Source: Actinomycetota bacterium
GTDB taxonomy: Bacteria; Actinomycetota; Acidimicrobiia; Acidimicrobiales; Ilumatobacteraceae
Assembly: GCA_030645495.1 (NCBI GenBank)
Contig: JAUSLV010000011.1
Span: forward strand, 256,659-320,658
Length of the DNA stretch: 64,000 nt
Direction of reading: 5' to 3'
Part shown: piece by piece, positions 1 to 64,000 of the stretch
Position numbering within the stretch: the stretch's first letter is position 1
Layout: each line of letters opens with the position of its first letter
Notes under the pieces: generated by a model
What the model was told of the DNA's origin: nothing
The model's input: only the letters and a program-made list of their open reading frames with translations
Databases searched by the model: none
Position numbers and translations under genes: made by a program

Positions 1-1
1 C

Positions 2-274
2 TTCGTGGTGAAATACTTCGACGGTAATGGCGACGCGACGTTCGACGCCGACAGCGGCGTGAACCACGAGCGCACCGAGGTGCGCAACGAACAGGGCGAA
101 CCCAAGCAGGTCGACCTGTGGACCGGGTGCTACACCCCGCGTGAGCTGCGGGTGTTGTGCCGCAACGCGGGGCTGACGGTCGACTCGATCTCCAGCGTCG
201 AACCGGGGGCCTACGGCAGGGAAACGCCCACCGTGGAATCACCTGAATTCCTGGTGCTGGCGCACCGTCACTAG
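2..274 (+). CDS. 3' end of a gene that starts upstream of the window (C-terminal fragment, function unknown)
   Basis: The open frame runs from the window edge to a stop at 274. Only 89 aa are visible and no motif is recognised. Confidence 0.4.
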   Translation, partial: FVVKYFDGNGDATFDADSGVNHERTEVRNEQGEPKQVDLWTGCYTPRELRVLCRNAGLTVDSISSVEPGAYGRETPTVESPEFLVLAHRH

Positions 275-360
275 TGCCAACGGCCCAGGTGGGCTGCTAT
301 CGTGCCGGGGTCCGGAATCCGCCGGGCTCTTCTGTGTTGTTGTTCGAAAGCGATCGTCCC

Positions 361-1683
361 TTGTCCGATACCACTACCACCTCATCCTCGACCGAGTCCA
401 CCTGGGGCACGTTCGACGACGAGGGCAACTACACCCCCCGCCAGATCGTCGCCGACGACCTTGGCATGTCCTTCGCCGAAGCCATCTCCGGCACGATGGT
501 CGACGTCGAAGACGGTCAGCTCGTCAACGGCACGGTCGTCAAGGTCGACAAGGACGAAGTGCTGCTCGACATCGGCTACAAGAGCGAGGGCGTCATCCCC
601 GCTCGCGAGCTCAGCATCCGCAACGACGTGGATCCCGCCGACATCGTGTCGCTGGGCGACAAGGTCGAAGCCCTCGTCCTCACCAAGGAGGACAAGGAAG
701 GCCGCCTGGTGCTGTCCAAGAAGCGCGCTCAGTACGAGCGCGCGTGGGGCACCATCGAAAAGATCAAGGAAGCCGACGGCACCGTCGAGGGTCCGGTCAT
801 CGAGGTCGTCAAGGGCGGTCTCATCGTCGACATCGGCTTGCGTGGCTTCCTGCCCGCATCGCTGGTCGAGCTGCGCCGTGTGCGCGATCTCCTCCCGTAC
901 GTCGGCAAGACCGTGCAGGCCAAGATCATCGAGCTCGACAAGAACCGCAACAACGTTGTGCTCAGCCGCCGCGCCTTCCTGGAAGAGACGCAGAAGGAAA
1001 GCCGCGACAGCTTCCTCACCAACCTCAAGCCGGGCGAGATCCGCGAGGGTGTTGTCAGCAGCGTCGTGTCGTTCGGTGCGTTCGTCGACCTCGGCGGTAT
1101 GGACGGCCTGATCCACGTCAGCGAGCTGTCGTGGAAGCATGTCGATCACCCGGGTGCTGTGGTCGCCGTGGGCGACAAGGTCACGGTGCAGGTGCTCGAT
1201 GTCGACTTCGATCGCGAGCGCATCAGCCTGTCGCTGAAGGCCACCCAGCAGGATCCGTGGCAAGAGTTCGCCTCCACCCACGAGGTCGGCCAGCTGGTCT
1301 ACGGCCGTGTCACCAAGCTCGTGCCGTTCGGCGGTTTCGTGCAGGTGGGCGACGGCATCGAGGGTTTGGTGCACATCTCCGAGATGTCCACCCACCACGT
1401 GGATGCTCCCGAGCAGGTTGTCACCCCGGGCGAAGAGCTGTGGGTCAAGATCATCGATCTCGACCTGGCCCGTCGCCGCATCAGCCTCTCGATCAAGCAG
1501 GCCGCCGAGGGCGGCGAGCTGGCCGAGGAGTACCGCCAGCACTTCGAGATCGACGAGCACGGCAACTGGGCTGCCGGCCAGGACGACGCCGAGCGCGAAG
1601 CCGCGTGGGCCGAGTACTACGAGGCCAACCCCGACGAGGCGCCGGGCGCGCAGGGTGGTCCCGAGGCTCCGGCCGAAGGCTGA
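361..1683 (+). CDS. rpsA: 30S ribosomal protein S1
   Basis: Repeated S1 domains are present, with the typical actinobacterial S1 N-terminus and an acidic C-terminal tail. The start is uncertain: the ORF opens at 274 and a TTG at 361 is chosen. Confidence 0.9.
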
Positions 1684-1814
1684 TCGACCACTGAGTCACC
1701 CGCCGGGCCACGTGTTCGGCACCGCACATCGAAAGAGGGGTACGGCGGGCGGCCGTGCCCCTCTTCCGCGTCTGCAGCAGGTGCGCGACGGGCTGCGGCG
1801 CTACGGTGCCCTCC

Positions 1815-2468
1815 ATGATTCTGGTGGGGCTGACGGGCGGTATCGGGTCGGGCAAGTCGACGGTGAGTGCGGCCTTGGCCGAGCGCGGCGCGGTGATCAT
1901 CGACGCCGATGCGATCGGCCGCGAGCTGCAGCAACCGGGCCAGCCACTGCTGCGCACGCTGGCCGATCGGTTCGGCGAACAGATCATCACGGCCGATGGC
2001 GCGCTCGATCGGCCGGCGCTGGCAGCCATTGCCTTCGGCGACCCCGACGCGCTGAAGGACCTGAACGCGATCGTGCATCCCGTCATCGGTGCCGAGGTGG
2101 GGCGGCGCATCGTCGAGGCTGCGCACACCGAACAGGTGGTGGTGATGGACATTCCGCTGCTCACCGAGAACCCTCGTGAGGGCCTGCAGGGCATCATCGT
2201 GATCGACGTGCCGGAGGAGATCCAGGTGCATCGCCTGGTGACCTTCCGCGGGTTCACCGAGGCCGACGCCCGCGCCCGCATCGCTCAGCAGGCCAGCCGT
2301 GAAGCGCGGCTGGCCACTGCCACGTTCGTGATCGACAACAGCGGCGACCTCGCCGCGCTGGCGCCGCAGATCGAGGCGCTGTGGCAGTGGGTGACCGCCC
2401 TGCCGCAGCTGGCTGCGGGCGAAACCGGCCTGCGCGCCGACGGTGTGGGCGGCGGCGCTACCAGCTGA
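1815..2468 (+). CDS. coaE: dephospho-CoA kinase (kinase domain only, no C-terminal UPF0157 extension)
   Basis: The P-loop sequence MILVGLTGGIGSGKST starts at the internal ATG at 1815. The protein ends ...GVGGGATS* inside a 25-bp repeat. Confidence 0.9.
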   Translation: MILVGLTGGIGSGKSTVSAALAERGAVIIDADAIGRELQQPGQPLLRTLADRFGEQIITADGALDRPALAAIAFGDPDALKDLNAIVHPVIGAEVGRRIVEAAHTEQVVVMDIPLLTENPREGLQGIIVIDVPEEIQVHRLVTFRGFTEADARARIAQQASREARLATATFVIDNSGDLAALAPQIEALWQWVTALPQLAAGETGLRADGVGGGATS

Positions 2469-2475
2469 GCCGGGC
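2450..2475. repeat. Direct repeat copy 1 (GGCGGCGCTACCAGCTGAGCCGGGC), covering the last 6 codons, stop and 3' flank of coaE
   Basis: It is an exact 25-nt match to 3348..3373, read directly from the sequence. Coordinates are +/-1. Confidence 0.9.
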
Positions 2476-2516
2476 GACGAACGAAGCTGCGCGCACCCCT
2501 TCGGTACAGTGACGCT

Positions 2517-2786
2517 GTGACTCCCGCTCCCGCGTCTGCCATCCCGGCCGACACCACCGCTGAAGCGTGGCGGGCGCAGATGCGTGCCCTGGCGGCCATG
2601 ACCCCGGCACAGCGCCTGGCGATGTGGGAGCAGCTGAACGACCAGCTCGAACAGATGGAGGTGCACGCCGTCAGCCGCCAGCACCCCACCTTCAGCGAAC
2701 ACGAACTGCAGGTTGAACTCATTCGGCGTCGGCACGGCGAGGCCCTCACCCACGCGTGGCTCACCAACGCACCGCGGGTCACTTGA
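2517..2786 (+). CDS. small helical hypothetical protein (89 aa) with a C-terminal RRRHGEALTH (Rx6H, HEPN-like) motif; candidate partner or antitoxin of the downstream nucleotidyltransferase
   Basis: The ORF has a GTG start. Its stop overlaps the next gene's ATG (TGATG at 2784-2788), suggesting translational coupling. No confident family assignment is made. Confidence 0.55.
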   Translation: MTPAPASAIPADTTAEAWRAQMRALAAMTPAQRLAMWEQLNDQLEQMEVHAVSRQHPTFSEHELQVELIRRRHGEALTHAWLTNAPRVT

Positions 2787-3364
2787 TGGGCCTGGTCGCT
2801 GCTTTTCGCCACGTCGCAACTGCGCTCGAAGCAGCAGCAGTCGACTACGTGGTCGTCGGATCAGCAGCCGCAGCAGCCTGGGGTGTGATTCGCTCCACCC
2901 GAGACATCGATCTGGTGATGGTGGTGACGGAAGGTTCGGCCGCCGCGTTGTTGGAAGGTTTGATCGACGCCGACTTCTATGTCCCCGTCAACGCGGCCGC
3001 CGAAGCACTTGCCGGCGGAGGATCGTTCAATGTCCTGCACCCGGCCACGGGTGGGAAGGTCGACGTCTTCGTCTGCCCGGCGAACGACCAGTTCGAGGTC
3101 CAACGCATTGCGCGCCGGGTTCGGATGGAGGTGTTCGGCGTCGGCTCTTGGGTTGCGACACCAGAGGATGTGGTGTTGTCGAAACTCCGTTGGCGGCTCG
3201 AATCGCAATCCGACGTGCAATGGCGCGACTGCGTCGAGCTTGCTGCGGTGCACACCCTCGACCGCAGGCATCTTCGCGTGTGGGCCGAGCGCCTCGGGAT
3301 CACTCCCGACCTCGACGCGTTGCTCGATCAGGTCGACACCGCTGGTGGCGGCGCTACCAGCTGA
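2786..3364 (+). CDS. nucleotidyltransferase-fold protein (GrpB/UPF0157-like or MNT/MenT-like), 192 aa
   Basis: The sequence VVVGSAAAAAWGVIRSTRDIDLV fits the hG[GS]x9-13DhD nucleotidyltransferase motif. The C-terminal PEDVVLSKLRWRL resembles GrpB. The protein ends ...GGGATS* in the second copy of the repeat. Confidence 0.6.
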   Translation: MGLVAAFRHVATALEAAAVDYVVVGSAAAAAWGVIRSTRDIDLVMVVTEGSAAALLEGLIDADFYVPVNAAAEALAGGGSFNVLHPATGGKVDVFVCPANDQFEVQRIARRVRMEVFGVGSWVATPEDVVLSKLRWRLESQSDVQWRDCVELAAVHTLDRRHLRVWAERLGITPDLDALLDQVDTAGGGATS

Positions 3365-3373
3365 GCCGGGCCA
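3348..3373. repeat. Direct repeat copy 2 (GGCGGCGCTACCAGCTGAGCCGGGC)
   Basis: It is an exact 25-nt match to 2450..2475. It spans the 3' ends of the nucleotidyltransferase gene (+) and of the GNAT gene (-). Confidence 0.9.
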
Positions 3374-4367
3374 ACGCCTCGCCCTCCACCACGTCGCCGG
3401 TGGGCACGAACCCGAAGCGGAGGTAGAGGGGCCGCGGGCTGCCGACGTGTTCGCGGTACGACACGGTGAGGCTGCGAGCGCCGGCCGCCTGGGTGCGCTC
3501 GGCCACCAGTTGCAGTACCTGTGTGCCGATGCCGCGCCGTTGGTGCCGACGGTCGATGAGCAGGCGCCACAGATATGGCTCGTCGGTGAGGTCGTTGCGA
3601 TCCGCCAATTGCACGAAGCCCACCGGCTCGCCATCGGCCTCGATGCCGAGCGACTGCGACACGAATGGCAGGCCGCGTACCTGTAGTGGCACCGCTGCCT
3701 GGGCGAGCGATGCCTCCACCGGGCGCACGAACCGTTGTTGCGAGTGGTGTGTCGCCAATGCCAGGTACGCATCGATGTTGTCGCCATCGAGGGCGACCAA
3801 CCGAACACCGCTCGCCGGCGACAGGGTGCGCTCGCGCCATGCCGCGCGCTGCGGGGCGAGGAGCGAGTAGCGCAGGTCGTCGACCCAGTCGCCGCCGGAG
3901 ATGAACGCATCGTGCACCAGCGACTCGAACTGGAACCCCACCGACTCGACCACCCTCATCGACGCGACGTTGCGCGGGTCGAGCGACGCCTCGAACCGGT
4001 GCACGCCGTGTGCGCACAGCGCATCGACCACAGCGGCAACAGCCTCGCCGGCGAAGGCGTGGCCCTGATGGGCGCGAGCGATCGTGTACCCGACCGTCGC
4101 TGTGCGGCCGTCGACCGACAGGCCGACCGCGACGTCGCCCACCATCTGCCCTGCGTGGTCGACCGCCAACTGCACCCACACCCCTGGTGACGGACCATTG
4201 AGTGCCTCCTGGCTGGCGGCCAGCGCATCCCCGTGACCCTCGGTGTAGGGGAGCGGCCAGTCCTGGTAGTGAGCGACTTCTGTGTCGTTGCGGTAGCCGA
4301 CGAAGGCGGGCAGGTCGGCGGCGCGCAACATCCGCACCGTCAGCCTGGTCGTGTGCAGCGGGAGCAT
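3354..4367 (-). CDS. tandem-GNAT N-acetyltransferase (two GNAT domains)
   Basis: Two acetyl-CoA binding cores are present, including RRGIGTQV, plus a RimL-like N-terminal domain. The supplied ORF extends to 4793 but that part is antisense to uvrB. A start at 4367 or 4400 is chosen. Confidence 0.7.
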
Positions 4368-4393
4368 GACGCGACGATAGCGATGGCACGGCA

Positions 4394-4407
4394 CGAACAT
4401 CCGTTCG
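4394..4407. promoter_or_regulatory. candidate LexA/SOS box CGAACATCCGTTCG (GAAC-N4-GTTC palindrome) immediately upstream of uvrB
   Basis: It matches the actinobacterial SOS-box core TCGAAC-N4-GTTCGA. It lies in the divergent GNAT/uvrB intergenic region. Confidence 0.45.
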
Positions 4408-4415
4408 GCGCTATC

Positions 4416-6443
<2,028 letters not shown>

Positions 6444-6446
6444 GCG

Positions 6447-8114
6447 TCAGACCGCGTTGGCCAGCGGCGCCGACATCATCGGGCCCAGCGAGCCGGCCGG
6501 CTGGGGGACCGCAAACAGGTAGCCCTGGCCCAGCGTGCAGCCGATGCCCACCAGGTGCCCTCGCTGCATCTCGGTCTCGATGCCCTCGGCCACCACGGTG
6601 AGGTGGCCCTTCGTGGCCACTTCCACCATCGCCTGCACCACCGTGCTGGCGCGGTCACCAGCAACCACCTGGGCGGTGAATCGCCGGTTCAGCTTCACGC
6701 CATGGATCGGAAGCGCCGACAGCGTCTCCAGCGAGGCGAACCCCGAGCCGAAGTCGTCGAGCATCAGTTGCACGCCGAGCTCACTGACCTGTGCCAGTTC
6801 TTGGCGCAGTTGCACGGGCAGGTCGGACGCCTGGCGTTCGCTGATCTGCACCATCACGGACCCCGGCCGAATGTCGTGTTTGGCCAGACCTTCGACGATC
6901 GAGTCGAGCACGCTGGTCTCGACCTGTTTGTCGAACTCGAACGTCACGGCCAGCTGGAGCGAGGGGGAGATGTGGCGGAACTCACTGAGCACCGAGAGCC
7001 CGTCGTCGAGCATGCGAACGAACAGCGAACGCAGCAGTCCGGCTTCGCGCAGGGTCGGCAGGAACTCGTCGGGTCCGCGGACGCCTTCGTTGGTCTGCCA
7101 CCTGGCCAGCGCTTCGATCGCCATCACCTCGCCGGAGTGCAGGTTCACGATCGGTTGGAAGTAGGCCTTGATCTCGCCCGCTTCCATTGCATCGACGAGC
7201 GCTGCGGTGTCGGCGGATTTGGCCGTGTCGGTCTCCAGCGGGTGGCGAGTGCTGTCGATCGCGGCTTCTGCGGCGGCGAGTGCGCCACCGAGCCCGGTCT
7301 CGGGTCGGCGTCGGCCGACACCGGTGGCAACCGCCGTGCCCACCACGCCGACCCTGCCGAGTGCCTCGTGAATGCTGCGTGTGAGGCGCTCGGTCGCTTC
7401 TTCGTCGACGCCGATCAGGAGGGCGCCGAACCGATCGCCGGTGAGGCGTGCGGCGTAGTGCCGGCCGGTCAGTACGGCTCGTACTGCAGCGCCGGCGATA
7501 CGCAGTTCCTCGTCACCGGCCGAGTGGCCGTGGAGCTCGTTGTAGTGCTTCAGCTCGGTCAGCTCGATGACGATCACCGATGCCTGCTCGCCGAACTCGA
7601 GGCAGAAGTGGTCGTCGACGCGGACCCGACGCTCCCACCCTTGGCGAGTGCCGAGGCCGGTGAGCGGATCGGTCTCGCCGTCGGCGATCTCGTTGAACCG
7701 ATGCTGGTCGGCGAGGAGGATCTCCGTGTCGGCGAGGGCGCCCAGCAGACTGGCGAACACCTGCAGGGTGGGGGCGATGCTGGCGATGCTGGCCGCCCGC
7801 TCGCGCGGGTCGAATCCGACGAGCTCGCCGAACGGGCTGCCGTCGGGGCACCGCACCGGTGCGCACGCCCAGTGGTCGCTGCTGCGGCTGATCGGGGCGG
7901 GGAGTGTCTCGTGTACGTGAATCTCGCCACGTGGGTCGAACACCGCAAGGGTGTAACTGCCCTCCGCGTCGTACCGGCACAGTGCCCACGTTCCGAGATC
8001 GGAGTGCTCCGAGAGGTGTTGGAGTACGGCCTGCGTGGCGCGACCGAAGTTGCTGTCGGTGCTTGCGCCGATGCTCATGTACTTACTATCGGTGCCGATC
8101 ACGCCCAACTTCAA
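6447..8114 (-). CDS. signalling protein with sensor N-terminus, degenerate GGDEF (TGDRF) and intact EAL domain (likely c-di-GMP phosphodiesterase)
   Basis: [15 protein letters not shown] opens the GGDEF domain and [11 protein letters not shown] replaces RxGGDEF. The EAL domain shows YFQPIV, EALARW and DDFGSG motifs. Confidence 0.75.
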
Positions 8115-8158
8115 CTGAACTTGAAGATTTCCGCAGAGAGTGAAGACCCCACCGGGGG

Positions 8159-8171
8159 GAACACGTGTTCG
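8159..8171. promoter_or_regulatory. candidate LexA/SOS box GAACACGTGTTCG about 90 bp upstream of uvrA, in the divergent region shared with the GGDEF/EAL gene
   Basis: It is a perfect GAAC-N4-GTTC palindrome with a G on the 3' side. Confidence 0.4.
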
Positions 8172-8258
8172 TGCTGCGTGCTATCCTCTGGATCGTGGTG
8201 TCGCACACCCGGTTCGTTCCCAGCTTCGTCCGCCTCGTCGATCGGTAGCCTCCCGCCC

Positions 8259-11129
8259 ATGCCCCCTGCACCCGAAGCCAAGATCATCGTCAGGGGAGCG
8301 CGTGAGCACAACCTGAAGAACGTGAGCGTCGATCTGCCGCGCGACCGGCTGATCGTGTTCACCGGGCTCTCGGGGTCGGGGAAGAGCAGCCTGGCGTTCG
8401 ACACCATCTACGCCGAGGGTCAACGCCGCTACGTCGAATCCCTCAGCGCGTACGCCCGGCAGTTCCTCGGCCAGATGGACAAGCCCGATGTCGATGTGAT
8501 CGAGGGCCTCTCGCCGGCCATCTCCATCGACCAGAAGAGTGCCAGCCGCAACCCCCGCTCCACCGTCGGCACGATCACCGAGGTCTACGACTACCTGCGG
8601 CTGCTGTTCGCCCGCGTGGGCGTGCAGCATTGCCCCACCGACGGCACGCGCCTGCAGCGGCAAACGCCGTCGCAGATCGTCGATCGCATCTTATTGTTGC
8701 CCGATGGCACCCGCTTCCAAGTGTTGGCCCCCGTGGTGCGCGGGCGCAAGGGCGAGTACAGCACCCTGCTGGAAGACCTCGTGGCGCAGGGCTTCGTGCG
8801 CGCCCGTGTCGACGGCGAGGTGGTCGACATGGCCGAGTTCCTCAAGCGCGACGAGAAGCTGGCCCGTTACGAGCAGCACAAGATCGAGATCATCGTCGAT
8901 CGGCTGGTGCGTCGCGACGGCATCGAGCGGCGCCTCACCGACTCGCTGGAGACCGCCCTCAAGCTGGCCGACGGCGTTGCCGAGGTCGAGCTGGTTGCCC
9001 GCGACGATGCCGGTGTCGACACGGTGGAAGGCGAAACGCTCACGTTCAGCCAGCACCTCGCCTGCCCCAAGTGCGGCACCAGCTTCGACGAGCCGGCGCC
9101 GCGCAACTTTTCGTTCAACTCGCCCTACGGTGCGTGCGAGGCGTGCCTCGGCCTGGGCACCACGTTCGAGGTGGATCCCGAACTGCTGATCCCCGACCCC
9201 GACATGTCGATCAACGGCGGCGCCATTGCCCCATGGCGCACCAGCAACACGCAGTACTTCACGCGCATGCTCGAGGCAGTGGCGCACGAGTACGGGTTCG
9301 ATCTCGACAAGCCCTACCGCTCGCTCACCGCCAAGCAGCAGAAGATCGTGATGCACGGCGTCGATGGCAACCTGAAGGTGAAGTACAAGAACCGCTACGG
9401 CCGCGTGCGCGAGTACTCCACCGCGTACGAAGGCGTGGTGCCGTGGCTGAACCGTCGCCGCGAAGGTGCCGAGAGCGACTGGGCCCGCGAGCAGTACGAG
9501 GGCTACATGCGCGAGGTTCCGTGCCCGAAGTGCAACGGCGCGCGGCTCAAGCCCTCCACGCTGGCGGTCACCGTGAACGACAAGAACATCGCCGAGGTGT
9601 CCGAGATGTCGATCGGCGAGTCGTCGGCGTTCCTTGCCGGCCTCGAGCTGGGCGAGCGCGATCGGTTGATCGCCGAGCGCGTCACCAAGGAGATCAACGC
9701 CCGCCTCGGCTTCCTGCTCGATGTCGGGCTCGACTACCTGTCGCTCGCCCGTTCGGCGGGCACGTTGGCCGGCGGCGAGGCGCAACGCATTCGCCTTGCC
9801 AGCCAGATCGGCAGCGGCCTGGTGGGCACGCTCTACGTGCTCGACGAACCCTCGATCGGCCTGCACCAACGCGACAACCGGCGCCTCATCGACACGCTGC
9901 TGCGGCTGCGCGACCTGGGCAACACCGTGTTGGTGGTCGAGCACGACGAAGACACGATTCGCGAGGCCGACTGGCTGGTCGATATCGGGCCCGGCGCCGG
10001 CGAGCACGGTGGTGAGGTGGTGTACAGCGGCCCGGTGAAGGGCGTCCTGAAGGTGAAGGAATCGATCACCGGCCAGTACCTCAGCGGCAAGCGCAGTGTG
10101 CCCGTGCCGCAGCAGCGGCGCGAGCCCGGCCTGCAATGGCTGGAGATCAACGGCGCCCGCGAACACAACTTGCAGAACCTCAACGTGAGGCTGCCGCTCG
10201 GCTGTTTCGTCGCGATCACCGGGGTCAGTGGCAGCGGCAAGAGCACGTTGGTGCGCGACATCCTGCTGCCCGTGCTGATGCAGCGGATCTACAAGTCGAA
10301 GTCGGCGGCTGGCAAGCACAAGAACATCAAGGGCATCGAGTTCCTCGACAAGGTCATCGACATGGACCAGTCGCCCATCGGCCGCACACCGCGCAGCAAC
10401 CCGGCCACGTACATCGGGGTGTTCGACAACATCCGCAAGCTGTTCGCCACCACCGCCGAGGCCAAGGTGCGCGGCTACATGCCCGGCCGGTTCAGCTTCA
10501 ACGTGGCCGGTGGCCGCTGCGAGGCCTGCTCGGGCGACGGCACGATCAAGATCGAGATGCACTTCCTGCCCGATGTCTACGTGCCGTGCGAGGTGTGCAA
10601 GGGCGCGCGCTACAACCGCGACACGCTCGATATCCAGTTCAAGGGCAAGAACATCGCCGAGGTGCTCGACATGCCGGTGGCCGAGGCCGTCGACTTCTTC
10701 AGCAACCAACCGGCCATCCACCGCCACATGCAGACGCTGATGGACGTGGGGCTGGGCTATGTGCGCCTCGGCCAATCGGCGCCCACGTTGTCGGGTGGCG
10801 AGGCACAGCGCGTGAAGCTGTCCAGCGAGTTGGCCAAGCGCAACACCGGCCACACCATCTACCTGCTCGACGAGCCCACCACCGGTCTGCACTTCGAAGA
10901 CGTGCGCCGCCTGCTCACCGTGCTGTCGCGGCTGGTCGACCAGGGCAACACCGTGCTCGTCATCGAGCACAATCTCGACGTGATCAAGACCGCCGACTGG
11001 GTGGTCGACCTCGGCCCCGAGGGCGGCAGCGGCGGCGGGTTGGTGATCGCCGAAGGCAGCCCCGAGGCCGTGGCCAAGGTTGCCGCCAGCCACACCGGAA
11101 GGTTCCTACGGCCGCTGCTCGAAGGTTGA
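8259..11129 (+). CDS. uvrA: excinuclease ABC subunit A
   Basis: The N-terminus [22 protein letters not shown] is typical, and two ABC ATPase modules and zinc-finger CxxC pairs are present. The supplied ORF from 6555 is an upstream antisense extension. Confidence 0.93.
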
Positions 11130-11160
11130 CGCTCGGCTGGCTTCCGTCTACCTTGGTGGC

Positions 11161-11361
11161 ATGGTTACGAAGACGGCGCTCAACATCGACAAGGAGAAGG
11201 TGCGGCGCGCCGCTGAGGTGCTGGGCACCAAGGGCACCACTGCCACCATCGACGCGGCCCTCACCGAGATCATCGTCCGCGAGGGTCGTGCCCGGTTGCT
11301 CGACCGCATGCGCACGCTCACCGACGAAGAGGCCGGCGCCATCCTCCACAGCTGGGACTGA
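11161..11361 (+). CDS. vapB: type II antitoxin VapB-like
   Basis: This 66-aa protein begins MVTKTALNIDKEK. Its stop and the vapC start overlap (TGATG). Confidence 0.65.
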   Translation: MVTKTALNIDKEKVRRAAEVLGTKGTTATIDAALTEIIVREGRARLLDRMRTLTDEEAGAILHSWD

Positions 11362-11774
11362 TGGCCACCCACCTGATCGACAAGTCGGCGTGGGTGCGGC
11401 TGCGTCATCCCGAGGTGCTGCACCGGCACAGCGAAGCGCTGCTCGCGGGGCGGATCGCGAGTTCAGGAGTGCTGATGCTGGAGGTGTTGGTGTCGGCACG
11501 TTCCGCTGCCGACTTCGATGATGTTCGTCTCAACCTGTCGCTGATGCCGCGCGTGGCGGTCACGGAAGCGCTCATCGATCGTGCGCTCGACGTGCAAGGG
11601 CTGATGGTGCGTGCCGGGACACATCGCGCCGCGTCCCCGGCCGACCTGGTGCTGGCCGCGTGCGCCGAGGCGAACGGCCTGACAGTGCTGCACTACGACA
11701 AGGACTTCGACCTGATCGCGGAAGTGACGGGGCAGCCCACCGAGTGGATCGCTCCGCAAGGCTCGCTCGCGTGA
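11361..11774 (+). CDS. vapC: PIN-domain ribonuclease toxin VapC
   Basis: A PIN fold is indicated by HLIDKS and DLVLAACAEANGLTVLHYDKDF. It lies immediately after the small antitoxin gene. Confidence 0.7.
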   Translation: MATHLIDKSAWVRLRHPEVLHRHSEALLAGRIASSGVLMLEVLVSARSAADFDDVRLNLSLMPRVAVTEALIDRALDVQGLMVRAGTHRAASPADLVLAACAEANGLTVLHYDKDFDLIAEVTGQPTEWIAPQGSLA

Positions 11775-13048
11775 GCTCCGCGCAGGTGGCCCCCGGGCCC
11801 GAACGCGAAGCGCTGCAGCGGCGCACGCTGAACACGTTGCGCATGGCGCAGGTGCCCGGCCAGGCATCGGTGGCCGGCGTGGTGGCCGTGGTGGCGCTGC
11901 TGGGCAAAGAGCTGCTGGATGGCAGCGACCGGTTGGCGGGCACCGGCAGCGCGGCGTTCACGTTGGGTTCAGCGCTCATGGCCGTGCCGCTGGCGGCGTT
12001 CATGCGCCGTCGCGGGCGGCGCCCGGGCCTGATGCTGGCGTTCGGTCTCGGGTCGTTCGGCGCGGCGATCGCCGGCACGGGCGGCGAGATCGGGGTGTTC
12101 GCCGTGTTCGTGGTGGGCATGGCCATCTACGGCGGCGCGCAAGCGGCCACACTGCAGGGTCGCTACGTGGCCGCCGATCTGGCCGAACCCGCGCACCGCG
12201 CGAAGGCGATCGCCGCGGTGGTGTGGGTGGGCACGCTCGGTGCCGTGTTCGGCCCGCTGCTCACCCCGTGGGAGAAGCGCCTCGGTCGCGCGATGGGCCT
12301 CAACCCGCTGGTGGGTCCGTTCCTGTGCGCGTCGTTGATGTCGTTGATCGCGATGACGGTCATCTGGGTACGGCTGCGCCCGGATCCGCTGGCGGTCACT
12401 GGCGAACTCGATCCGCACGCGGAACGCATTCACCCGTTGCAGCAGGTGAAGGTGTCGGTGGCGGTGATCCGCGGCAGCGGCCTCGCCACGCTGGGCCTCA
12501 CCGCGATGGTGATCTCGCAGGTGGCGATGGTGGCGGTCATGACGATGACGCCGCCGCACATGAAGGACCATGCGCAGGGCGACCTCAGCGCCTACGTGAT
12601 CGCCGTGCACATCGTCGGTATGTATGCCTTCGCGCCGTTCGTCGGTCGGTTCGTCGAGCGCTTCGGCCAGGTGCGCTCGGTGATGATCGGCGCTGTCGTG
12701 CTGGCCGCGGGCACGGTCGTGACAGTGGTTGCCGGCTACGTGCCCGCACTGATCTTCTTCGGCTTGTTCCTGTTGGGGGTCGGCTGGAACATCGGTCTCA
12801 TCGCCGGTAGCAGCATCCTCACCAACGCGGTGCCGTCGCATGCGCGCGTCGAGGTGCAGGGCACGGCCGACCTGGCGATGAGCTTCTGCGGCGGCGTCGC
12901 CGCGTTCAGCTCGGGCTTCATCAAGCAGGAGTGGGGCTACCACATGCTGGCGAATACGGCCACGCTGCTGGCCGGTGTGCTGTTGGTGACCGCGTACACG
13001 CGGTCACTGCGGCTCAGCGCCCGCGCAGCTTCTTCGACAGGTCGTTGA
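11771..13048 (+). CDS. MFS transporter
   Basis: About 12 predicted TM segments and MFS-like loops are present. A GTG start overlaps the vapC stop (GTGA); the start is uncertain. Confidence 0.7.
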   Translation: MSSAQVAPGPEREALQRRTLNTLRMAQVPGQASVAGVVAVVALLGKELLDGSDRLAGTGSAAFTLGSALMAVPLAAFMRRRGRRPGLMLAFGLGSFGAAIAGTGGEIGVFAVFVVGMAIYGGAQAATLQGRYVAADLAEPAHRAKAIAAVVWVGTLGAVFGPLLTPWEKRLGRAMGLNPLVGPFLCASLMSLIAMTVIWVRLRPDPLAVTGELDPHAERIHPLQQVKVSVAVIRGSGLATLGLTAMVISQVAMVAVMTMTPPHMKDHAQGDLSAYVIAVHIVGMYAFAPFVGRFVERFGQVRSVMIGAVVLAAGTVVTVVAGYVPALIFFGLFLLGVGWNIGLIAGSSILTNAVPSHARVEVQGTADLAMSFCGGVAAFSSGFIKQEWGYHMLANTATLLAGVLLVTAYTRSLRLSARAASSTGR

Positions 13049-13790
13049 GCCTGGCCTTCTCTGCCTTCGACAGCGAGTCGATGCCATTGGCGCTGATCTT
13101 GTCGAGCAGTAGGTCGAGTTCGGTCTGGTCGGACGCGCTGTGCGCCGGCTCGGGGGCCCACGGCCCGCTGACCACGGTGGGGCCACCGAGCTTGCCTTTG
13201 CGCTTGGGAGCCTTGGTGCCTCTGGGTCGCTTGCCCAGCACCTGCGGGATGAACTGCAAGTGCGACAGCAGGCCGCACTGCCTCGCTCCGAACAACCCGA
13301 TCGTGATCACCGCGAGTTCGAGCACCAGCGGCTCGTAGGCGCGATCGCCGAGGTAACGCAGCGCGTCGATGCCCACGTAGATCGCGGCGATCACCCAGGC
13401 GGGGATACCGAAGAAGAACATCGCCGTCGGGTTGTCGAGCGCGAAGATCACTAGCAGCGCGATGCCCAGCGTGCCCAGGCCGTAGGCCGCGTACTGCACG
13501 TCGAACTGGATGATCGTGACGAGCGCGGCCGGCAGGATCGTCATCGCGGCGAGCAGCCAGGTGAACCGTGTGCGGCCGACGTTGTCCTCGATGCGGTGGC
13601 CGACGAACCAGAAGAACGCGAGCGTGAGCACCACCCACAGCCCCTGCTGGTCGAGTGGGTTGGCGATCGGCCATGTGGCCAGGCGCCAGACATCGCCGTC
13701 GCGCACGAGCGAGCCGGCGAACACCAGCTTGAAGAGCGACATCTTGTCGATCGCGTACCAGAAGATCGACAGGATGCCGAGTCCCACCAT
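13014..13790 (-). CDS. polytopic membrane protein with a basic/helical C-terminal tail (family unknown)
   Basis: Six or seven hydrophobic segments are predicted, with a K/R-rich cytoplasmic tail. The supplied 932-aa ORF is mostly antisense to uvrC, so only the 3' ~259 codons are kept. Confidence 0.5.
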   Translation of the reverse strand: MVGLGILSIFWYAIDKMSLFKLVFAGSLVRDGDVWRLATWPIANPLDQQGLWVVLTLAFFWFVGHRIEDNVGRTRFTWLLAAMTILPAALVTIIQFDVQYAAYGLGTLGIALLVIFALDNPTAMFFFGIPAWVIAAIYVGIDALRYLGDRAYEPLVLELAVITIGLFGARQCGLLSHLQFIPQVLGKRPRGTKAPKRKGKLGGPTVVSGPWAPEPAHSASDQTELDLLLDKISANGIDSLSKAEKARLNDLSKKLRGR

Positions 13791-13934
13791 CAGGGCGGTG
13801 GTGGTGACATCGATCGAACCGACGCGGAACCAGCCGTCGCGGCTGGGTCGTTCGGGCAGGGAGAACTGATAGCGGCCGGGCACGAGAAGGAACCCTACCC
13901 GCGCCGCCGCACCGGCGACCGTAGAGTCACACGC

Positions 13935-15824
13935 ATGGTTGCCCGGCCCCCCACAGGAACGATTCCCGAGACCCCGGGCTCGTACCAGTTCAAGGACAAA
14001 GACGGCCGCGTCATCTATGTCGGCAAGGCGTCCAGCCTGCGCCAGCGTCTTTCCAACTACTTCCAGGACCCGCGCAACCTGCACCCGCGCACGGCGCAGA
14101 TGGTGGCCACCGCCACCTCCGTCGAGTGGATCGAGGTGCGCAACGAAGTCGAAGCGCTGATGCTGGAGTACAGCCTCATCAAGCAGCATCGGCCGCGCTT
14201 CAACGTGCGCCTGCGCGACGACAAGAGCTATCCGTTCCTGGCGATCACCGTCGACGAGCAGTTCCCGCGAGCGATGGTGATGCGCGGCCGCAAGCGCAAG
14301 GGCACCCGCTACTTCGGCCCCTACGCGCACGCCTACGCGATCCGCGACACGCTCGACCTGTTGGTGCGCAGCTTCCCCGTACGCACGTGCAGCCCGGGCA
14401 AGTTCAACGAACACCACCGACTCGGCCGGCCGTGCCTGTTGTTCCACATCGAGAAGTGCAGCGGGCCGTGTGTGGGCGAGATCGAAGAGATGCCGTACCG
14501 GCAGTTGGTGCAGGAGATGTGCGACTTCCTCGACGGAGACACCGACGAGATCGTGCAGCGGCTGGAGGCGCAGATGGCGGGCGCGGCCAAGGCGTTGGAA
14601 TACGAGCGCGCCGCTCGTGTGCGCGATCGGTTGCTGGCGGTGCGCAAGGCGATCGAGAAGCAGCAGATGGTGGGCGAGCGCAGCGAAGACATCGACATCA
14701 TCGGCATCGCCGACGACGAGTTGGAAGCAGCGGTGCAAGTGTTCTTCGTGCGCAAGGGCCGGGTGGTGGGCCGCAAGGGGTTCGTGCTCGACAAGGTGGA
14801 AGAGCTGACCGAGGGCGGGCTGGTGGACCGCATTCTCGAATCGTTGTACGGCGACGACCCGCCGGCCGGGGTGCCCAAGCAGGTGCTGGTGCCGGTGGAA
14901 CCCGATGACTCGGCCACCTACGAGGAGTGGCTCACGCACCTGCGCGGCAGCAAGGTGCAGATCCGCGTGCCCCAGCGCGGCGACAAGCGCGAGCTGCACG
15001 AGACGGTCACGCGCAACGCGAAGGAAGAGTTCATGCGCCATCGCCTGCGGCGCGCGGGCGACCACAACGCTCGCAGCCGCGCGCTCACCGAACTGCAGGA
15101 TCTGTTGTCGCTGCCCGAGGCGCCGTTGCGCATCGAGTGCTACGACATGGCGCACTTGCAGGGCACCGACTACGTGGGCTCGATGGTGGTGCTGGAAGAC
15201 GGCCTGCCGAACAAGCGCGAGTACCGCCGCTTCAAGGTGAAGGACGTGGCGGGCAACGACGACTATGCGGCGATGGAGGAGGTACTCACGCGCCGGCTGG
15301 AGGCGTACCTGCACGAGCGTGACCAGCCGCTGGACGACGACCTCGTGGATGGTCAGGCAGGCAAGCGGCCGAAGAAATTCGCCTACCCGCCGCAGTTGTT
15401 GCTGGTGGATGGCGGCAAGGGGCAGTTGGCGGTCGCCGACCGCGTGGTGCGCAAGCTGGGACTGCAGGACGAGATCCCCATCGCCTCGCTGGCCAAGCGG
15501 TTCGAGGAAGTGTTCCTGCCGGGCAAGAGCATCCCCGTGGAGGTGCCTCGCGGAAGTGATGCGTTGTTCATGCTGCAGCGCATCCGTGACGAAGCGCACC
15601 GCTTCGCCAACACGTTCCACCGCGAGCTGCGCGGCAAGCGGATGACCGCCAGCTCGCTCGACGGCATCGCCGGCCTCGGCGACGCGCGCAAGAAGAAGCT
15701 GACGCAGGTGATGGGTGGCGTCAACGCGGTGAAGAAGGCCTCGCTGGAAGAGCTGCAAGCGTTGTCGTTCCTGCCCGACGCCGTTGCCGAAGCGATCCAC
15801 GCCAAGTTCCACCCCCCGGCGTGA
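13935..15824 (+). CDS. uvrC: excinuclease ABC subunit C
   Basis: The N-terminus carries the GIY-YIG domain (PGSYQFKDKDGRVIYVGKA). The UvrBC-interaction domain, the RNaseH-like endonuclease domain and a C-terminal HhH are present. Confidence 0.92.
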   Translation: MVARPPTGTIPETPGSYQFKDKDGRVIYVGKASSLRQRLSNYFQDPRNLHPRTAQMVATATSVEWIEVRNEVEALMLEYSLIKQHRPRFNVRLRDDKSYPFLAITVDEQFPRAMVMRGRKRKGTRYFGPYAHAYAIRDTLDLLVRSFPVRTCSPGKFNEHHRLGRPCLLFHIEKCSGPCVGEIEEMPYRQLVQEMCDFLDGDTDEIVQRLEAQMAGAAKALEYERAARVRDRLLAVRKAIEKQQMVGERSEDIDIIGIADDELEAAVQVFFVRKGRVVGRKGFVLDKVEELTEGGLVDRILESLYGDDPPAGVPKQVLVPVEPDDSATYEEWLTHLRGSKVQIRVPQRGDKRELHETVTRNAKEEFMRHRLRRAGDHNARSRALTELQDLLSLPEAPLRIECYDMAHLQGTDYVGSMVVLEDGLPNKREYRRFKVKDVAGNDDYAAMEEVLTRRLEAYLHERDQPLDDDLVDGQAGKRPKKFAYPPQLLLVDGGKGQLAVADRVVRKLGLQDEIPIASLAKRFEEVFLPGKSIPVEVPRGSDALFMLQRIRDEAHRFANTFHRELRGKRMTASSLDGIAGLGDARKKKLTQVMGGVNAVKKASLEELQALSFLPDAVAEAIHAKFHPPA

Positions 15825-15827
15825 GGC

Positions 15828-16202
15828 TCACCAGGCGATCGGGTCATCGTCGTCGGGGCGGGCGAGCGTGCCGGCTCGGTACCGCTGCGCCAACAGCTCG
15901 CCCTCGCGGAACTGGCGCTCGGCCCGGTTGCGGCGCACCTGGTGCGGGGGCGGCAGCGGCGGTGCGGCCGGGAACTTCTGACGGGCACCCTGGCGGGTGA
16001 GGCCGAGGTTGCGGCCGATGCGACCCCAGTCGAACCCGTCGCGCCGGGCCAGCGCAACCGCCCGCTGCATCAGCCAGTCGGTCTCCTCGACGAGGTGTCG
16101 AGCAGCCAGCAGCGCCTGGCGCGGGTCGTCGCCCAGCGCCCGATCGATCATCGCGACCAACTCGTCGCGAACGGTGCGAGCAGCCATGGTCGGCTCCTTC
16201 AC
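15828..16202 (-). CDS. hypothetical protein, possible HTH DNA-binding protein
   Basis: GFDWGRIGRNLGLTRQGARQKF resembles a helix-turn-helix. No family is assigned. Confidence 0.4.
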   Translation of the reverse strand: MKEPTMAARTVRDELVAMIDRALGDDPRQALLAARHLVEETDWLMQRAVALARRDGFDWGRIGRNLGLTRQGARQKFPAAPPLPPPHQVRRNRAERQFREGELLAQRYRAGTLARPDDDDPIAW

Positions 16203-16376
16203 GGTAGATGTCGTGAGGTGGGGGAAGCCGTGGTGGCGAACCTACCGGCCGGCCGGCCGAAGCCGTCGCTCGCGCCGGCACCCACTTCGTTTTCCGCAAC
16301 GACAATTGCCGTTACCGGCGCGGCAACCGTGGTTTCCGCTGGCGAAAACGGAACACCCCGGGGCGGGGAGCCGGGG

Positions 16377-17285
16377 CTACATCAGCTGGCTGAAGACCTG
16401 GTCGTGCAGCGCGGCGAGCGCGTCGGCGCGCTCGGCGGCGGTGGCACCGAGCGTGAAGTCGGGGATCGCGAACTCGTGCACGCCGAGGTCGGCGTAGGCG
16501 CCGAGCAGTTGCACCAGCTCGTCGGCCGAACCGATCAACGCGCGCCCGCTCGCGGCGAAGGGTGCGTGCGCCTCGCGCTCGGCGGGCGTGTTCACCAGAA
16601 ACACCAGCGCCTGTGAGGAGCGTCGCAGCGACTCGGGGTCGCGGCCGACCGATTCACAGGCGGCGAGGAACGCCTCGGTGCGCTGGCCGACGGTGGTGGG
16701 GTCGCCCCACGTGTTCCACTCGTCGGCGAAGCGGGCTGTGAGCCGCAGCATGCGCGGACTGCCCGTGCCCACCAACAACGGCAGTGCGCCCACCGGCTTG
16801 GGTGCGAACGGCGCATCGGTGAGCGTGTAGTACTGGCCGGCGAACGACACGGACTCCTCGCGCAGCAGACGGTGAACGATCTCGATCGCCTCGGCGAAGC
16901 GGCTGACGCGCGGCCCAGGCGCGGGCAGTTCGAACCCGTACGCGGCGTGTTCGTTCTCCTGCCAGCCTGCGCCCAGCCCCAACACGGCACGCCCTCCGGA
17001 GATGTGCGAGACGGTGGTGGCCCGCTTGGCCAACAGCACCGGGTGATGGATCGTGACCGGCGAGACCATCGACACCAACCGCACGCGTGGCACCAGCGCA
17101 GCGATCGCCGACAGCACCGTCCAGCACTCCAGCGTGTCGCCCGGGTCGGGCGTGCCGTCGGGGCGGTTGGGCATGAGATGGTCGGCGAACCAGAACGAGT
17201 GGTAGCCGTGCTGCTCGGCGAAGCGGGCGAGCGTGAGCGTCTCGTCCCACGAGCGGTCGAACGAGGGCCACAGGGAGAACTGCAT
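16377..17285 (-). CDS. LLM-class (luciferase-like) F420-dependent oxidoreductase
   Basis: Luciferase-like TIM-barrel signature motifs are present (FWFADHL, LGLGAGW). The protein is 302 aa. Confidence 0.8.
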   Translation of the reverse strand: MQFSLWPSFDRSWDETLTLARFAEQHGYHSFWFADHLMPNRPDGTPDPGDTLECWTVLSAIAALVPRVRLVSMVSPVTIHHPVLLAKRATTVSHISGGRAVLGLGAGWQENEHAAYGFELPAPGPRVSRFAEAIEIVHRLLREESVSFAGQYYTLTDAPFAPKPVGALPLLVGTGSPRMLRLTARFADEWNTWGDPTTVGQRTEAFLAACESVGRDPESLRRSSQALVFLVNTPAEREAHAPFAASGRALIGSADELVQLLGAYADLGVHEFAIPDFTLGATAAERADALAALHDQVFSQLM

Positions 17286-17321
17286 GGCCGCACTCTACGA
17301 TGCCGCCTTACGCTTGTGGGC

Positions 17322-18041
17322 GTGAGCGACAATCTCTGGGAGACCCACGCCGAATGGTGGATCGACGGCTTCACCGCCGGCGCCGACCCCGAGTACGAGG
17401 AGCAGATCCTGCCGCTGGCGGCGCGCGAACTGCAGGGCGCGCAGCGGGTGCTCGACGTGGGCTGCGGCGACGGCCAGGTGAGTCGTCTGGCCGCCAAGCT
17501 GGGCGCGCAGGTCGTGGGCATCGACCCCACGTGGAACTGCGTCAGCGTGGCCAACCAGCGCGGCGGGGGAGTGTTCGCCCGCGCCGGCGCCGCGCAACTG
17601 CCGTTCGCCGATGCCAGCTTCGACGCGGTGGTCGCGTGCCTGGTGTTCGAGCACATCCGCGACGTTGACTCGGCGATCGCCGAGGTGGCCCGCGTGCTGC
17701 AGCCCGGTGGTCGGTTCTGCTTTTTCCTCAACCACCCGCTGCTGCAAACGCCGAACAGCGGTTGGATCGATGATCAGTTCCTCGACCCGCCCGAGCAGTA
17801 CTGGCGCATCGGCCCGTACCTCATCGAGGACGAGACGATCGAGGAGGTGGAGAAGGACGTGTTCATCCCCTTCATCCACCGCCCGCTCAGCCGCTATGTG
17901 AACACGCTGTCCGATCACGGACTGCTGCTGGAACGGATGGAAGAGCCCGCGCCACCGGCCGGGTTCCTCGCCAAGGCCGAGGAGTACGTTGCCGCGTCCA
18001 CGATCCCGCGTCTGCTGTATCTCCGCACGCGCAAGGTGTAG
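17322..18041 (+). CDS. class I SAM-dependent methyltransferase
   Basis: VLDVGCGDG (motif I) and a Methyltransf_11-like core are present. A GTG start is chosen inside the longer supplied ORF. Confidence 0.75.
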   Translation: MSDNLWETHAEWWIDGFTAGADPEYEEQILPLAARELQGAQRVLDVGCGDGQVSRLAAKLGAQVVGIDPTWNCVSVANQRGGGVFARAGAAQLPFADASFDAVVACLVFEHIRDVDSAIAEVARVLQPGGRFCFFLNHPLLQTPNSGWIDDQFLDPPEQYWRIGPYLIEDETIEEVEKDVFIPFIHRPLSRYVNTLSDHGLLLERMEEPAPPAGFLAKAEEYVAASTIPRLLYLRTRKV

Positions 18042-18059
18042 GGCCTACGATCGGGAGCG

Positions 18060-18908
18060 ATGGCCGACATCCTCCTCATCACCGGCATGTCCGGCGCCGG
18101 GCGCTCCGGTGCCGCGGCAGTGTTGGAAGATCTCGGCTGGTACGTGATCGACAACTTGCCCACCAGCCTCGTCGACACGATCGTCGCGTTGGTCAGCAAG
18201 CCCGGCAGCGACATCGAGCGGTTGGCGTTGGTGGCCGGCCGCCAGCACGTGGAGGTGCTGCCGAAGGTGGCCCAGCTGCGCTCGGAGGGCCACCGCGTGC
18301 GGCTGCTGTTCCTCGATGCCAGCACCACCGCGTTGGTGAAGCGCTACGACGCCACCCGCCGCAAGCACCCGCTCGACGGCGAGGCACCTGGCCTGGTGGA
18401 GGCGATCGAGCTGGAGCGCGAACACCTCGAGCCGGTGCGCAGTGCTGCCGACCTGGTGATCGACACCACCGAGCTGAACGTGCACCAGCTGAAGGCTAAG
18501 CTGCTGGCGGCGTTCGAAGAAGCCGATGCCGGCCAGCGCGTGCAGATCGCGGTGGAGAGCTTCGGGTTCAAGCACGGCCTGCCGATCGACGCCGACATCG
18601 TGATGGATGTGCGTTTCCTGCCCAACCCGCACTGGGAAGAAGCGCTGCGGCCGCTCACCGGGCACGACCCGTCGGTGCGCGACTTCGTGCTCGAACGGGC
18701 GCAGGCCAACGACTTCCTCGATCGCTTCGCCGAGCTGATCCTGTCGCTGCTGCCGGCCTACGAGCAGGAGGGCAAGAGCTACCTCACGATCGCGATCGGC
18801 TGCACCGGTGGCCGCCATCGCAGCGTGGCGATCACCGAAGAGATCGCCCGGCGCGTGCGCGAGCACGGCTACGCGGTTCGCGTGGGCCATCGCGATCTCA
18901 GTCGCTGA
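18060..18908 (+). CDS. rapZ: RNase adapter / nucleotide-binding protein RapZ (YvcJ family)
   Basis: The Walker A sequence ITGMSGAGRS and a conserved C-terminal domain are present. It lies downstream of uvrC as in other actinobacteria. Confidence 0.88.
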   Translation: MADILLITGMSGAGRSGAAAVLEDLGWYVIDNLPTSLVDTIVALVSKPGSDIERLALVAGRQHVEVLPKVAQLRSEGHRVRLLFLDASTTALVKRYDATRRKHPLDGEAPGLVEAIELEREHLEPVRSAADLVIDTTELNVHQLKAKLLAAFEEADAGQRVQIAVESFGFKHGLPIDADIVMDVRFLPNPHWEEALRPLTGHDPSVRDFVLERAQANDFLDRFAELILSLLPAYEQEGKSYLTIAIGCTGGRHRSVAITEEIARRVREHGYAVRVGHRDLSR

Positions 18909-20018
<1,110 letters not shown>

Positions 20019-20021
20019 GCC

Positions 20022-21137
20022 ATGAGCCGCATCCCCACACTCGCCGACCTCGGCGACGTGCGCGGGAAGCGGGTGTTGGTGCGAACCGACTTCAACGTCC
20101 CGATGGACGGTGGTGTCATCACCGACGACTTCCGCATCCGCGCCGCGCTGCCCACGATCAACTGGCTCACCGAACGCGGTGCAACGGTCGTCACGGCCTC
20201 GCACCTCGGCCGCCCCAAGGGGCAGCCCAACCCGAAGTACTCGATGGACGCGGTGCGGGCTCGCCTGGCCGAGCTCGCACCGGGTGTCGAACTGCTCGAG
20301 AACCTGCGTTTCGACGCGGGTGAAGAAGGCAACGACCCGGCGTTCGTCGCGAAGATCACCGAGGGCATCGACCTGTACGTCGACGACGCGTTCGGTGCGT
20401 GCCATCGCGCGCACGCCAGCATCGTCGGCCCGCCCAAGGCCTTGCCGTCGGCGATGGGTCTGCTGTTGCAGAAGGAGGTCGAGGTGCTCCTCGGTCTGCG
20501 CAACGACCCCAAGCACCCGTTCGTGGCGGTGCTGGGCGGCAGCAAGATCTCCGACAAGCTCGGGGTCGTCGAGGCACTGCTGAAGGTGGTCGATTCGCTC
20601 GTGGTGGGCGGGGCGATGTGCTTCACGTTCCTGTCCGCGCAGGGTTACCCGATCGGCGACTCGCTGTTCGAGCCCGACCAGGTGGCAACGTGCAAGCGCC
20701 TGCTCGCGCAGGCCAAGGCCGGCGGCAAGACCATCCACCTCCCCGAGGATCTCGTGGGCGTGGATGCGAAGGGCCAGTTCGCCACGTTCGGCCGTTCGCT
20801 GCCCGATGGCGCCAAGGGTTTCGACATCGGCCCCGGTACCGCCGCGGCGTTCAGCGACGTGATCATGGATGCGCGCACCGTGTTCTGGAACGGCCCGATG
20901 GGCATGTTCGAGGATCCGCGCTTCGAAGCGGGCACGCGCACCGTCGCGCAGGCGATGGCCGACACCAAGGCGTTCACGGTGGTGGGCGGCGGCGACAGCG
21001 CGGCTGCGCTCGCGCAATTCGGCCTCGACGACGAGGTGTCGCACGTCAGCACCGGCGGCGGCGCGTCGCTGGAACTTCTCGAGCTGGGCGACCTGCCTGG
21101 CCTCGCAGCCCTCCGGGGCGCACCCAACGCAAAGTGA
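20022..21137 (+). CDS. pgk: phosphoglycerate kinase
   Basis: The N-terminus has the RVLVRTDFNVP motif. It is adjacent to gap and tpiA. Confidence 0.93.
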   Translation: MSRIPTLADLGDVRGKRVLVRTDFNVPMDGGVITDDFRIRAALPTINWLTERGATVVTASHLGRPKGQPNPKYSMDAVRARLAELAPGVELLENLRFDAGEEGNDPAFVAKITEGIDLYVDDAFGACHRAHASIVGPPKALPSAMGLLLQKEVEVLLGLRNDPKHPFVAVLGGSKISDKLGVVEALLKVVDSLVVGGAMCFTFLSAQGYPIGDSLFEPDQVATCKRLLAQAKAGGKTIHLPEDLVGVDAKGQFATFGRSLPDGAKGFDIGPGTAAAFSDVIMDARTVFWNGPMGMFEDPRFEAGTRTVAQAMADTKAFTVVGGGDSAAALAQFGLDDEVSHVSTGGGASLELLELGDLPGLAALRGAPNAK

Positions 21138-21143
21138 GCAACC

Positions 21144-21914
21144 ATGTCGCGTAAGCCCCTCATCTCCGGCAACTGGAAGATGAACCACAACCACTTCGAA
21201 GCCATCCAGACGGTGCAGAAGCTGGCCTACCTGGTGGGCAAGGACGAGCTGGAGGCGGCCGATGTCAGCATCCACCCGCCGTTCACCGACATCCGCAGCG
21301 TGCAGACCGTGATCGACAGCGACAAGCTGGGTTACGCCCTCGGCGCGCAGCACTGCCACTGGGAAGACAAGGGGGCCTTCACCGGCGAGGTGTCGCCGGT
21401 GTTCCTGCAGAAGCTGGGCGTGCAGTACGTGATCTGCGGGCACAGCGAGCGGCGCGAGATCTTCTGCGAGACCGACGAGATGGTGAACAAGAAGGTCGCC
21501 TCGATCCTTGCGCACGGCATGACGCCGATCATGTGCTGCGGCGAGACGCTCGAAGAGCGTGAGGCGGGCAACACCGAGGCCAAGGTGGTGGGCCAGGTGA
21601 AGGCCGGGCTGGCCGGGCGCAGCGCGCAGCAGATCGGTTCGCTCGTCATTGCCTACGAGCCGATCTGGGCGATCGGCACCGGTCGCACCGCAACCAGCGA
21701 TGATGCCCAGCAGGTGTGTGCCGCAATCCGTGTGTGTGTGGCCGAGATCGCGGGTGAAGTTGCCGCGCAAGCCGTGCGCATCCAGTACGGCGGCAGCGTG
21801 AAGGGCGCCAACATCGGCGAACTGATCGCGATGCCCGACATCGACGGTGCGCTCGTTGGCGGCGCCAGCCTCGACGCCGACGAGTTCGCGCGCATCTGCA
21901 AACTGGGTCGCTGA
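21144..21914 (+). CDS. tpiA: triose-phosphate isomerase
   Basis: ISGNWKMN, the catalytic AYEPIWAIGTG loop and GGSV are present. Confidence 0.95.
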   Translation: MSRKPLISGNWKMNHNHFEAIQTVQKLAYLVGKDELEAADVSIHPPFTDIRSVQTVIDSDKLGYALGAQHCHWEDKGAFTGEVSPVFLQKLGVQYVICGHSERREIFCETDEMVNKKVASILAHGMTPIMCCGETLEEREAGNTEAKVVGQVKAGLAGRSAQQIGSLVIAYEPIWAIGTGRTATSDDAQQVCAAIRVCVAEIAGEVAAQAVRIQYGGSVKGANIGELIAMPDIDGALVGGASLDADEFARICKLGR

Positions 21915-22130
21915 CACCACCCAGCGAACCTCGGTGGTTGAACGTGCCAGAAACACTGTCGGAACGTTTGCTCCAGCGAATGAAATTTTGGGAACGCAGG
22001 AGCTACCCATCGGTAACGGGCCGTGCTACTGTGCCGCTGCCCGTACTGATCGGGGAGGACAGTTCGAGCGGTGTGTGGCCTCACAGCTGTGCATCAATAC
22101 CTCCCTCCGTTTCCATAGGAGGACCCCAAC

Positions 22131-23933
22131 GTGAGGACCACGAAGCGCGGCAAGTTCGCCGCCATCGCGGTCGGCCTGTCACTGATCGCCGCTACTGCTT
22201 GCAGCGACGACAAGGACAGTGGCTCGACCGACACCACCACCGCCGGTAGCACTGAGACCACCGCGGCACCCGCCAGCGGCGGCAGCGTTACCTACGCCGC
22301 CGAGCAGGAGTACACGTCGTACAACAACGCCACGGCCGACCAGGTGCTCTTCGCGAACACCTTGGTGCTGAACATGGTTCAGCCCGGCCCGTTCATCTCG
22401 ATGCCCGACCTCACTTTCCAGCTGTGGGAAGACATGATGGTTTCGGCCGAGGTCACCAGTGAAGACCCGCAGGTCGTCGAGTACGTCATCCAGCCCGCCG
22501 CGGTCTGGGAAGACGGCGAAGCGATCGACTGCGACGACTTCTACCTCGCGTGGATTTCCCAGAGCGGCAAGCTCAACCACGCCAACCCCGACTACACCGG
22601 CCCCGGCCAGGTTGATGCCGACGGCAACGAGGTCCCCGAGACCCTGCCCGACTTCAACGCCGCCGGCACCACCGGTATGGAAGACATCGAGTCGGTGGAG
22701 TGCAGTGACGACGGCAAGACCGTCACCACCACCTACGCCAACCTGTATGCCGACTGGAAGGGCCTCTTCGGCGCCCTCATCCCGGCCCACGTGGTCGAGG
22801 CCGAGAGCGGCGTTGCCGACATCACCGCCATTGATCCCGAGACGTCGTCCGACGACTCGGTCGCCGCTGGCGATGTGTGGAGCAACGGCTTCATCGGTTT
22901 CGACTCCGCGCTGGCACTGTCCGGCGCGTGGTACGACATCGATTCGTGGACTGAGGGTCAGAACCTGATCCTCAAGCGCAACGAGGCCTTCTACGGCACG
23001 CCGGGCAACCTTGACGAGATCGTGTTCCTCCTGGTGCCGGACGCCACTCAGCAGCCCGCCGCGCTGGAGAACGGTGACGTTCAGGTCATCTCGCCGCAGC
23101 CGAACGCCGACCTCGTCGCTCAGCTCGATGGCATCGCCGGTATCACCACCTCGATCGAGCAGGGTCTCACGTTCGAGCACTACGACTTCAACCAGGCGAA
23201 CAAGCACCTCGCGCTGCTCGAAGTCCGCCAGGCCCTGGCACTGTGCATCGACCGCGAAGAGATCGTCAGCACCCTGGTGCAGCCGATCAACCCCGACGCC
23301 ACCGTGCTGAACAGCCACATCTACGTGCCCTCCGCTGCCGACTACCAGGACAACAGCGATGGCCTCGTGCGTGATGTCGACGCAGCCAAGGCCCTCCTCG
23401 AGGGCGCCGGCTACACCTTGGGCAGCGACGGCGTGTACGTCGATGCCGATGGCGACCGTCTCAGCATCCGTCTGGGTCGCAAAGAGCCGAACCCGCGTCG
23501 TCAGAGCACCAACGAGCTGGCGGCCGAGCAGTGCAAGGAGGCCGGCATCGAGTTGACCGATGATGGCACGGAAGACTTCAACGCCGTCCGTCTGTCCGCC
23601 AGCGACTACGACATCGCACTGTTCGCGTGGGTCGCCACGCCGTTCCTGTCCTCCAACACCAGCCTCTACGTGCCCGGTGGCGGTCAGAACTGGAACGCCT
23701 ACGACAACCCCGACATCCAGGCGCTGTTCGACCAGGCCAATGCCGAGTTCGATGATGCTGTTCGCGCTGATCTCATGGATCAGATCGACCAGCTCCTGTG
23801 GGACGACATGGCAACGCTGCCGCTGTTCCAGTTCCAGGAAATGGTCGCCTACAGCGACACGGTGACCGGCGTGGTCTTCAACGGCCCGCTCGGTGTCACT
23901 TGGAACGCCAACGAATGGGCCCTCTCGGCCTGA
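22131..23933 (+). CDS. peptide ABC transporter substrate-binding lipoprotein (SBP family 5, OppA/DppA-like)
   Basis: A lipobox LIAATAC is present. The protein is 600 aa and is followed by two permeases and two ATPases. Confidence 0.85.
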   Translation: MRTTKRGKFAAIAVGLSLIAATACSDDKDSGSTDTTTAGSTETTAAPASGGSVTYAAEQEYTSYNNATADQVLFANTLVLNMVQPGPFISMPDLTFQLWEDMMVSAEVTSEDPQVVEYVIQPAAVWEDGEAIDCDDFYLAWISQSGKLNHANPDYTGPGQVDADGNEVPETLPDFNAAGTTGMEDIESVECSDDGKTVTTTYANLYADWKGLFGALIPAHVVEAESGVADITAIDPETSSDDSVAAGDVWSNGFIGFDSALALSGAWYDIDSWTEGQNLILKRNEAFYGTPGNLDEIVFLLVPDATQQPAALENGDVQVISPQPNADLVAQLDGIAGITTSIEQGLTFEHYDFNQANKHLALLEVRQALALCIDREEIVSTLVQPINPDATVLNSHIYVPSAADYQDNSDGLVRDVDAAKALLEGAGYTLGSDGVYVDADGDRLSIRLGRKEPNPRRQSTNELAAEQCKEAGIELTDDGTEDFNAVRLSASDYDIALFAWVATPFLSSNTSLYVPGGGQNWNAYDNPDIQALFDQANAEFDDAVRADLMDQIDQLLWDDMATLPLFQFQEMVAYSDTVTGVVFNGPLGVTWNANEWALSA

Positions 23934-24011
23934 TCGATCCGATCCAACGATGAGTGGGCCGGGCCTTTCGGGGCCCGGCCCACTCGCTATGGGAGAACCC
24001 GGTCGCAACCC

Positions 24012-25208
24012 ATGTTCCGTTTCATACTGCGTCGAATCCTCGTCGCAATTCCGCTGCTGTTCGCTTCGAGCATCGTCACGTTCCTGCTCGTCACGAACAT
24101 CGGCACCCCGAAGAAGATCGAGGATGCCATCGCGCGTCCCAACCATTCGCAGACCCAGATCAGCCAACTCCGTATCCAGTTCGGCATCGATAAGCAGCCA
24201 GTAGCGCGCTACGTCGACTGGTTCACGGGCTTCGTCAAGGGCGACTGGGGTCAGAACGCCACCAAGGCTGAGATCCGCCCCCTGATGTGGCAGCGCATCC
24301 AGGTGACGCTGCGGCTGCTGATCGCCGCGTCCATCATGTCCGTCATCCTCGGTGTTCTGGTGGGCATCATCGGCGCTATCCGCCAATACACCGCCTTCGA
24401 CTATTTCATGACGTTCTTCGCGTTCTTGTTCTTCTCGATCCCGGCAGCAGTGCTCGCCGGCTTCCTGAAGGAATGGGGTGCGATCAAGATGAATCCGTGG
24501 CTACGCAATCCCAGCATGTCCACCACGATCATGATCACCATCGCCGCCTTCGGGCTGGTGGCGGGCTACCTGATCATGCGCAACCGACTGAAGTACGAGC
24601 GCGTGCGACCGCGCAGCAAGTACATCACCGGTGCCGTTGCCGGCCTCGGCATCGGTCTGGGCGTGATCGTGGTGTTCAAGCTCGGCTGGGACGGCAATGT
24701 CTACCGAGTGCGCAACCCCAAGCCGCTGATTCCCACGGTGGGGCAAACCACGCCCGGTTTCGAGGGCGACTTCCTCGCCCGCATGCAGGACTACTTCTGG
24801 CACATGCTCCTGCCGTCGACGGCGCTGATCCTGATCGGCTTCGCCGGCTACAGCCGCTACATGCGTGCCTCCATGCTCGACGTGATGAGCAGCGACTACG
24901 TGCGCACCGCACGGGCCAAGGGCATCTCCGAGAAGCGGGTCACCGTGCTGCACGGTGTGCGCAACGCGCTCATCCCGCTGATCACGATCGTGGCGCTCGA
25001 CTTCGGTGCGCTGCTCAGCGGGGCGATCATCACCGAGACCATCTTCGGCTGGTCGGGCATGGGCCGCTTCTTCTCCGAGTCGCTCGCCGAGAAAGACCCG
25101 CGGTCGCTGCTCGCGTTTGTGATGGTGACCGCTGTGTCGGTGGTCCTGTTCAACTTGATCGCCGACATCATCTACGCCCAACTCGACCCGAGGATCCGAA
25201 TTGACTGA
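24012..25208 (+). CDS. peptide ABC transporter permease (DppB/OppB-like)
   Basis: It has six TM segments and a BPD-transp_1 EAA-like loop. Confidence 0.85.
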   Translation: MFRFILRRILVAIPLLFASSIVTFLLVTNIGTPKKIEDAIARPNHSQTQISQLRIQFGIDKQPVARYVDWFTGFVKGDWGQNATKAEIRPLMWQRIQVTLRLLIAASIMSVILGVLVGIIGAIRQYTAFDYFMTFFAFLFFSIPAAVLAGFLKEWGAIKMNPWLRNPSMSTTIMITIAAFGLVAGYLIMRNRLKYERVRPRSKYITGAVAGLGIGLGVIVVFKLGWDGNVYRVRNPKPLIPTVGQTTPGFEGDFLARMQDYFWHMLLPSTALILIGFAGYSRYMRASMLDVMSSDYVRTARAKGISEKRVTVLHGVRNALIPLITIVALDFGALLSGAIITETIFGWSGMGRFFSESLAEKDPRSLLAFVMVTAVSVVLFNLIADIIYAQLDPRIRID

Positions 25209-26112
25209 GCCCACCACCTCCGTCCCCGTCGTCGACGAGCGCGAGTTCTCGGTAGCCGCTCGGTCGCAGTGGAAGACCATCGTGCGCCGCTTCCTGCGGC
25301 ATCGCCCGGCGATGATCTCGCTGTTCGTGCTCACCTCGATCACGCTGTTCGTGTTCATCTTCCCGTACTTCTGGGAATGGCCGTTCACCAAGCGCGACAA
25401 GCTCAGCTTGTCGAAGTCCCCCTCCTGGGCACACCCGTTCGGCACCGACGGCCTTGGCAAGGACGTGATGGGTCGCGTGATGCGTGGTACCCAACGGTCG
25501 CTCGAGATCGCGATCATTGCCTCGTTCCTCATCACCACGATCGGTGTGTTCCTCGGCGCGATCGCCGGCTACTTCCGTGGCTGGATCGATGCGATCATCA
25601 TGCGCTTCACCGACCTGGTGCTCACGATCCCGCTGCTGATCATCGTGGCCGTCGTGTCCGTGGGGTACCCCGGGTCTCCGTGGTACACGATTCCCGTGAT
25701 CCTCGGCATCTTCGCCTGGACTGGCCTGGCGCGAATCGTGCGGGCCGAGTTCATGTCGTTGCGTGAGAAGGAGTTCGTGGAGGCCGCTCGTGCGGTCGGC
25801 GCTCGCGACCGCCGGATCATCTTCCGCCACATCCTGCCCAACATCGCCGGCCCGATCATCGTGGCAGCCACGCTGTCGATCGCCGGCACGATGATCACCG
25901 AGACGGCCCTCTCGTTCCTCGGACTTGGCGTGTTGCCGCCCGACGTGTCGCTGGGCCAGTTGATCCAGGAGAGCCTCACGGCGTTCAAGACGCGTCCGTG
26001 GCTGTTCTGGTTCCCGTCGGCGGCGATCGTGCTCATCTGTTTGTGCGTGAACTTCATCGGCGATGGGCTGCGCGACGCGTTCGACCCGAAGCAGAACCGG
26101 ATCAAGGCCTGA
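25201..26112 (+). CDS. peptide ABC transporter permease (DppC/OppC-like)
   Basis: A permease fold is predicted. It overlaps the upstream gene by 8 nt. Confidence 0.85.
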   Translation: MTEPTTSVPVVDEREFSVAARSQWKTIVRRFLRHRPAMISLFVLTSITLFVFIFPYFWEWPFTKRDKLSLSKSPSWAHPFGTDGLGKDVMGRVMRGTQRSLEIAIIASFLITTIGVFLGAIAGYFRGWIDAIIMRFTDLVLTIPLLIIVAVVSVGYPGSPWYTIPVILGIFAWTGLARIVRAEFMSLREKEFVEAARAVGARDRRIIFRHILPNIAGPIIVAATLSIAGTMITETALSFLGLGVLPPDVSLGQLIQESLTAFKTRPWLFWFPSAAIVLICLCVNFIGDGLRDAFDPKQNRIKA

Positions 26113-26115
26113 CCC

Positions 26116-27126
26116 ATGGCACTTCTCGAAGTCAACAATCTCAACGTGCGCTTCCCCACGGAAGACGGTGTGGTGCACGCTGTTCGCGACGTCTCGTTCT
26201 CCGTCGATCGCGGCGAAGTGCTGGGCATCGTGGGCGAGTCGGGTTCCGGCAAGTCGGTCACCAACTTGGCGATCATGGGCCTGTTGGCGCGCAGCACGCG
26301 CATCGACGGCTCGATCATGTACGACGGTTCCGAACTGGTGGGCCTACCGCGTAGCCAACAGACCAAGTTCCGGGGCAACGAGATCGGGATGATCTTCCAA
26401 GACCCGATGACCTCGCTGAACCCGGTGTACACCGTTGGCTGGCAGATCGCCGAGGCGTACCGGGCGCACAACAAGGTGAGCAAGCAGCAGGGCATCGCCC
26501 GTGCAGTCGAGCTGCTCGACCTGGTGGGCATTCCGCAGGCCGTGAAGCGGGTGCACAGCTACCCGCACGAGTTCTCCGGTGGTATGCGCCAGCGCGTGAT
26601 GATCGCGATGTCGATGGCCAACAACCCGCAGGTGCTGATCGCCGACGAACCCACCACGGCGCTCGACGTGACGGTGCAGGCGCAGATCCTCGAGACGCTG
26701 ATGGAGATCAAGGAGCGCACGAACATCGCGATCGTGTTGATCACTCACGACCTCGGCGTGGTCGCCGGTATGGCCGACCGAGTGATGGTGATGTACGCCG
26801 GGGCCGCCGTGGAGATCGCCCCCGTCGACGAGATCTACTACCGGCCGAAGATGCCGTACACGATCGGCCTGTTAGGGGCGATCCCCAGCGAGGCCAGCGA
26901 CGGAAAGAAGCTGCGCCAGATCAGAGGCACCACTCCTTCGCTGATCAACATGAAGCCCGGCTGCCCGTTCTCGCCGAGGTGTCCGTTGGTGCAGGATCGC
27001 TGCCTCACCCAGACCCCCACGCTGGAGGCGGTCGACAATCCTGCTCATCTGGCCGCATGCCACCGCCGCGCCGAGATCGAGTCGATCGACGTGCGCGCCC
27101 TGTTCGCCCCGGAGGTCGTGGCATGA
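26116..27126 (+). CDS. peptide ABC transporter ATP-binding protein (OppD/DppD-like)
   Basis: Walker A GESGSGKS, the LSGGMRQR signature and a C-terminal oligopeptide-transporter tail are present. Confidence 0.9.
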
Positions 27127-28130
27127 GCGAGCCGATTCTCGAAGTCACCAACCTGGTCAAGCGGTTCCCGATCAAGGGCGGCCTGTTGCGCCACACGGTT
27201 GCGGTCGTCGACGCAGTGTCGGGCGTGTCGTTCACCGTCAACAAGGGCGAGACGCTGGGCCTCGTGGGCGAGTCGGGTTGTGGCAAGTCCACGACGGCAC
27301 GCGCGATCCTGCGGCTGCACGAGCCCGATTCGGGCAGCGTGAAGTTCGAGGGCCGCGAGGTCACGACGCTCGGCAAGCAGCAGATGCGCCAGTTGCGTCG
27401 CGAGATGCAGATCGTGTTCCAAGATCCCTACGCCTCGTTGAACCCGCGTTGGCAGATCAACAACATCGTCGGCGAGCCGCTGGCGGTGCATGGCGTCGGC
27501 TCGAAGCAGCGCGTCGAGCGCGTGAGAGAGCTGCTGGCGCTGGTGGGCCTGAACCCCGAGCACGGCAACCGCTACCCGCACGAGTTCTCCGGTGGTCAGC
27601 GTCAGCGCATCGGCGTTGCCCGTGCACTTGCGCTCGATCCGAAGCTGATCGTGCTCGACGAGCCCGTGTCGGCGCTCGACGTGAGCGTGCAGGCCGGCGT
27701 GATCAACCTGCTGGAAGATCTCCAGAACCGCCTCGGCCTGTCGTACGTGTTCGTGGCCCACGACCTGTCGGTGGTGCGCCACATCAGCGACCGTGTGGCC
27801 GTGATGTACCTCGGCAAGATCGTCGAGATCGGTACCCGCGACGAGGTGTACCACCACGCGTCGCACCCGTACTCGCAGGCGCTGTTGTCGTCGGTGCCGG
27901 TGGCCGATCCGATCACCGAGCGGGCCCGCAACCGGGTGGTGCTCACCGGCGATGTTCCCAGCCCGATCAACCCGCCCTCAGGCTGCCGGTTCCGTACCCG
28001 CTGCCCGATCGCTCAGCAGATCTGCGCGGATGAGGAGCCTGAGCTGAAGGATCGTGGCCAGGGGCATCAGGTTGCCTGCCATTTCGCCAGCGAGGTGGCA
28101 GTCTCGCTCACCTCGACGGCCGCACTCTGA
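27123..28130 (+). CDS. peptide ABC transporter ATP-binding protein (OppF/DppF-like)
   Basis: Walker [10 protein letters not shown] and the signature FSGGQRQR are present. An ATGA start/stop overlap links it to the previous gene. Confidence 0.9.
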
Positions 28131-28155
28131 CCGTTCAGCGATAGGATCACTCCTC

Positions 28156-28395
28156 GTGCGCGATTTCGTCCTGTACTTCTCCGTGATCTTCAACGTCCTG
28201 TCCCTCGTGGGTATGGTCGCCGGTGTGCTCATGCACAGCGGCCGCGGCGGTGGCCTCAGCGACATGTTCGGTGGCGCCGGCTCCACTGCCCTGGGCAGCA
28301 CGGCGGCCGAGCGCAACCTCACCCGTATCACCACGGTGTTCGGGGTGCTGTGGATCGGCACGATCGTGGCGTTGAGTTTCCTGTTGGTGCGCTGA
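28156..28395 (+). CDS. secG: preprotein translocase subunit SecG
   Basis: Two TM segments flank the conserved LSDMFGGAGS loop. The protein is 79 aa from a GTG start. Confidence 0.8.
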   Translation: MRDFVLYFSVIFNVLSLVGMVAGVLMHSGRGGGLSDMFGGAGSTALGSTAAERNLTRITTVFGVLWIGTIVALSFLLVR

Positions 28396-28431
28396 GCACC
28401 CCCGGGTAAACTTCATGCCTCAACACACCAC

Positions 28432-28515
28432 GTCGAAGTGGCGGAATAGGCAGACGCGCTAGCTTGAGGGGCTAGTGAACTTAGGTTCGTGGGGGTTCAA
28501 GTCCCCCCTTCGACA
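28432..28515 (+). tRNA. tRNA-Leu (anticodon GAG), type II with long variable arm
   Basis: The acceptor stem pairs GTCGAAG with CTTCGAC. The D-arm is TGGCGGAATAGGCAGACGCG. The anticodon loop ttGAGgg sits on a CTAGC/GCTAG stem. A long variable arm and the T-arm GGGGGTTCAAGTCCCCC are present, with discriminator A and no encoded CCA. Confidence 0.9.
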
Positions 28516-28601
28516 CACTGTTTCTGCTGCGGCCGTCCTTCGGGGCGGCTGTTGCGGTTTTCGAGTGCGGGAGTTGACGGCGCCGGCCTGCGGTGGGCCG
28601 G

Positions 28602-28621
28602 GCCATTCCACGTCATTCAGA
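28602..28621. repeat. solo 20-nt copy (GCCATTCCACGTCATTCAGA) of one terminal repeat of the MITE-like element at 60387..60780
   Basis: It is an exact 20/20 match to 60395..60414. It lies about 90 bp downstream of tRNA-Leu. Confidence 0.8.
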
Positions 28622-28676
28622 CTTGGTCGGTCATAGAGCGAAAGGTCGCCGTTCCGAGACTCGCATGAACGTTGAC

Positions 28677-29351
28677 CTATGCGTCAAACCGACGCCAGTT
28701 CCCTTCCGAAACGACGTCGACAGCGCCGTCAACGATGCGGATGGCGGTCTCGTCGTCGGTCGCGTAGGCAGGGCAGTCGAGTTCGGCAGCCCATGTCTCC
28801 GCGTGAGCCAGCGTGTTCTCGGGGAGAGCCTCGTGGTCGAGGTGAGGGAAGATCGAGAAGTCGACCAGGCCGAGCGCCCGGTCGTCGCCGGCGGGCGGCC
28901 TCCACCCGACGAACTCCTTGCCAATGCGCGGTGTCATCACCATGCTGCCCGCGCTCATGCCGATCCACACCGTGTCGTCGAGCTGGGGCAGTAGGTCGGT
29001 CAGCCCGCACTCCCGCATCCAGTGGCACAGGTAGAGCGCGTCGCCGCCCGACACGAGCAGCACGTCGGCCTTGCGTACGAGGGGAACCCACTGTTCCTCG
29101 TCGATGCTGGGCAGCGCGGTCAACTCGATCAACCCCACCGACTTCCAGCCCAGTTCGACCATCGGCTGTTCGGATCGCCCGGCGACGAACTCCCACACGT
29201 TCTCGCCCGGCCCTGCATGGGGATGGCCGTACATCGCAGTAGGGATGCACAGTGCGGCGCACTCCTCGATGGGGCGGCCGAGCATGTCGAGCAGCGCGTC
29301 GTGGATCGTCGCGTTCCTGACGCCGGCCGAGGTGAGCAGCATGCGACGCAT
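28677..29351 (-). CDS. peptidase E / S51-family (type-1 glutamine-amidotransferase-like) dipeptidase
   Basis: VLLVSGGDALYL and IGMSAGSMV (the nucleophile Ser region) resemble dipeptidase E. Confidence 0.7.
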   Translation of the reverse strand: MRRMLLTSAGVRNATIHDALLDMLGRPIEECAALCIPTAMYGHPHAGPGENVWEFVAGRSEQPMVELGWKSVGLIELTALPSIDEEQWVPLVRKADVLLVSGGDALYLCHWMRECGLTDLLPQLDDTVWIGMSAGSMVMTPRIGKEFVGWRPPAGDDRALGLVDFSIFPHLDHEALPENTLAHAETWAAELDCPAYATDDETAIRIVDGAVDVVSEGNWRRFDA

Positions 29352-29386
29352 GTGCGCAGATTGCCCTGACTGAGCGCTGCGCGCAA

Positions 29387-30811
29387 GTGCCGGTTCTCAG
29401 GTGCGAACGTCCCCGTCGAGCCGCCAGCGTCCCGATTCCGGATCGGCAGAACCCCACGGTGCCGGACGGCGCGGGCAACAATGGGGCAGTGAGCGCGTCC
29501 ACCCCGAACGAGACGGTTGGATACGAGACGTTGCCCGACCGTCCACCGTTGGTGACGGCGCTGTTGGTGGTGGTGGTCATCGCCCTCTCCACCTCGGCTG
29601 CTCACTTGTTCCGTGAGTCGGCGTTCTGGGTGATGGAGCGCTTCGGTGAGTCGCACGACGCCACCGCAGCGGCGCGCCACCTGCCGGCGGTGGCCACGTT
29701 CGCCGTGGTGTTCGCCGCGGTGATGTTCGCCGCGTGGGTGGGCTGCAGCGCGGTGCGACGGTACCCGGGCCGGGCGGGCTTGGAGGCGATTGCCGCCACC
29801 GCAGCCGGGCAGGACCGCAACATCTCCACTCGCGCCACCGCGATGCGCACGCTGGGCACATGGGTGATGACCGTCGGGCTGGTGCCCATCGGGCGTGAGG
29901 CGGCGATCATCGAGACGGGCGGCGCGATCGGCTCGGGGCTCGCACGGCGGTTCCGCGGCCGAGGCGCAGCCATGGCGACGGCCGGCATCGCTGCCGCCTT
30001 CGCCACGGCATACCACGCGCCGCTCGCCGCCATCGTGTACGTGGAGGAGCACCTGCGCGTGCGTGGCAGCCGCCGCGCCACCGCGTTCACGGTCTGTGGC
30101 GCGGTGGGCGGCTTCTTGCTGGCCGTCACCGTGTTCGACACCCGCGCCGTGCTGCCCATCACGTACGCCGACTGGCGCGACCAACTGGCGGCAGGCGCGA
30201 TCGTCGTGGTTCCCGCGGCCCTCGCGGCGCGGCTGTTCCTGGAAGTGCGGTCGCGGCTCGCCGCGCTGCGGACCGGCCGAGTGATCACCACACGCTTCCG
30301 CCTGGTGACCGCGCTGGCGGGAGCGACACTGGCCGGGCTGATGGTGGCCTGCTGGCCGCGCAGCGCGGGCAACGGGATGGACGTGCTGCGCCACATCGCA
30401 CCGTCGACGCAGCTCGTGGGCGCGGTGGTGGTGGCGATGCTGGTGGCCAAGCTGGTCGGCACGTCGGCCGTCTTCGCGACGGGTGCGCCGGGCGGCGCGC
30501 TCACGCCCACGATCGTGATTGGTGCCGGCGGGGCGCTGGCGCTGGCGATGGCCGTATCGGCGCTCGGCTGGGGCACGCCTGACATCTGGACGATGGTGGT
30601 GCTCGCCGGCGCCGTGGCCGTTGCGGTGAGCCTGCGCGCACCGCTGACCGCAGTGGTGCTGCTGCCAGAGCTGACCGGCCGCTACTCGTTGGTGCCCGCC
30701 TGCGCGGTGGCGGTGGCGCTCGCGGTCGGCCTCGACCGCGTGATCGACCTGGGGCTGCGCAGCCGCCTACGCGGGGCTGCCGCCGGTGCCGTGTTCGACG
30801 AGGACGGCTGA
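29387..30811 (+). CDS. ClC-family voltage-gated chloride channel / H+-Cl- antiporter
   Basis: It is polytopic. GREAAIIETGGAIG resembles the GxEGP selectivity region, with GIAAAFATAYHAPLAAIVYVEE and LLPELTG also present. The start is uncertain. Confidence 0.7.
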   Translation: MPVLRCERPRRAASVPIPDRQNPTVPDGAGNNGAVSASTPNETVGYETLPDRPPLVTALLVVVVIALSTSAAHLFRESAFWVMERFGESHDATAAARHLPAVATFAVVFAAVMFAAWVGCSAVRRYPGRAGLEAIAATAAGQDRNISTRATAMRTLGTWVMTVGLVPIGREAAIIETGGAIGSGLARRFRGRGAAMATAGIAAAFATAYHAPLAAIVYVEEHLRVRGSRRATAFTVCGAVGGFLLAVTVFDTRAVLPITYADWRDQLAAGAIVVVPAALAARLFLEVRSRLAALRTGRVITTRFRLVTALAGATLAGLMVACWPRSAGNGMDVLRHIAPSTQLVGAVVVAMLVAKLVGTSAVFATGAPGGALTPTIVIGAGGALALAMAVSALGWGTPDIWTMVVLAGAVAVAVSLRAPLTAVVLLPELTGRYSLVPACAVAVALAVGLDRVIDLGLRSRLRGAAAGAVFDEDG

Positions 30812-30829
30812 GCCGATCCTCGGTTTTCC

Positions 30830-30858
30830 TTGACAGCTGCAGCGGTCAGGCGTAGAAC
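30830..30858 (+). promoter_or_regulatory. putative sigma-70-like promoter (TTGACA-17-TAGAAC) upstream of the flotillin gene
   Basis: The -35 TTGACA at 30830-30835 and a 17-nt spacer read directly. A strong Shine-Dalgarno AAAGGAGG follows at about 30945, 6 nt before the GTG start. Confidence 0.35.
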
Positions 30859-30961
30859 AAGTAGCAGACAGGTGCAATACAAGCCCACCTCGTCTGGAGC
30901 GCCGGGAAGTCTGGTCGGCACCAATAGTTTCACCCCCTTGTACCAAGAAAGGAGGTGGACG

Positions 30962-33040
30962 GTGCTCACCATTGGCATCGTTCTCCTTGTCGTCATCCTC
31001 ATCGCAACCCTCATCATCCTGAGGTCGTTGCACTCCATCGGCCCGAGTCAGATCGGGTTGGTCAACAAGCGCCTCGCACGCCGCAGCCTCGACGAGGGCA
31101 ACCCCGTCGCGCTGCACGGCGAGGCCGGCTATCAGGCCCGCCTGCTGATGCCTGGCCTGCGGTTCAAGCTGTGGCCCATCTACGCCGTCAGCAAGCACCC
31201 GTGGGTGCAGGTGCCCGCCGGCGAGATCGGCGTGGTGATCGCCCAAGTGGGCCAGGCCGTCAAGATCGGTGCGAAGAGCGCCGAGTACAAGCCCGAGTTC
31301 GGCAACTTCGCCAACCTGGCGGCGTTCCTCGAGCACGGCGGCCAGAAGGGTGTGCAGCGCCCCGTGCTGCAGCCCGGCACGCTCGTACCGATCCACCCTG
31401 CAGCCTTCTTGGTGATCACCGCCAGCCGTGTGTACGGCATGCCGGTGAGCACCGAGCTGCAGTACCTCAACCGCACTCGTGAGGGCCTCACCGCCGCAGC
31501 ATTCGGGCTGAACCCCGCGCAACTGTTGGTCACCGTCATCGGCCCTCGCGACCGCACCGACATGGTGGGCATCGTCACCACGCTGGAGGGCGAGCCGCTG
31601 CCCAGCGGCGACATCGCCAGCCGCCTCGGCGGGTTCACCGACGTGGTGGCGATGCAGGCCGCCAACGCAGCCGACGCCGAGATCGTGGACCTGCTGCTGG
31701 GCAGCAAGAACACGCTGCACAACAACTACCAGGACTTCCAGGCATTCCTGGCCCACGGCGGGCGCATCGGCTTGCAGCACGACACGCTGCTGTACGGTGC
31801 CTACCTGCTGAACCCGTTCCTCGTGAGCGTGGAGATGGTGCCGATGCTGGTGGTGCGCCAAGGCGAGGTGGCCGTGATGAAGGCCTTCGTGGGCCTGCCC
31901 ACACTCGACACCAGCGGCAAGGAGTTCAAGTTCGGCTCGATCGTGCAACCCGGTCGCCGCGGCATCTGGCAAGAGCCGCTGCGCACCGGCAAGTACGCGA
32001 TCAACCCGCGCATCTACGCCGCCGAGATCGTGCCCACCAGCATCCTCACCCTCAACTGGGCGACCGCCAGCAGCCAGGCGCACAACCTGGATGCCTCGCT
32101 CAGCCCGATCGAGGGCAAGAGCCGTGAGGGCTTCGTGTTCCACATCGACCTGCAGGTGCAGATCCATGTCAGCGACAGCAAGGCGCCGAAGGTGATCTCG
32201 ATGGTGGGCACGATGGCCAACCTGGTGAACGAGGTGCTGCAATCGGCGGTGGGCAACCACTTCCGCAACACGCTGCAGCGCCTGGAGGCCGTGCGCTTCA
32301 TCGAAACCCGCGACGAGGTGCAGAACGCGGCCCTCGAAGCCGTCACTCGCTACCTCGCCACGTACGACGTGGAGACCAAGGGCGTCTACATCCAGGACGT
32401 CGTGTTCCCGGTGGAGCTGGTGAAGGTGCTGACCGAGCGTGAGATCGCCAACCAGGAGAAGGCCACGTTCCACGAACAGCGCGAGGCACAACTCGCCCGC
32501 ATCGAAGTGGAGAAGGCTCGCGGCACGGCCGACATGCAGGGCCAGCTGGCCACCAGCCAGGTGAGCATCGAGATCAACCGCAACACCGCCGAAGCACGCG
32601 CCGAACAGGCTCGTGGCGAGGCCGCCTACGTGGAAACCACGGCTCGCGCCGAGGCCACGAAGGTGGAGGTCTTGGGCAAGGCCGACGCCAGCCGCATCGA
32701 AGTGGTGGGCCTGGCCGAAGCCAGCAAGGTGCAGAACGTTGGTGCCGCAGAAGCCAGCCGCGCGGAAGCGGTTGGTCTGGCCGAAGCGAAGGCTGCGGAG
32801 GCACTGGGCCTGGCCAGGGCGGAAGGCTTCGAAGCACAGAAGGAAGCACTTGGCTCGGCGGCCACCACGATCGTGGCGGCGATCAATGCCATCGCCGAGG
32901 GTGGCGTGAACATCATGCCTGAGGTGTTGGTGGCCGGAGGCGGCTCGCTCGACGGCCTGGCCGCGGCGTTGATCCGCAGGTTGGGTGTCGACACCGCGTC
33001 GCTGGATGCCACGCCCGTGGGTGCTGCACTCGACCGTTGA
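30962..33040 (+). CDS. flotillin-family (SPFH/band-7) membrane microdomain protein
   Basis: An N-terminal TM segment, an SPFH domain and a long Ala/Glu-rich coiled-coil flotillin repeat region (AEARAEQARGEAAY...) are present. A GTG start follows the strong ribosome-binding site. Confidence 0.8.
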   Translation: MLTIGIVLLVVILIATLIILRSLHSIGPSQIGLVNKRLARRSLDEGNPVALHGEAGYQARLLMPGLRFKLWPIYAVSKHPWVQVPAGEIGVVIAQVGQAVKIGAKSAEYKPEFGNFANLAAFLEHGGQKGVQRPVLQPGTLVPIHPAAFLVITASRVYGMPVSTELQYLNRTREGLTAAAFGLNPAQLLVTVIGPRDRTDMVGIVTTLEGEPLPSGDIASRLGGFTDVVAMQAANAADAEIVDLLLGSKNTLHNNYQDFQAFLAHGGRIGLQHDTLLYGAYLLNPFLVSVEMVPMLVVRQGEVAVMKAFVGLPTLDTSGKEFKFGSIVQPGRRGIWQEPLRTGKYAINPRIYAAEIVPTSILTLNWATASSQAHNLDASLSPIEGKSREGFVFHIDLQVQIHVSDSKAPKVISMVGTMANLVNEVLQSAVGNHFRNTLQRLEAVRFIETRDEVQNAALEAVTRYLATYDVETKGVYIQDVVFPVELVKVLTEREIANQEKATFHEQREAQLARIEVEKARGTADMQGQLATSQVSIEINRNTAEARAEQARGEAAYVETTARAEATKVEVLGKADASRIEVVGLAEASKVQNVGAAEASRAEAVGLAEAKAAEALGLARAEGFEAQKEALGSAATTIVAAINAIAEGGVNIMPEVLVAGGGSLDGLAAALIRRLGVDTASLDATPVGAALDR

Positions 33041-33103
33041 CGGGAGGGTTCGAGAATTGGCCACTGCGCCGGTCGCGAGGCCGGCGCAGTGGCGCGGCCC
33101 GGT

Positions 33104-33721
33104 TCACTCGTCGGGTAGCAGGGCCACCGGGCGATCGAGCGGCACAACATGCTGCACGTCGAACTGGTGGGCCTTGTTGGCCACCGGTTGGTCGTTGACC
33201 TTCAGCGTGGCCGTGACGATCGCTGCACCCGATTCGAGAGCAATCAGCTTCGCTTGTTCCACCACGGCGGCGACGCCCACCATGCGCACTGACAGCTCGA
33301 CCGTCAGGTGGATCGTCGCGACATCGGCGCCGTCGATGGCGACGGTGATCTGCGGCTGGTGCACGGAGGCGATCGTGTGGTCCGCCAGCGTCACGACCTC
33401 GCGCCCGGTTTGCTTGGTGCGCTGCGCGGCGGCGGTGAGCGCGTGGTGATGCTTCCAGGCCCGACCGACGACATCGGCGAAGGAGATCTCGAGCGCCTCG
33501 CCACAGGCGCGGTGAACCTCCTTGTCGGCCACTCGGCGCACGGCCGGCGGCATCGGCTCGAGCGCCGAACGCATCGAGAGGGCTGCGGCGGCCCCGGTGG
33601 CCGTGGAGGGTTGATCGGCGAGGAATGCCCGCACGGTGAGCGGGGCGCTGGGCGCAGACTGAGCGGCGGGCGGAGCCCACGACGACGCCTGCTGCACCGG
33701 AGCGGGGGGCGGCAGATTCAT
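33104..33721 (-). CDS. Asp23/Gls24-family (alkaline shock/envelope stress) protein with Pro/Ala-rich N-terminal extension
   Basis: ITVAIDGADVATIHLTVEL...VAAVVEQAKLIALESGAAIVTATLKVNDQPV fits the Asp23 pattern. The assignment is moderate. Confidence 0.5.
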   Translation of the reverse strand: MNLPPPAPVQQASSWAPPAAQSAPSAPLTVRAFLADQPSTATGAAAALSMRSALEPMPPAVRRVADKEVHRACGEALEISFADVVGRAWKHHHALTAAAQRTKQTGREVVTLADHTIASVHQPQITVAIDGADVATIHLTVELSVRMVGVAAVVEQAKLIALESGAAIVTATLKVNDQPVANKAHQFDVQHVVPLDRPVALLPDE

Positions 33722-34002
33722 GAGGGTGACTCCTGGATCGTGGGAGCGCCGGCTGGATCGGGGGTGAGCCGCACGCCGAGCGCCACCGAGCGCGGCGCAC
33801 CTGGCGCAGGGAGGTCGTGCAGTTGCACTGCCCCCGCATCGTGCGTGGGGTGCACAGCGACGCGGACGCGTGCCGCATGCATCTGTCGTGAGCGCACCAC
33901 GAGGGTCGCGACACCAACCACCCCGACCACGATCGCGATGATCCAGCCAGTGGAGAGACTGCTGGAATCGCCGCCCATCCCCTCGGCAAGGATCGTCGTC
34001 AT
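33718..34002 (-). CDS. small membrane protein (one TM), possible Asp23-anchoring partner
   Basis: This 94-aa ORF is ATGA-coupled to the Asp23-like gene and has the hydrophobic segment WIIAIVVGVVGVATLVV. Confidence 0.45.
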   Translation of the reverse strand: MTTILAEGMGGDSSSLSTGWIIAIVVGVVGVATLVVRSRQMHAARVRVAVHPTHDAGAVQLHDLPAPGAPRSVALGVRLTPDPAGAPTIQESPS

Positions 34003-34077
34003 CGGTCCAGTATCGCGCCACCCCAGGGAGGCCTGAACGGCGGTCGTGCGTGCGCCCAGCAGGGCGGCCGGCTCGCG

Positions 34078-34878
34078 TCACATCGGGTCCCACACGGCCG
34101 GGCGCTTCTCCATCAGGGCCGCCGCCGCCTCCGTCATGTTGTTGTTGAACCCGGCCATGATCTGGATCCGGTTCTCCAGTTCCTTCGCATGCCGCAAGCT
34201 GGGCGCGTCGAGCGCGGTGTTGAGCCCGATCTTGGTCTGCCACACGCCGAACGGGTTGTTGATCGCGATGCTGCGGGCCATGCGCAGCGCGGCCTCCAGC
34301 AGCTCGTCGGCCGGTACCACCTCGTGCACCAACTGGATGCGGAACGCCTCGGGGGCATCGATGATGCGGCCGCTGAGCATCATCTCGCGAGCCGCACCGG
34401 CACCGACGATCTTCGGCAACAAGTAGCTGGTGCCCATGTCCATCGACGACAGCCCGGCCTTGATGAACACCGAGCCGAAGCGGGCAGCCTCCGAGGCGAT
34501 GCGCACGTCGCAGTGCAACGCGAACGCCAGGCCGCCGCCGACCGCGACGCCATTGACCGCCGCCACCACCGGGATCGGCAGCTCGTAGAGACGCGAGTAC
34601 TGGTCGGTGAGCCGCACTTGCGAGTCGTACATCGCCTTGTACGCGGGGCCGTGTGAATCGGTCCACCGGGTGCCGCCCGGGCTGAGGTCGGCGCCGGCAC
34701 AGAAGCCGCGGCCGGCGCCCGTGAGGATCGCCACGCGGAACTCGTTGGTGCTCAGTCGATCGAGGGCCTCATCCATCCCGTCGATCAGCTCGCGGTTGAT
34801 CGCGTTCAAACGCTCCGGACGGTTGAGGGTGACGAGGGCGATGCCCTCCTCGATGGTGGAGAACTCGACGGCTGCCAT
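34078..34878 (-). CDS. enoyl-CoA hydratase/isomerase (crotonase family)
   Basis: The N-terminus is TLNRPERLNAI. The oxyanion-hole motif GAGRGFCAGADL and AVNGVAVGGG are present. Confidence 0.88.
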   Translation of the reverse strand: MAAVEFSTIEEGIALVTLNRPERLNAINRELIDGMDEALDRLSTNEFRVAILTGAGRGFCAGADLSPGGTRWTDSHGPAYKAMYDSQVRLTDQYSRLYELPIPVVAAVNGVAVGGGLAFALHCDVRIASEAARFGSVFIKAGLSSMDMGTSYLLPKIVGAGAAREMMLSGRIIDAPEAFRIQLVHEVVPADELLEAALRMARSIAINNPFGVWQTKIGLNTALDAPSLRHAKELENRIQIMAGFNNNMTEAAAALMEKRPAVWDPM

Positions 34879-34906
34879 GTCGCGAACGGTAGTTCGCGTC
34901 GGCAGA

Positions 34907-36067
34907 TCAGGGGCGCTCGTCCAACTGCTGTTGCAGCTGTCGGGGAAGCCGGTAGGCGCTCTCGCCGGGCACGAACTGCCGACGCGGCAGCTTGCCCTTG
35001 GTGAGGATGCCGACCGTGTCGTAGTCCTCGGAAGCGGCGAAGTGACGCTGCACCATGTCGGCGCCGCTGCTCTGGCCCCAGATGTTGATGTTGCCCAGCC
35101 ACGCCTGCGTGCCGTATGCGGGCCAGCGGACGAACTGCTGCCACGCCTCGTCACGGCCAGGCACACCCTGCGCTCCGGTGGCGAGGAGTGCCTGCCGGTA
35201 GTGCTCGACGAGGTCGCGATCAGCGCTGCGCCGTTCCTCCACCGTGAGCGAGCTGACGATGAAGTAGCTGACGTCGCGGAACGGAGTACCGCGGCGCACC
35301 AGTTGCCAATCCACCCAGATGCGCTGGCCGTCGGCGCGCAAGAAGCTGTTGCCCTGGTGCGCGTCGCCGTGCACCAGGCAGCGCGGCCCGGTCTGCCCGA
35401 CTTCCCACGCCGACAGCTCGTCGAGCGCATGGTGCATCAGCTCGGGGGTGTCGTACACCCAGCGCGGCACCACTGCCGAGTACGCCGAGTCGGAGAGGTT
35501 GAACTGGATGTAGTGCCAGTACTGGATCACCTGCTCGGTGTCGTTGCCTGTGCCCATCGAGTGCGGCAGCCAGTCGTAGGTGGTGAGGCGCTGGTCGTTC
35601 CACAGCAGGCCGTGCACGTGGGCGAGCGTCTCCAACCCCGCGGCGACGCCATCGATACCGAGCTGGTCGCTGCTCGCCCCGAACCGGCCGGGGGAGACGG
35701 CGAGGTCTTCCATCATCACGATGCCGTTGCCGCTGCCATCGGTGTCCCAGTCGGCGAAGTACGAGTGAGGGATCGGGCACTCGAGGCTGTCGCGCATGAG
35801 GCCGTAGAAGCGCGCCTCGCGTTCGGTGATCTCGCCGGTCTTCATGCCCGACCAGTTGGCCTTCAGGCACACCTGCTCGGGAATGCCGGCGGCGACGCCC
35901 ACGTCGTTGAGCTGCAGGCGCACGCGGAGCTTGGTGGTGTGGCTGTTCTTGCACTCGATCTCGTCGAATGCGTGCACCACGATGCCCGGCCACCGCTGCC
36001 CGAGCAGGCGCGTCAGCCAGTCGGGCGTCACCGCGTCGAGGCGGCGGGGGAGCGGCTCGGCGCCCAT
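34907..36067 (-). CDS. phosphotransferase-family (APH/CHK-like) kinase
   Basis: The Brenner motif HGDAHQGN and the DW catalytic region are present. The supplied ORF has an upstream antisense extension, and a start at MGAEPLP is chosen. Confidence 0.7.
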   Translation of the reverse strand: MGAEPLPRRLDAVTPDWLTRLLGQRWPGIVVHAFDEIECKNSHTTKLRVRLQLNDVGVAAGIPEQVCLKANWSGMKTGEITEREARFYGLMRDSLECPIPHSYFADWDTDGSGNGIVMMEDLAVSPGRFGASSDQLGIDGVAAGLETLAHVHGLLWNDQRLTTYDWLPHSMGTGNDTEQVIQYWHYIQFNLSDSAYSAVVPRWVYDTPELMHHALDELSAWEVGQTGPRCLVHGDAHQGNSFLRADGQRIWVDWQLVRRGTPFRDVSYFIVSSLTVEERRSADRDLVEHYRQALLATGAQGVPGRDEAWQQFVRWPAYGTQAWLGNINIWGQSSGADMVQRHFAASEDYDTVGILTKGKLPRRQFVPGESAYRLPRQLQQQLDERP

Positions 36068-36075
36068 CGGCCGGG

Positions 36076-36573
36076 TCAGTTCACGTCGAGCAGGTCGTGG
36101 CATGCGCCGTACGGCATCAGCCTGCGGAAGTCCTCCAGCCCCGGGTGCGGCGTCTGGTCGGCGTCGAGACCCTCGGTCTCCACCACGCCGGCCGCCGCCC
36201 GCGCCCATCCGGCGTAGTCGGCGAGCCGGGCGAGCGCACCCGCCCACTGGTCGGCCACCTGCTCGGGTGCCGGCGTCGCTGCCAGCTGGGCCACGAGTTG
36301 CTCCACCTGGTCGGCATGGCTGCGGTAGAAGCCGGCCAGCCGCTCGGGCGTTGCATCCTCATCCAGCGGCAACCAGCCGTCGGCGATGATCACGGCGGCG
36401 TCGTTGGCTGCGCCGCACACCGCTTCGAGCGCGATCCAGCGGTCCGCGTCGGGGTCGGTGATCCACGGAGCGATGCTGCTGGTGGTGGGCGGGTTGGCGC
36501 CCATCTCCGCCAAACGGCTGCAACCCGACACGGCGAGCCCCGCGGCAAGAACGATCGGCCAGACGCGTTGCAT
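36076..36573 (-). CDS. hypothetical lipoprotein
   Basis: A signal peptide carries the lipobox LAVSGC. No family is assigned. Confidence 0.55.
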   Translation of the reverse strand: MQRVWPIVLAAGLAVSGCSRLAEMGANPPTTSSIAPWITDPDADRWIALEAVCGAANDAAVIIADGWLPLDEDATPERLAGFYRSHADQVEQLVAQLAATPAPEQVADQWAGALARLADYAGWARAAAGVVETEGLDADQTPHPGLEDFRRLMPYGACHDLLDVN

Positions 36574-36682
36574 CCCGCCATCATGCCTCCACGGCGAGCC
36601 TTCATTCACGTTGGGCAGGTTCTCACCTGATTCACGGAGAGCTGCGCAGCGCGGTCGAGTGGGTCACGGATACGGTGACCAC

Positions 36683-36988
36683 ATGAGCGCTCACCTGTTC
36701 TCCGCAGTGCAACTCGTCTCCGATCGTGGCTGGGGGATGCACGACGGTGATCTTTCCGGTGATCGCCACTGGATCGGCGCCGTGATCATGGCGCTGGTCG
36801 TGGCCGGCGTGGTCGCCTTGGTGCTCTGGGCGCTTCGCCGGGGTCGTGGGCAGCAGGTTGCCGCCCCCGTCGCGACCACGGCCGCCGCACAAGCGATCCT
36901 CGCCGAGCGTCTGGCCCGTGGCGACGTGTCGCCCGACGACTACCGCTCGCTGCTCGCCGTGCTGCGCGAGCAGCACCCCACCACCTGA
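36683..36988 (+). CDS. SHOCT-domain membrane protein
   Basis: One TM segment is followed by the C-terminal SHOCT-like sequence AQAILAERLARGDVSPDDYRSLLAVL. Confidence 0.55.
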   Translation: MSAHLFSAVQLVSDRGWGMHDGDLSGDRHWIGAVIMALVVAGVVALVLWALRRGRGQQVAAPVATTAAAQAILAERLARGDVSPDDYRSLLAVLREQHPTT

Positions 36989-37023
36989 CATCGCTGTGTC
37001 GGCGACGTACGTAGGCTGAACCC

Positions 37024-37950
37024 ATGGCCGACACATGTCGCATCGGTGTGCAGCTGCCCGAGGTGGAGCGGCGCGTGTCATGGCCAGAACTGCTGGTGAT
37101 GGCCAAGACCGCCGAGGAAGTGGGGTTCGACTCGTTGTGGGTGGGCGACCACCTGCTGTACGACCTACCCGACGGCGTCACCCGTGGCCCGTGGGAAGTG
37201 TGGACCTCGCTCGCCGCGTTGGCTGCGGCAACGCAGCGGGTGGCGATCGGGCCGCTCGTCGCCTCGATCGGTTTCAGCAATCCGGCGATGCTGGCGAAGA
37301 AGGCGGCCACGGTCGATGCGATCTCCGGCGGTCGGCTGATCCTTGGCCTCGGGGCCGGATGGAACGAGCGCGAGTACCGCGCCTTCGGCCATCCGTTCGA
37401 CCACCGTGTGGCCCGCTTCGAAGAGTCGTTCGACCTGATCCGCCGATTGCTGAAGGGCGAGACTGTAGATCACCATGGCCGGTTCTACGACCTCGATCAG
37501 TGCCTCATCGACCCGCCGCCGGTGCGTGCGGGAGGGCCACCGCTGATGGTCGGCTCGATCGGGCCGAGGATGCTGGCGGCCACCCTGCCGTACGTGCGCG
37601 GCTGGAACGTGTGGTACACCCAGTTCGGCAACACCCCTGAAGGCCTGGCCAAGGTGGCCGCACCCGTGCGCGAGCAGTGCCTGGCGCTGGGTCGCGACCC
37701 GAGTGAGGTGTTGTGCACCGCGGCGGTGTACGTGCAGGCGCCGGGCGGTGGTGGCCGCCTGATGGGCGACCCCAACGTTGCCAGCGCCAAGCCGATCACC
37801 GGTTCGGTGCAACAAGTGGCCGAGCAACTCGCCGCGTTCGCCGCGGCGGGCGCTTCGCACCTGCAGCTGGTGGTCGACCCCATCACCCAGGAGAGCATCG
37901 AGTGGTTGGGCGCCGTGCTCGCCGTGCTCGACAACGCCCGCGTTCGCTGA
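37024..37950 (+). CDS. LLM-class F420-dependent oxidoreductase
   Basis: A luciferase-like fold is indicated by LWVGDHL and LGLGAGW. Confidence 0.8.
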
Positions 37951-37987
37951 AAGCTGGCTAATCTCGCCTCCCGTCGAAGGAGGAGCA

Positions 37988-39073
37988 ATGGCTCAGCAAG
38001 TACGTGGTGTGGTTGCCCGCAGCAAGGGCGCTCCGGTGACGATCGAGACCATCGTGATTCCCGATCCGGGCCCGGGCGAGGCCGTCGTGCAGGTGCAGGC
38101 CTGCGGCGTCTGCCACACCGATCTCCACTACCGCGAAGGTGGCATCAACGACGAGTTCCCGTTCCTGCTCGGCCACGAGGCCGCGGGTGTGGTCGAGTCC
38201 GTCGGCACCGGCGTCACCAACGTGCAGCCCGGCGACTTCGTGATCCTCAACTGGCGCGCCGTGTGCGGCACCTGCCGCAGCTGCCTCAAGGGCAAGCCGC
38301 ACCTGTGCTTCAGCACGTTCAACGCCACGCAGAAGATGACCCTCACCGACGGCACGGTGCTCTCACCCGCGCTCGGCATCGGGGCGTTCGTGGAGAAGAC
38401 GCTGGTCGCCGCCGGCCAGTGCACCAAGGTCGACCCCAACGTGCCCGCCGCCACCGCCGGCCTGCTGGGCTGCGGTGTGATGGCCGGCATCGGCGCTGCG
38501 ATCAACACGGGCAACGTCGGCCGTGGCGATTCAGTGGCGGTGTTCGGCTGCGGCGGCGTGGGCGATGCCGCCATCGCCGGCGCGCTGCTGGCGGGCGCCA
38601 CCACGATCGTCGCGGTCGACATCGACGATCGCAAGCTGGAGTGGGCGAAGGGCTTCGGCGCCACGCATACGTGCAACTCGGCGAAGGTCGACCCCGTGGA
38701 GTTCATCCGCTCGGTCACCGGTGGCAACGGTGCCGACGTGTGCATCGATGCGATCGGTCACCCGACGGTGTACAAGCAGGCGTTCGAGGCTCGCGATCTG
38801 GCGGGCACCGTCGTGCTCGTCGGCGTGCCCCGGCCGGACATGACGCTCGAGTTGCCCTTCATCGAGGTGTTCGGACGCGGCGGCTCGCTGAAGAGCAGCT
38901 GGTACGGCGACTGCCTGCCGTCGCGCGACTTCCCGATGTTGGTGCAGTTGCACCAACAGGGCCGCCTGCCACTCGACAAGTTCGTCAGCGAAACGATCTC
39001 GCTCGACGCCGTTGAAGAGGCGTTCCACAAGATGGAGCGCGGCGAAGTGCTGCGCTCTGTCGTGGTGCTCTGA
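37988..39073 (+). CDS. Zn-dependent class III alcohol dehydrogenase (S-(hydroxymethyl)mycothiol/formaldehyde dehydrogenase-like)
   Basis: The catalytic Zn motif CGVCHTDLH, the structural Zn cysteines CGTCRSC and a Rossmann GCGGVG are present. Confidence 0.88.
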
Positions 39074-39699
39074 TGGGTGTCGAGCTGGTCACCACCGACG
39101 GCATCTTCGCCCTCGACGGCGGCGAGTGGCAGGTCACCAACAACATCTGGATCGTGGGCGACGACCGCGAGGTCGTGGTGTTCGACGCTGCCCACGATGC
39201 CGCGCCCATCACTGCGGCGGTGAACGGCAGGCGGGTGAAGGCGATCGTGCTCACCCACGGCCACAACGACCACATCAACGCCGCCGTGCCACTGCGCGAC
39301 GCCGTGGATGCACCGATCCTGCTGCACCCGTCCGACCGGATGTTGTGGGACGTGGTGTGGCCCACGTTCGCCCCCGACGGCGAGGTCGTGCCGGGCAACG
39401 CGATCAAGATCGCCGGCCACGAACTTGGCGTGCTGCACACCCCCGGCCACTCACCCGGCTGCTGCTGCTTCCACGATGCCGCGTCGGGCGTGGTGTTCAG
39501 CGGCGACACGCTGTTCTGCGGCGGCCCCGGCGCAACGGGCCGCAGCTACAGCGACGAGCCCACCATCCTGCGCTCGATCCGCGACCGTCTGCTCGCGCTG
39601 CCCGACCACACGATCGTGCACACGGGCCACGGCGACAGCACCACGATCGGGGCGGAACGTGAGCGAGTACTCGCCCGAGCAGCCGAACTCGGCCTCTGA
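39073..39699 (+). CDS. MBL-fold metallo-hydrolase
   Basis: The motif THGHNDH is present. It is ATG/TGA-coupled to the ADH, as in the mycobacterial mscR-MBL pair. Confidence 0.85.
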   Translation: MGVELVTTDGIFALDGGEWQVTNNIWIVGDDREVVVFDAAHDAAPITAAVNGRRVKAIVLTHGHNDHINAAVPLRDAVDAPILLHPSDRMLWDVVWPTFAPDGEVVPGNAIKIAGHELGVLHTPGHSPGCCCFHDAASGVVFSGDTLFCGGPGATGRSYSDEPTILRSIRDRLLALPDHTIVHTGHGDSTTIGAERERVLARAAELGL

Positions 39700-41167
39700 C
39701 ACGTCGCCCACCGATCGTCGCTGGCGCCTCGGCCTTGCCGGGGTGGCGCTGCTGTCGGTGCTGCTGCGGCTGAGGTTCGTGTTCACCCCGATCACGTCCG
39801 ACGAGGGCGGTTACCTTGCCGTCGCCCGCGCATGGGGGCACGGCAAGGCGCTCTACACCGATGTGTGGGTCGACCGGCCGCAAGGCACGTTGTTGCTGTA
39901 CCGGCTGTGGGACACCGTCAGCGGCGGCGACGAAGACCATCTGCGGGTGATCGCTCTCGTGGTGGGCGCGGCCGCGGTGGTGGGCGTGGCCTCGCTGGTG
40001 GCCACGCTGTCGGGCCGTCGGTCACACGGCCTGGTGGCAGGCGCGCTGTGCGCACTGTTGTCGGCGGCGCCGATGGTGGAGGGGTACAGCGCGAACGGCG
40101 AACTGCTGGGCGGCGCGTTCAGCGTGCTCTGCATCGCGGTCGCGGTGCGAGTGCTGGTGGCCGGCGCCGACCGACGCTGGATGTTCGCCGCCGGCGCGCT
40201 GGGCATGGTGGGCTTTTCGATGAAGCAGGCCGGCATCGACGGGTTGGCCGCGCTGGGTATCTGGCTGACTGTGGTGTGGGTGTTCGCGTGGCGACCGAGA
40301 GCCGAGACGGTCGGCCTGCTGTGGCGGACTGTCGCCGGTGCGGGTGGAGTACTGGCGCTGCTGATGGCGCACGCGGCGACGCTCCGCTGGTCGGATTGGT
40401 GGTACGCGATGTTCGGCTATCGCCTCGAGCAACGCAGTGCACTCAAGGGTGCCAACTGGGATCGCTTCTGGCGAACGTGGGCCGACGCGAGGCCGCTGTT
40501 CCTGCCGATGCTGGTGGGTGCGCTGGTGTGTGCAGCGGTCGTGCTCGTGCGTCGCCAGTCGCTGCGCTTCGCGATCGAGAAGGCGCTGCTGCCGCTGTGG
40601 TTGCTGTGTGCGCTCGCCACGTTCATGTCGGGCGGCCAGTTCTTCCATCACTACTGGGTGACGCTCACGTTCCCCGTTGCTGCGCTGTGCGGCTTGGTGA
40701 TCGCCGCCGCGCCACGCGAGCTGAAGGCGGTGTCGCTGGCAGTGATCGCGGCCTTCTCGCTGTGGTCCTGGGGCGAGCTGGTGGTGCAGTCGCGCAGCGA
40801 GATCCCGGTGTCGATCAGCAACGAGACCCGGCCGCTGAAGGCCGAACACGTCGGGCATTGGCTGCGCCGCCACATGCAGAGCGGCGACACGCTGTACGCG
40901 ATGTGTGCCGCCGCGCACACCTACGCCCACGCGCATGCCGACCCGCCGTATCCGTACCTGTGGTTCGACGGTGTGCACCAGGCGCGGGGCTCGCAGGCAC
41001 GACTGGTGTCGCTGTTCACCGAGAATCCGCCCACGTGGGTGGCCGGCTTCGACGCGCCGAACGCGTGCAATCCCACCGGCGAGGTGGCCGAGGTGCTCGT
41101 CGCCCAGTACGAGCAGGTCGCCACCGTCGACGGCGTCCCGATCTATCGCTTGCTCGAACCAGGCTGA
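39659..41167 (+). CDS. GT39/ArnT-like (PMT-type) membrane glycosyltransferase
   Basis: It is polytopic with an N-terminal DEGGY-type loop (TSDEGGYLAVA). The GTG start overlaps the MBL gene by about 41 nt; the start is uncertain. Confidence 0.6.
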   Translation: MSEYSPEQPNSASDTSPTDRRWRLGLAGVALLSVLLRLRFVFTPITSDEGGYLAVARAWGHGKALYTDVWVDRPQGTLLLYRLWDTVSGGDEDHLRVIALVVGAAAVVGVASLVATLSGRRSHGLVAGALCALLSAAPMVEGYSANGELLGGAFSVLCIAVAVRVLVAGADRRWMFAAGALGMVGFSMKQAGIDGLAALGIWLTVVWVFAWRPRAETVGLLWRTVAGAGGVLALLMAHAATLRWSDWWYAMFGYRLEQRSALKGANWDRFWRTWADARPLFLPMLVGALVCAAVVLVRRQSLRFAIEKALLPLWLLCALATFMSGGQFFHHYWVTLTFPVAALCGLVIAAAPRELKAVSLAVIAAFSLWSWGELVVQSRSEIPVSISNETRPLKAEHVGHWLRRHMQSGDTLYAMCAAAHTYAHAHADPPYPYLWFDGVHQARGSQARLVSLFTENPPTWVAGFDAPNACNPTGEVAEVLVAQYEQVATVDGVPIYRLLEPG

Positions 41168-41168
41168 C

Positions 41169-42194
41169 TCAGGGCTTGGGCTTCTTCTTGGCGCGGCTAG
41201 GGGCCACGCGGCTGGGTTCGCCGGGCATCTTCGGGTAGACGGGCGGCCACGGCGCGTCCTCCAGCCCGGCCGCCTGGTCGCGGCGCACCATCTCCAGGAA
41301 CGGCTCGATGGATTGCGGATGGTCGTTCATCGTCGCCCAGGCATCGCCGTGCTGGGCCACCCATGCAGGCACGGTGGCGATCGTCATGTCGTGCGGGGCG
41401 AGCGTGGGCAGCAGTTCCCACGGGAAGGGGAACGACACAGGCGCGTGATCCAGCGCGCGCACGCTCCACGGTGCGAACACGGTCTTGTGCGGTGCGTTCT
41501 GGTTGAAGTCGATGAAGATGCGCGCGCCGCGCTCCTCCTTCCACCACGAGGCGGTGATCAGATCGGGCCTGCGCCGTTCGAGTTCACGGGCGAGGGCGAC
41601 CGCGGCGCTGCGCACCGCGATGCTGTCCTGCGTGGGCTGCAGGCGCACGTACACGTGCAGGCCGCGGTTGCCCGACGTCTTGATGAAGCCGGTGACCCCG
41701 ATGTCGTCGAGCAGTTGCTTGGTGACGTGCGCTGTCTCCTTGGCCATCTCGTAGTTCGTGCCCGGGCCCGGGTCGAGGTCGATGCGCAGTTCGTCGCAGT
41801 GCTCTTGATCGCTCGCCCGCACCGGCCACGAGTGGAACCCGAGGCACCCGATGTTCACCGCCCACACGAGGTGCGCGAGATCGGCGATCACGAGTGCGCG
41901 CGACGGTGTGCCGTTGGGAGTCTGCACGGTGGTGGTGTGCAGCCACTCGGGCGCGCCGTCGGGAATGCGCTTCTGGAAGAAGTTGCTGCCGTGCGCGCCG
42001 TTGGGGAAGCGTTGCAGGAGCACCGGCCGGTCGAACAATTGACGCATGACAGCGTCCTCGACCGACAGGTAGTAGCGCACGAGGTCGAGCTTCGTGTCGC
42101 CGCGCGTCTGGAAGAACACCTTGTCGGGGCTGGTGATGGTGACAGCGCGCCCCGCCACCTGCACCTCGACCGGCTCGCTCATGGTGGGGAACGC
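41169..42194 (-). CDS. LigD polymerase (primase-polymerase) domain protein, stand-alone non-homologous end-joining polymerase
   Basis: VQVAGRAVTITSPDKVFF and GFIKTSGNRGLHVYV are typical LigD polymerase-domain motifs. No ligase or nuclease domain is present. The 5' part of the supplied ORF is an antisense extension. Confidence 0.8.
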   Translation of the reverse strand, partial: AFPTMSEPVEVQVAGRAVTITSPDKVFFQTRGDTKLDLVRYYLSVEDAVMRQLFDRPVLLQRFPNGAHGSNFFQKRIPDGAPEWLHTTTVQTPNGTPSRALVIADLAHLVWAVNIGCLGFHSWPVRASDQEHCDELRIDLDPGPGTNYEMAKETAHVTKQLLDDIGVTGFIKTSGNRGLHVYVRLQPTQDSIAVRSAAVALARELERRRPDLITASWWKEERGARIFIDFNQNAPHKTVFAPWSVRALDHAPVSFPFPWELLPTLAPHDMTIATVPAWVAQHGDAWATMNDHPQSIEPFLEMVRRDQAAGLEDAPWPPVYPKMPGEPSRVAPSRAKKKPKP

Positions 42195-44046
42195 TAGTGC
42201 GGCTACCGTCGCAGCTGTGAGCGACCCGCCGAACACCACGAGCACCGACATCACCGCACCGATGCAGGGCACGATCGTGACGATCGACGTGAGCGTGGGC
42301 CAGCAGGTGCGCGCCGGCCAGCAGATGATGCTGATCGAGTCGATGAAGATGCACCACTCGATCGATGCCACCGCCGATGGAGTGGTCGGTGAGCTGCTGG
42401 TCGTGCCCGGCGACACGGTGTTCGAGCATGCGACGGTGGCTCGCGTCCGCCCAGGAGCGGTGACTGTCGCTGTGGTGGCCGAAGCGGCCGCCGAAGACCC
42501 GGCGCACATCCGCGCCGACCTGGCCGAGGCGATCGCTCGCCACGAGATCGGCCTCGACGCGGCCCGCCCCGACGCGGTCGCCAAGCGGCGCGCCACCAAC
42601 CGGCGCACGGCACGCGAGAACGTGGCCGACCTCGTGGATGCCGACTCGTTCGTGGAGTACGGCCCCGTGGTGATCGCCCCGCAGCGCCGCAGGCGCGACA
42701 TCGCCGACCTGATCGCCCGCACCCCGGCCGATGGCATGGTGGGCGGCATCGGCACCGTGGCCGGGCACAGCGTGGTGGCGATGAGCTACGACTACACCGT
42801 GCTGGCGGGCACGCAGGGCGGGCAGAACCACCGCAAGAAGGACCGCTTGTTCGAGCTGGCCGAGCACCTGCGCCTACCCGTGGTGTTCTTCACCGAAGGT
42901 GGGGGAGGGCGGCCCGGCGACACCGACACGATGGGGGTCAGCGGCCTCGACTGCTTGGCGTTCATGTACTTCGCCCAGCTGTCGGGCCTGGTGCCGCTGG
43001 TGGGCATCAACGCGGGTTACTGCTTCGCCGGCAACGCGGCGATCCTCGGGTGCTGCGACGTGGTGATCGCAACCGCCGACAGCAACATCGGCATGGGCGG
43101 CCCGGCGATGATCGAGGGCGGCGGCCTTGGTTTGTTCGAGCCCACCGAGATCGGCCCGATGCACGTGCAACGCGCCAACGGTGTGGTCGACATCGCGGTC
43201 GCCGACGAGGCCGAAGCGGTGGCTGCCGCCAAGCAGTACCTCGGCTACTTCACCGACCGCCAGCTGCCCGGTTGGGCTTGCGCCGACCAACGCGAGCTGC
43301 GCCACGTGATCCCCGAGGACCGCAAGCGCGCGTACGACGTTCACGCGGTGATCCAAGGGCTGTTCGACACGGGCAGTGTGCTGGAACTGCGCCGCGACTT
43401 CGGGCCGGGCATGGTGACCGCGCTCGCGCGAGTGGATGGTCGCGCTGTGGGAGTCGTGGCCAACAACCCCGGCCACCTTGCCGGCGCGATCGACAGCGAC
43501 GGCGCCGACAAGGCGGCGCGGTTCATACAACTGTGCGACGCGTTCGACATCCCGATCGTCACACTCGTGGACACGCCCGGGATGATGGTGGGCCCGGAGA
43601 TCGAGAAGACCGCGCTCGTGCGCCACTGCACGCGGCTGTTCGTCACCGGCGCCAACGTGAGCGTGCCGATCATCAGCATCGTGCTGCGCAAGAGCTACGG
43701 CCTGGGCGCGCAAGCGATGATGGGCGGTAGCACCAAGGCCCCGCTGGCGTGCGTGGCATGGCCCACCGGCGAGTTCGGTGGCATGGGCCTGGAGGGTGCG
43801 GTGCGCCTGGGCTATCGAAACGAACTGGCGGCGATCGCCGACCCCGACACGCGCGAGGCCACGTTCCAGCAGATGGTCGACAAGATGTACCAAGTGGGCA
43901 AGGCCGTCAACATCGCCAGCCACTACGAGATCGACGACGTGATCGACCCGGCCGACAGTCGCCGCTGGATCAGCGCGATCCTCGCCGCAGCGCCCACGCC
44001 CACGCCGCGCAGTGGCAAGAAGCGGGCGAACATCGACACCTGGTAG
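42181..44046 (+). CDS. biotinyl-domain / carboxyltransferase fusion protein (acyl-CoA carboxylase beta-like carboxyltransferase with N-terminal biotin carrier domain)
   Basis: The biotin attachment motif ESMKM sits in a lipoyl/biotinyl fold (residues about 55-125). It is followed by a carboxyltransferase N+C domain (GGGRPGDTD; SYGLGAQAMMGG). The start is uncertain, at 42181 or 42262. Confidence 0.7.
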   Translation: MVGNASAATVAAVSDPPNTTSTDITAPMQGTIVTIDVSVGQQVRAGQQMMLIESMKMHHSIDATADGVVGELLVVPGDTVFEHATVARVRPGAVTVAVVAEAAAEDPAHIRADLAEAIARHEIGLDAARPDAVAKRRATNRRTARENVADLVDADSFVEYGPVVIAPQRRRRDIADLIARTPADGMVGGIGTVAGHSVVAMSYDYTVLAGTQGGQNHRKKDRLFELAEHLRLPVVFFTEGGGGRPGDTDTMGVSGLDCLAFMYFAQLSGLVPLVGINAGYCFAGNAAILGCCDVVIATADSNIGMGGPAMIEGGGLGLFEPTEIGPMHVQRANGVVDIAVADEAEAVAAAKQYLGYFTDRQLPGWACADQRELRHVIPEDRKRAYDVHAVIQGLFDTGSVLELRRDFGPGMVTALARVDGRAVGVVANNPGHLAGAIDSDGADKAARFIQLCDAFDIPIVTLVDTPGMMVGPEIEKTALVRHCTRLFVTGANVSVPIISIVLRKSYGLGAQAMMGGSTKAPLACVAWPTGEFGGMGLEGAVRLGYRNELAAIADPDTREATFQQMVDKMYQVGKAVNIASHYEIDDVIDPADSRRWISAILAAAPTPTPRSGKKRANIDTW

Positions 44047-44055
44047 AACCAGGAG

Positions 44056-45159
44056 ATGCGCATCGACGAAGTCGAGCTGCGGCTCGTCCGCCTTCCGTAC
44101 CGCTCGCCGTTCAAGACCTCCTTCGCGGAGGAGCGCGAGAAGCACGCGGTGATCGTCACCGTGCGCTCGCAGGGTGTGGAGGGCTACGGCGAGGGCGTGA
44201 TGGACCCGTTCCCGCACTACCGCGAGGAGTGCATCGCCGGCGCATGGCACCTGCTGCGCAACGCGTTCGTCCCCGAGCTGGTCGCCAACGGGTGCGAACA
44301 CCCGTCGCAGCTTGTCGCCCGGTGGGCAGGCTGGCGTGGCAACCCGATGGCCAAGACCGCGCTCGAGCTTGCCGTGTGGGACTGCTACGCCCGCCAGCAG
44401 GGAGTGCCGCTGCGCACGCTGTTGGGCGGTACGCGCACCGAGATCCCGGTGGGCGCCAGCCTGGGCATGAACACCATCCCCGAGACGGTGGAGAACGTAC
44501 GCCGCCACGTGGAGCAGGGCTACCAGCGGATCAAGTTGAAGATCGAACCCGGATGGGACGTGCAGCTGCTGGCGGCCGTGCGCGCCGAGTTCCCCTTCAT
44601 CGAACTCACCGTCGATGCCAACTCGGCCTACACGCTGGCCGATATCGGCGTGCTTCGCGAGATCGACCAGTTCGGTCTGCACTACATCGAGCAGCCGCTG
44701 CACTGGGACGACATGGTCGAGCACGCCCACCTCGCCACCTTGCTGCACACCAACATCTGCCTCGATGAGACGCTCACCTCGCCGGCGCGGGTGAAGGCGG
44801 CACTCGATCTGGGCGCGTGCAGCGTGGTGAACGTGAAAGTCGGGCGCGTGGGCGGCCTGCAATCCGTACGCGAGATCCACGACATGTGCGTGGGTCTCGG
44901 TGTGCCGATGTGGTGCGGCGGCATGCTCGAGACCGGTATCGGCCGCGCGCACAACATCCACCTCGCCACGATGCCCGGGTTCGTTTACCCAGGCGACACC
45001 GCCTCGGCCAGCCGCACCTACGCCCGCGACATCGTCGAGCAGGCGCTGGAGGCGACACAGGGCATCATGCCGGTGCCGGAAGGGCCGGGCATCGGCGTCA
45101 CCCTCGATCGGCCGTTCTTGAACGAGGTGACCGAGCAGACCGAGGTCGTGCGCGCGTGA
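44056..45159 (+). CDS. enolase-superfamily enzyme (o-succinylbenzoate synthase / N-succinylamino-acid racemase-like)
   Basis: An MR/MLE fold is present. KLKIEPGWD carries the catalytic Lys and DANSAYT the metal-binding Asp. The C-terminal domain shows GGMLETGIGRA. Confidence 0.8.
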   Translation: MRIDEVELRLVRLPYRSPFKTSFAEEREKHAVIVTVRSQGVEGYGEGVMDPFPHYREECIAGAWHLLRNAFVPELVANGCEHPSQLVARWAGWRGNPMAKTALELAVWDCYARQQGVPLRTLLGGTRTEIPVGASLGMNTIPETVENVRRHVEQGYQRIKLKIEPGWDVQLLAAVRAEFPFIELTVDANSAYTLADIGVLREIDQFGLHYIEQPLHWDDMVEHAHLATLLHTNICLDETLTSPARVKAALDLGACSVVNVKVGRVGGLQSVREIHDMCVGLGVPMWCGGMLETGIGRAHNIHLATMPGFVYPGDTASASRTYARDIVEQALEATQGIMPVPEGPGIGVTLDRPFLNEVTEQTEVVRA

Positions 45160-45830
45160 CCGTGCACTTCCGCGTGCTGCGCACCGCCGACGAGTTGGCG
45201 GTGCTGCCGCCGTTCGAGCGTGCGATCTGGGGCGGCGACGACGACTGCGTGTCGGTGAACGTGCTGATGGCCTGCATCGAGGAAGGCGGGATGGCGATCG
45301 GCGCGTTCGTGGGCGCCCGCATCGTGGGGTCGGTGTTCGGCTTCCGCACGTTCGACCCGCGGGTGCTGCACTCGCACTACATGGCAGTGCACCCCGATCA
45401 TCGCCGCAATGGCCTGGGCGAGCAGCTGAAGCGGCAACAGGCCCAGTGGTGCCTGGCGAACGGCGTGACGGCGATGCGCTGGACGTTCGACCCGCTGCAG
45501 TTGGCCAACGCGCACCTCAACCTGAACAAGCTCGGCGCTGTTGGCATCAGCTACCACGTGAACCACTACGGCACGATGGGTGGCATCAACGGTGGGCTGC
45601 CCAGCGACCGGCTGACCGTGCAGTGGGAGCTGCACCTGCCGCGGCTGGAGCACTCCGAGACGTTCACGCTTACCGTGCCTCCGGTGACCCCCGAGCAGGT
45701 GGCCTCGGGCGCGCCCGAGGCGCTCGGTGCCCGGCTGGCGCTGCGTGACGCGATGGCGCCCCACCTGGCCGACGGCTGGTGGGTCACGGCCGTCGACCGC
45801 GTCGCCCGCACCTACACGTTGGTGCGCTGA
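45156..45830 (+). CDS. GNAT-family N-acyltransferase
   Basis: The motif-A-like sequence MAVHPDHRRNGLGEQL is present. The GTG start overlaps the stop of the enolase-superfamily gene (GTGA). Confidence 0.55.
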   Translation: MTVHFRVLRTADELAVLPPFERAIWGGDDDCVSVNVLMACIEEGGMAIGAFVGARIVGSVFGFRTFDPRVLHSHYMAVHPDHRRNGLGEQLKRQQAQWCLANGVTAMRWTFDPLQLANAHLNLNKLGAVGISYHVNHYGTMGGINGGLPSDRLTVQWELHLPRLEHSETFTLTVPPVTPEQVASGAPEALGARLALRDAMAPHLADGWWVTAVDRVARTYTLVR

Positions 45831-45849
45831 CCCCACCCACCACCCGTAG

Positions 45850-46596
45850 GTGGCAGACTCGGCACTCGTGACCACCGCAGAGCTGATCGTCGTCGGCGTT
45901 GCCGTGGGGGTGGCGGCGTTCGTGCAGGTGATCGCCGGCTTCGGGTTCGCGCTGCTATGCATGCCGATCATGACGCTGGCGATCCCGGTGGAGAAGGCGG
46001 TGGTGGTCAGCACGCTGCTCAGCACGGTCACCACGTCGTGGCAGTCGTGGTTCCTGCGCAAGGACGCCGACCCGCCGCTGGTGAAGCGCCTCACGATCAG
46101 CGCCTACGTGGGCATGCCGCTCGGGCTGGTGATCCTGGAGGTGGTCAGCGATGGGGCCCTGAAGGTCGTGCTCGGGGTGTCAGTGCTGCTGGCCACGTTC
46201 TTGTTGGCTCGCCGGCTCGACCTGCGCCACGTGGGCACTGGCCTCGACGTGGCCGCCGGGTTCCTGTCCGGTGTCTTGAACACCTCACTGTCCACGAACG
46301 GGCCGCCCTTGGTGTTCGACCTGCATGCTCGGCATCTCGACGCGGCTCGGTTCCGCGCCACCATCTCGGCCGTCTTCGCGCTGTGCAGCGTTGGTGCGCT
46401 CGCCCTGTTCATCGGCCGCGGCAAGGTGACCCCGGAAGGTGTGCACGCCGCCCTGATCGCGTTGCCCGCGTGGCTGGTGGGGCAGTCGATCGGCTGGCCG
46501 ATCCGCAAACACATGCACGGCGAGCGCTTCCGGGTGCTGGTGTTGTGTTTGTTGGCCGCGGCCGGCACCACCACCGTCGTGTTCGCACTGACGTGA
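45850..46596 (+). CDS. TauE/SafE-family sulfite/anion exporter
   Basis: Duplicated four-TM halves carry the repeated G-rich motif (GFGFALL). Confidence 0.75.
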   Translation: MADSALVTTAELIVVGVAVGVAAFVQVIAGFGFALLCMPIMTLAIPVEKAVVVSTLLSTVTTSWQSWFLRKDADPPLVKRLTISAYVGMPLGLVILEVVSDGALKVVLGVSVLLATFLLARRLDLRHVGTGLDVAAGFLSGVLNTSLSTNGPPLVFDLHARHLDAARFRATISAVFALCSVGALALFIGRGKVTPEGVHAALIALPAWLVGQSIGWPIRKHMHGERFRVLVLCLLAAAGTTTVVFALT

Positions 46597-46642
46597 TCCG
46601 GGGTGCGTTGCACCGGCGGAGCAACCCTCGTACGATCTCAAC

Positions 46643-47857
46643 GTGCGTATCACCGGCAGGCAGGCAGCGCGATCGCGCCGCACCGCATCGCTCGTGGCCC
46701 TGCTGGTGGCCGCGGCGGCATGTGGGGGCGTCGCCGCCGGCGACACCGGCGACGACGACACGATGGCCCTCACCGGCGAGCTGCCGGCCGTGGTGTCCAC
46801 CGTGCCTCCGTCCACCTTGCCGCCCACCACTACGATTCCGCCGGTGCGCACGATGAGCCTGGCGTTCTCTGGTGACGTGCTGATCCACACCCCGATCTGG
46901 GAAGAAGCCGAGCGGTACACGGGCGTGAAGGACAGCTACGACTTCTCCCCGATGTGGAACGACGTGCGGGGTTTGGTGTCCAGCGTCGACCTCGCGATCT
47001 GCCACCTGGAGGTGCCGATCGCACCTCCCGGGCAGGAGTTCCTGTCCTTCCCGCTGTATGCCTCGCCCAAGGAGCTGATCGCCGGCATCGCCTCGGCGGG
47101 TTACGACCGCTGCAGCATCGCCAGCAACCACGCGTACGACATGCGGGGCGAAGGAATCGACACCACGCTCGCGATGTTCGAGCAGTCGGGCATGGGGTGG
47201 GCGGGCACAGCCCGCAACCCGGCCGAGATCGAGCCGCGGGTGACCGAGGTGAAGGGCATCAAGGTCGCCCACCTCTCGTACACCTGGAGCCTCAACGGCC
47301 TGCGACTGCCTGCCGACGAGCCGTGGCGAGTCGCCTTGATCGACTCGGCCCGCATCATTGCCGACTGCAAGAAGGCCCGCGAGATGGGTGCCGAAGTCGT
47401 GATCGTCAGCATGCATTGGGGCACCGAACCGGTGGCCAACGTCACGCCGTACCAGAAGAAGATCGCCGAGGAGATCACCGCCAGCGGCGAGATCGACTTG
47501 ATCGTGGGCCACCACAGCCACGTGGTGCAGCCGATCCAGCAGGTGAATGGCGTCTGGACCGTGTTCGGCATGGGCAACAGCCTCAGCTCGCACCCGACGC
47601 GTGAGTTCTTCACCGATGCCTCGCAGGACGGCGTGGTGGTGGTGGTGAACCTCAGCGTCGCCGCCGATGGCACGGTCACGGTGGATGCCCCGATCGTGCA
47701 CCCCACGTGGGTCGACAAGCGCAACGGCTATGTCATCCGCGACGTGCTGCAGCAACTGGCCCGCACCGACCTCAGTTCGAGCCAGCGCACCACCTACGAG
47801 GCCTCGCTGAAGCGCACCACGAAGATGATGGGCGACTACATCTCGCCCACCGCCTGA
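46643..47857 (+). CDS. CapA-family (poly-gamma-glutamate biosynthesis/metallophosphatase-fold) lipoprotein
   Basis: The lipobox LLVAAAACGG is present. The CapA motifs GDVLIH, HLE and SNHAYD, plus GHHSH, are present. Confidence 0.75.
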   Translation: MRITGRQAARSRRTASLVALLVAAAACGGVAAGDTGDDDTMALTGELPAVVSTVPPSTLPPTTTIPPVRTMSLAFSGDVLIHTPIWEEAERYTGVKDSYDFSPMWNDVRGLVSSVDLAICHLEVPIAPPGQEFLSFPLYASPKELIAGIASAGYDRCSIASNHAYDMRGEGIDTTLAMFEQSGMGWAGTARNPAEIEPRVTEVKGIKVAHLSYTWSLNGLRLPADEPWRVALIDSARIIADCKKAREMGAEVVIVSMHWGTEPVANVTPYQKKIAEEITASGEIDLIVGHHSHVVQPIQQVNGVWTVFGMGNSLSSHPTREFFTDASQDGVVVVVNLSVAADGTVTVDAPIVHPTWVDKRNGYVIRDVLQQLARTDLSSSQRTTYEASLKRTTKMMGDYISPTA

Positions 47858-47858
47858 G

Positions 47859-50012
47859 TCAGCCGGTGCGGGCGGTGGCCCGTCGGTAGAGCGCGGTTGC
47901 CTCGACGAACGGCACCACCACCGCCTCGACGGCCGGGATGAGCCACTGCATGAACGTGTTGGTGAGGTGATCGCTGTCGCGGTACACGAGGATGTCGCCC
48001 ACCACCGCCGGGCAGGTACCACCTGCGCAGATCCACTTGAGTGGCTGGACGAGACTGACGCCGCTCGTGGCGGTGATCTCGCCGATGGCGCGGTCGACTG
48101 CCGAAGCGTTCAGCGGGTCTGACACGCCGGCGCACGCGGAGATGTCGTGCCGATGGTCGGCGACGCAGTCGGGCACGTTCTGCGGGGGGTTCGGGGTATC
48201 GCCGATGACCACCGGCTCGATCCCGTCGGCACGCAGCCCTGCCAGCAACTCGGGCAGGTGCGCCTGCCAGTCGTCCACCCCGATGTTCTCGCGGTCGTCG
48301 GCGCGGGTGAGCGCGTAGAACTGCGACACGAACACGACGTCGACGGACTGCTCGCGCAAGTAGGCGCGCACCGACTCGCGCCACGCGGCGCAGTGGGTGA
48401 ACACCGCGGCGGCGCCGTTGTTGTACACCTCGACGTCCAAGTACGGGCAGCCGCCCTGGGTCAGTGACAGCAGCCGCCAGTGGTGTGTCGTGGCGATCGC
48501 ATCGAGTGCGGTGAACCACTGCGCGGCGTGCGAGTCGCCCCACAGCGCGATGGTGATCTCGCCGTTCACGTCGCCGAACACGCAGGTGGGTGTCACCACC
48601 GAGTCGTAATACAGGTGGCAGCCGTTGCCGTAGATGATCCCGGTGTCGTTGTCGGCCGCCAGCAGGCCGGGGCGCAGGTTGTCGGGCACCACCTCGTTGG
48701 CGAGGGCGTCGACGACCGCTTGGATCGGTGGTGTGTCGTTCATCGAGATGGGTGCGGGCGCCACCGGCACGGTGGTGGTGGCCACGACTGTGGACTCGGC
48801 GGACGCGGGCACGGTCGTGGCGACCGACGAGGTAGTGGTGGTGATCGCGTCGGGCGCCGCGGCGACGACGCCGGTGGACAGATCGGGGTGGTAATTGTGC
48901 AGCACCACACCGGCCAGCAGGCTGACGGCCACCAGCGCGCCACCCATCGCCAGTGACGCACCGGTGCGGCGGGCGAGTGGCCGTGAGGAGCGGATGGGAT
49001 CCTCGATGAACCGGAACCCGAGTTCGGCGAGCGCGAACACGAGCGCCACCGCGGCCAGCGTCTCGCCGAACCGCAGCGTCCGTCGGAGATGCGCCTCGGC
49101 GATCACCAACACCGGCCAGTGCCACAGGTACAGCGAGTACGAGCGCGCGCCGAGGTACAGGAACGGCTCGTGCCGCAGCAGCAGCAGTGGCGACTTCAGG
49201 TTCTTGTTGCCGCCCACGAGCATGGCGCCAGTACCCAGAACGGGCAGCGCTGCCGCCCACCCGGGGAACTCGACCACCTCGCCGAACGTGACGACACTGA
49301 CCACCACTGCCGCCAACCCCGACCAGCCGATGATCGCCCGGTTGCGCTTCGTCCAGCGATCCGTGGTGGGTGCCAGCGCGGCCAGCAGCGCGCCGACCCC
49401 CAGCTCCCAGGCACGAGTATGCAGCCCGAAGTACGACCATGAGGGGTTCGCTGCGGTGAGCAGTCCGCTCGCCGCATACGACCCGATCACGATCGCCGCC
49501 ATGGCCCAGGTGACCCGCTGGCGCACGTTGCTGGCACCGATCGTGACCAGCGCGATCAGCGCCGGCCACACGAAGTAGAACTGCTCTTCCACCGCCAGCG
49601 ACCAATAGTGCCGCAGCGGCGACGGAGCGAGGTTGGCGGTGAGATAGTCGGTGCCGCGGTCGGCGAACAGGATGTTGGCACCGAAGAAGGCCGACGACAG
49701 CACCTCTTCCGCGAGATCTCTGATCCGGGTGGCCGACAGCCAGATCACACCGGCGAGCGAGGTGGCGACGATGACGGTGGCCGAGATCGGCAGCAGCCGG
49801 CGCGCCCTGCGAGCGTAGAACGCCTTGATCGAGACGCGTCCGGTGTTCTGCCGCTCTTCGATGAGCAACGTCGTGATCAGGTAGCCGGAGATGACGAAGA
49901 ACACGTCGACGCCAACGAAGCCGCCATCGATCCCGGGCACGCCGAAGTGGTACAGCAGCACGGCCACCACGGCAATCGCGCGTAGCCCCTCGATGTCCCG
50001 TCGGTACCGCAC
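47859..50012 (-). CDS. acyltransferase-3 (OafA/YrhL-like) membrane O-acyltransferase with C-terminal SGNH hydrolase domain
   Basis: The N-terminus carries the RAIAVVAVLLYHF motif, followed by about 10 TM segments. A C-terminal GDSH-type SGNH domain (LWGDSHAAQW) is present. Confidence 0.8.
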   Translation of the reverse strand: MRYRRDIEGLRAIAVVAVLLYHFGVPGIDGGFVGVDVFFVISGYLITTLLIEERQNTGRVSIKAFYARRARRLLPISATVIVATSLAGVIWLSATRIRDLAEEVLSSAFFGANILFADRGTDYLTANLAPSPLRHYWSLAVEEQFYFVWPALIALVTIGASNVRQRVTWAMAAIVIGSYAASGLLTAANPSWSYFGLHTRAWELGVGALLAALAPTTDRWTKRNRAIIGWSGLAAVVVSVVTFGEVVEFPGWAAALPVLGTGAMLVGGNKNLKSPLLLLRHEPFLYLGARSYSLYLWHWPVLVIAEAHLRRTLRFGETLAAVALVFALAELGFRFIEDPIRSSRPLARRTGASLAMGGALVAVSLLAGVVLHNYHPDLSTGVVAAAPDAITTTTSSVATTVPASAESTVVATTTVPVAPAPISMNDTPPIQAVVDALANEVVPDNLRPGLLAADNDTGIIYGNGCHLYYDSVVTPTCVFGDVNGEITIALWGDSHAAQWFTALDAIATTHHWRLLSLTQGGCPYLDVEVYNNGAAAVFTHCAAWRESVRAYLREQSVDVVFVSQFYALTRADDRENIGVDDWQAHLPELLAGLRADGIEPVVIGDTPNPPQNVPDCVADHRHDISACAGVSDPLNASAVDRAIGEITATSGVSLVQPLKWICAGGTCPAVVGDILVYRDSDHLTNTFMQWLIPAVEAVVVPFVEATALYRRATARTG

Positions 50013-50058
50013 CGCAGCAGGCTACCCGCGGGGTCGGTGGGCCTGCCTGCCGCCCGGC

Positions 50059-50775
50059 TCAGCTGCCGAACATCATCAACCACTGTTCCTTGGTGCGCGG
50101 CCGGAAGACGTAGTTGCTCTCACGGATCACGTCGATCGTGGCGCTGGACGGCTGGGAGTAGCGATGCCCGGGAAAGACCACAGTGCCGTCGGGCATGCCG
50201 GCCAGCGTCTGCAAGCTGTCGAACATCGCTTCGGGATCGCTGCCGGGGAAGTCGGTGCGGCCACAGCCGTCGAGGAACAGCGTGTCGCCGCTGACCAGCC
50301 GGCCGTCCACATGGAAGCACTGGCTGCCGGGCGTGTGCCCGGGCGTGTGCACCAGCGTGATCGAGATGTCGCCCACCTGCACGACGTCGCCACCCTCGTG
50401 CTGCACGAGGTCGCCCTCGGCGAGGCCGCTCGTCTTCAGCACCCAGGGGGTCTCGGTCTTCTGCACGTGCACCGGGCAACTGCAGCGTTCGAGCAGCGTG
50501 GCGACACCCTCCACCGGGTAGCCCATCATGTTGCCGCCGATGTGGTCGGCGTGGAAGTGCGTGGCCAGCACCCCGGTCACCTTCATCCCGTCGGCCTCCA
50601 CCAGGTCGAGCAGCTCGTTGACTGCGTAGGCAGGGTCGATCAGCACACACTCGCTGGTGGCCCGGTCGCCGATGGCGTAGGTGAAGTTCACCATCTGCTG
50701 CGCGATCGCGTTGGTGGTGGCGAAGTCGCGCCCCGAGAGCAGCTGGCGGAAGTAGAAGCGATCCGTACTCATGGG
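50059..50775 (-). CDS. MBL-fold metallo-hydrolase (glyoxalase II-like)
   Basis: THFHADH and HTPGHTPGS are present. The supplied ORF has a long antisense upstream extension. Confidence 0.8.
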   Translation of the reverse strand, partial: PMSTDRFYFRQLLSGRDFATTNAIAQQMVNFTYAIGDRATSECVLIDPAYAVNELLDLVEADGMKVTGVLATHFHADHIGGNMMGYPVEGVATLLERCSCPVHVQKTETPWVLKTSGLAEGDLVQHEGGDVVQVGDISITLVHTPGHTPGSQCFHVDGRLVSGDTLFLDGCGRTDFPGSDPEAMFDSLQTLAGMPDGTVVFPGHRYSQPSSATIDVIRESNYVFRPRTKEQWLMMFGS

Positions 50776-50860
50776 CCACACGCTATGCGGCCCGGCGCCC
50801 GCCTCGTAGGCTCTGGGCCATGTCTGGGGAGATCCGCCACGTCGAGGAGGTGCTCGCCGC

Positions 50861-52270
50861 ATGAGCGAGCAACTGCAGTCACTCACCGCCGGCGAACGGA
50901 TCGTGTTCGGCGGCGACCGGTTCACCACCGTCACCCCCGAGCTCGCCGAGGCCTTTCGCGCCGGCGACCGGCTCGTGGTGGTGCACGAGACCGGCGACCT
51001 GCTGCACCTGCCGGCGGCCGAGCACGCGATCGCCGCTGCCGCCGTGGGGCGCGCCACGGCCGCGTTCAGCGCGTTGTCGGCCGTGGCCGACGAGCAGATC
51101 TCCGACTTCTTCGAGCGCTTCGCCGCGCTGCTCGCCGACGACGACGTGTTCGCTGCCATCGCCGCTGCGAACGTTGCCGACGTGCAGCGGGCCAACGAAC
51201 GGGGGAGGGCCACCGGGCGGCTGACCCTCAGCCCGAAGATGCGAGCCGACATGATCGACGGTCTGCGCACGTGGCGCGACATCCCCACGCGGCGCAGCCA
51301 GCAGGTGGGTGAGGTGCTCCACGAGCAATGGACCGTGCAGCAGTGGCGCGACCCGCTCGGAGTGGTGGGGTTCGTGTTCGAGGGCCGGCCCAACGTGTTC
51401 GCCGATGCCACCGGCGTGCTGCGCACCGGCAACACGGTCGTGTTCCGGATCGGTAGCGACGCGCTCGCGACGGCGCGAGCGATCATGGCTGCGGCGGTGC
51501 AACCCGCACTGGCGGCCGCCGGCCTGCCCGATGGCGCCGTCGCGCTGGTGGACAGCGCGGCCCACGCTGCCGGGTGGGCACTGTTCGCCGACACCCGGCT
51601 CGGCCTGGCAGTTGCCCGCGGGTCGGGCGCGGCGGTCGCCCAACTGGGCGCGGTCGCCCGGCAGCACGGGGTGCCGGTGAGTCTGCACGGCACGGGTGGG
51701 GCGTGGTTGGTGGCCGGAGCCACTACCGACGCCGAGCGGTTCCGGCTGTCGGTGCTGCACTCGTTGGATCGCAAGGTGTGCAACACGGTGAACGTGGTGT
51801 GCGTGCCGCGCAGCCGCGAACACGATCTCGTGCCCGCCTTCCGAGCGGCCGCCGGCGAGGCGGCTGCCGCAAGGGGAGTGGTACCGATCATCCACGAACT
51901 TGCGCCGCACGACCCGCTGCTGGCGCACGAGTTCGAGTGGGACACCGTGCCCGAGGTGGCGCTGCTGATCGTGGATGACGTGGCCCACGCGGTGCAGCAG
52001 TGCAATGCATACAGCCCCCACTTCGTCGCGTCACTGCTGAGCGCCGACCCTGCCGAGCACGAATGGTTCTACCGCGCCGTCGACGCACCCTTCGTGGGTG
52101 ACGGCTTCACCCGCTGGGTCGATGGGCAGTTCGCCCTGCTACAGCCCGAGCTCGGCCTGTCGAACTGGCAGGCCGGTCGCCTGTTCGGTCGCGGCGGGGT
52201 GCTGTCGGGCGATTCGGTGTACACGGTGCGCCTGCGCGCGCGGGTCGCTGACCCAGGTCTGCATCGCTGA
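50861..52270 (+). CDS. aldehyde dehydrogenase-superfamily protein, divergent glutamate-5-semialdehyde dehydrogenase (ProA)-like
   Basis: VGFVFEGRPNV resembles the ProA IYESRPNV motif. The catalytic Cys region is VCNTVN. No proB is adjacent. Confidence 0.5.
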   Translation: MSEQLQSLTAGERIVFGGDRFTTVTPELAEAFRAGDRLVVVHETGDLLHLPAAEHAIAAAAVGRATAAFSALSAVADEQISDFFERFAALLADDDVFAAIAAANVADVQRANERGRATGRLTLSPKMRADMIDGLRTWRDIPTRRSQQVGEVLHEQWTVQQWRDPLGVVGFVFEGRPNVFADATGVLRTGNTVVFRIGSDALATARAIMAAAVQPALAAAGLPDGAVALVDSAAHAAGWALFADTRLGLAVARGSGAAVAQLGAVARQHGVPVSLHGTGGAWLVAGATTDAERFRLSVLHSLDRKVCNTVNVVCVPRSREHDLVPAFRAAAGEAAAARGVVPIIHELAPHDPLLAHEFEWDTVPEVALLIVDDVAHAVQQCNAYSPHFVASLLSADPAEHEWFYRAVDAPFVGDGFTRWVDGQFALLQPELGLSNWQAGRLFGRGGVLSGDSVYTVRLRARVADPGLHR

Positions 52271-52310
52271 CCGCGGTCCCCGCACGACATGCGCGAACTA
52301 TCGTGCAGCC

Positions 52311-53771
52311 GTGCTTCGTCGCTGTCTGCCACTGCTCGTGCTCTGTGGCCTGGCCGCCTGTTCCACCGATGCGGGCGTCACTGCGCGTCGGTCCGAGGCC
52401 GGCGTCGACCCCACCGACTCGCAGCCGGTGCCCACCCAACCCACGACGCCACAGACCGCTCCAATCGACGACCCCAACCGCGATGGCGTGGGCGATGTGC
52501 TCTTTCCCGAGCTCGGCAACCCAGGGATCGATGTCACCCACTACGGAGTCGCCATCGCCTACGACCCGGCCACCGACGTCATCGACGGAGCGGTGACCAT
52601 CGACCTCGAGCTCACCGAGGATCGCGACGCGATCACGCTCGACGCACAAGGACCAGAGGTGACGGAGGTCGTCGTGAACGGCACGACCACGACGTTCCTC
52701 ATGGATGACCCGGAACTGCGCATCGACCTCCCCGACAAGGGCCGCAGCGGCGACAGCCTGCAAGTGGTCGTTCGCTACGGGTTGCATCCGTATCCGCAGC
52801 CGTCGGCGATCGGGATGAACAACGGTTGGTACAACTCGCCGGGCGGCTCGTACGTGCTGAACGAGCCCGACGGGGCGCGCACCTGGTTGCCGTGCAACGA
52901 CCACCCCAGCGACAAGGCCGCCTACACGTTCACCATCACGGTGCCCGCGGGGCTGACCGCCGTGGCCAACGGTGCCTTGGGTGACCATCGCACCGAGGGC
53001 GACCACGAGGTGTGGGTGTGGGAAGAGACCCAGCCGATGGCGACGTACCTCATCCAGGTGCTGACGGGCGACTACGAGGTTGTGGAGGGCACCGGTCCTC
53101 ACGGTCTGGAACTGCTCAGCGTGGTGTTGCGCTCCGACCTGGCGGCGATGCAACCGGCGCTCGACACGATGAGCCCGCAGATCGAATTCTTCGAACAGTT
53201 CTTCGGCCCGTACCCGTTCGACCGGTACGGGATTGCGATGACCGACAGCTTCGGCGGGCTGGCCATGGAGACTCAGGGCCGGTCGTTGTTCAGCCGCGAC
53301 GACTTCGGCTTCGGCGTGCAGCAGATGCTGCTCTCGCACGAGTTGGCCCACCAGTGGTTCGGCGACGCGGTCACGCCGGCACGCTGGCAGGACATCTGGC
53401 TGAACGAGGCGTTCGCCACGTACGGCCACATGATGTGGCTCGAGCACATCGGTGAGCAGACGGTCGGTGCTGCCGCTGCGGAGGCGCTGATGTTCCGCTC
53501 GTTCGGTGCCACGGGCACCCCGGGTGCGGCCGAGATGTTCGGTTACAACTCGTACGAGGGCGGTGCGGTGGTACTGCACGCGTTGCGCCTGCAGATCGGC
53601 GATGACGCCTTCTTCACGCTGCTGCAGCGCTGGGTGGCCGAGAACAACGGTGCCTCACGAACCACACAGGACTTCATCGCGCTCGCCGAGGACGTGGCTG
53701 GTGAGCGGCTGAGCGCGTTCTTCGACGAGTGGCTGTTCGCCGGGCGGACGCCTACCCAGTTCCCCCGGTGA
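52311..53771 (+). CDS. M1-family zinc metallopeptidase lipoprotein (aminopeptidase N-like)
   Basis: The zinc motif HELAHQWFG and the third ligand WLNEAFATY are present. The lipobox LLVLCGLAACS is present. A GTG start is chosen. Confidence 0.8.
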   Translation: MLRRCLPLLVLCGLAACSTDAGVTARRSEAGVDPTDSQPVPTQPTTPQTAPIDDPNRDGVGDVLFPELGNPGIDVTHYGVAIAYDPATDVIDGAVTIDLELTEDRDAITLDAQGPEVTEVVVNGTTTTFLMDDPELRIDLPDKGRSGDSLQVVVRYGLHPYPQPSAIGMNNGWYNSPGGSYVLNEPDGARTWLPCNDHPSDKAAYTFTITVPAGLTAVANGALGDHRTEGDHEVWVWEETQPMATYLIQVLTGDYEVVEGTGPHGLELLSVVLRSDLAAMQPALDTMSPQIEFFEQFFGPYPFDRYGIAMTDSFGGLAMETQGRSLFSRDDFGFGVQQMLLSHELAHQWFGDAVTPARWQDIWLNEAFATYGHMMWLEHIGEQTVGAAAAEALMFRSFGATGTPGAAEMFGYNSYEGGAVVLHALRLQIGDDAFFTLLQRWVAENNGASRTTQDFIALAEDVAGERLSAFFDEWLFAGRTPTQFPR

Positions 53772-55143
53772 GCCGACCGAGCAGGTTCTCGCGCCAGCGC
53801 GAACGAGTACCGGTGCGCGCCTCGCGCCGGTCGGCGCCGAGGGGCAGCACCATCAGCGAGTTGATGCCCACGTAGCGGAACGGCTCGGGTTCCCACTTCC
53901 GCGAGCGGTGCCCCACCCACGGCATCGCGACGAGGTCGCTGTCGGTGCCCGTGATGAGATCGGCCAGCGTGCGGCCGGCGAGGTTGGTGGTGCCAACCCC
54001 GTCGCCGACGTAGTTGCCGGCGGCGGCCATCCCGGTGGTGGCGTCGTACGCGACGTGGCACCACCAGTCGCGGCCTGCTGCCACTGCTCCGCCCCAGCGG
54101 TGCGTGATGCGGGCGTCGCCGAGCGCGGGGAACAGTTCGCGCAGCGTGGCATGGATGGCCGCGTGCACCCGGTCGTTGCGGTCGAACGACGGTGACATGG
54201 CGCTGCCCCAGTGGTACCACGCACCTCGCCCGCCGAACGCCAAGCGGTCGTCGGCCGTGCGCTGGCCGTAGATCACCATGTGCCGCCCATCGGCGAACGT
54301 GGGGCGGTCGTGCAGGCCGGCCTCGTCCCAGAAGGTCGACGGCAGCGGCTCGGTGGCGATCATTAGCGAGTAGATCGGGGCGCTCGTGCGGCGCATGCCG
54401 GGCAGCGCCGACGTGAACGCCTCCGTCGCGCGCACCACCACTCGGGCCGTCACCGAACCCCCATCGGTGGTCACTCGGTGCGGGGCGATCTCGGTGGCGG
54501 CGGAGTGCTCGTGGATCGTGGCTCCGAGCGCTTCGACCACTCGCGCCAGCCCACGCACCAGCCGTGCGGGGTGGATCGCCGCGCAGTGCGGTGTGAACGC
54601 GCCGCCCACCACCTCGGTGGCCCCGCACAGCCGGCTCGCCTCGGCAGCGTCGACCATCCGATAGTCGTCATCGGTGAACCCGTACGAGTGCAGGTGGCGC
54701 ACGTGCTCGTGGGCCCGATCGAGCTGTGCAGCGTTGCGCTCCAGGGAGACGTAGCCGCCATGGGCGAAGCCACACTCGATGCCTTCGTGCGCCACCACGC
54801 GTGCGATCTCGTCGACCGTGGCGTGCATCGCCTGCTGCAGGCGGATCGCTGCCTCACGTGAGTGGCTGGCGCTCACCGCTTCGAGGCTCATCGGCAGCAG
54901 CGCCGAGCACCACCCGCCGTTGCGGCCGCTGGCGCCGAACCCCACGGCCTGCGCCTCGAGCAGCACCACCTTCAGCGCTGGATCGCGCTGCAGCAGGTAG
55001 TAGGCGGTCCACAACCCGGTGTAGCCGGCGCCCACGATCACCACGTCGGCACCGCAGTTGCCGTCCAGCGCCGGGCGAGAGGTGGTCCACTCGTTCGGGG
55101 GCATCGTGTCGTGCCACAGCGACAGCGTCGACAGGTCGTGCAT
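53752..55143 (-). CDS. FAD-dependent oxidoreductase (DAO/glycine oxidase-like)
   Basis: The N-terminal dinucleotide fold VVIVGAGYTGL is present. The protein is 463 aa. Confidence 0.75.
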   Translation of the reverse strand: MHDLSTLSLWHDTMPPNEWTTSRPALDGNCGADVVIVGAGYTGLWTAYYLLQRDPALKVVLLEAQAVGFGASGRNGGWCSALLPMSLEAVSASHSREAAIRLQQAMHATVDEIARVVAHEGIECGFAHGGYVSLERNAAQLDRAHEHVRHLHSYGFTDDDYRMVDAAEASRLCGATEVVGGAFTPHCAAIHPARLVRGLARVVEALGATIHEHSAATEIAPHRVTTDGGSVTARVVVRATEAFTSALPGMRRTSAPIYSLMIATEPLPSTFWDEAGLHDRPTFADGRHMVIYGQRTADDRLAFGGRGAWYHWGSAMSPSFDRNDRVHAAIHATLRELFPALGDARITHRWGGAVAAGRDWWCHVAYDATTGMAAAGNYVGDGVGTTNLAGRTLADLITGTDSDLVAMPWVGHRSRKWEPEPFRYVGINSLMVLPLGADRREARTGTRSRWRENLLGRLTGGTG

Positions 55144-55187
55144 GATCTCACCCTAGAGCCGCCATCGCGGCCCCTCCGCTGCGTAGC

Positions 55188-56042
55188 GTGGGCGCGATGT
55201 CGCTCACGCCGCCGGGTTGGTACCCCGATCCGTATGCAGGGCCCGGTGCCGTGCGGTACTGGACCGGCGCGGCCTGGACCGCACAGGTGGCCGTGCCCGC
55301 GGCGCTCGGCCCAGCGCCGCCGCGTGCCACTCCGCCCCACCCCACGCTGCCGCTGCCGGTGGCCGTGGGAGCGATCCTGTCGGTCGGCGTGCCACTGGTG
55401 TTCAGCCGCTACGTGCTGCGCGCCCTTGCCGACCAGAAGTGGCCGATCGCGGTCTACGTCGCGCTGCTCGCAGTGGTGGCCTACGGCCCGCCGTTGGTGT
55501 TCTGGCGCTACGCCAGCCGGCGTTGGGGCACCGGCAGCCCGCGCGCCGACGTGGGGCTCACCGGGCGCTGGGCGGATGCTGGCTGGGGGCCGCTGACCTG
55601 GCTGGCGTGCGTGGGCGCGCAACTACTGGTGGGCAGCATCGTGCTGGCCACCAAGATCCCGATCCAGAACAACACCGACCAGATCCGCGATGCACGCGAC
55701 AACCCTGGCTACGTGATCCCGATGCTGATCGTCGCCGTGATCGCCGCCCCGATCGTGGAGGAGATCGTGTTCCGCGGCCTCGTGCAGCGTGGCCTGCTGT
55801 CGGTGATGCACCCGGCGGTGGCGGTGGGCGTGCAGGCGGTGCTGTTCGGTGGCGCGCACTTCGACCCGGCGCGGGGTACCGGCAACATCGGGCTGGTGAT
55901 GGTGCTCAGCGGTGTGGGCGCCGTGCTGGGCGGGTCGTCGTACCTGTTGCGCCGCCTGGCGCCGAACATGATCGCCCACGCGATCATCAACAGCGTGGCG
56001 ATGGCGATCGTGCTGTCGGGCTGGACGCCCGGCAACAACTGA
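55188..56042 (+). CDS. CPBP-family intramembrane metalloprotease (CAAX protease-like) with N-terminal DUF2510-like PPGWYPDP module
   Basis: EEIVFRG and FGGAHF are the Abi/CPBP motifs. The N-terminus carries LTPPGWYPDPYAGPGAVRYWTGAAWT. Confidence 0.7.
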   Translation: MGAMSLTPPGWYPDPYAGPGAVRYWTGAAWTAQVAVPAALGPAPPRATPPHPTLPLPVAVGAILSVGVPLVFSRYVLRALADQKWPIAVYVALLAVVAYGPPLVFWRYASRRWGTGSPRADVGLTGRWADAGWGPLTWLACVGAQLLVGSIVLATKIPIQNNTDQIRDARDNPGYVIPMLIVAVIAAPIVEEIVFRGLVQRGLLSVMHPAVAVGVQAVLFGGAHFDPARGTGNIGLVMVLSGVGAVLGGSSYLLRRLAPNMIAHAIINSVAMAIVLSGWTPGNN

Positions 56043-56054
56043 GGGCGTGCCCGG

Positions 56055-56900
56055 TCAGGCCGCCAGCAGCACGTTGTCGATCAGCCTCACGTCGCCGAAC
56101 CACACGGCCGTGACCGCGACTGCCCGGTCAGCGATCGTGGTGAGTGGTTGCAGCGTGTCGGGGTGCACGATCTCCAGGTGCTCGAAGCGGGCGAGTGGCT
56201 CGGCGAGCACCACCGAGCGGGCGAGCGCTGTCAGCACGGTGGTGTCGTGCTCGCCGCCGGCCAGCGCGTCGGCGAGCGCCCGCAGTGACCGGGGCACACA
56301 GATGGCCGCGGCGCGCTGTTCGGCGGTCAACCGGCGATTGCGACTGGACAACGCCAGTCCGTCGGCCTCGCGGATGGTGGGAAGGCCGATGAGCTCGATC
56401 CCCATGTCGAGGTCGGCGGTCATCCTGCGGATGATCGCCAACTGCTGGAAGTCTTTCTGCCCGAACACGGCCACGTGCGGGCGGGCGGCGCCGAACAGCT
56501 TGGCGACCACCGTGGTGACACCGCGGAAGTGGCCTGGGCGCTGCGCCCCTTCCAGCACGTCGGCCAGTGCGCCGGGCTCGACGTGTGTCTCGAACCCGGT
56601 GGGATACATCGCGTCGGCAGCCGGCGCGTACACGGCATCGAGGCCGTGTGCACGGCACATTGCGAGGTCGTCGTCGATCGGCCGCGGGTAGGTGGTGAAG
56701 TCGTCTGGCCGGTTGAACTGCAGCGGGTTGACGAAGATCGACATCGCCACCACATCGGCGTGGCGGCGTGCCTCGGCGACGAGCGCGAGGTGTCCTTCGT
56801 GCAAGGCCCCCATGGTGGGTACCAGGCCCACGCGCCGGCCCGCCACGCGTTGCGCATCGCTCCACGCGGAGAAGGCAGCTGGCGTGGTGAAGACCTGCAT
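56055..56900 (-). CDS. panC: pantoate--beta-alanine ligase
   Basis: The HIGH-like motif GLVPTMGALHEGH and FVNPLQFN are present. Confidence 0.92.
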   Translation of the reverse strand: MQVFTTPAAFSAWSDAQRVAGRRVGLVPTMGALHEGHLALVAEARRHADVVAMSIFVNPLQFNRPDDFTTYPRPIDDDLAMCRAHGLDAVYAPAADAMYPTGFETHVEPGALADVLEGAQRPGHFRGVTTVVAKLFGAARPHVAVFGQKDFQQLAIIRRMTADLDMGIELIGLPTIREADGLALSSRNRRLTAEQRAAAICVPRSLRALADALAGGEHDTTVLTALARSVVLAEPLARFEHLEIVHPDTLQPLTTIADRAVAVTAVWFGDVRLIDNVLLAA

Positions 56901-57766
56901 CAGTGGAAGCTGTGCGCGTCGTCGGGCCAGATGCCCTCACGAACCTCACTGACGAACGCCTCGGTGGCCTGGATGGCCGCGTTGCGCAGGTCGGCGTATT
57001 GCTTGGTGAACTTCAGCGACAGTTCGCTGAGGCCCAACACGTCGTGCAACACCAGCACTTGCCCGTCGCAATCGGGCCCCGCTCCGATGCCGATGGTGGG
57101 GATCGAGAGCTTCTGCGTGATCTCCTTGGCGAGATCGCGCGGGATGCCTTCGATCACGACGGCGAACGCGCCCGCCTGCTCGACTGCATGCGCGTCTTCC
57201 AGCAAGCGCTCGCGACCGCCGGCCTCGAAGCCGCTCTTCTTCCCTTGTACCTTGTGCCCACCCATACGGTGGTAGCTCTGGGGGGTGAGGCCGATGTGGC
57301 CCACCACCGGGATGTCGACGCGGGTGATCGCCTGGATGGTGTCGGCCATCACCATGCCGCCCTCCAGCTTCACGCACTCGGCGCCTTCCTTCATCAGCCG
57401 GATCGAGCTCTCCACCGCCTGCTGCGGGCTGACCTGATAGCTGCCGAACGGCAGGTCGCCGACGATCATCGCCTTGGGTTGCGAGCGAGACACGAGGCGC
57501 ACGTGGTACGCCATCTCGTCGAGCTCGACCGGGATCGTGTTGGCGGTGCCCTGCACCACCATTCCCACGCTGTCGCCCACCAGGATCATGTCGACACCGG
57601 CGAGGTCGACGAGCCGCGCGAAGGTGGCGTCGTACGCAGTGATCATCGTGATCCGCTGCTCGAGCGCCTTCATGCGACCAAGGTCGGGAACAGTGACCTT
57701 GCCGCGCTCCCCGTGCGTCGTAGTGGTCATGAAGAGATTGCCTCCCTCGACCGGGGTGCCCATCAC
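56900..57766 (-). CDS. panB: 3-methyl-2-oxobutanoate hydroxymethyltransferase
   Basis: ITMITAYD and LVGDSVGMV are present. The gene abuts panC. Confidence 0.92.
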   Translation of the reverse strand: MMGTPVEGGNLFMTTTTHGERGKVTVPDLGRMKALEQRITMITAYDATFARLVDLAGVDMILVGDSVGMVVQGTANTIPVELDEMAYHVRLVSRSQPKAMIVGDLPFGSYQVSPQQAVESSIRLMKEGAECVKLEGGMVMADTIQAITRVDIPVVGHIGLTPQSYHRMGGHKVQGKKSGFEAGGRERLLEDAHAVEQAGAFAVVIEGIPRDLAKEITQKLSIPTIGIGAGPDCDGQVLVLHDVLGLSELSLKFTKQYADLRNAAIQATEAFVSEVREGIWPDDAHSFH

Positions 57767-57784
57767 CCCGACGCGATGCGAAAC

Positions 57785-58831
57785 CTAGTCAATCAGGGCG
57801 CGGTTGGGAAAGCGCGTGTACGCGCCCGGGCACAGGTCGCGGTAGGCCGGTGCCGTGCCACGGCGCACAGCCTCGACCACGGCATTCGTGCAGGCGGCAG
57901 CGAACGCCTCGGCGCCGGCCTCGAACACCGCGTTGAGCCAGTGCAGCCGCGCCCGAGTGGTCAACGCGGGGTCGGCCGGTGGCGGAGCCTGATCGCGGCC
58001 GGTCGCAACGCCGAACACGACATCGCCATCGAGCAGCGAATGCACCGGGCGGATGGCGCGGGCCATGCCGTCGTGAGCGACCGTGGCGAACCGCGAGCAT
58101 TGCGCCTTGGTGAGCGCAGCGGTGGTGGCGACGACACCGATCGTGGTGTTGAGCGCCGGCACGGTGCTGGCGAAGTGCTGGCGCAGGGCCGCACGCTGGT
58201 CGGCCGGAGGGTGGCGCAACCGTTCCGCGCCAGGCATCCAGGGCAGCCCGCTCTCGGGATCGATCACGCTGCCGGCAGAGTTCACCACCGCCAGCGCGCT
58301 CACCACCGTGCCACTCGGCAGCGTGACGCTGGCCGTGCCGATGCCACCCTGCAAGCCCTTCGAAAGCGTCCCCACGCCAGCGCCGATGGAGCCGTTCGCG
58401 AACGCTCGGCACCTGGCGGCAGCGGCCGCGCGGCGGCCGAACGACTCATCGGGGCGGTTGGCGAACGCTCCACCGCGACCGAGATCGAAGATCACTGCAC
58501 CGGGCACGATCGGCACCACCTCGCTCGGCTGTTGGCCGACGGGGAAGCCGATGCCCTTGGACTCGAGGAACGACATCACACCGCCGGCCGCGGCGAGGCC
58601 GAACGCGCTGCCGCCGGTGAGGCAGATCGCGTTGGCGAACGGGATGGTGGCGGTGGGGGAGAGCAGGTCGGTTTCGCGTGTGCCCGGACCGCCGCCGCGC
58701 ACGTCGACACCCGCCACGCAGCCATCGGGGAGCAACACCACCGTGGTGCCCGTGCACCAGCCGCGGCCGATCCGTTGGTGGTGGCCGACGGCCACACCCG
58801 GCACGTCGGTGAGGCAGCCGGATCGGTTCAT
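57785..58831 (-). CDS. P1/S58-family peptidase (DmpA/L-aminopeptidase D-Ala-esterase-amidase-like)
   Basis: An ArgJ/DmpA fold is present with the self-cleavage GS/T site (LTGGSAFGL). The start is chosen at MNRSGCLTD. Confidence 0.7.
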   Translation of the reverse strand: MNRSGCLTDVPGVAVGHHQRIGRGWCTGTTVVLLPDGCVAGVDVRGGGPGTRETDLLSPTATIPFANAICLTGGSAFGLAAAGGVMSFLESKGIGFPVGQQPSEVVPIVPGAVIFDLGRGGAFANRPDESFGRRAAAAARCRAFANGSIGAGVGTLSKGLQGGIGTASVTLPSGTVVSALAVVNSAGSVIDPESGLPWMPGAERLRHPPADQRAALRQHFASTVPALNTTIGVVATTAALTKAQCSRFATVAHDGMARAIRPVHSLLDGDVVFGVATGRDQAPPPADPALTTRARLHWLNAVFEAGAEAFAAACTNAVVEAVRRGTAPAYRDLCPGAYTRFPNRALID

Positions 58832-58844
58832 CGGCCGCCGCGGT

Positions 58845-59627
58845 TCAGGAAGCCGTGCTGTGCTCGGCAGCGGCCGCCTGCTGGTGCTGGTCGCTGCCAC
58901 CGCCGAACGTGCGCCACACGCCCACGCCGACGATGTACATCGGGCACACCACGATGAGGTACTGCGCAACCTCGTTGTGGTTCGGCAGGTCGGCGGTCAT
59001 CGCCAGCATGATCGCCAACCAGGCGATCGTGACGGTGACGGTGACCGGCCGGAACCGGCGCACCTGCATCGGGTGCAGGAACTTCCAGTTGGTGAGCTGC
59101 GTGAGCGCCAGCGCGACGCAGATGACGCCGGTGACCCACGGCTTGGAGTCCAACAGGAAGAGCGTGGGCACGATCATGTTCCACTCGCACGGGAAGCCGT
59201 TGAAGAAGTGGTCGTCGGTCATCTGGTCGGTGCGCGACATCCACAGCGCCGACATGAACAGCACGAATGCGCCGATCACCAGCGACCAGCCCTCGGGCAA
59301 CATGCCGAAGCGGTGCATGAACAGCACGGGGATGACGATGCACGTGACGAAGTCGATGATCAGGTCGAGGGTGTAGCCGTCGATGCGCGGCACGTGCGTG
59401 CTGACCGCCCAGGCGCGGGCGGCCGGCCCGTCGATGCCGTCGAGGATCATCGCCACGGCCAGCCAGAGGATGGCCTCCTTGGCATCGCCGTCGGCGACGG
59501 CGATCAGACCGAACATGCCGCACACGGCGCCGAGCGCGGTGAAACAGTGCACCAGGTAGCCCTTGAGCACCGGGTGGCTGAGTGTGGTGACCGGCTGGGA
59601 GGCCGAATCAGGGGTTGGGGTGGACAT
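58845..59627 (-). CDS. CDP-alcohol phosphatidyltransferase-family protein
   Basis: DGIDGPAARA is the DG(x)2AR...G...D motif. The protein is polytopic. Confidence 0.7.
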   Translation of the reverse strand: MSTPTPDSASQPVTTLSHPVLKGYLVHCFTALGAVCGMFGLIAVADGDAKEAILWLAVAMILDGIDGPAARAWAVSTHVPRIDGYTLDLIIDFVTCIVIPVLFMHRFGMLPEGWSLVIGAFVLFMSALWMSRTDQMTDDHFFNGFPCEWNMIVPTLFLLDSKPWVTGVICVALALTQLTNWKFLHPMQVRRFRPVTVTVTIAWLAIMLAMTADLPNHNEVAQYLIVVCPMYIVGVGVWRTFGGGSDQHQQAAAAEHSTAS

Positions 59628-59729
59628 ACCGTCGTGGCTCGTCTCGCTGGGGCCGCCCCGCCAGGCAGCCATTCGGCTCACATGCTAACGCCGACAGCGG
59701 ATAGCCGGGTGCAGGTAGGGTGGCCCACC

Positions 59730-60368
59730 ATGCGGCATCGAGCGCGGGCGGTGGCCTACCGAATCGGCGGCGAGTGGATCCGGCGCAGCTGGGGCTGGCT
59801 CGGCCGGGTGGCGGCGATCGGGGCCAACGACCGTGCCGGCCGGCGTTTCGGCCGCTTCGGGCAGGGCAGCATCATCTGCTTCCCGCACAACACGATCTTC
59901 AACGAGCGCTACATCCACATCGGGTCGGCCACGATGATCGGGCCCCACGCCACGCTGTCTGCAGGGATGATGCCCGGCCAGCAGTGTCTCTCCGACCCGG
60001 TCGTGCGCATCGGGGATCGATGCCTCATCGGCAAGGGCAGCGGCATCGTCGGCCACTTCAGTATCGACATCGGCGACGACGTCTGGACCGGCCACCACGT
60101 GTACATCACCGACCAGAACCATGGCTACGAGGACATCACCGTCCCGATCTCGCAGCAGACCCAACCCGAGCAGGCCGTCAGCATCGGCAACGGCTCGTGG
60201 CTGGGGTACGGCACGGTGGTGCTCCCCGGGGCGAAAATCGGCGAGCACGTCACGATCGGGGCCAACTCGGTGGTCACCGGCGAGATCCCCTCGTTCAGCG
60301 TCGCCGTCGGCGCGCCCGCGAAGGTGATCCGCCGGTACGTGGAGGGTGAAGGCTGGGTGCGGGCGTAA
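59730..60368 (+). CDS. hexapeptide-repeat (left-handed beta-helix) O-acetyltransferase
   Basis: Repeated [LIV]GxxxxI hexapeptides are present (IGDRCLIGKGSGIVG, IGNGSWLGYGTVV, IGEHVTIGANSVV). Confidence 0.75.
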   Translation: MRHRARAVAYRIGGEWIRRSWGWLGRVAAIGANDRAGRRFGRFGQGSIICFPHNTIFNERYIHIGSATMIGPHATLSAGMMPGQQCLSDPVVRIGDRCLIGKGSGIVGHFSIDIGDDVWTGHHVYITDQNHGYEDITVPISQQTQPEQAVSIGNGSWLGYGTVVLPGAKIGEHVTIGANSVVTGEIPSFSVAVGAPAKVIRRYVEGEGWVRA

Positions 60369-60386
60369 CGCGGCCGGCGCCGGCGC

Positions 60387-60780
60387 GTTGTGGCGCCATT
60401 CCACGTCATTCAGATTCCGCCGAGCCGGCCCAGGGCTTGTGGGGCTGGATCGCTCCGAAACCCGGGACAGGCCGAGAACGGCATCGACGCCGAGTGCCCT
60501 GCCGGTGCCGAGGCGCCAGCTGTGGTGCAGCGGCTCGACGAGGCCGCCTTCTCCATCCAGGACGGCGTCGACGAGGGGGCCCCATCATTTGACGACACAC
60601 AGCTGCGTTTCGGAAGGCGCGAGCTGCGGCCGCATGGGCGAGCCTGGAGATCGACGACTCGTTCAGTGGGTGTTCAGCGGCGGTCTCGAAGCAGTCCACT
60701 CGTTCGAGCACGGCGAGCTGGTGATCCTCGGCGCCTTGCGGCCATGACGTATCGAAATCTGAATGAGGTGAAATGGGGCC
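60387..60780. mobile_element. MITE-like non-autonomous element of about 394 bp with imperfect terminal inverted repeats of about 28 bp
   Basis: The left end GGCGCCATTCCACGTCATTCAGATTCCG (60391-60418) is the reverse complement of CGAAATCTGAATGAGGTGAAATGGGGCC (60753-60780) at 24 of 28 positions. The ORFs inside it are low-complexity and not credible. Confidence 0.6.
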
Positions 60781-60826
60781 ACCGGGTGCGGGCCGAGCGC
60801 TTCGCTGCCGACCCGCCGGACCGGGT

Positions 60827-61396
60827 CTAGTTGGGCTGCAAGTAGCGGCTGAGGTCGCCAGGAGGCGAGCACAGCGGCACTTCGTTGCCCTTCACCCCGG
60901 CGGTGAAGTCGGTGATCACGTTCGTGACCGGCCCGCCCCCCACCACCGTTTCCGAGTAGTCGATGTTGCGGCCCTCACGCAGGGCTGCGGTGTACTCGCG
61001 CCGATCAGCGATCACGATCCGGTAGTTCTCCTCGAACGTCGCCAGCCGCGTGCGGTCGTCGTCGTTGTCCACCGGGATGGCCACCAGGTCGGTGACCATC
61101 TGGTCGAGGATGTCGGTTGCCTGGTCGGCGAGATCGGCACGCTGCGCCATCTGCTCGGGGGTCGGCTCAGTGATGAAGCCCTGCTCGGTGTCGGCGAGGG
61201 CCACGACCGCGGCATCCGCGGCGGCACAGATCTTCAGTGCCTGTGGGCGCCAACTGGAGTCCTCGATGCGGTAGACGCCCTTGTCGTCGGACAGGAAGAT
61301 GGCGAAGATCCACATTGCGGCGACGGCGAGGCAACCAACCGCCAGCACGATCTTGACCCACAGCTTGCCCTTGGGCGCCTCGTCGGCGGCAGTCAC
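60827..61396 (-). CDS. membrane-anchored hypothetical protein (N-terminal TM, periplasmic domain)
   Basis: The GTG start overlaps the DoxX stop (GTGA). The supplied ORF is longer at the 5' end, but that part is Arg/His-rich antisense junk. Confidence 0.5.
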   Translation of the reverse strand: MTAADEAPKGKLWVKIVLAVGCLAVAAMWIFAIFLSDDKGVYRIEDSSWRPQALKICAAADAAVVALADTEQGFITEPTPEQMAQRADLADQATDILDQMVTDLVAIPVDNDDDRTRLATFEENYRIVIADRREYTAALREGRNIDYSETVVGGGPVTNVITDFTAGVKGNEVPLCSPPGDLSRYLQPN

Positions 61397-61929
61397 TCGG
61401 CCGCCTTCGTCGGGGGACGGTAGCTCGTTGCCAGCTGAGCGAGGCCGCCACCGATGCCGAGGCCGGCGGCGATGACCAGACCCCACCACTCCTTGAACTC
61501 GATGTCGAGCGCGTGGTCGAGCGACCACCGGCTGGTGGGCAGCGTGGCCACGACCAGGGCGACCACCAGGATCGACATGCAGTACTCCCAGCCTTGGTTG
61601 GGCTTGAAGACGAAGAAGCCCACCTTCCAGTGCTCGGTCCAGATGGCGACGAACATGATGCCGACGATGCCGGCCGCGGCCAGCGGGGTGAGGAGGCCGG
61701 CGGCGAACATCAGGCCGGCGCCGACCTCGGTGGTGGCCGCGATCCGGGCCTGCCACTTCGGCCACTTCATCCCCATCGATCCGAACCAGCGAGCGGTGCC
61801 GGCGAGGCGCCCGCCGCCGAAGAACTTGTTGTAGCCGTGTGCGGCGAGGAACACGCCGAACACGACTCGAAGCGCAAGGACTGCGATGTCGTACTGCTGC
61901 ATGGGCGAAAGGCTACGGCGGTGACGCCT
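61393..61929 (-). CDS. DoxX-family membrane protein
   Basis: Four TM segments and DoxX-like VFGVFLAAHGYNKF are present. The supplied ORF extends 5' in antisense to the ABC gene. Confidence 0.75.
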   Translation of the reverse strand, partial: RRHRRSLSPMQQYDIAVLALRVVFGVFLAAHGYNKFFGGGRLAGTARWFGSMGMKWPKWQARIAATTEVGAGLMFAAGLLTPLAAAGIVGIMFVAIWTEHWKVGFFVFKPNQGWEYCMSILVVALVVATLPTSRWSLDHALDIEFKEWWGLVIAAGLGIGGGLAQLATSYRPPTKAAE

Positions 61930-61983
61930 GACCCGCATATTTCGTGGTCGCACGGCGCCTTCCTGCTGGTAGAACACGAGCGC

Positions 61984-63762
61984 ATGGGGGACGGAACGAT
62001 CATTCCAGAGGCAGGCGGTCGCCTGCGGCAGGCGTTCCGGCTGGTGCGCGCGCTGGTGCGGCACCAGAAGCGCACGTTCTTCACCGCCGTCAGCGGCGCG
62101 GCGGTGTTCGCGGCATGTACCGTCCTGTCGGCGGTCGTGGTGCGGATGATCACCGACGAGGTGATCGATCCCCGCTTCCGTCAGGGGTCGGTCGCGGCTT
62201 CCAAGGTGCTGATCGTGCTCGGCGCGTTGATCCTGTTGGGGTTCGTGCGCGCCGCCGGCGTCGTGGTGCGTCGCACGTGGGCCTGGCGCACGATGTGGCG
62301 GGTGGTCGACTCGCTGTCCGGCGAGGTCGTCGACCAACTGGCACAGCAACCAGTGCCGTGGCACCGCACGCAGAGCACCGGCGACCTGATCACCCGGGCC
62401 GGCGTCGACGCCGAAGCGGCGACGGCCGTGCTGTCGCCTCTGCCGTTCGCGTCCGGCGTGGTCGTGCTCGTTGGGCTGTCCAGCGTGCTGCTCTTGGTCA
62501 CCGACCTGTGGCTCGGCCTCGCCGCCGTTGCGGTGTTCCCCGTGGTGATCATCGTCACCCTGCGCTACCAGAAGCGGGTCGACTCGTTCTACGACGCAGC
62601 CCAGAACGAACTCGGCCGGCTCAGTGCTGCTGTGCACGAGAGCTTCGACGGGGTGTCCGTGGTGAAGTCGTTCGGGGCTGAGGGTCGCGAAACCGAACGT
62701 CTGGCCGTGATCGCCAGCCGGCTCCGTGAGGCACGGCTCAGCGCCGTCCGTCTTCGCAGCACGTTCGAGGCGCTGCTCGACGGCCTGCCGACCGTGGTGA
62801 ACATCCTGCTGCTCGTGGGCGGGGCCTACCGGGTGCGCTCGGGGGCGATGACCGTGGGCGAATTGACCAGCTTCATCTACCTGTTCACGCTGTTGGTCTT
62901 CCCCCTGCGGATCATCGGCTATGCGCTGTCCGAGGTGCCGCACTCACTCGCCGGCTGGAACCGCATCCGCTCGCTGCTCGACCAGCCGGTTGCCCCCGAC
63001 CCGTCGCTCACGCTGGCGCGCAGCCCGGATCGCAGCGTCGTGCTGAACGACGTGCACTTCAGTCACGATGGCGAGCGTGAGGTGCTCACCGGCGTGAACG
63101 CCCACATCGAGGGGGGTTGCACCACCGCCGTCGTCGGGGCCACCGGCAGCGGCAAGACCACGCTGCTGCACATCATCGCCGGCCTCATGCCCGTCGGGGC
63201 TGGGTCCGTAGCGGTACCCGACGGTGGCGTGCGGCTGGTGTTCCAGGAGCCGTTCCTCCTCGCCGGTTCTGTGCGCGAGAACGTGGCGCTCGGCGCCGAC
63301 ATCGGCACCGATGCGATCGAAGCCGCGCTCGCGGTCGCCGAGGCGAGTTTCGTGCACGACCTGCCCGACGGACTGAACACCGAGGTCGGTGAACGTGGGG
63401 TGGGGCTGTCGGGCGGCCAACGCCAACGGCTCGCGCTCGCTCGGGCGCTGGTGCGCCAACCGGCGGTGCTGTTGCTCGACGACACGACGTCGTCACTCGA
63501 CCCCACCACTGAGGCCAAGGTGTTGGCCAACCTGAAGTCCGTGCTGGTGCGCACCACCGTCATCGCTGTCGCCAGCCGTCCCTCCACCATCGCACTAGCC
63601 GACGACGTGTTGTTCCTCGACGAGGGCAGGGTGGTGGCCCACGGACGCCACGACGAGCTGCTCTCCACCGTGCCGGCCTACCGTCGGTTGATCGAGGCGT
63701 TCGAGCACGACCGTGCCGCGCTCGATGCGGCGGCGGCGACGCCGGTGGGGGTCGAGCCATGA
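61984..63762 (+). CDS. ABC exporter, fused permease/ATP-binding protein (CydD/MsbA-type)
   Basis: Six TM segments are followed by a nucleotide-binding domain with GATGSGKTT, LSGGQRQR and LLLDD. An internal ATG start at 61984 is chosen. Confidence 0.85.
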   Translation: MGDGTIIPEAGGRLRQAFRLVRALVRHQKRTFFTAVSGAAVFAACTVLSAVVVRMITDEVIDPRFRQGSVAASKVLIVLGALILLGFVRAAGVVVRRTWAWRTMWRVVDSLSGEVVDQLAQQPVPWHRTQSTGDLITRAGVDAEAATAVLSPLPFASGVVVLVGLSSVLLLVTDLWLGLAAVAVFPVVIIVTLRYQKRVDSFYDAAQNELGRLSAAVHESFDGVSVVKSFGAEGRETERLAVIASRLREARLSAVRLRSTFEALLDGLPTVVNILLLVGGAYRVRSGAMTVGELTSFIYLFTLLVFPLRIIGYALSEVPHSLAGWNRIRSLLDQPVAPDPSLTLARSPDRSVVLNDVHFSHDGEREVLTGVNAHIEGGCTTAVVGATGSGKTTLLHIIAGLMPVGAGSVAVPDGGVRLVFQEPFLLAGSVRENVALGADIGTDAIEAALAVAEASFVHDLPDGLNTEVGERGVGLSGGQRQRLALARALVRQPAVLLLDDTTSSLDPTTEAKVLANLKSVLVRTTVIAVASRPSTIALADDVLFLDEGRVVAHGRHDELLSTVPAYRRLIEAFEHDRAALDAAAATPVGVEP

Positions 63763-64000
63763 GCGAGCCCATCAGCCGCTGGACCGCGGTCGAGACGATC
63801 GGCCGTGGTGTGCGCGCCGCTCCGGCACTGCGCACCGGCTTCGCGCTCACCCTCTGGCTGGCGCTGGTGGGTGCCGGCGGCCGCGTGGTCATCCCAGTCC
63901 TGGTGCAACAGGCAATCGACCGCGGCTTCACCGAGTCGGGTGTGAAGGTCGGCATCATCACCGTGATGGCCATCGTCGCGGTCGTGCTCGTGTCAGTGGC
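63759..64000 (+). CDS. ABC exporter permease/ATPase partner (5' fragment, continues beyond window)
   Basis: An ATGA overlap links it to the upstream gene. The N-terminal TM region is MSEPISRWTAVETIG... Confidence 0.7.
   Translation, partial: MSEPISRWTAVETIGRGVRAAPALRTGFALTLWLALVGAGGRVVIPVLVQQAIDRGFTESGVKVGIITVMAIVAVVLVSV

What the first reader, a model, noticed from the sequence alone, without database searches (positions are those of the whole stretch)
28432..28680. Solo copy of the MITE terminal repeat about 90 bp downstream of tRNA-Leu(GAG)
The 20-mer GCCATTCCACGTCATTCAGA at 28602-28621 is identical to the MITE left end at 60395-60414. It sits just 3' of a tRNA gene, a classic integration hot spot, and is preceded by a similar GC-rich context (CGGCGCCGGC). 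It could be a remnant solo terminal inverted repeat, or the 28.6-60.4 kb interval could be delimited by direct copies. The latter is considered less likely because the interval contains panBC and other core genes.
Basis: seen in the sequence. Interest (0 to 1): 0.5.

Follow-up and report, generated by a model that had tools for sequence, protein, structure and literature searches.

The report
Leftover mobile-element end beside tRNA-Leu
The 20-base repeat next to the tRNA-Leu gene is real: it is an old, cut-off, solo copy of the roughly 50-base unit that forms both arms of a small non-coding insertion 32 kb away, and it sits in a slot where related bacteria carry an integrated element, so it is a piece of genomic debris, not the edge of an island.

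Summary
**Observation:** confirmed. GCCATTCCACGTCATTCAGA occurs exactly at 28602-28621 and 60395-60414, with an inverted 17/20 copy at 60758-60777. None is expected by chance. tRNA-Leu(GAG) is at 28432-28516.

**The repeat is longer than 20 bases.** A profile defines units at 28575-28627 (S), 60373-60419 (L arm) and 60751-60804 (R arm).

**The "MITE" is a real insertion.** The L and R arms bound a non-coding stretch that fills the 458-bp gap between two convergent genes. That stretch is absent from two relatives.

**S marks a synteny break.**
- It lies just past the conserved tRNA terminator, where gene order with relatives breaks down.
- Two relatives (L086, L087) carry an orthologous S, so it is inherited, not recent.
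- Other relatives carry an integrated element there, with a large serine recombinase and a Rep-like gene.
- That recombinase gene contains a homologue of the unit, in the same orientation and within 260 nt of the tRNA.

**Rejected:**
- A 31.8-kb island. The interval has no integrase, no GC shift and housekeeping genes.
- A generic public REP motif. Two large public DNA collections gave only chance hits.

**Best reading:** S is a vestigial, truncated element end at a tRNA-linked integration hot spot. How the arms were mobilised is unresolved. Interest is low to moderate.

The parts
28432..28516 (+). tRNA-Leu (anticodon GAG), directly downstream of secG
   Evidence: ARAGORN; Rfam tRNA 53.5 bits. 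The same tRNA follows secG in all relatives examined.
28524..28557 (+). Terminator-like hairpin after the tRNA, followed by GGTTTTCG. The block conserved across the relatives aligned in A1 ends at about 28563.
   Evidence: Fold -30.1 kcal/mol, z = -3.6. Conserved in L075, L076, L077 and L082 (alignment A1) and present in L086/L087. It does not meet the strict T-run rule of the terminator scan.
28575..28627 (+). Solo unit S. It comprises the outer GC-rich part (CGGCGCCGGC...), the 20-mer core at 28602-28621, and CTTGGT. It is truncated on the inner side, right after TCAGA.
   Evidence: nhmmer profile hit, E = 8.6e-12, though S was part of the training set. 44-nt homology to the L arm, E = 3.8e-6. 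A 52-nt orthologous alignment to L086/L087 was reached by 0 of 2000 shuffles, and similarity ends after CTTGGT. S has AGA|CTTGGT where L, R and the recombinase genes have AGA|TT(C/T)(C)CG.
28628..28676 (.). Unique 49-nt spacer between S and the stop codon of the peptidase S51 gene. It resembles nothing in any relative.
   Evidence: Alignments A1 and A2; blastn against relatives' loci.
28677..29351 (-). Peptidase S51 (dipeptidase E-like) gene. It sits in different, non-syntenic neighbourhoods in relatives, so it is probably cargo of the variable slot.
   Evidence: Homologues carry PF03575. Three different contexts, none next to a tRNA. Similarity to relatives stops at the stop codon.
60355..60364 (+). 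Left copy of the 10-bp direct repeat GGGTGCGGGC. It lies in the last codons (W V R A) of the hexapeptide acetyltransferase gene, which spans 59730-60368 by my arithmetic from the 212-aa call in L073.
   Evidence: Read from the sequence. The gene call comes from L073/L074.
60369..60826 (.). The 458-bp stretch between the stop codons of two convergent genes, made almost entirely of lineage-specific inserted DNA. It is non-coding. The exact limits of the insertion are uncertain by a few nt.
   Evidence: In L074 the two genes overlap by 4 nt (a shared CTAG). In L083 they are 47 nt apart. No frame has coding-like GC3 (0.76 at most, against about 0.87 in genes). No Rfam family matched. The 146-aa spanning ORF has no protein homologue among 1.84 billion representatives.
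60373..60419 (+). L arm: a full unit with its core at 60395-60414.
   Evidence: nhmmer. Inverted repeat I3. 27/31 match to the recombinase gene of L079 (blastn E = 1.2e-4). A 38-nt Smith-Waterman alignment was reached by 0 of 1000 shuffles.
60420..60750 (.). Interior of the insertion, 331 nt, with no detectable homology or coding signal. It is not palindromic.
   Evidence: No match in plasmids or phages.
60751..60804 (-). R arm: an inverted unit with its core at 60758-60777 (17/20 to the 20-mer). It contains the right copy of GGGTGCGGGC at 60784-60793.
   Evidence: nhmmer.
60827..61396 (-). Conserved hypothetical membrane-anchored protein (189 aa), convergent with the acetyltransferase gene. 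It served as the anchor to find this genome and the empty sites.
   Evidence: 100% identical to P0121 (NCBI MAG, locus tag Q7V57_06005, 501-kb contig). Coordinates are my arithmetic from the 189-aa product.

Best explanation
**What it is.** The 20-mer is the core of a repeat unit about 45-55 bp long. The copy beside tRNA-Leu (S, 28575-28627) is a solo copy of that unit, cut off on its inner side. The same unit, in inverted orientation, forms both arms of a non-coding, lineage-specific, MITE-like insertion of about 430-460 bp at 60.4 kb.

**Where it sits.** S lies a few bases past the tRNA's conserved terminator, at a point where gene order with relatives breaks down. In sister lineages this slot holds an integrated element resembling an actinomycete integrative element. 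That element has a large serine recombinase gene next to a Rep-like gene. The recombinase gene carries the homologous sequence at the same place and in the same orientation.

**Inferred history.** A mobile element related to that recombinase element once ended here. Deletion and replacement removed everything inward of ...TCAGA. The stump was then inherited vertically. S has no demonstrable present function. It does not delimit the 28.6-60.4 kb interval.

**Shown:** the homologies, the synteny breaks, the empty sites and the orthologous S.

**Inferred:** that the unit was an element end recognised in trans by a recombinase or transposase, and that the 60.4-kb element is a non-autonomous derivative of the same family.
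For: 1. The three copies are far beyond chance.
2. Homology between S and the L arm spans 44 nt (E = 3.8e-6). The L arm also shares the outer flank GCGG(G/C)CGGCGCCGGC with the orthologous S of L086, in a 50-nt alignment reached by 1 of 2000 shuffles.
3. S is truncated. Both S orthologues read AGA|CTTGGT, while L, R and the recombinase genes share AGA|TT(C/T)(C)CG.
4. The 60.4-kb element is an insertion. The flanking genes overlap by 4 nt in L074 and are 47 nt apart in L083. An independent assembly is identical.
5. The slot is hypervariable. Conservation with L075, L076, L077 and L082 ends at about 28563, and with L086/L087 at 28627. The neighbouring peptidase gene is non-syntenic.
6. L077 and L079-L081 carry a large serine recombinase gene abutting the tRNA, with Resolvase, Recombinase and Zn_ribbon_recom domains. 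In L079 a weak Rep_trans gene follows it.
7. A profile built only from the three window copies was run against 174 kb of relatives' DNA. Its seven best hits all lie within 260 nt downstream of tRNA-Leu, on the tRNA strand. They are L086/L087 (E = 2e-6), L079-L081 (E = 1.3e-3), L077 (E = 9e-3) and L076 (E = 1.8, not significant by itself).
8. Serine-recombinase actinomycete integrative elements that target a tRNA-Leu gene are documented in Mycobacterium (PMC3218068).
Against: - No clean target-site duplication. The 10-bp direct repeat GGGTGCGGGC (60355-60364 / 60784-60793) has its right copy inside the R arm as the profile defines it. The left arm also starts about 9 nt from the left copy.
- Only one complete two-armed element is known. 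No autonomous partner and no transposase or recombinase gene is present in the window.
- No copy was found in 185,579 species genomes, the JGI metagenome contigs, viral contigs, plasmids or phages.
- In the recombinase genes the homologous piece lies 230-258 nt inside the element. It falls in the region predicted to encode the coiled coil, not at the element's terminus. Its role as an "end" is therefore not explained.
- Evidence that the DNA between the terminator and S holds further recombinase remnants is weak (p = 0.03 in one of four tests).
- The 20/20 identity between S and L contrasts with their indel-ridden outer parts. It also contrasts with the 2 differences between the orthologous S copies. 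This hints at gene conversion or constraint that the model does not require.
Confidence: 0.55

Rival explanations
1. S is purely an in-situ pseudogene fragment of a large serine recombinase gene that once sat beside tRNA-Leu, and the unit never served as a mobile-element end. On this view the 60.4-kb insertion is not a transposon. It is a one-off patch, for example break repair with fold-back or template switching, that copied the same recombinase-derived sequence twice in inverted orientation.
For: - The homologous piece sits at the same locus, strand and orientation in the recombinase genes of L077 and L079-L081.
- The unit translates as LNDVEW / LNEVKW, against NLKDVER / NLKEVEQ in the recombinases.
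- There is no clean target duplication, no second full element and no transposase.
- One chain alignment suggests further 3' remnants of the recombinase gene between the terminator and S (p = 0.03).
Against: - S and the L arm share an outer flank, GCGG(G/C)CGGCGCCGGC, that is not recombinase-like. This implies a common processed ancestor rather than independent decay.
- tblastn with the recombinase finds no other remnant in the window.
- Three of four chain tests are not significant.
- Two inverted copies of the same 50-nt piece bounding an insertion are not expected from simple decay.
Confidence: 0.2
2. The core is a functional cis-acting site, a binding or recombination site for a recombinase or regulator encoded elsewhere in this genome, and is kept by selection. 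L and R would then bound an invertible or excisable 331-bp segment, and S would be a third site.
For: - The core is 20/20 identical between S and L, although their outer parts differ by indels.
- The core is the best-conserved part in all copies.
- All copies lie just 3' of a gene on the same strand.
- The motif holds CATTC twice, 10 nt apart (CATTCCACGTCATTC). This is read directly from the sequence.
Against: - No recombinase gene is present in the window.
- No promoter-like or terminator-like site lies in or near the elements.
- There is no dyad symmetry and no conserved secondary structure.
- The independent assembly shows only one orientation.
- The R arm tolerates 3 changes in 20.
- In the recombinase genes, conservation of this stretch is matched by other coding stretches.
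Confidence: 0.12
3. The unit is a high-copy REP-like intergenic repeat specific to this genome, so its nearness to the tRNA is a coincidence.
For: - Three copies in 64 kb would extrapolate to more than 100 per genome.
- All three are intergenic and lie 3' of genes.
- REP families are typically species-specific (own knowledge).
- The rest of the genome could not be searched.
Against: - In 174 kb from relatives the unit occurs only at the tRNA-Leu locus, once per locus.
- It is not palindromic and has no consensus hairpin.
- There is no hit in any actinobacterial genome among 185,579 species representatives.
- The orthologous S in L086/L087 shows that the tRNA linkage is inherited and not a coincidence.
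Confidence: 0.06
4. The two direct copies, S and L, are attachment-site repeats that bound a 31.8-kb integrated island next to tRNA-Leu.
For: The two exact 20-mers are in direct orientation, and one is close to a tRNA gene.
Against: - The interval has no integrase, transposase or other mobility gene. It encodes panB, panC, a CLC channel, an SPFH protein, dehydrogenases, a carboxyltransferase and peptidases.
- GC content and skew do not differ from the flanks.
- Window coordinates of about 51-63 kb are syntenic with L074, where the L copy is simply absent.
- The repeat does not include any part of the tRNA.
- The L copy has its own inverted partner 343 nt away.
Confidence: 0.02

Closest known systems
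MITEs and solo terminal-repeat remnants of insertion sequences (own knowledge of the class)
   Same: - A small (about 430-460 bp) non-coding insertion with inverted arms of about 30-50 bp.
- It is present or absent between close relatives.
- A solo arm copy lies elsewhere in the same genome.
   Different: - No unambiguous target-site duplication.
- The arms do not reach the exact insertion limits.
- Only one full copy is known.
- No autonomous element with matching ends was found in any collection searched.
- The arms are homologous to an internal coding stretch of a serine recombinase gene, not to a known IS terminus.
Actinomycete integrative and conjugative elements that use serine recombinases and integrate at a tRNA-Leu gene (Ghinet et al. 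2011, PMC3218068)
   Same: - Relatives L077 and L079-L081 carry a large serine recombinase gene abutting tRNA-Leu(GAG). In L079 a Rep_trans-like gene follows it.
- S occupies the same slot, and its sequence is homologous to part of that recombinase gene.
   Different: - The window itself has no recombinase, Rep or transfer gene.
- The L079 recombinase ORF lacks the first ~52 positions of the Resolvase profile (the catalytic-serine end), so it is probably defective.
- No att repeats of the element could be defined.
- The described mycobacterial elements were not compared by sequence here.
Recombinase-less remnants of integrative elements, such as the cis-mobilisable elements of Streptococcus and pseudo-SCC elements, which keep only their ends (own knowledge)
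   Same: The idea is the same: short element ends persist at an integration hot spot after the recombination and transfer genes are lost. Elements moved by large serine recombinases also have imperfect terminal inverted repeats.
   Different: - Those remnants are bounded by direct att repeats at the known crossover site.
- Here the arms are inverted units of about 50 nt.
- The homologous piece in the recombinase element lies 230-258 nt inside it.
- No crossover dinucleotide could be identified.
REP/BIME intergenic repeats
   Same: Short intergenic units lying 3' of genes, sometimes as inverted pairs.
   Different: - The unit is not palindromic.
- In relatives it occurs only at the tRNA-Leu locus.
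- No high copy number has been demonstrated.

Membership tests
MITE | Small (under about 800 bp) and non-coding | tested here: met
   The 458-bp gap between the two stop codons holds the insertion. No frame has coding-like GC3. The spanning ORF has no protein homologue.
MITE | Terminal inverted repeats | tested here: met
   Arms of 41 nt at 78%, with a 26/30 core. Profile units are 47 and 54 nt. They lie about 5-22 nt inside the insertion limits, so they are not strictly terminal.
MITE | Target-site duplication flanking the element | tested here: inconclusive
   An exact 10-bp direct repeat, GGGTGCGGGC, lies at 60355-60364 and 60784-60793. The right copy falls inside the R arm as the profile defines it, and about 30 extra nt follow it before homology to relatives resumes.
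MITE | Insertion polymorphism (empty site in relatives) | tested here: met
   Absent in L074 (genes overlap by 4 nt) and in L083 (47-nt spacer).
MITE | Multiple dispersed copies in the genome | not testable with these tools
   Only 64 kb of the 501-kb contig is available. Within it there is one full element plus one solo arm. No copy exists in the public collections searched.
MITE | A related autonomous element with the same ends and a transposase | tested here: not met
   None in the window, in relatives' loci, or in plasmids, phages or viral contigs. The only longer relative of the arm sequence is an internal piece of a serine recombinase gene.
tRNA-linked genomic island bounded by att direct repeats (28.6-60.4 kb) | Integrase or recombinase gene next to the tRNA-proximal repeat | tested here: not met
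   Pfam scan of 20 ORFs in the interval found metabolic and transport genes only. tblastn with the relatives' recombinase gave only noise.
tRNA-linked genomic island bounded by att direct repeats (28.6-60.4 kb) | The direct repeat contains the 3' part of the tRNA gene | tested here: not met
   The repeat starts 86 nt after the tRNA, beyond its terminator.
tRNA-linked genomic island bounded by att direct repeats (28.6-60.4 kb) | Composition differs from the flanks and the block is absent from relatives | tested here: not met
   GC is 0.65-0.71 throughout. Window coordinates of about 51-63 kb are syntenic in L074.
REP/BIME repeats | Imperfect palindromic unit forming a hairpin | tested here: not met
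   RNAalifold finds no consensus pairs on either strand for six copies.
REP/BIME repeats | Tens to hundreds of copies per genome | not testable with these tools
In 174 kb of relatives' DNA the unit occurs only at the tRNA-Leu locus.
Attachment sites of a large serine recombinase (attL/attR) | A site of about 40-50 bp with imperfect dyad symmetry around a central dinucleotide that is repeated at both junctions | tested here: not met
   No dyad symmetry is visible in the unit, by inspection. The dinucleotides outside the arms differ (TT at 60388-60389 against CG at 60783-60784, read).
Attachment sites of a large serine recombinase (attL/attR) | A cognate recombinase gene in the element or genome | not testable with these tools
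   None in the window. The rest of the genome was not seen.
Invertible DNA switch (inverton) | Inverted repeats flanking a segment found in both orientations, usually with a promoter and a nearby invertase | tested here: inconclusive
   Inverted repeats are present. No promoter-like site was found and no invertase is in the window. The independent assembly has the same orientation. Read-level data are not available.
Integrated serine-recombinase element of the actinomycete type (in relatives, not in the window) | Recombinase, replication and transfer genes integrated at a tRNA gene | tested here: inconclusive
   L079 has a recombinase ORF with Resolvase, Recombinase and Zn_ribbon_recom domains, but it lacks Resolvase profile positions 1-52. 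It is followed by a weak Rep_trans match (E = 2.7e-4, below Pfam's cut-off). No transfer gene was identified and no att repeats were found.

The most novel reading that the evidence does not exclude
The unit of about 50 nt is a genuine recombination or recognition site that also lies inside the part of a large serine recombinase gene predicted to encode its coiled coil. On this reading the recombinase, acting in trans, moves or inverts miniature elements bounded by inverted copies of the unit. The tRNA-Leu-linked solo copy would be the family's ancestral chromosomal site. This would be a MITE- or inverton-like family dependent on a serine recombinase, with arms derived from the recombinase's own coding sequence.
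Probability: 0.1. Interest if true: 0.65.

Novelty: new member of a known kind. Interest (0 to 1): 0.3.

Why it matters
In practical terms the finding is ordinary. It marks a decayed mobile-element junction at a tRNA-linked hot spot in an uncultured Ilumatobacteraceae-like actinobacterium. It shows that the 32 kb between the repeats is ordinary chromosome, not an island.

It has modest wider value for two reasons.
- It documents that the slot downstream of secG and tRNA-Leu(GAG) is a recombination hot spot across this clade. Some lineages hold elements with serine recombinases there, and integration by such recombinases next to tRNA genes is described as rare (PMC3218068).
- It shows inverted arms of a miniature insertion that are homologous to an internal coding stretch of that recombinase gene. 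If this reflects a real mechanism, it would point to an undescribed way of generating or mobilising miniature elements.

Tried and rejected
**Searches that found nothing useful**
- **Species genomes:** the motif CCATTNCACNTCATTCAGA against 185,579 species genomes gave 40 singletons in unrelated phyla with unrelated flanks. This is about chance level.
- **Metagenome contigs:** CCATTYCACSTCATTCAGA gave 23 singletons with no flank similarity.
- **Viral contigs:** TTCCACSTCWTTCAGATTC gave 0 hits.
- **Plasmids and phages:** blastn of the insertion found no match.
- **Protein representatives:** HMMER search of the 146-aa ORF spanning the insertion against 1.84 billion proteins gave 0 hits.
- **Rfam:** gathering and E-value thresholds on both sites gave only the tRNA and noise.

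**Hypotheses tested and dropped**
- **Conserved RNA or DNA structure of the unit:** none found. The whole insertion folds only modestly better than shuffles (z = -2.2 and -2.7), driven by the arms.
- **Promoter or terminator function:** the scans found nothing.
- **Island hypothesis:** rejected.
- **A second, diverged partner arm for S, making a larger element that carries the peptidase gene:** none with up to 6 mismatches and none by profile search.
- **Other recombinase remnants in the window:** tblastn gave only noise.
- **Homology of the flanks of S, beyond the unit, to the element's interior or arms:** not significant.
- **Further 3' remnants of the recombinase gene between the terminator and S:** weak, p = 0.03 in one of four tests.
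- **att repeats of the L079 element:** none found.

**Dead ends in finding the genome**
- Exact-protein look-ups with the two window proteins tried first failed, perhaps because of start-codon differences.
- The peptidase gene proved useless as a synteny anchor because it is non-syntenic.

**Ideas I set aside**
- Resemblances to Tn3-family ends, to parS and to a response-regulator direct-repeat site were recalled from memory and not pursued. None was supported by any feature tested.
Full report
**1.

GCCATTCCACGTCATTCAGA is exact at 28602-28621 and 60395-60414, both on the + strand. An inverted copy with three mismatches lies at 60758-60777. None of 100 dinucleotide-preserving shuffles gave any match. 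The 9-mer core occurs only at these three places. Nothing else in the window comes within 6 mismatches of the 19-mer.

tRNA-Leu(GAG) is at 28432-28516, so the 20-mer starts 86 nt after it. The two copies at 60.4 kb are the cores of an inverted repeat at 60379-60419 / 60753-60793 (41 nt, 78%). An independent Logan assembly of run SRR13727526 (L073) is 100% identical to window 59436-61624, so this is not an assembly artefact.

**2. The organism**

The window has 63-72% GC. It carries rpsA, uvrA/B, gap-pgk-tpiA, a dpp-type ABC operon and secG (names assigned by eye from the ORF translations, and from the gene calls in relatives).

Its proteins match uncultured Acidimicrobiia / Ilumatobacteraceae at 80-91% identity. 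Two window proteins are 100% identical to proteins of an NCBI MAG, "Actinomycetota bacterium", with locus tag Q7V57_ and a 501-kb contig.

**3. The repeat unit is longer than 20 bases**

- Homology between S and the L arm runs over 44 nt with two indels (28578-28621 against 60375-60414, blastn E = 3.8e-6).
- A profile of six copies delimits the units as 28575-28627 (S), 60373-60419 (L) and 60751-60804 (R, inverted).
- Beyond the units, the flanks of S, L and R are not significantly alike.
- The 331-nt interior between L and R is not palindromic. It has no coding-like frame: GC3 is 0.76 at most, against about 0.87 in the window's genes.
- The region matches no Rfam family, and the ORF spanning it has no protein homologue. 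It has no match in plasmids or phages.

**4. The 60.4-kb element is a real, lineage-specific insertion**

It lies between two convergent genes: a hexapeptide acetyltransferase (stop codon at 60366-60368) and a conserved 189-aa protein (stop at 60827-60829).

- In the closest relative with a long contig (L074, 88% amino-acid identity) the same two genes overlap by 4 nt, sharing a CTAG.
- In a more distant relative (L083, 75%) they are 47 nt apart.

So nearly all of the window's 458 bp between the stops is extra DNA.

A 10-bp exact direct repeat, GGGTGCGGGC, lies at 60355-60364 (the last codons of the acetyltransferase) and at 60784-60793. It could be a target-site duplication. However, its right copy falls inside the R arm as the profile defines it, and about 30 more nt follow before homology to relatives resumes. 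I therefore leave it unresolved. "MITE-like" is a fair description, but membership is not proven.

**5. The 28.6-60.4 kb interval is not an island**

- Twenty ORFs scanned against Pfam are metabolic or transport genes. They include a CLC channel, an SPFH protein, a luciferase-like oxidoreductase, an alcohol dehydrogenase, a carboxyltransferase, an enolase-superfamily protein, peptidases M1 and S58, panB and panC. None is an integrase or transposase.
- GC content and skew are the same as in the flanks.
- Window coordinates of about 51-63 kb are colinear with L074.

**6. The slot downstream of tRNA-Leu is hypervariable**

Using SecG as an anchor, I fetched the locus from several relatives. All have secG followed by tRNA-Leu(GAG), and most also keep a strong hairpin after it (window 28524-28557, -30 kcal/mol, z = -3.6).

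After about 28563 the relatives aligned in A1 differ from the window and from each other:
- L075 has small ORFs and a HIRAN-domain gene.
- L076 has an FkbM-type methyltransferase.
- L077 and L079-L081 have a large serine recombinase gene on the opposite strand, whose ORF runs into the tRNA. In L079 a 413-aa gene with a weak Rep_trans match follows it.

This arrangement resembles actinomycete integrative elements. Ghinet et al. report that 19 of 144 such elements use serine recombinases. Eight mycobacterial ones integrate into a tRNA-Leu gene, and the authors call such integration rare (PMC3218068).

L076 and L077 encode the identical SecG protein yet differ downstream, so the slot is polymorphic even among close strains.

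In the window the slot holds only S, 49 unique nt, and a peptidase S51 gene. The closest homologues of that gene (84-91%) sit in three other, unrelated neighbourhoods, none near a tRNA. Similarity to them stops at the stop codon.

**7. S is inherited**

Two contigs from different metagenomes (L086 and L087, SecG 95% identical) carry, at the same distance after the terminator:

...CGGCGCCGGCTGGTCGGTGACTCGGGTCATTCCACCTCATTCAGACTTGGT...

This is a 52-nt alignment to window 28578-28627 that none of 2000 shuffles reached. Similarity ends right after CTTGGT (window 28627), so variable DNA starts immediately to the right of S.

L076 has a weaker, collinear resemblance (4 of 2000 shuffles reached it; profile E = 1.8). 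S is therefore an old feature of this locus, not a recent insertion.

**8. The unit is homologous to a piece of the serine recombinase gene**

- L079 10577-10607, GTGGTGTCGCCGTTCCACGTCTTTCAGATTC, matches the L arm GTTGTGGCGCCATTCCACGTCATTCAGATTC at 27 of 31 positions (blastn E = 1.2e-4 against 174 kb). A 38-nt Smith-Waterman alignment was reached by 0 of 1000 shuffles.
- L077 804-824 matches at 19 of 21.
- A profile built from the three window copies alone, run on 174 kb of relatives' DNA, has as its seven best hits L086/L087 (E = 2e-6), L079-L081 (E = 1.3e-3), L077 (E = 9e-3) and L076 (E = 1.8). All seven lie on the tRNA strand within 260 nt downstream of tRNA-Leu.

In the recombinases this stretch encodes ...ENLKDVERRHH... 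or ...RNLKEVEQRS..., about 75 codons before the natural C-terminus. From general knowledge of large serine recombinases I take this to be the coiled-coil region. That assignment was not tested here.

The stretch is well conserved between L077 and L079, but other coding stretches are conserved to a similar degree. tblastn finds no other recombinase remnant in the window.

**9. How the copies relate**

- Both S orthologues read AGA|CTTGGT. L, R and the recombinase genes read AGA|TTCCG, TTTCG or TTC(T)CCG. S has therefore lost everything inward of TCAGA, and the arms cannot derive from S as it now stands.
- The L arm shares with S, best seen in L086, an outer flank GCGG(G/C)CGGCGCCGGC that is not recombinase-like. 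This argues that S and L descend from one processed unit and not from two independent decays of a recombinase gene.
- All copies have the same polarity. The GCC... end faces the nearest conserved flank and the ...TCAGA end faces inward. This is read from the coordinates.

**10. Interpretation**

The simplest reading that covers all of this is as follows. S is the vestigial, truncated end of a mobile element related to the serine-recombinase elements that still occupy this tRNA-Leu slot in sister lineages. The 60.4-kb insertion is a non-autonomous, two-ended derivative of the same family.

Several things remain unexplained:
- Why the homologous sequence lies 230-258 nt inside the recombinase element and not at its tip.
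- What enzyme moved the two-armed element.
- Whether GGGTGCGGGC is a target duplication.
- Why the 20-mer is identical between S and L when their outer parts differ by indels.

The rivals are a pure in-situ pseudogene fragment combined with a one-off fold-back insertion, a selected protein-binding or inversion site, a genome-specific REP-like family, and an island boundary. The last is effectively excluded.

**11. Limits**

Only 64 kb of the genome was visible. Copy number in this genome and read-level polymorphism could not be examined.

Many of the short GC-rich similarities I noticed are not statistically secure. Examples are GCGGGC, GGCGCC, GGAGTT.ACGG and GCCGA.CG.TTCG. I have not built on them.

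Noticed in passing
L079 10270-12902 (also L080, L081); L077 461-848: [quoted passage not shown] In L079 the ORF lacks the first ~52 positions of the Resolvase profile (the catalytic-serine end). It is followed by a 413-aa gene with a weak Rep_trans match. This is probably a decaying integrative element of the actinomycete type.
   Followed up: partly
L076 versus L077: These two contigs encode the identical SecG protein (P0243). Downstream of tRNA-Leu, L076 has an FkbM methyltransferase and L077 has the serine recombinase. The slot is therefore polymorphic within a very close group of strains.
   Followed up: partly
window 28677-29351: The closest homologues (84-91% identity) of the peptidase S51 / dipeptidase E-like gene lie in three unrelated neighbourhoods in relatives. 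One is beside a FitA-like antitoxin gene. The gene appears to travel with variable DNA.
   Followed up: partly
window 60355-60368 versus L074 10591-10594 and L083 3571-3617: The two convergent genes share overlapping stop codons (CTAG) in L074. They are 47 nt apart in L083 and 458 nt apart in the window. In the window the acetyltransferase ends GCG TAA where L074 has GCC TAG, which is a synonymous change plus a stop-to-stop change.
   Followed up: yes
window 60784-60830: Downstream of the right copy of GGGTGCGGGC the frame continues as ...VRAERFAADPPDRV* and ends on the shared CTAG. This could be a former longer C-terminus of the acetyltransferase. Alternatively it could be part of the recombinase-like unit (AERF against ADQF / ADRF). 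The two readings could not be separated.
   Followed up: partly
window ~22131-28130; L075 3975-9975; L079 3972-9975: A five-gene dpp/opp-type ABC transporter operon sits between tpiA and secG in the window and in its relatives. From general knowledge, this interrupts the gap-pgk-tpiA-secG cluster usual in actinobacteria.
   Followed up: no
window 28582-28600; 60377-60397; L079 10569-10585: A short GC-rich hairpin precedes the core in several copies, with different stem sequences: CCGGCC/GGCCGG in S, GGCGCC/GGCGCC in L, and GGCGA/TCGCC in L079. RNAalifold found no consensus structure, so I treat this as GC-rich coincidence.
   Followed up: yes
L086 927-936 versus window 60355-60364: The 10-mer GGGTGCGGGC that flanks the 60.4-kb insertion also occurs in the outer flank of the orthologous S unit of L086 (GGGGTGCGGGCGGCGCCGGC). 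The window's S has AGTGCGGGAG at that place. This could hint at a preferred target or att-like sequence, or it could be chance in GC-rich DNA.
   Followed up: no

What the first reader, a model, noticed from the sequence alone, without database searches (positions are those of the whole stretch)
60387..60780. MITE-like element of about 390 bp with imperfect terminal inverted repeats of about 28 bp, between an acetyltransferase gene and the DoxX operon
GGCGCCATTCCACGTCATTCAGATTCCG at 60391-60418 and its near-perfect reverse complement at 60753-60780 bracket a non-coding-looking segment with only low-complexity ORFs. This matches a miniature inverted-repeat transposable element or a foldback RNA locus. 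It occupies the only sizeable intergenic region in the last 10 kb.
Basis: seen in the sequence. Interest (0 to 1): 0.6.

Follow-up and report, generated by a model that had tools for sequence, protein, structure and literature searches.

The report
Orphan MITE-like insertion between convergent genes
A roughly 450-bp non-coding stretch with inverted-repeat arms was inserted, in this uncultured actinobacterium only, at the point where two convergent genes overlap in its relatives; it looks like a small, low-copy mobile-element relic and is of modest interest.

Summary
The inverted repeat is real. Five relatives (85-86% nt identity in the flanking gene for the four with DNA) have no intergenic DNA here. 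Their acyltransferase and downstream gene overlap by 4 bp (CTAG). The window therefore carries a lineage-specific insert of 453-462 bp. An independent Logan assembly contains the same insert.

The empty-site sequence CGGGCCTAG appears on both sides of the insert, as CGGGCGTAA on the left and CGGGTCTAG on the right. This is a candidate imperfect 9-bp target duplication that regenerates both stop codons.

The insert shows no coding signal, and its longest ORF has no protein relative. It has no Pfam, NCBIfam, PADLOC or Rfam match and no phage or plasmid DNA match. A third copy of the arm core (20 of 20 nt) sits at 28602-28621, just inside another lineage-specific junction after tRNA-Leu.

Scans of 185,579 species genomes, JGI metagenomes and IMG/VR found the core only at chance level. 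No family, no autonomous partner and no genome-wide copy count could be established. The arms lie 23 and 41 nt inside the insert ends.

Verdict: a MITE-like, non-autonomous insertion (confidence about 0.55). It is an orphan, low-copy new member of a known kind, of low to moderate interest.

The parts
60369..60821 (.). Inserted non-coding element, 453 bp and 68% G+C. By the strictest homology break the insert is 60365-60826 (462 bp).
   Evidence: blastn of relative L019: positions 1-4638 match window 55721-60367, and positions 4631-7790 match window 60822-63952. Relatives have a 4-bp CTAG overlap instead. The identical sequence is present in the Logan contig L021. No coding signal. No protein, RNA or DNA match.
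60392..60419 (+). Left inverted-repeat arm, GGCGCCATTCCACGTCATTCAGATTCCG
60753..60780 (-). Right inverted-repeat arm; the reverse complement is GGCCCCATTTCACCTCATTCAGATTTCG, 24 of 28 identical to the left arm
60360..60368 (+). Left copy of the candidate target duplication, CGGGCGTAA. It carries the acyltransferase stop codon, now TAA.
   Evidence: The empty site in L019 is CGGGCCTAG. Eight nt of L019 align to both sides of the insert.
60822..60830 (+). Right copy of the candidate target duplication, CGGGTCTAG. It carries the stop (CTA on the + strand) of the minus-strand 189-aa gene.
60355..60364 (+). Left copy of a perfect 10-bp direct repeat, GGGTGCGGGC (the last codons of the acyltransferase). 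Unexplained.
   Evidence: (D4). This 10-mer occurs only once elsewhere on the + strand of the window.
60784..60793 (+). Right copy of GGGTGCGGGC, immediately outside the right arm. It is followed by 28-33 nt (60794-60826) that are not accounted for.
28602..28621 (+). Solo third copy of the arm core, GCCATTCCACGTCATTCAGA, 20 of 20 identical to the left arm. It lies 86 nt after tRNA-Leu(gag) and before the 3' end of a minus-strand peptidase S51 gene.
   Evidence: Homology of relatives L054, L055 and L056 downstream of the tRNA ends at window 28555-28563.
59730..60368 (+). Flanking hexapeptide-repeat acyltransferase, 212 aa, with an intact C-terminus ...GWVRA*
60827..61396 (-). Flanking 189-aa gene with no Pfam family; intact, convergent with the acyltransferase; DoxX follows on the same strand

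Best explanation
The segment is a lineage-specific insertion of a small, non-autonomous, MITE-like mobile element of about 453 bp.

Shown: the DNA was inserted where the stop codons of two convergent genes overlap as CTAG in relatives. The overlap sequence now occurs on both sides of the insert. Both genes therefore keep intact ends, and the acyltransferase stop is TAA, one transition away from TAG. The element carries no gene. A 28-nt inverted repeat lies near its ends, and the repeat core recurs at a second lineage-specific junction 32 kb away.

Inferred: a transposase encoded elsewhere in the genome, or now lost, bound the arms. It inserted the element with a staggered cut of about 9 bp. 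The solo copy after tRNA-Leu would then be the truncated end of a second copy. In its present position the element probably does nothing beyond separating the two genes.
For: Insertion polymorphism:
- Five relatives have the 4-bp CTAG overlap and no spacer: the P0003, P0004, P0005 and P0009 contigs and L046. The four with DNA are 85-86% nt identical to the window in the acyltransferase gene.
- The window and the independent Logan contig L021 both carry the insert.

Candidate target duplication:
- L019 positions 4631-4638 align to both window 60360-60367 and 60822-60829.
- The sequences are CGGGCGTAA and CGGGTCTAG against the empty site CGGGCCTAG.

Inverted arms:
- 24 of 28 positions match, and it is the only such pair in the window.

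Non-coding nature:
- No third-position GC signal.
- The 146-aa ORF that spans the insert has 0 relatives among 1.84 billion representative proteins.
- The insert ORFs tested have no Pfam, NCBIfam or PADLOC match.

Second copy of the arm:
- A 20 of 20 match at 28602-28621, confirmed by a profile search (E 7e-9).
- It lies 39-47 nt inside another point where synteny with relatives breaks.
- Both sites are 3'-3' intergenic regions.

Size, arm length and duplication length fit the published ranges for prokaryotic MITEs: 50-800 bp, arms of at least 10-15 bp, duplications of 2-10 bp (PMC11602168).
Against: - The arms are not at the very ends. 23 nt lie outside the left arm and 41 nt outside the right arm, and these outer stretches are not convincingly complementary (p about 0.08).
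- The duplication is imperfect (6 of 9 between the copies) and short enough that chance is not excluded (my estimate is about 1e-3).
- A second, perfect 10-bp direct repeat (GGGTGCGGGC, 60355 and 60784) and the 28-33 nt after its right copy are not explained by a single simple transposition.
- No other copy and no transposase with these ends was found in 185,579 species genomes, JGI metagenomes, IMG/VR, plasmids or phages.
- None of the ten ORF products from 29-42 kb scanned against Pfam is a transposase or integrase.
- Only 64 kb of the source genome could be searched, so multi-copy status is unproven.
Confidence: 0.55

Rival explanations
1. The segment is the decayed remnant of a small gene cassette, for example a toxin-antitoxin-like unit such as the DUF6036 nucleotidyltransferase cassette at 2.5-3.4 kb. 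That cassette would once have been inserted between the two convergent genes. On this reading the 'arms' are leftover fragments of coding sequence rather than transposase-binding ends.
For: - A similar event is visible in the same window. An ~896-bp, two-ORF cassette with a DUF6036 gene (Pfam E 1.9e-6) lies between convergent coaE and GNAT genes, flanked by a 25-bp perfect direct repeat that duplicates their overlapping ends.
- The fourth-best profile match to the arm lies inside that DUF6036 gene (3202-3230, E 0.053).
- Window 60782-60813 aligns to 3275-3311 of the same gene on the same strand and in the same order (1 of 1000 shuffles).
- The peptides NLNEVKWGH..RVRAERF resemble SDVQWRD..RVWAERLG, and both motifs are conserved in that family.
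Against: - Profile tests fail. hhalign of a 7-sequence family alignment against two of the insert's + strand ORFs gives probability 0.1%.
- hmmsearch with the family profile against all six frames of the window ranks insert peptides at noise level (E 32).
- BLASTP E-values are 2-5.
- In a whole-window gapped DNA scan the DUF6036 region is the top hit but only narrowly (40.6 against 36.4 for the next).
- The left-arm and solo-copy queries do not rank it near the top.
- The insert shows no residual codon-position signal.
Confidence: 0.2
2. The segment is foreign or rearranged DNA captured once by illegitimate or microhomology-mediated recombination at CGGG, with no dedicated transposition machinery. 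The repeated motif would reflect the sequence of the donor.
For: - Short matching sequences (CGGG, GGGTGCGGGC) lie at and near the junctions.
- The arms are subterminal.
- No family members were found anywhere.
- The G+C content (68%) equals that of the host, so a donor of similar composition, possibly the same genome, is plausible.
Against: - It does not explain why the same 20-nt core sits just inside a second independent lineage-specific junction.
- It does not explain why the insert carries that core twice in inverted orientation.
- No donor sequence is present in the window.
Confidence: 0.15
3. The segment is a functional structured RNA or regulatory locus (a foldback RNA, a small RNA, or a bidirectional terminator for the convergent genes).
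For: - It lies between two convergent genes.
- The arms can pair, and folding is slightly better than shuffles (z -2.2 and -2.7).
- A G+C-rich palindrome, CCGGCGCCGG, follows the new stop codon.
Against: - No Rfam match at E up to 1.
- No promoter-like or terminator-like sites.
- It is absent from every relative examined, so there is no conservation and no covariation to test.
- The relatives function with overlapping stop codons and no spacer.
Confidence: 0.05

Closest known systems
Prokaryotic MITEs (for example Correia elements of Neisseria, RUP of Streptococcus pneumoniae, MITEAba12, and the Tn3-derived TIMEs)
   Same: It is small (453 bp, within the 50-800 bp range) and has no transposase. 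It has inverted-repeat arms longer than 15 bp, lies in an intergenic 3'-3' position, and shows presence/absence polymorphism between relatives. It also has a candidate short target duplication (PMC11602168; own knowledge for the named examples).
   Different: The arms are 23 and 41 nt from the ends. The duplication is imperfect. Only one full copy plus one solo arm was seen. No sequence relative and no parent IS were found in any collection, whereas the named families are multi-copy and have recognisable parent IS or Tn3-family ends.
REP / REPIN elements mobilised by RAYT transposases (PMC3116915, listed but not read; description from own knowledge)
   Same: The repeated short motif is found in extragenic spaces between convergent genes, once as an inverted pair.
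   Different: The motif is not itself a palindrome. The arms are 333 nt apart, whereas REPINs are compact doublets with a much shorter spacer. No RAYT gene was looked for outside the window.
Small gene cassettes inserted at overlapping convergent gene ends with duplication of the overlap, such as the DUF6036 cassette at window 2476-3371
   Same: It uses the same kind of target, two convergent genes with overlapping stops. It has the same outcome: both gene ends are regenerated by a flanking direct repeat.
   Different: That cassette has a 25-bp perfect repeat, two intact ORFs and no inverted arms. The element studied here has no ORF with relatives, a 9-bp imperfect repeat and 28-nt inverted arms.

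Membership tests
MITE (miniature inverted-repeat transposable element) | Small size, 50-800 bp in prokaryotes | tested here: met
   The insert is 453-462 bp, defined by comparison with the empty site in relatives. Size range from PMC11602168.
MITE (miniature inverted-repeat transposable element) | Terminal inverted repeats of at least 10-15 bp | tested here: inconclusive
   A 28-nt inverted repeat with 24 of 28 matches is present. It lies 23 and 41 nt inside the insertion boundaries, and the outer stretches pair only weakly.
MITE (miniature inverted-repeat transposable element) | Target-site duplication of 2-10 bp flanking the element | tested here: inconclusive
   The empty site CGGGCCTAG is present on both sides, as CGGGCGTAA and CGGGTCTAG. 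Each copy matches the empty site at 7-8 of 9 positions, and the two copies match each other at 6 of 9. A competing perfect 10-bp repeat, GGGTGCGGGC, also exists.
MITE (miniature inverted-repeat transposable element) | No transposase or other coding capacity | tested here: met
   No codon-position signal. No Pfam, NCBIfam or PADLOC hit for the insert ORFs tested. 0 relatives of the 146-aa ORF among 1.84 billion proteins.
MITE (miniature inverted-repeat transposable element) | Multiple copies in the genome | tested here: inconclusive
   The 64-kb window holds one full element plus one solo arm. The rest of the 501-kb source contig and genome could not be read. No related copies were found in the public collections.
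MITE (miniature inverted-repeat transposable element) | Presence/absence polymorphism at orthologous sites | tested here: met
   Absent from five relatives and present in the window and in L021.
MITE (miniature inverted-repeat transposable element) | An autonomous partner IS with matching ends | tested here: not met
   The arm core was found only at chance level in genome, metagenome and viral collections, with no flank similarity. None of the ten ORF products from window 29-42 kb scanned against Pfam is a transposase or integrase. The rest of the source genome was not testable.
REP / REPIN | A short (20-40 nt) palindromic unit, as compact inverted doublets | tested here: not met
   The 20-28-nt motif has no internal palindrome. 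The arms are 333 nt apart.
Known RNA families (Rfam 15) | A match to a covariance model | tested here: not met
   0 matches at E up to 1 over 59500-62000 on both strands.
DUF6036 nucleotidyltransferase pseudogene | A detectable profile match of a translated frame to the family | tested here: not met
   hhalign probability 0.1% for the two + strand ORFs tested. hmmsearch with the family profile on all six frames gives noise only. Only weak DNA-level resemblance.

The most novel reading that the evidence does not exclude
This lineage may harbour an undescribed kind of small mobile unit that targets the overlapping stop codons of convergent gene pairs and duplicates the overlap, so that both genes survive. 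It would be seen twice in this window. The first case is the 453-bp non-coding element at the acyltransferase / 189-aa gene pair, with a 9-bp repeat. The second is the ~896-bp DUF6036 cassette at the coaE / GNAT pair, with a 25-bp repeat. The 20-28-nt motif shared by the arms, the solo copy after tRNA-Leu and (weakly) the DUF6036 gene would then be the recognition or recombination sequence of that system.
Probability: 0.1. Interest if true: 0.5.

Novelty: new member of a known kind. Interest (0 to 1): 0.2.

Why it matters
If the reading is right, this is a clean, datable example of mobile DNA landing on a 4-bp stop-codon overlap of two convergent genes and being tolerated because the target duplication rebuilds both gene ends. 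It would also mark an uncharacterised, apparently lineage-restricted repeat family in uncultured Ilumatobacteraceae-like Actinomycetota, a group with few described mobile elements. It does not change any open question. Its practical value is as a strain marker and as a seed for finding the parent transposon in the complete genome.

Tried and rejected
1. Known RNA: Rfam at E up to 1 gave nothing.
2. Hidden gene: Pfam, NCBIfam and PADLOC on the insert ORFs gave nothing. phmmer of the 146-aa ORF against 1.84 billion representatives gave 0 hits.
3. Phage or plasmid origin: sensitive blastn against 72,556 plasmids and 50,697 phage records gave no match.
4. Family search by the degenerate 19-mer CCATTYCACSTCATTCAGA:
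   - 16 hits in genome contigs, 23 in metagenome contigs and 1 in viral contigs.
   - All are single hits, and the genome hits come from unrelated taxa.
   - The genome and metagenome hits have chance-level flank identity. The single viral hit was not examined further.
5. Source genome beyond the window: an exact-protein look-up returned only a 2.2-kb Logan contig. The DoxX look-up found nothing.
6. Interior similarity to the rest of the window: there is none beyond the 20-mer.
7. Promoters, terminators and tandem repeats: none.
8. Integrated island bounded by the direct copies at 28602 and 60395: rejected, because 55.7-60.4 kb is syntenic with relatives.
9. Synteny of the solo copy through its peptidase S51 neighbour: that gene sits in unrelated contexts in relatives, so it was uninformative. 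The SecG/tRNA-Leu side worked instead.
10. Decayed DUF6036 gene: not supported by profile tests.
11. Ancestral 11-codon C-terminal extension of the acyltransferase (…VRAERFAADPPDRV*), which would make GGGTGCGGGC a 10-bp target duplication:
   - The 33 nt are in frame, with 10 of 11 G/C third positions.
   - C-terminal tails do vary in the family.
   - No relative carries this tail, so it remains open rather than adopted.
12. Resemblance of the ends to IS66 (GTAA) or Tn3 ends, recalled from memory: the orientation and the right end do not fit, so it was not pursued.

Full report
**Observation**

Its partner is at 60753-60780 on the other strand, and 24 of 28 positions are complementary. The repeat finder extends the pair to 41 nt at 78% (60379-60419 / 60753-60793).

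I scanned the whole window for inverted pairs with at least 24 of 28 matches and 20-600 nt spacing. This is the only one. In 25 first-order Markov simulations of the window the best pair had 21-23 matches. Taken alone, the repeat is therefore only just beyond chance for a 64-kb search.

Two independent facts make it convincing. Both arms lie inside a stretch that comparison with relatives defines as an insertion (see below). The arm core GCCATTCCACGTCATTCAGA also recurs, 20 of 20, at 28602-28621 (blastn-short E 2e-5). A profile built from the three copies gives E 7e-9 to 1e-9 for them.

**Context**

The window comes from an uncultured Actinomycetota MAG. Some of its more distant relatives are annotated as Ilumatobacteraceae. 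The 212-aa hexapeptide-repeat acyltransferase (59730-60368, +; Pfam Hexapep) is 100% identical to a protein of a 501-kb NCBI MAG contig.

Downstream, on the minus strand, lie a 189-aa gene with no Pfam family (60827-61396) and a DoxX gene. The two flanking genes converge, so the 458-bp gap is a 3'-3' intergenic region. Its G+C content (68%) is that of the genome.

**It is an insertion**

I fetched the orthologous locus from relatives whose acyltransferase is 91-92% identical in protein. The four with DNA are 85-86% identical in DNA. In every case the acyltransferase and the downstream gene overlap by 4 bp, with the two stop codons sharing CTAG, and there is no spacer:
- L017, L018 and L045 (P0005 and P0004);
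- L019 and L020 (P0003);
- the P0009 contig, from gene coordinates only;
- L046 (P0002), whose contig ends 27 nt past the stop, already inside the downstream gene.

blastn of the closest relative, L019, matches window 55721-60367 and then resumes at 60822-63952. The window therefore carries 453-462 bp that the relatives lack. The insert is not an assembly artefact of the MAG, because a Logan contig of run SRR13727526 (L021, 2189 bp) is identical across both junctions.

**Junctions**

Eight bases of L019 (positions 4631-4638) align to both sides of the insert. The left side reads CGGGCGTAA (60360-60368), the right side reads CGGGTCTAG (60822-60830), and the empty site reads CGGGCCTAG.

This is the classical signature of a target-site duplication of about 9 bp, although it is imperfect here (6 of 9 between the copies). 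It explains simply why both genes are intact:
- The left copy keeps the acyltransferase stop, now TAA, one transition from TAG. The last codon changed from GCC to GCG, which is synonymous.
- The right copy keeps the CTA stop of the minus-strand gene.
- The acyltransferase C-terminus (...GWVRA*) is the same as in P0003.

On this reading the element is 60369-60821.

There is a complication I could not resolve. A perfect 10-bp direct repeat, GGGTGCGGGC, lies at 60355-60364 (the last codons of the acyltransferase) and again at 60784-60793, immediately outside the right arm. The 10-mer occurs only once elsewhere on the + strand of the window.

If that repeat were the true duplication, the element would be 60365-60783 with its right arm terminal. 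The 33 nt at 60794-60826 would then have to be ancestral. They are in frame with the acyltransferase (…VRAERFAADPPDRV*, ending at the shared TAG) and have G or C at 10 of 11 third positions. C-terminal tails of 0-16 residues do occur in this family. However, no relative has this tail. I leave this open.

**Content of the insert**
- The frame plot shows no third-position G+C signal between 60400 and 60760, in contrast to both flanking genes.
- The 146-aa ORF that spans the insert (60390-60830) has no relative among 1.84 billion representative proteins.
- None of the insert ORFs tested hits Pfam, NCBIfam or PADLOC.
- There is no Rfam match at E up to 1.
- There are no sigma-70-like promoters, intrinsic terminators or tandem repeats.
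- Sensitive blastn against plasmids and phages finds nothing.
- Single-strand folding is only modestly better than shuffles (z -2.2 and -2.7). The predicted long-range pairing is between the arms.

**The third copy**

The solo core at 28602-28621 lies 86 nt after tRNA-Leu(gag) (28432-28516). It lies 56 nt before the stop of a minus-strand peptidase S51 gene. This is again a 3'-3' space.

I obtained the secG / tRNA-Leu locus from relatives through SecG. Their homology to the window runs through the tRNA and its hairpin and ends at 28555-28563. After that point all four sequences differ, and different genes follow. The solo core therefore lies 39-47 nt inside a lineage-specific junction, compared with 26 nt for the left arm at the main site.

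Gapped alignments hint that similarity between the solo copy and the arms extends beyond the core:
- A shared GGCGCCGGC lies upstream of both the solo copy and the left arm.
- GTCAT..AAGG.CGCC follows both the solo copy and the right arm.

Both are only at p about 0.05. No inverted partner of the solo copy exists in the window. None of the ten ORF products from 29-42 kb scanned against Pfam is a transposase or integrase.

**Is there a family?**

I scanned three collections for the degenerate 19-mer CCATTYCACSTCATTCAGA, which fits all three copies:
- Genome contigs (185,579 species): 16 hits;
- Metagenome contigs (JGI): 23 hits;
- Viral contigs (IMG/VR): 1 hit.

All are single hits, and the genome hits come from unrelated taxa. 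This is about the number I expect by chance. Where I checked the flanks (the genome and metagenome hits), flank identity to the window copies is at chance level. The single viral hit was not examined further.

The motif is therefore unknown outside this MAG. The source genome itself is evidently not in those collections, and I could read only 64 kb of it. The decisive copy count was not possible.

**A lead that did not hold**

The fourth-best profile match to the arm (E 0.053) lies inside a DUF6036 nucleotidyltransferase gene at 2756-3364 (Pfam E 1.9e-6). In addition, 60782-60813 aligns to 3275-3311 of the same gene, on the same strand and in the same order (1 of 1000 shuffles). The peptides look alike: NLNEVKWGH..RVRAERF against SDVQWRD..RVWAERLG. 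Both motifs are conserved in the family. This suggested that the insert might be a decayed cassette of that family.

I collected six homologues by tblastn on plasmids, aligned them (A1) and tested the idea:
- hhalign against two of the insert's + strand ORFs gives probability 0.1%.
- hmmsearch with the profile on all six frames of the window finds the real gene at 4e-74 and insert peptides only at noise level.
- In a whole-window gapped DNA scan the DUF6036 region is the top hit for the right end, but only narrowly (40.6 against 36.4). It is not near the top for the left end or the solo copy.

I keep this as a rival at 0.2, not as the explanation.

**Mechanism and verdict**

Shown:
- a lineage-specific insertion placed on a stop-codon overlap;
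- the overlap sequence present on both sides;
- no coding capacity;
- inverted arms near the ends;
- a further copy of the arm at another novel junction.

Inferred:
- cut-and-paste or copy-in transposition by a transposase supplied in trans, with a staggered cut of about 9 bp;
- selection that tolerated the event only because the duplication restored both gene ends;
- a solo copy that is a truncated second insertion.

This fits the published definition of prokaryotic MITEs in size, arm length, duplication length and lack of a transposase (PMC11602168). Membership is incomplete, because the arms are subterminal, the duplication is imperfect, multi-copy status is unproven and no parent element is known.

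I rate it a new, orphan member of a known kind, with confidence 0.55 for the MITE-like reading. The rivals are a decayed cassette (0.2), a one-off illegitimate capture (0.15) and a functional RNA (0.05). Interest is low to moderate (0.2).

Noticed in passing
window 2451-3371: A perfect 25-bp direct repeat, GGCGGCGCTACCAGCTGAGCCGGGC (2451-2475 and 3347-3371), flanks a segment of about 896 bp with two small + strand ORFs. These are an 89-aa ORF (2517-2786) and a 202-aa DUF6036 nucleotidyltransferase (2756-3364; Pfam E 1.9e-6; weak PADLOC AbiEii hit, E 0.0098). The repeat duplicates the overlapping 3' ends of convergent coaE (1755-2468) and a GNAT acetyltransferase gene (3354-4793, minus strand). 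It looks like a toxin-antitoxin-like cassette inserted at a convergent gene overlap. I did not check whether relatives lack it.
   Followed up: partly
window 28517-29390; loci L047-L052, L054-L056: The region after tRNA-Leu(gag) is a hypervariable junction. The window and three relatives share the tRNA and its hairpin, then each carries different genes. The window's peptidase S51 gene (28677-29351, minus strand) is 89-91% identical in DNA to genes in L047 and L052. The homology stops at about the gene boundaries, and those copies sit in unrelated neighbourhoods, which suggests gene-sized shuffling.
   Followed up: partly
window 3202-3230 (minus strand): A weak fourth match to the arm profile (nhmmer E 0.053) lies inside the DUF6036 ORF: GCGCCATTGCACGTC against GCGCCATTCCACGTC in the arm. 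It covers the conserved S-D-V-Q-W-R-D codons of that family. It is possibly chance.
   Followed up: yes
window 60370-60388 and 60811-60826: Two G+C-rich palindromes lie at the two ends of the insert. One, CGGCCGGCGCCGGCGCG, comes right after the new TAA stop. The other, ACCCG-CCGGAC-CGGGT, comes right before the shared CTAG. Their role, if any, is unknown.
   Followed up: no
loci L017/L019/L045 vs window 57785-58840: The peptidase S58 gene between panB and the 278-aa membrane gene is present in the window and in L019. It is absent from L017 and L045, where panB is followed directly by the 260-aa gene. This is another presence/absence difference in the neighbourhood.
   Followed up: no
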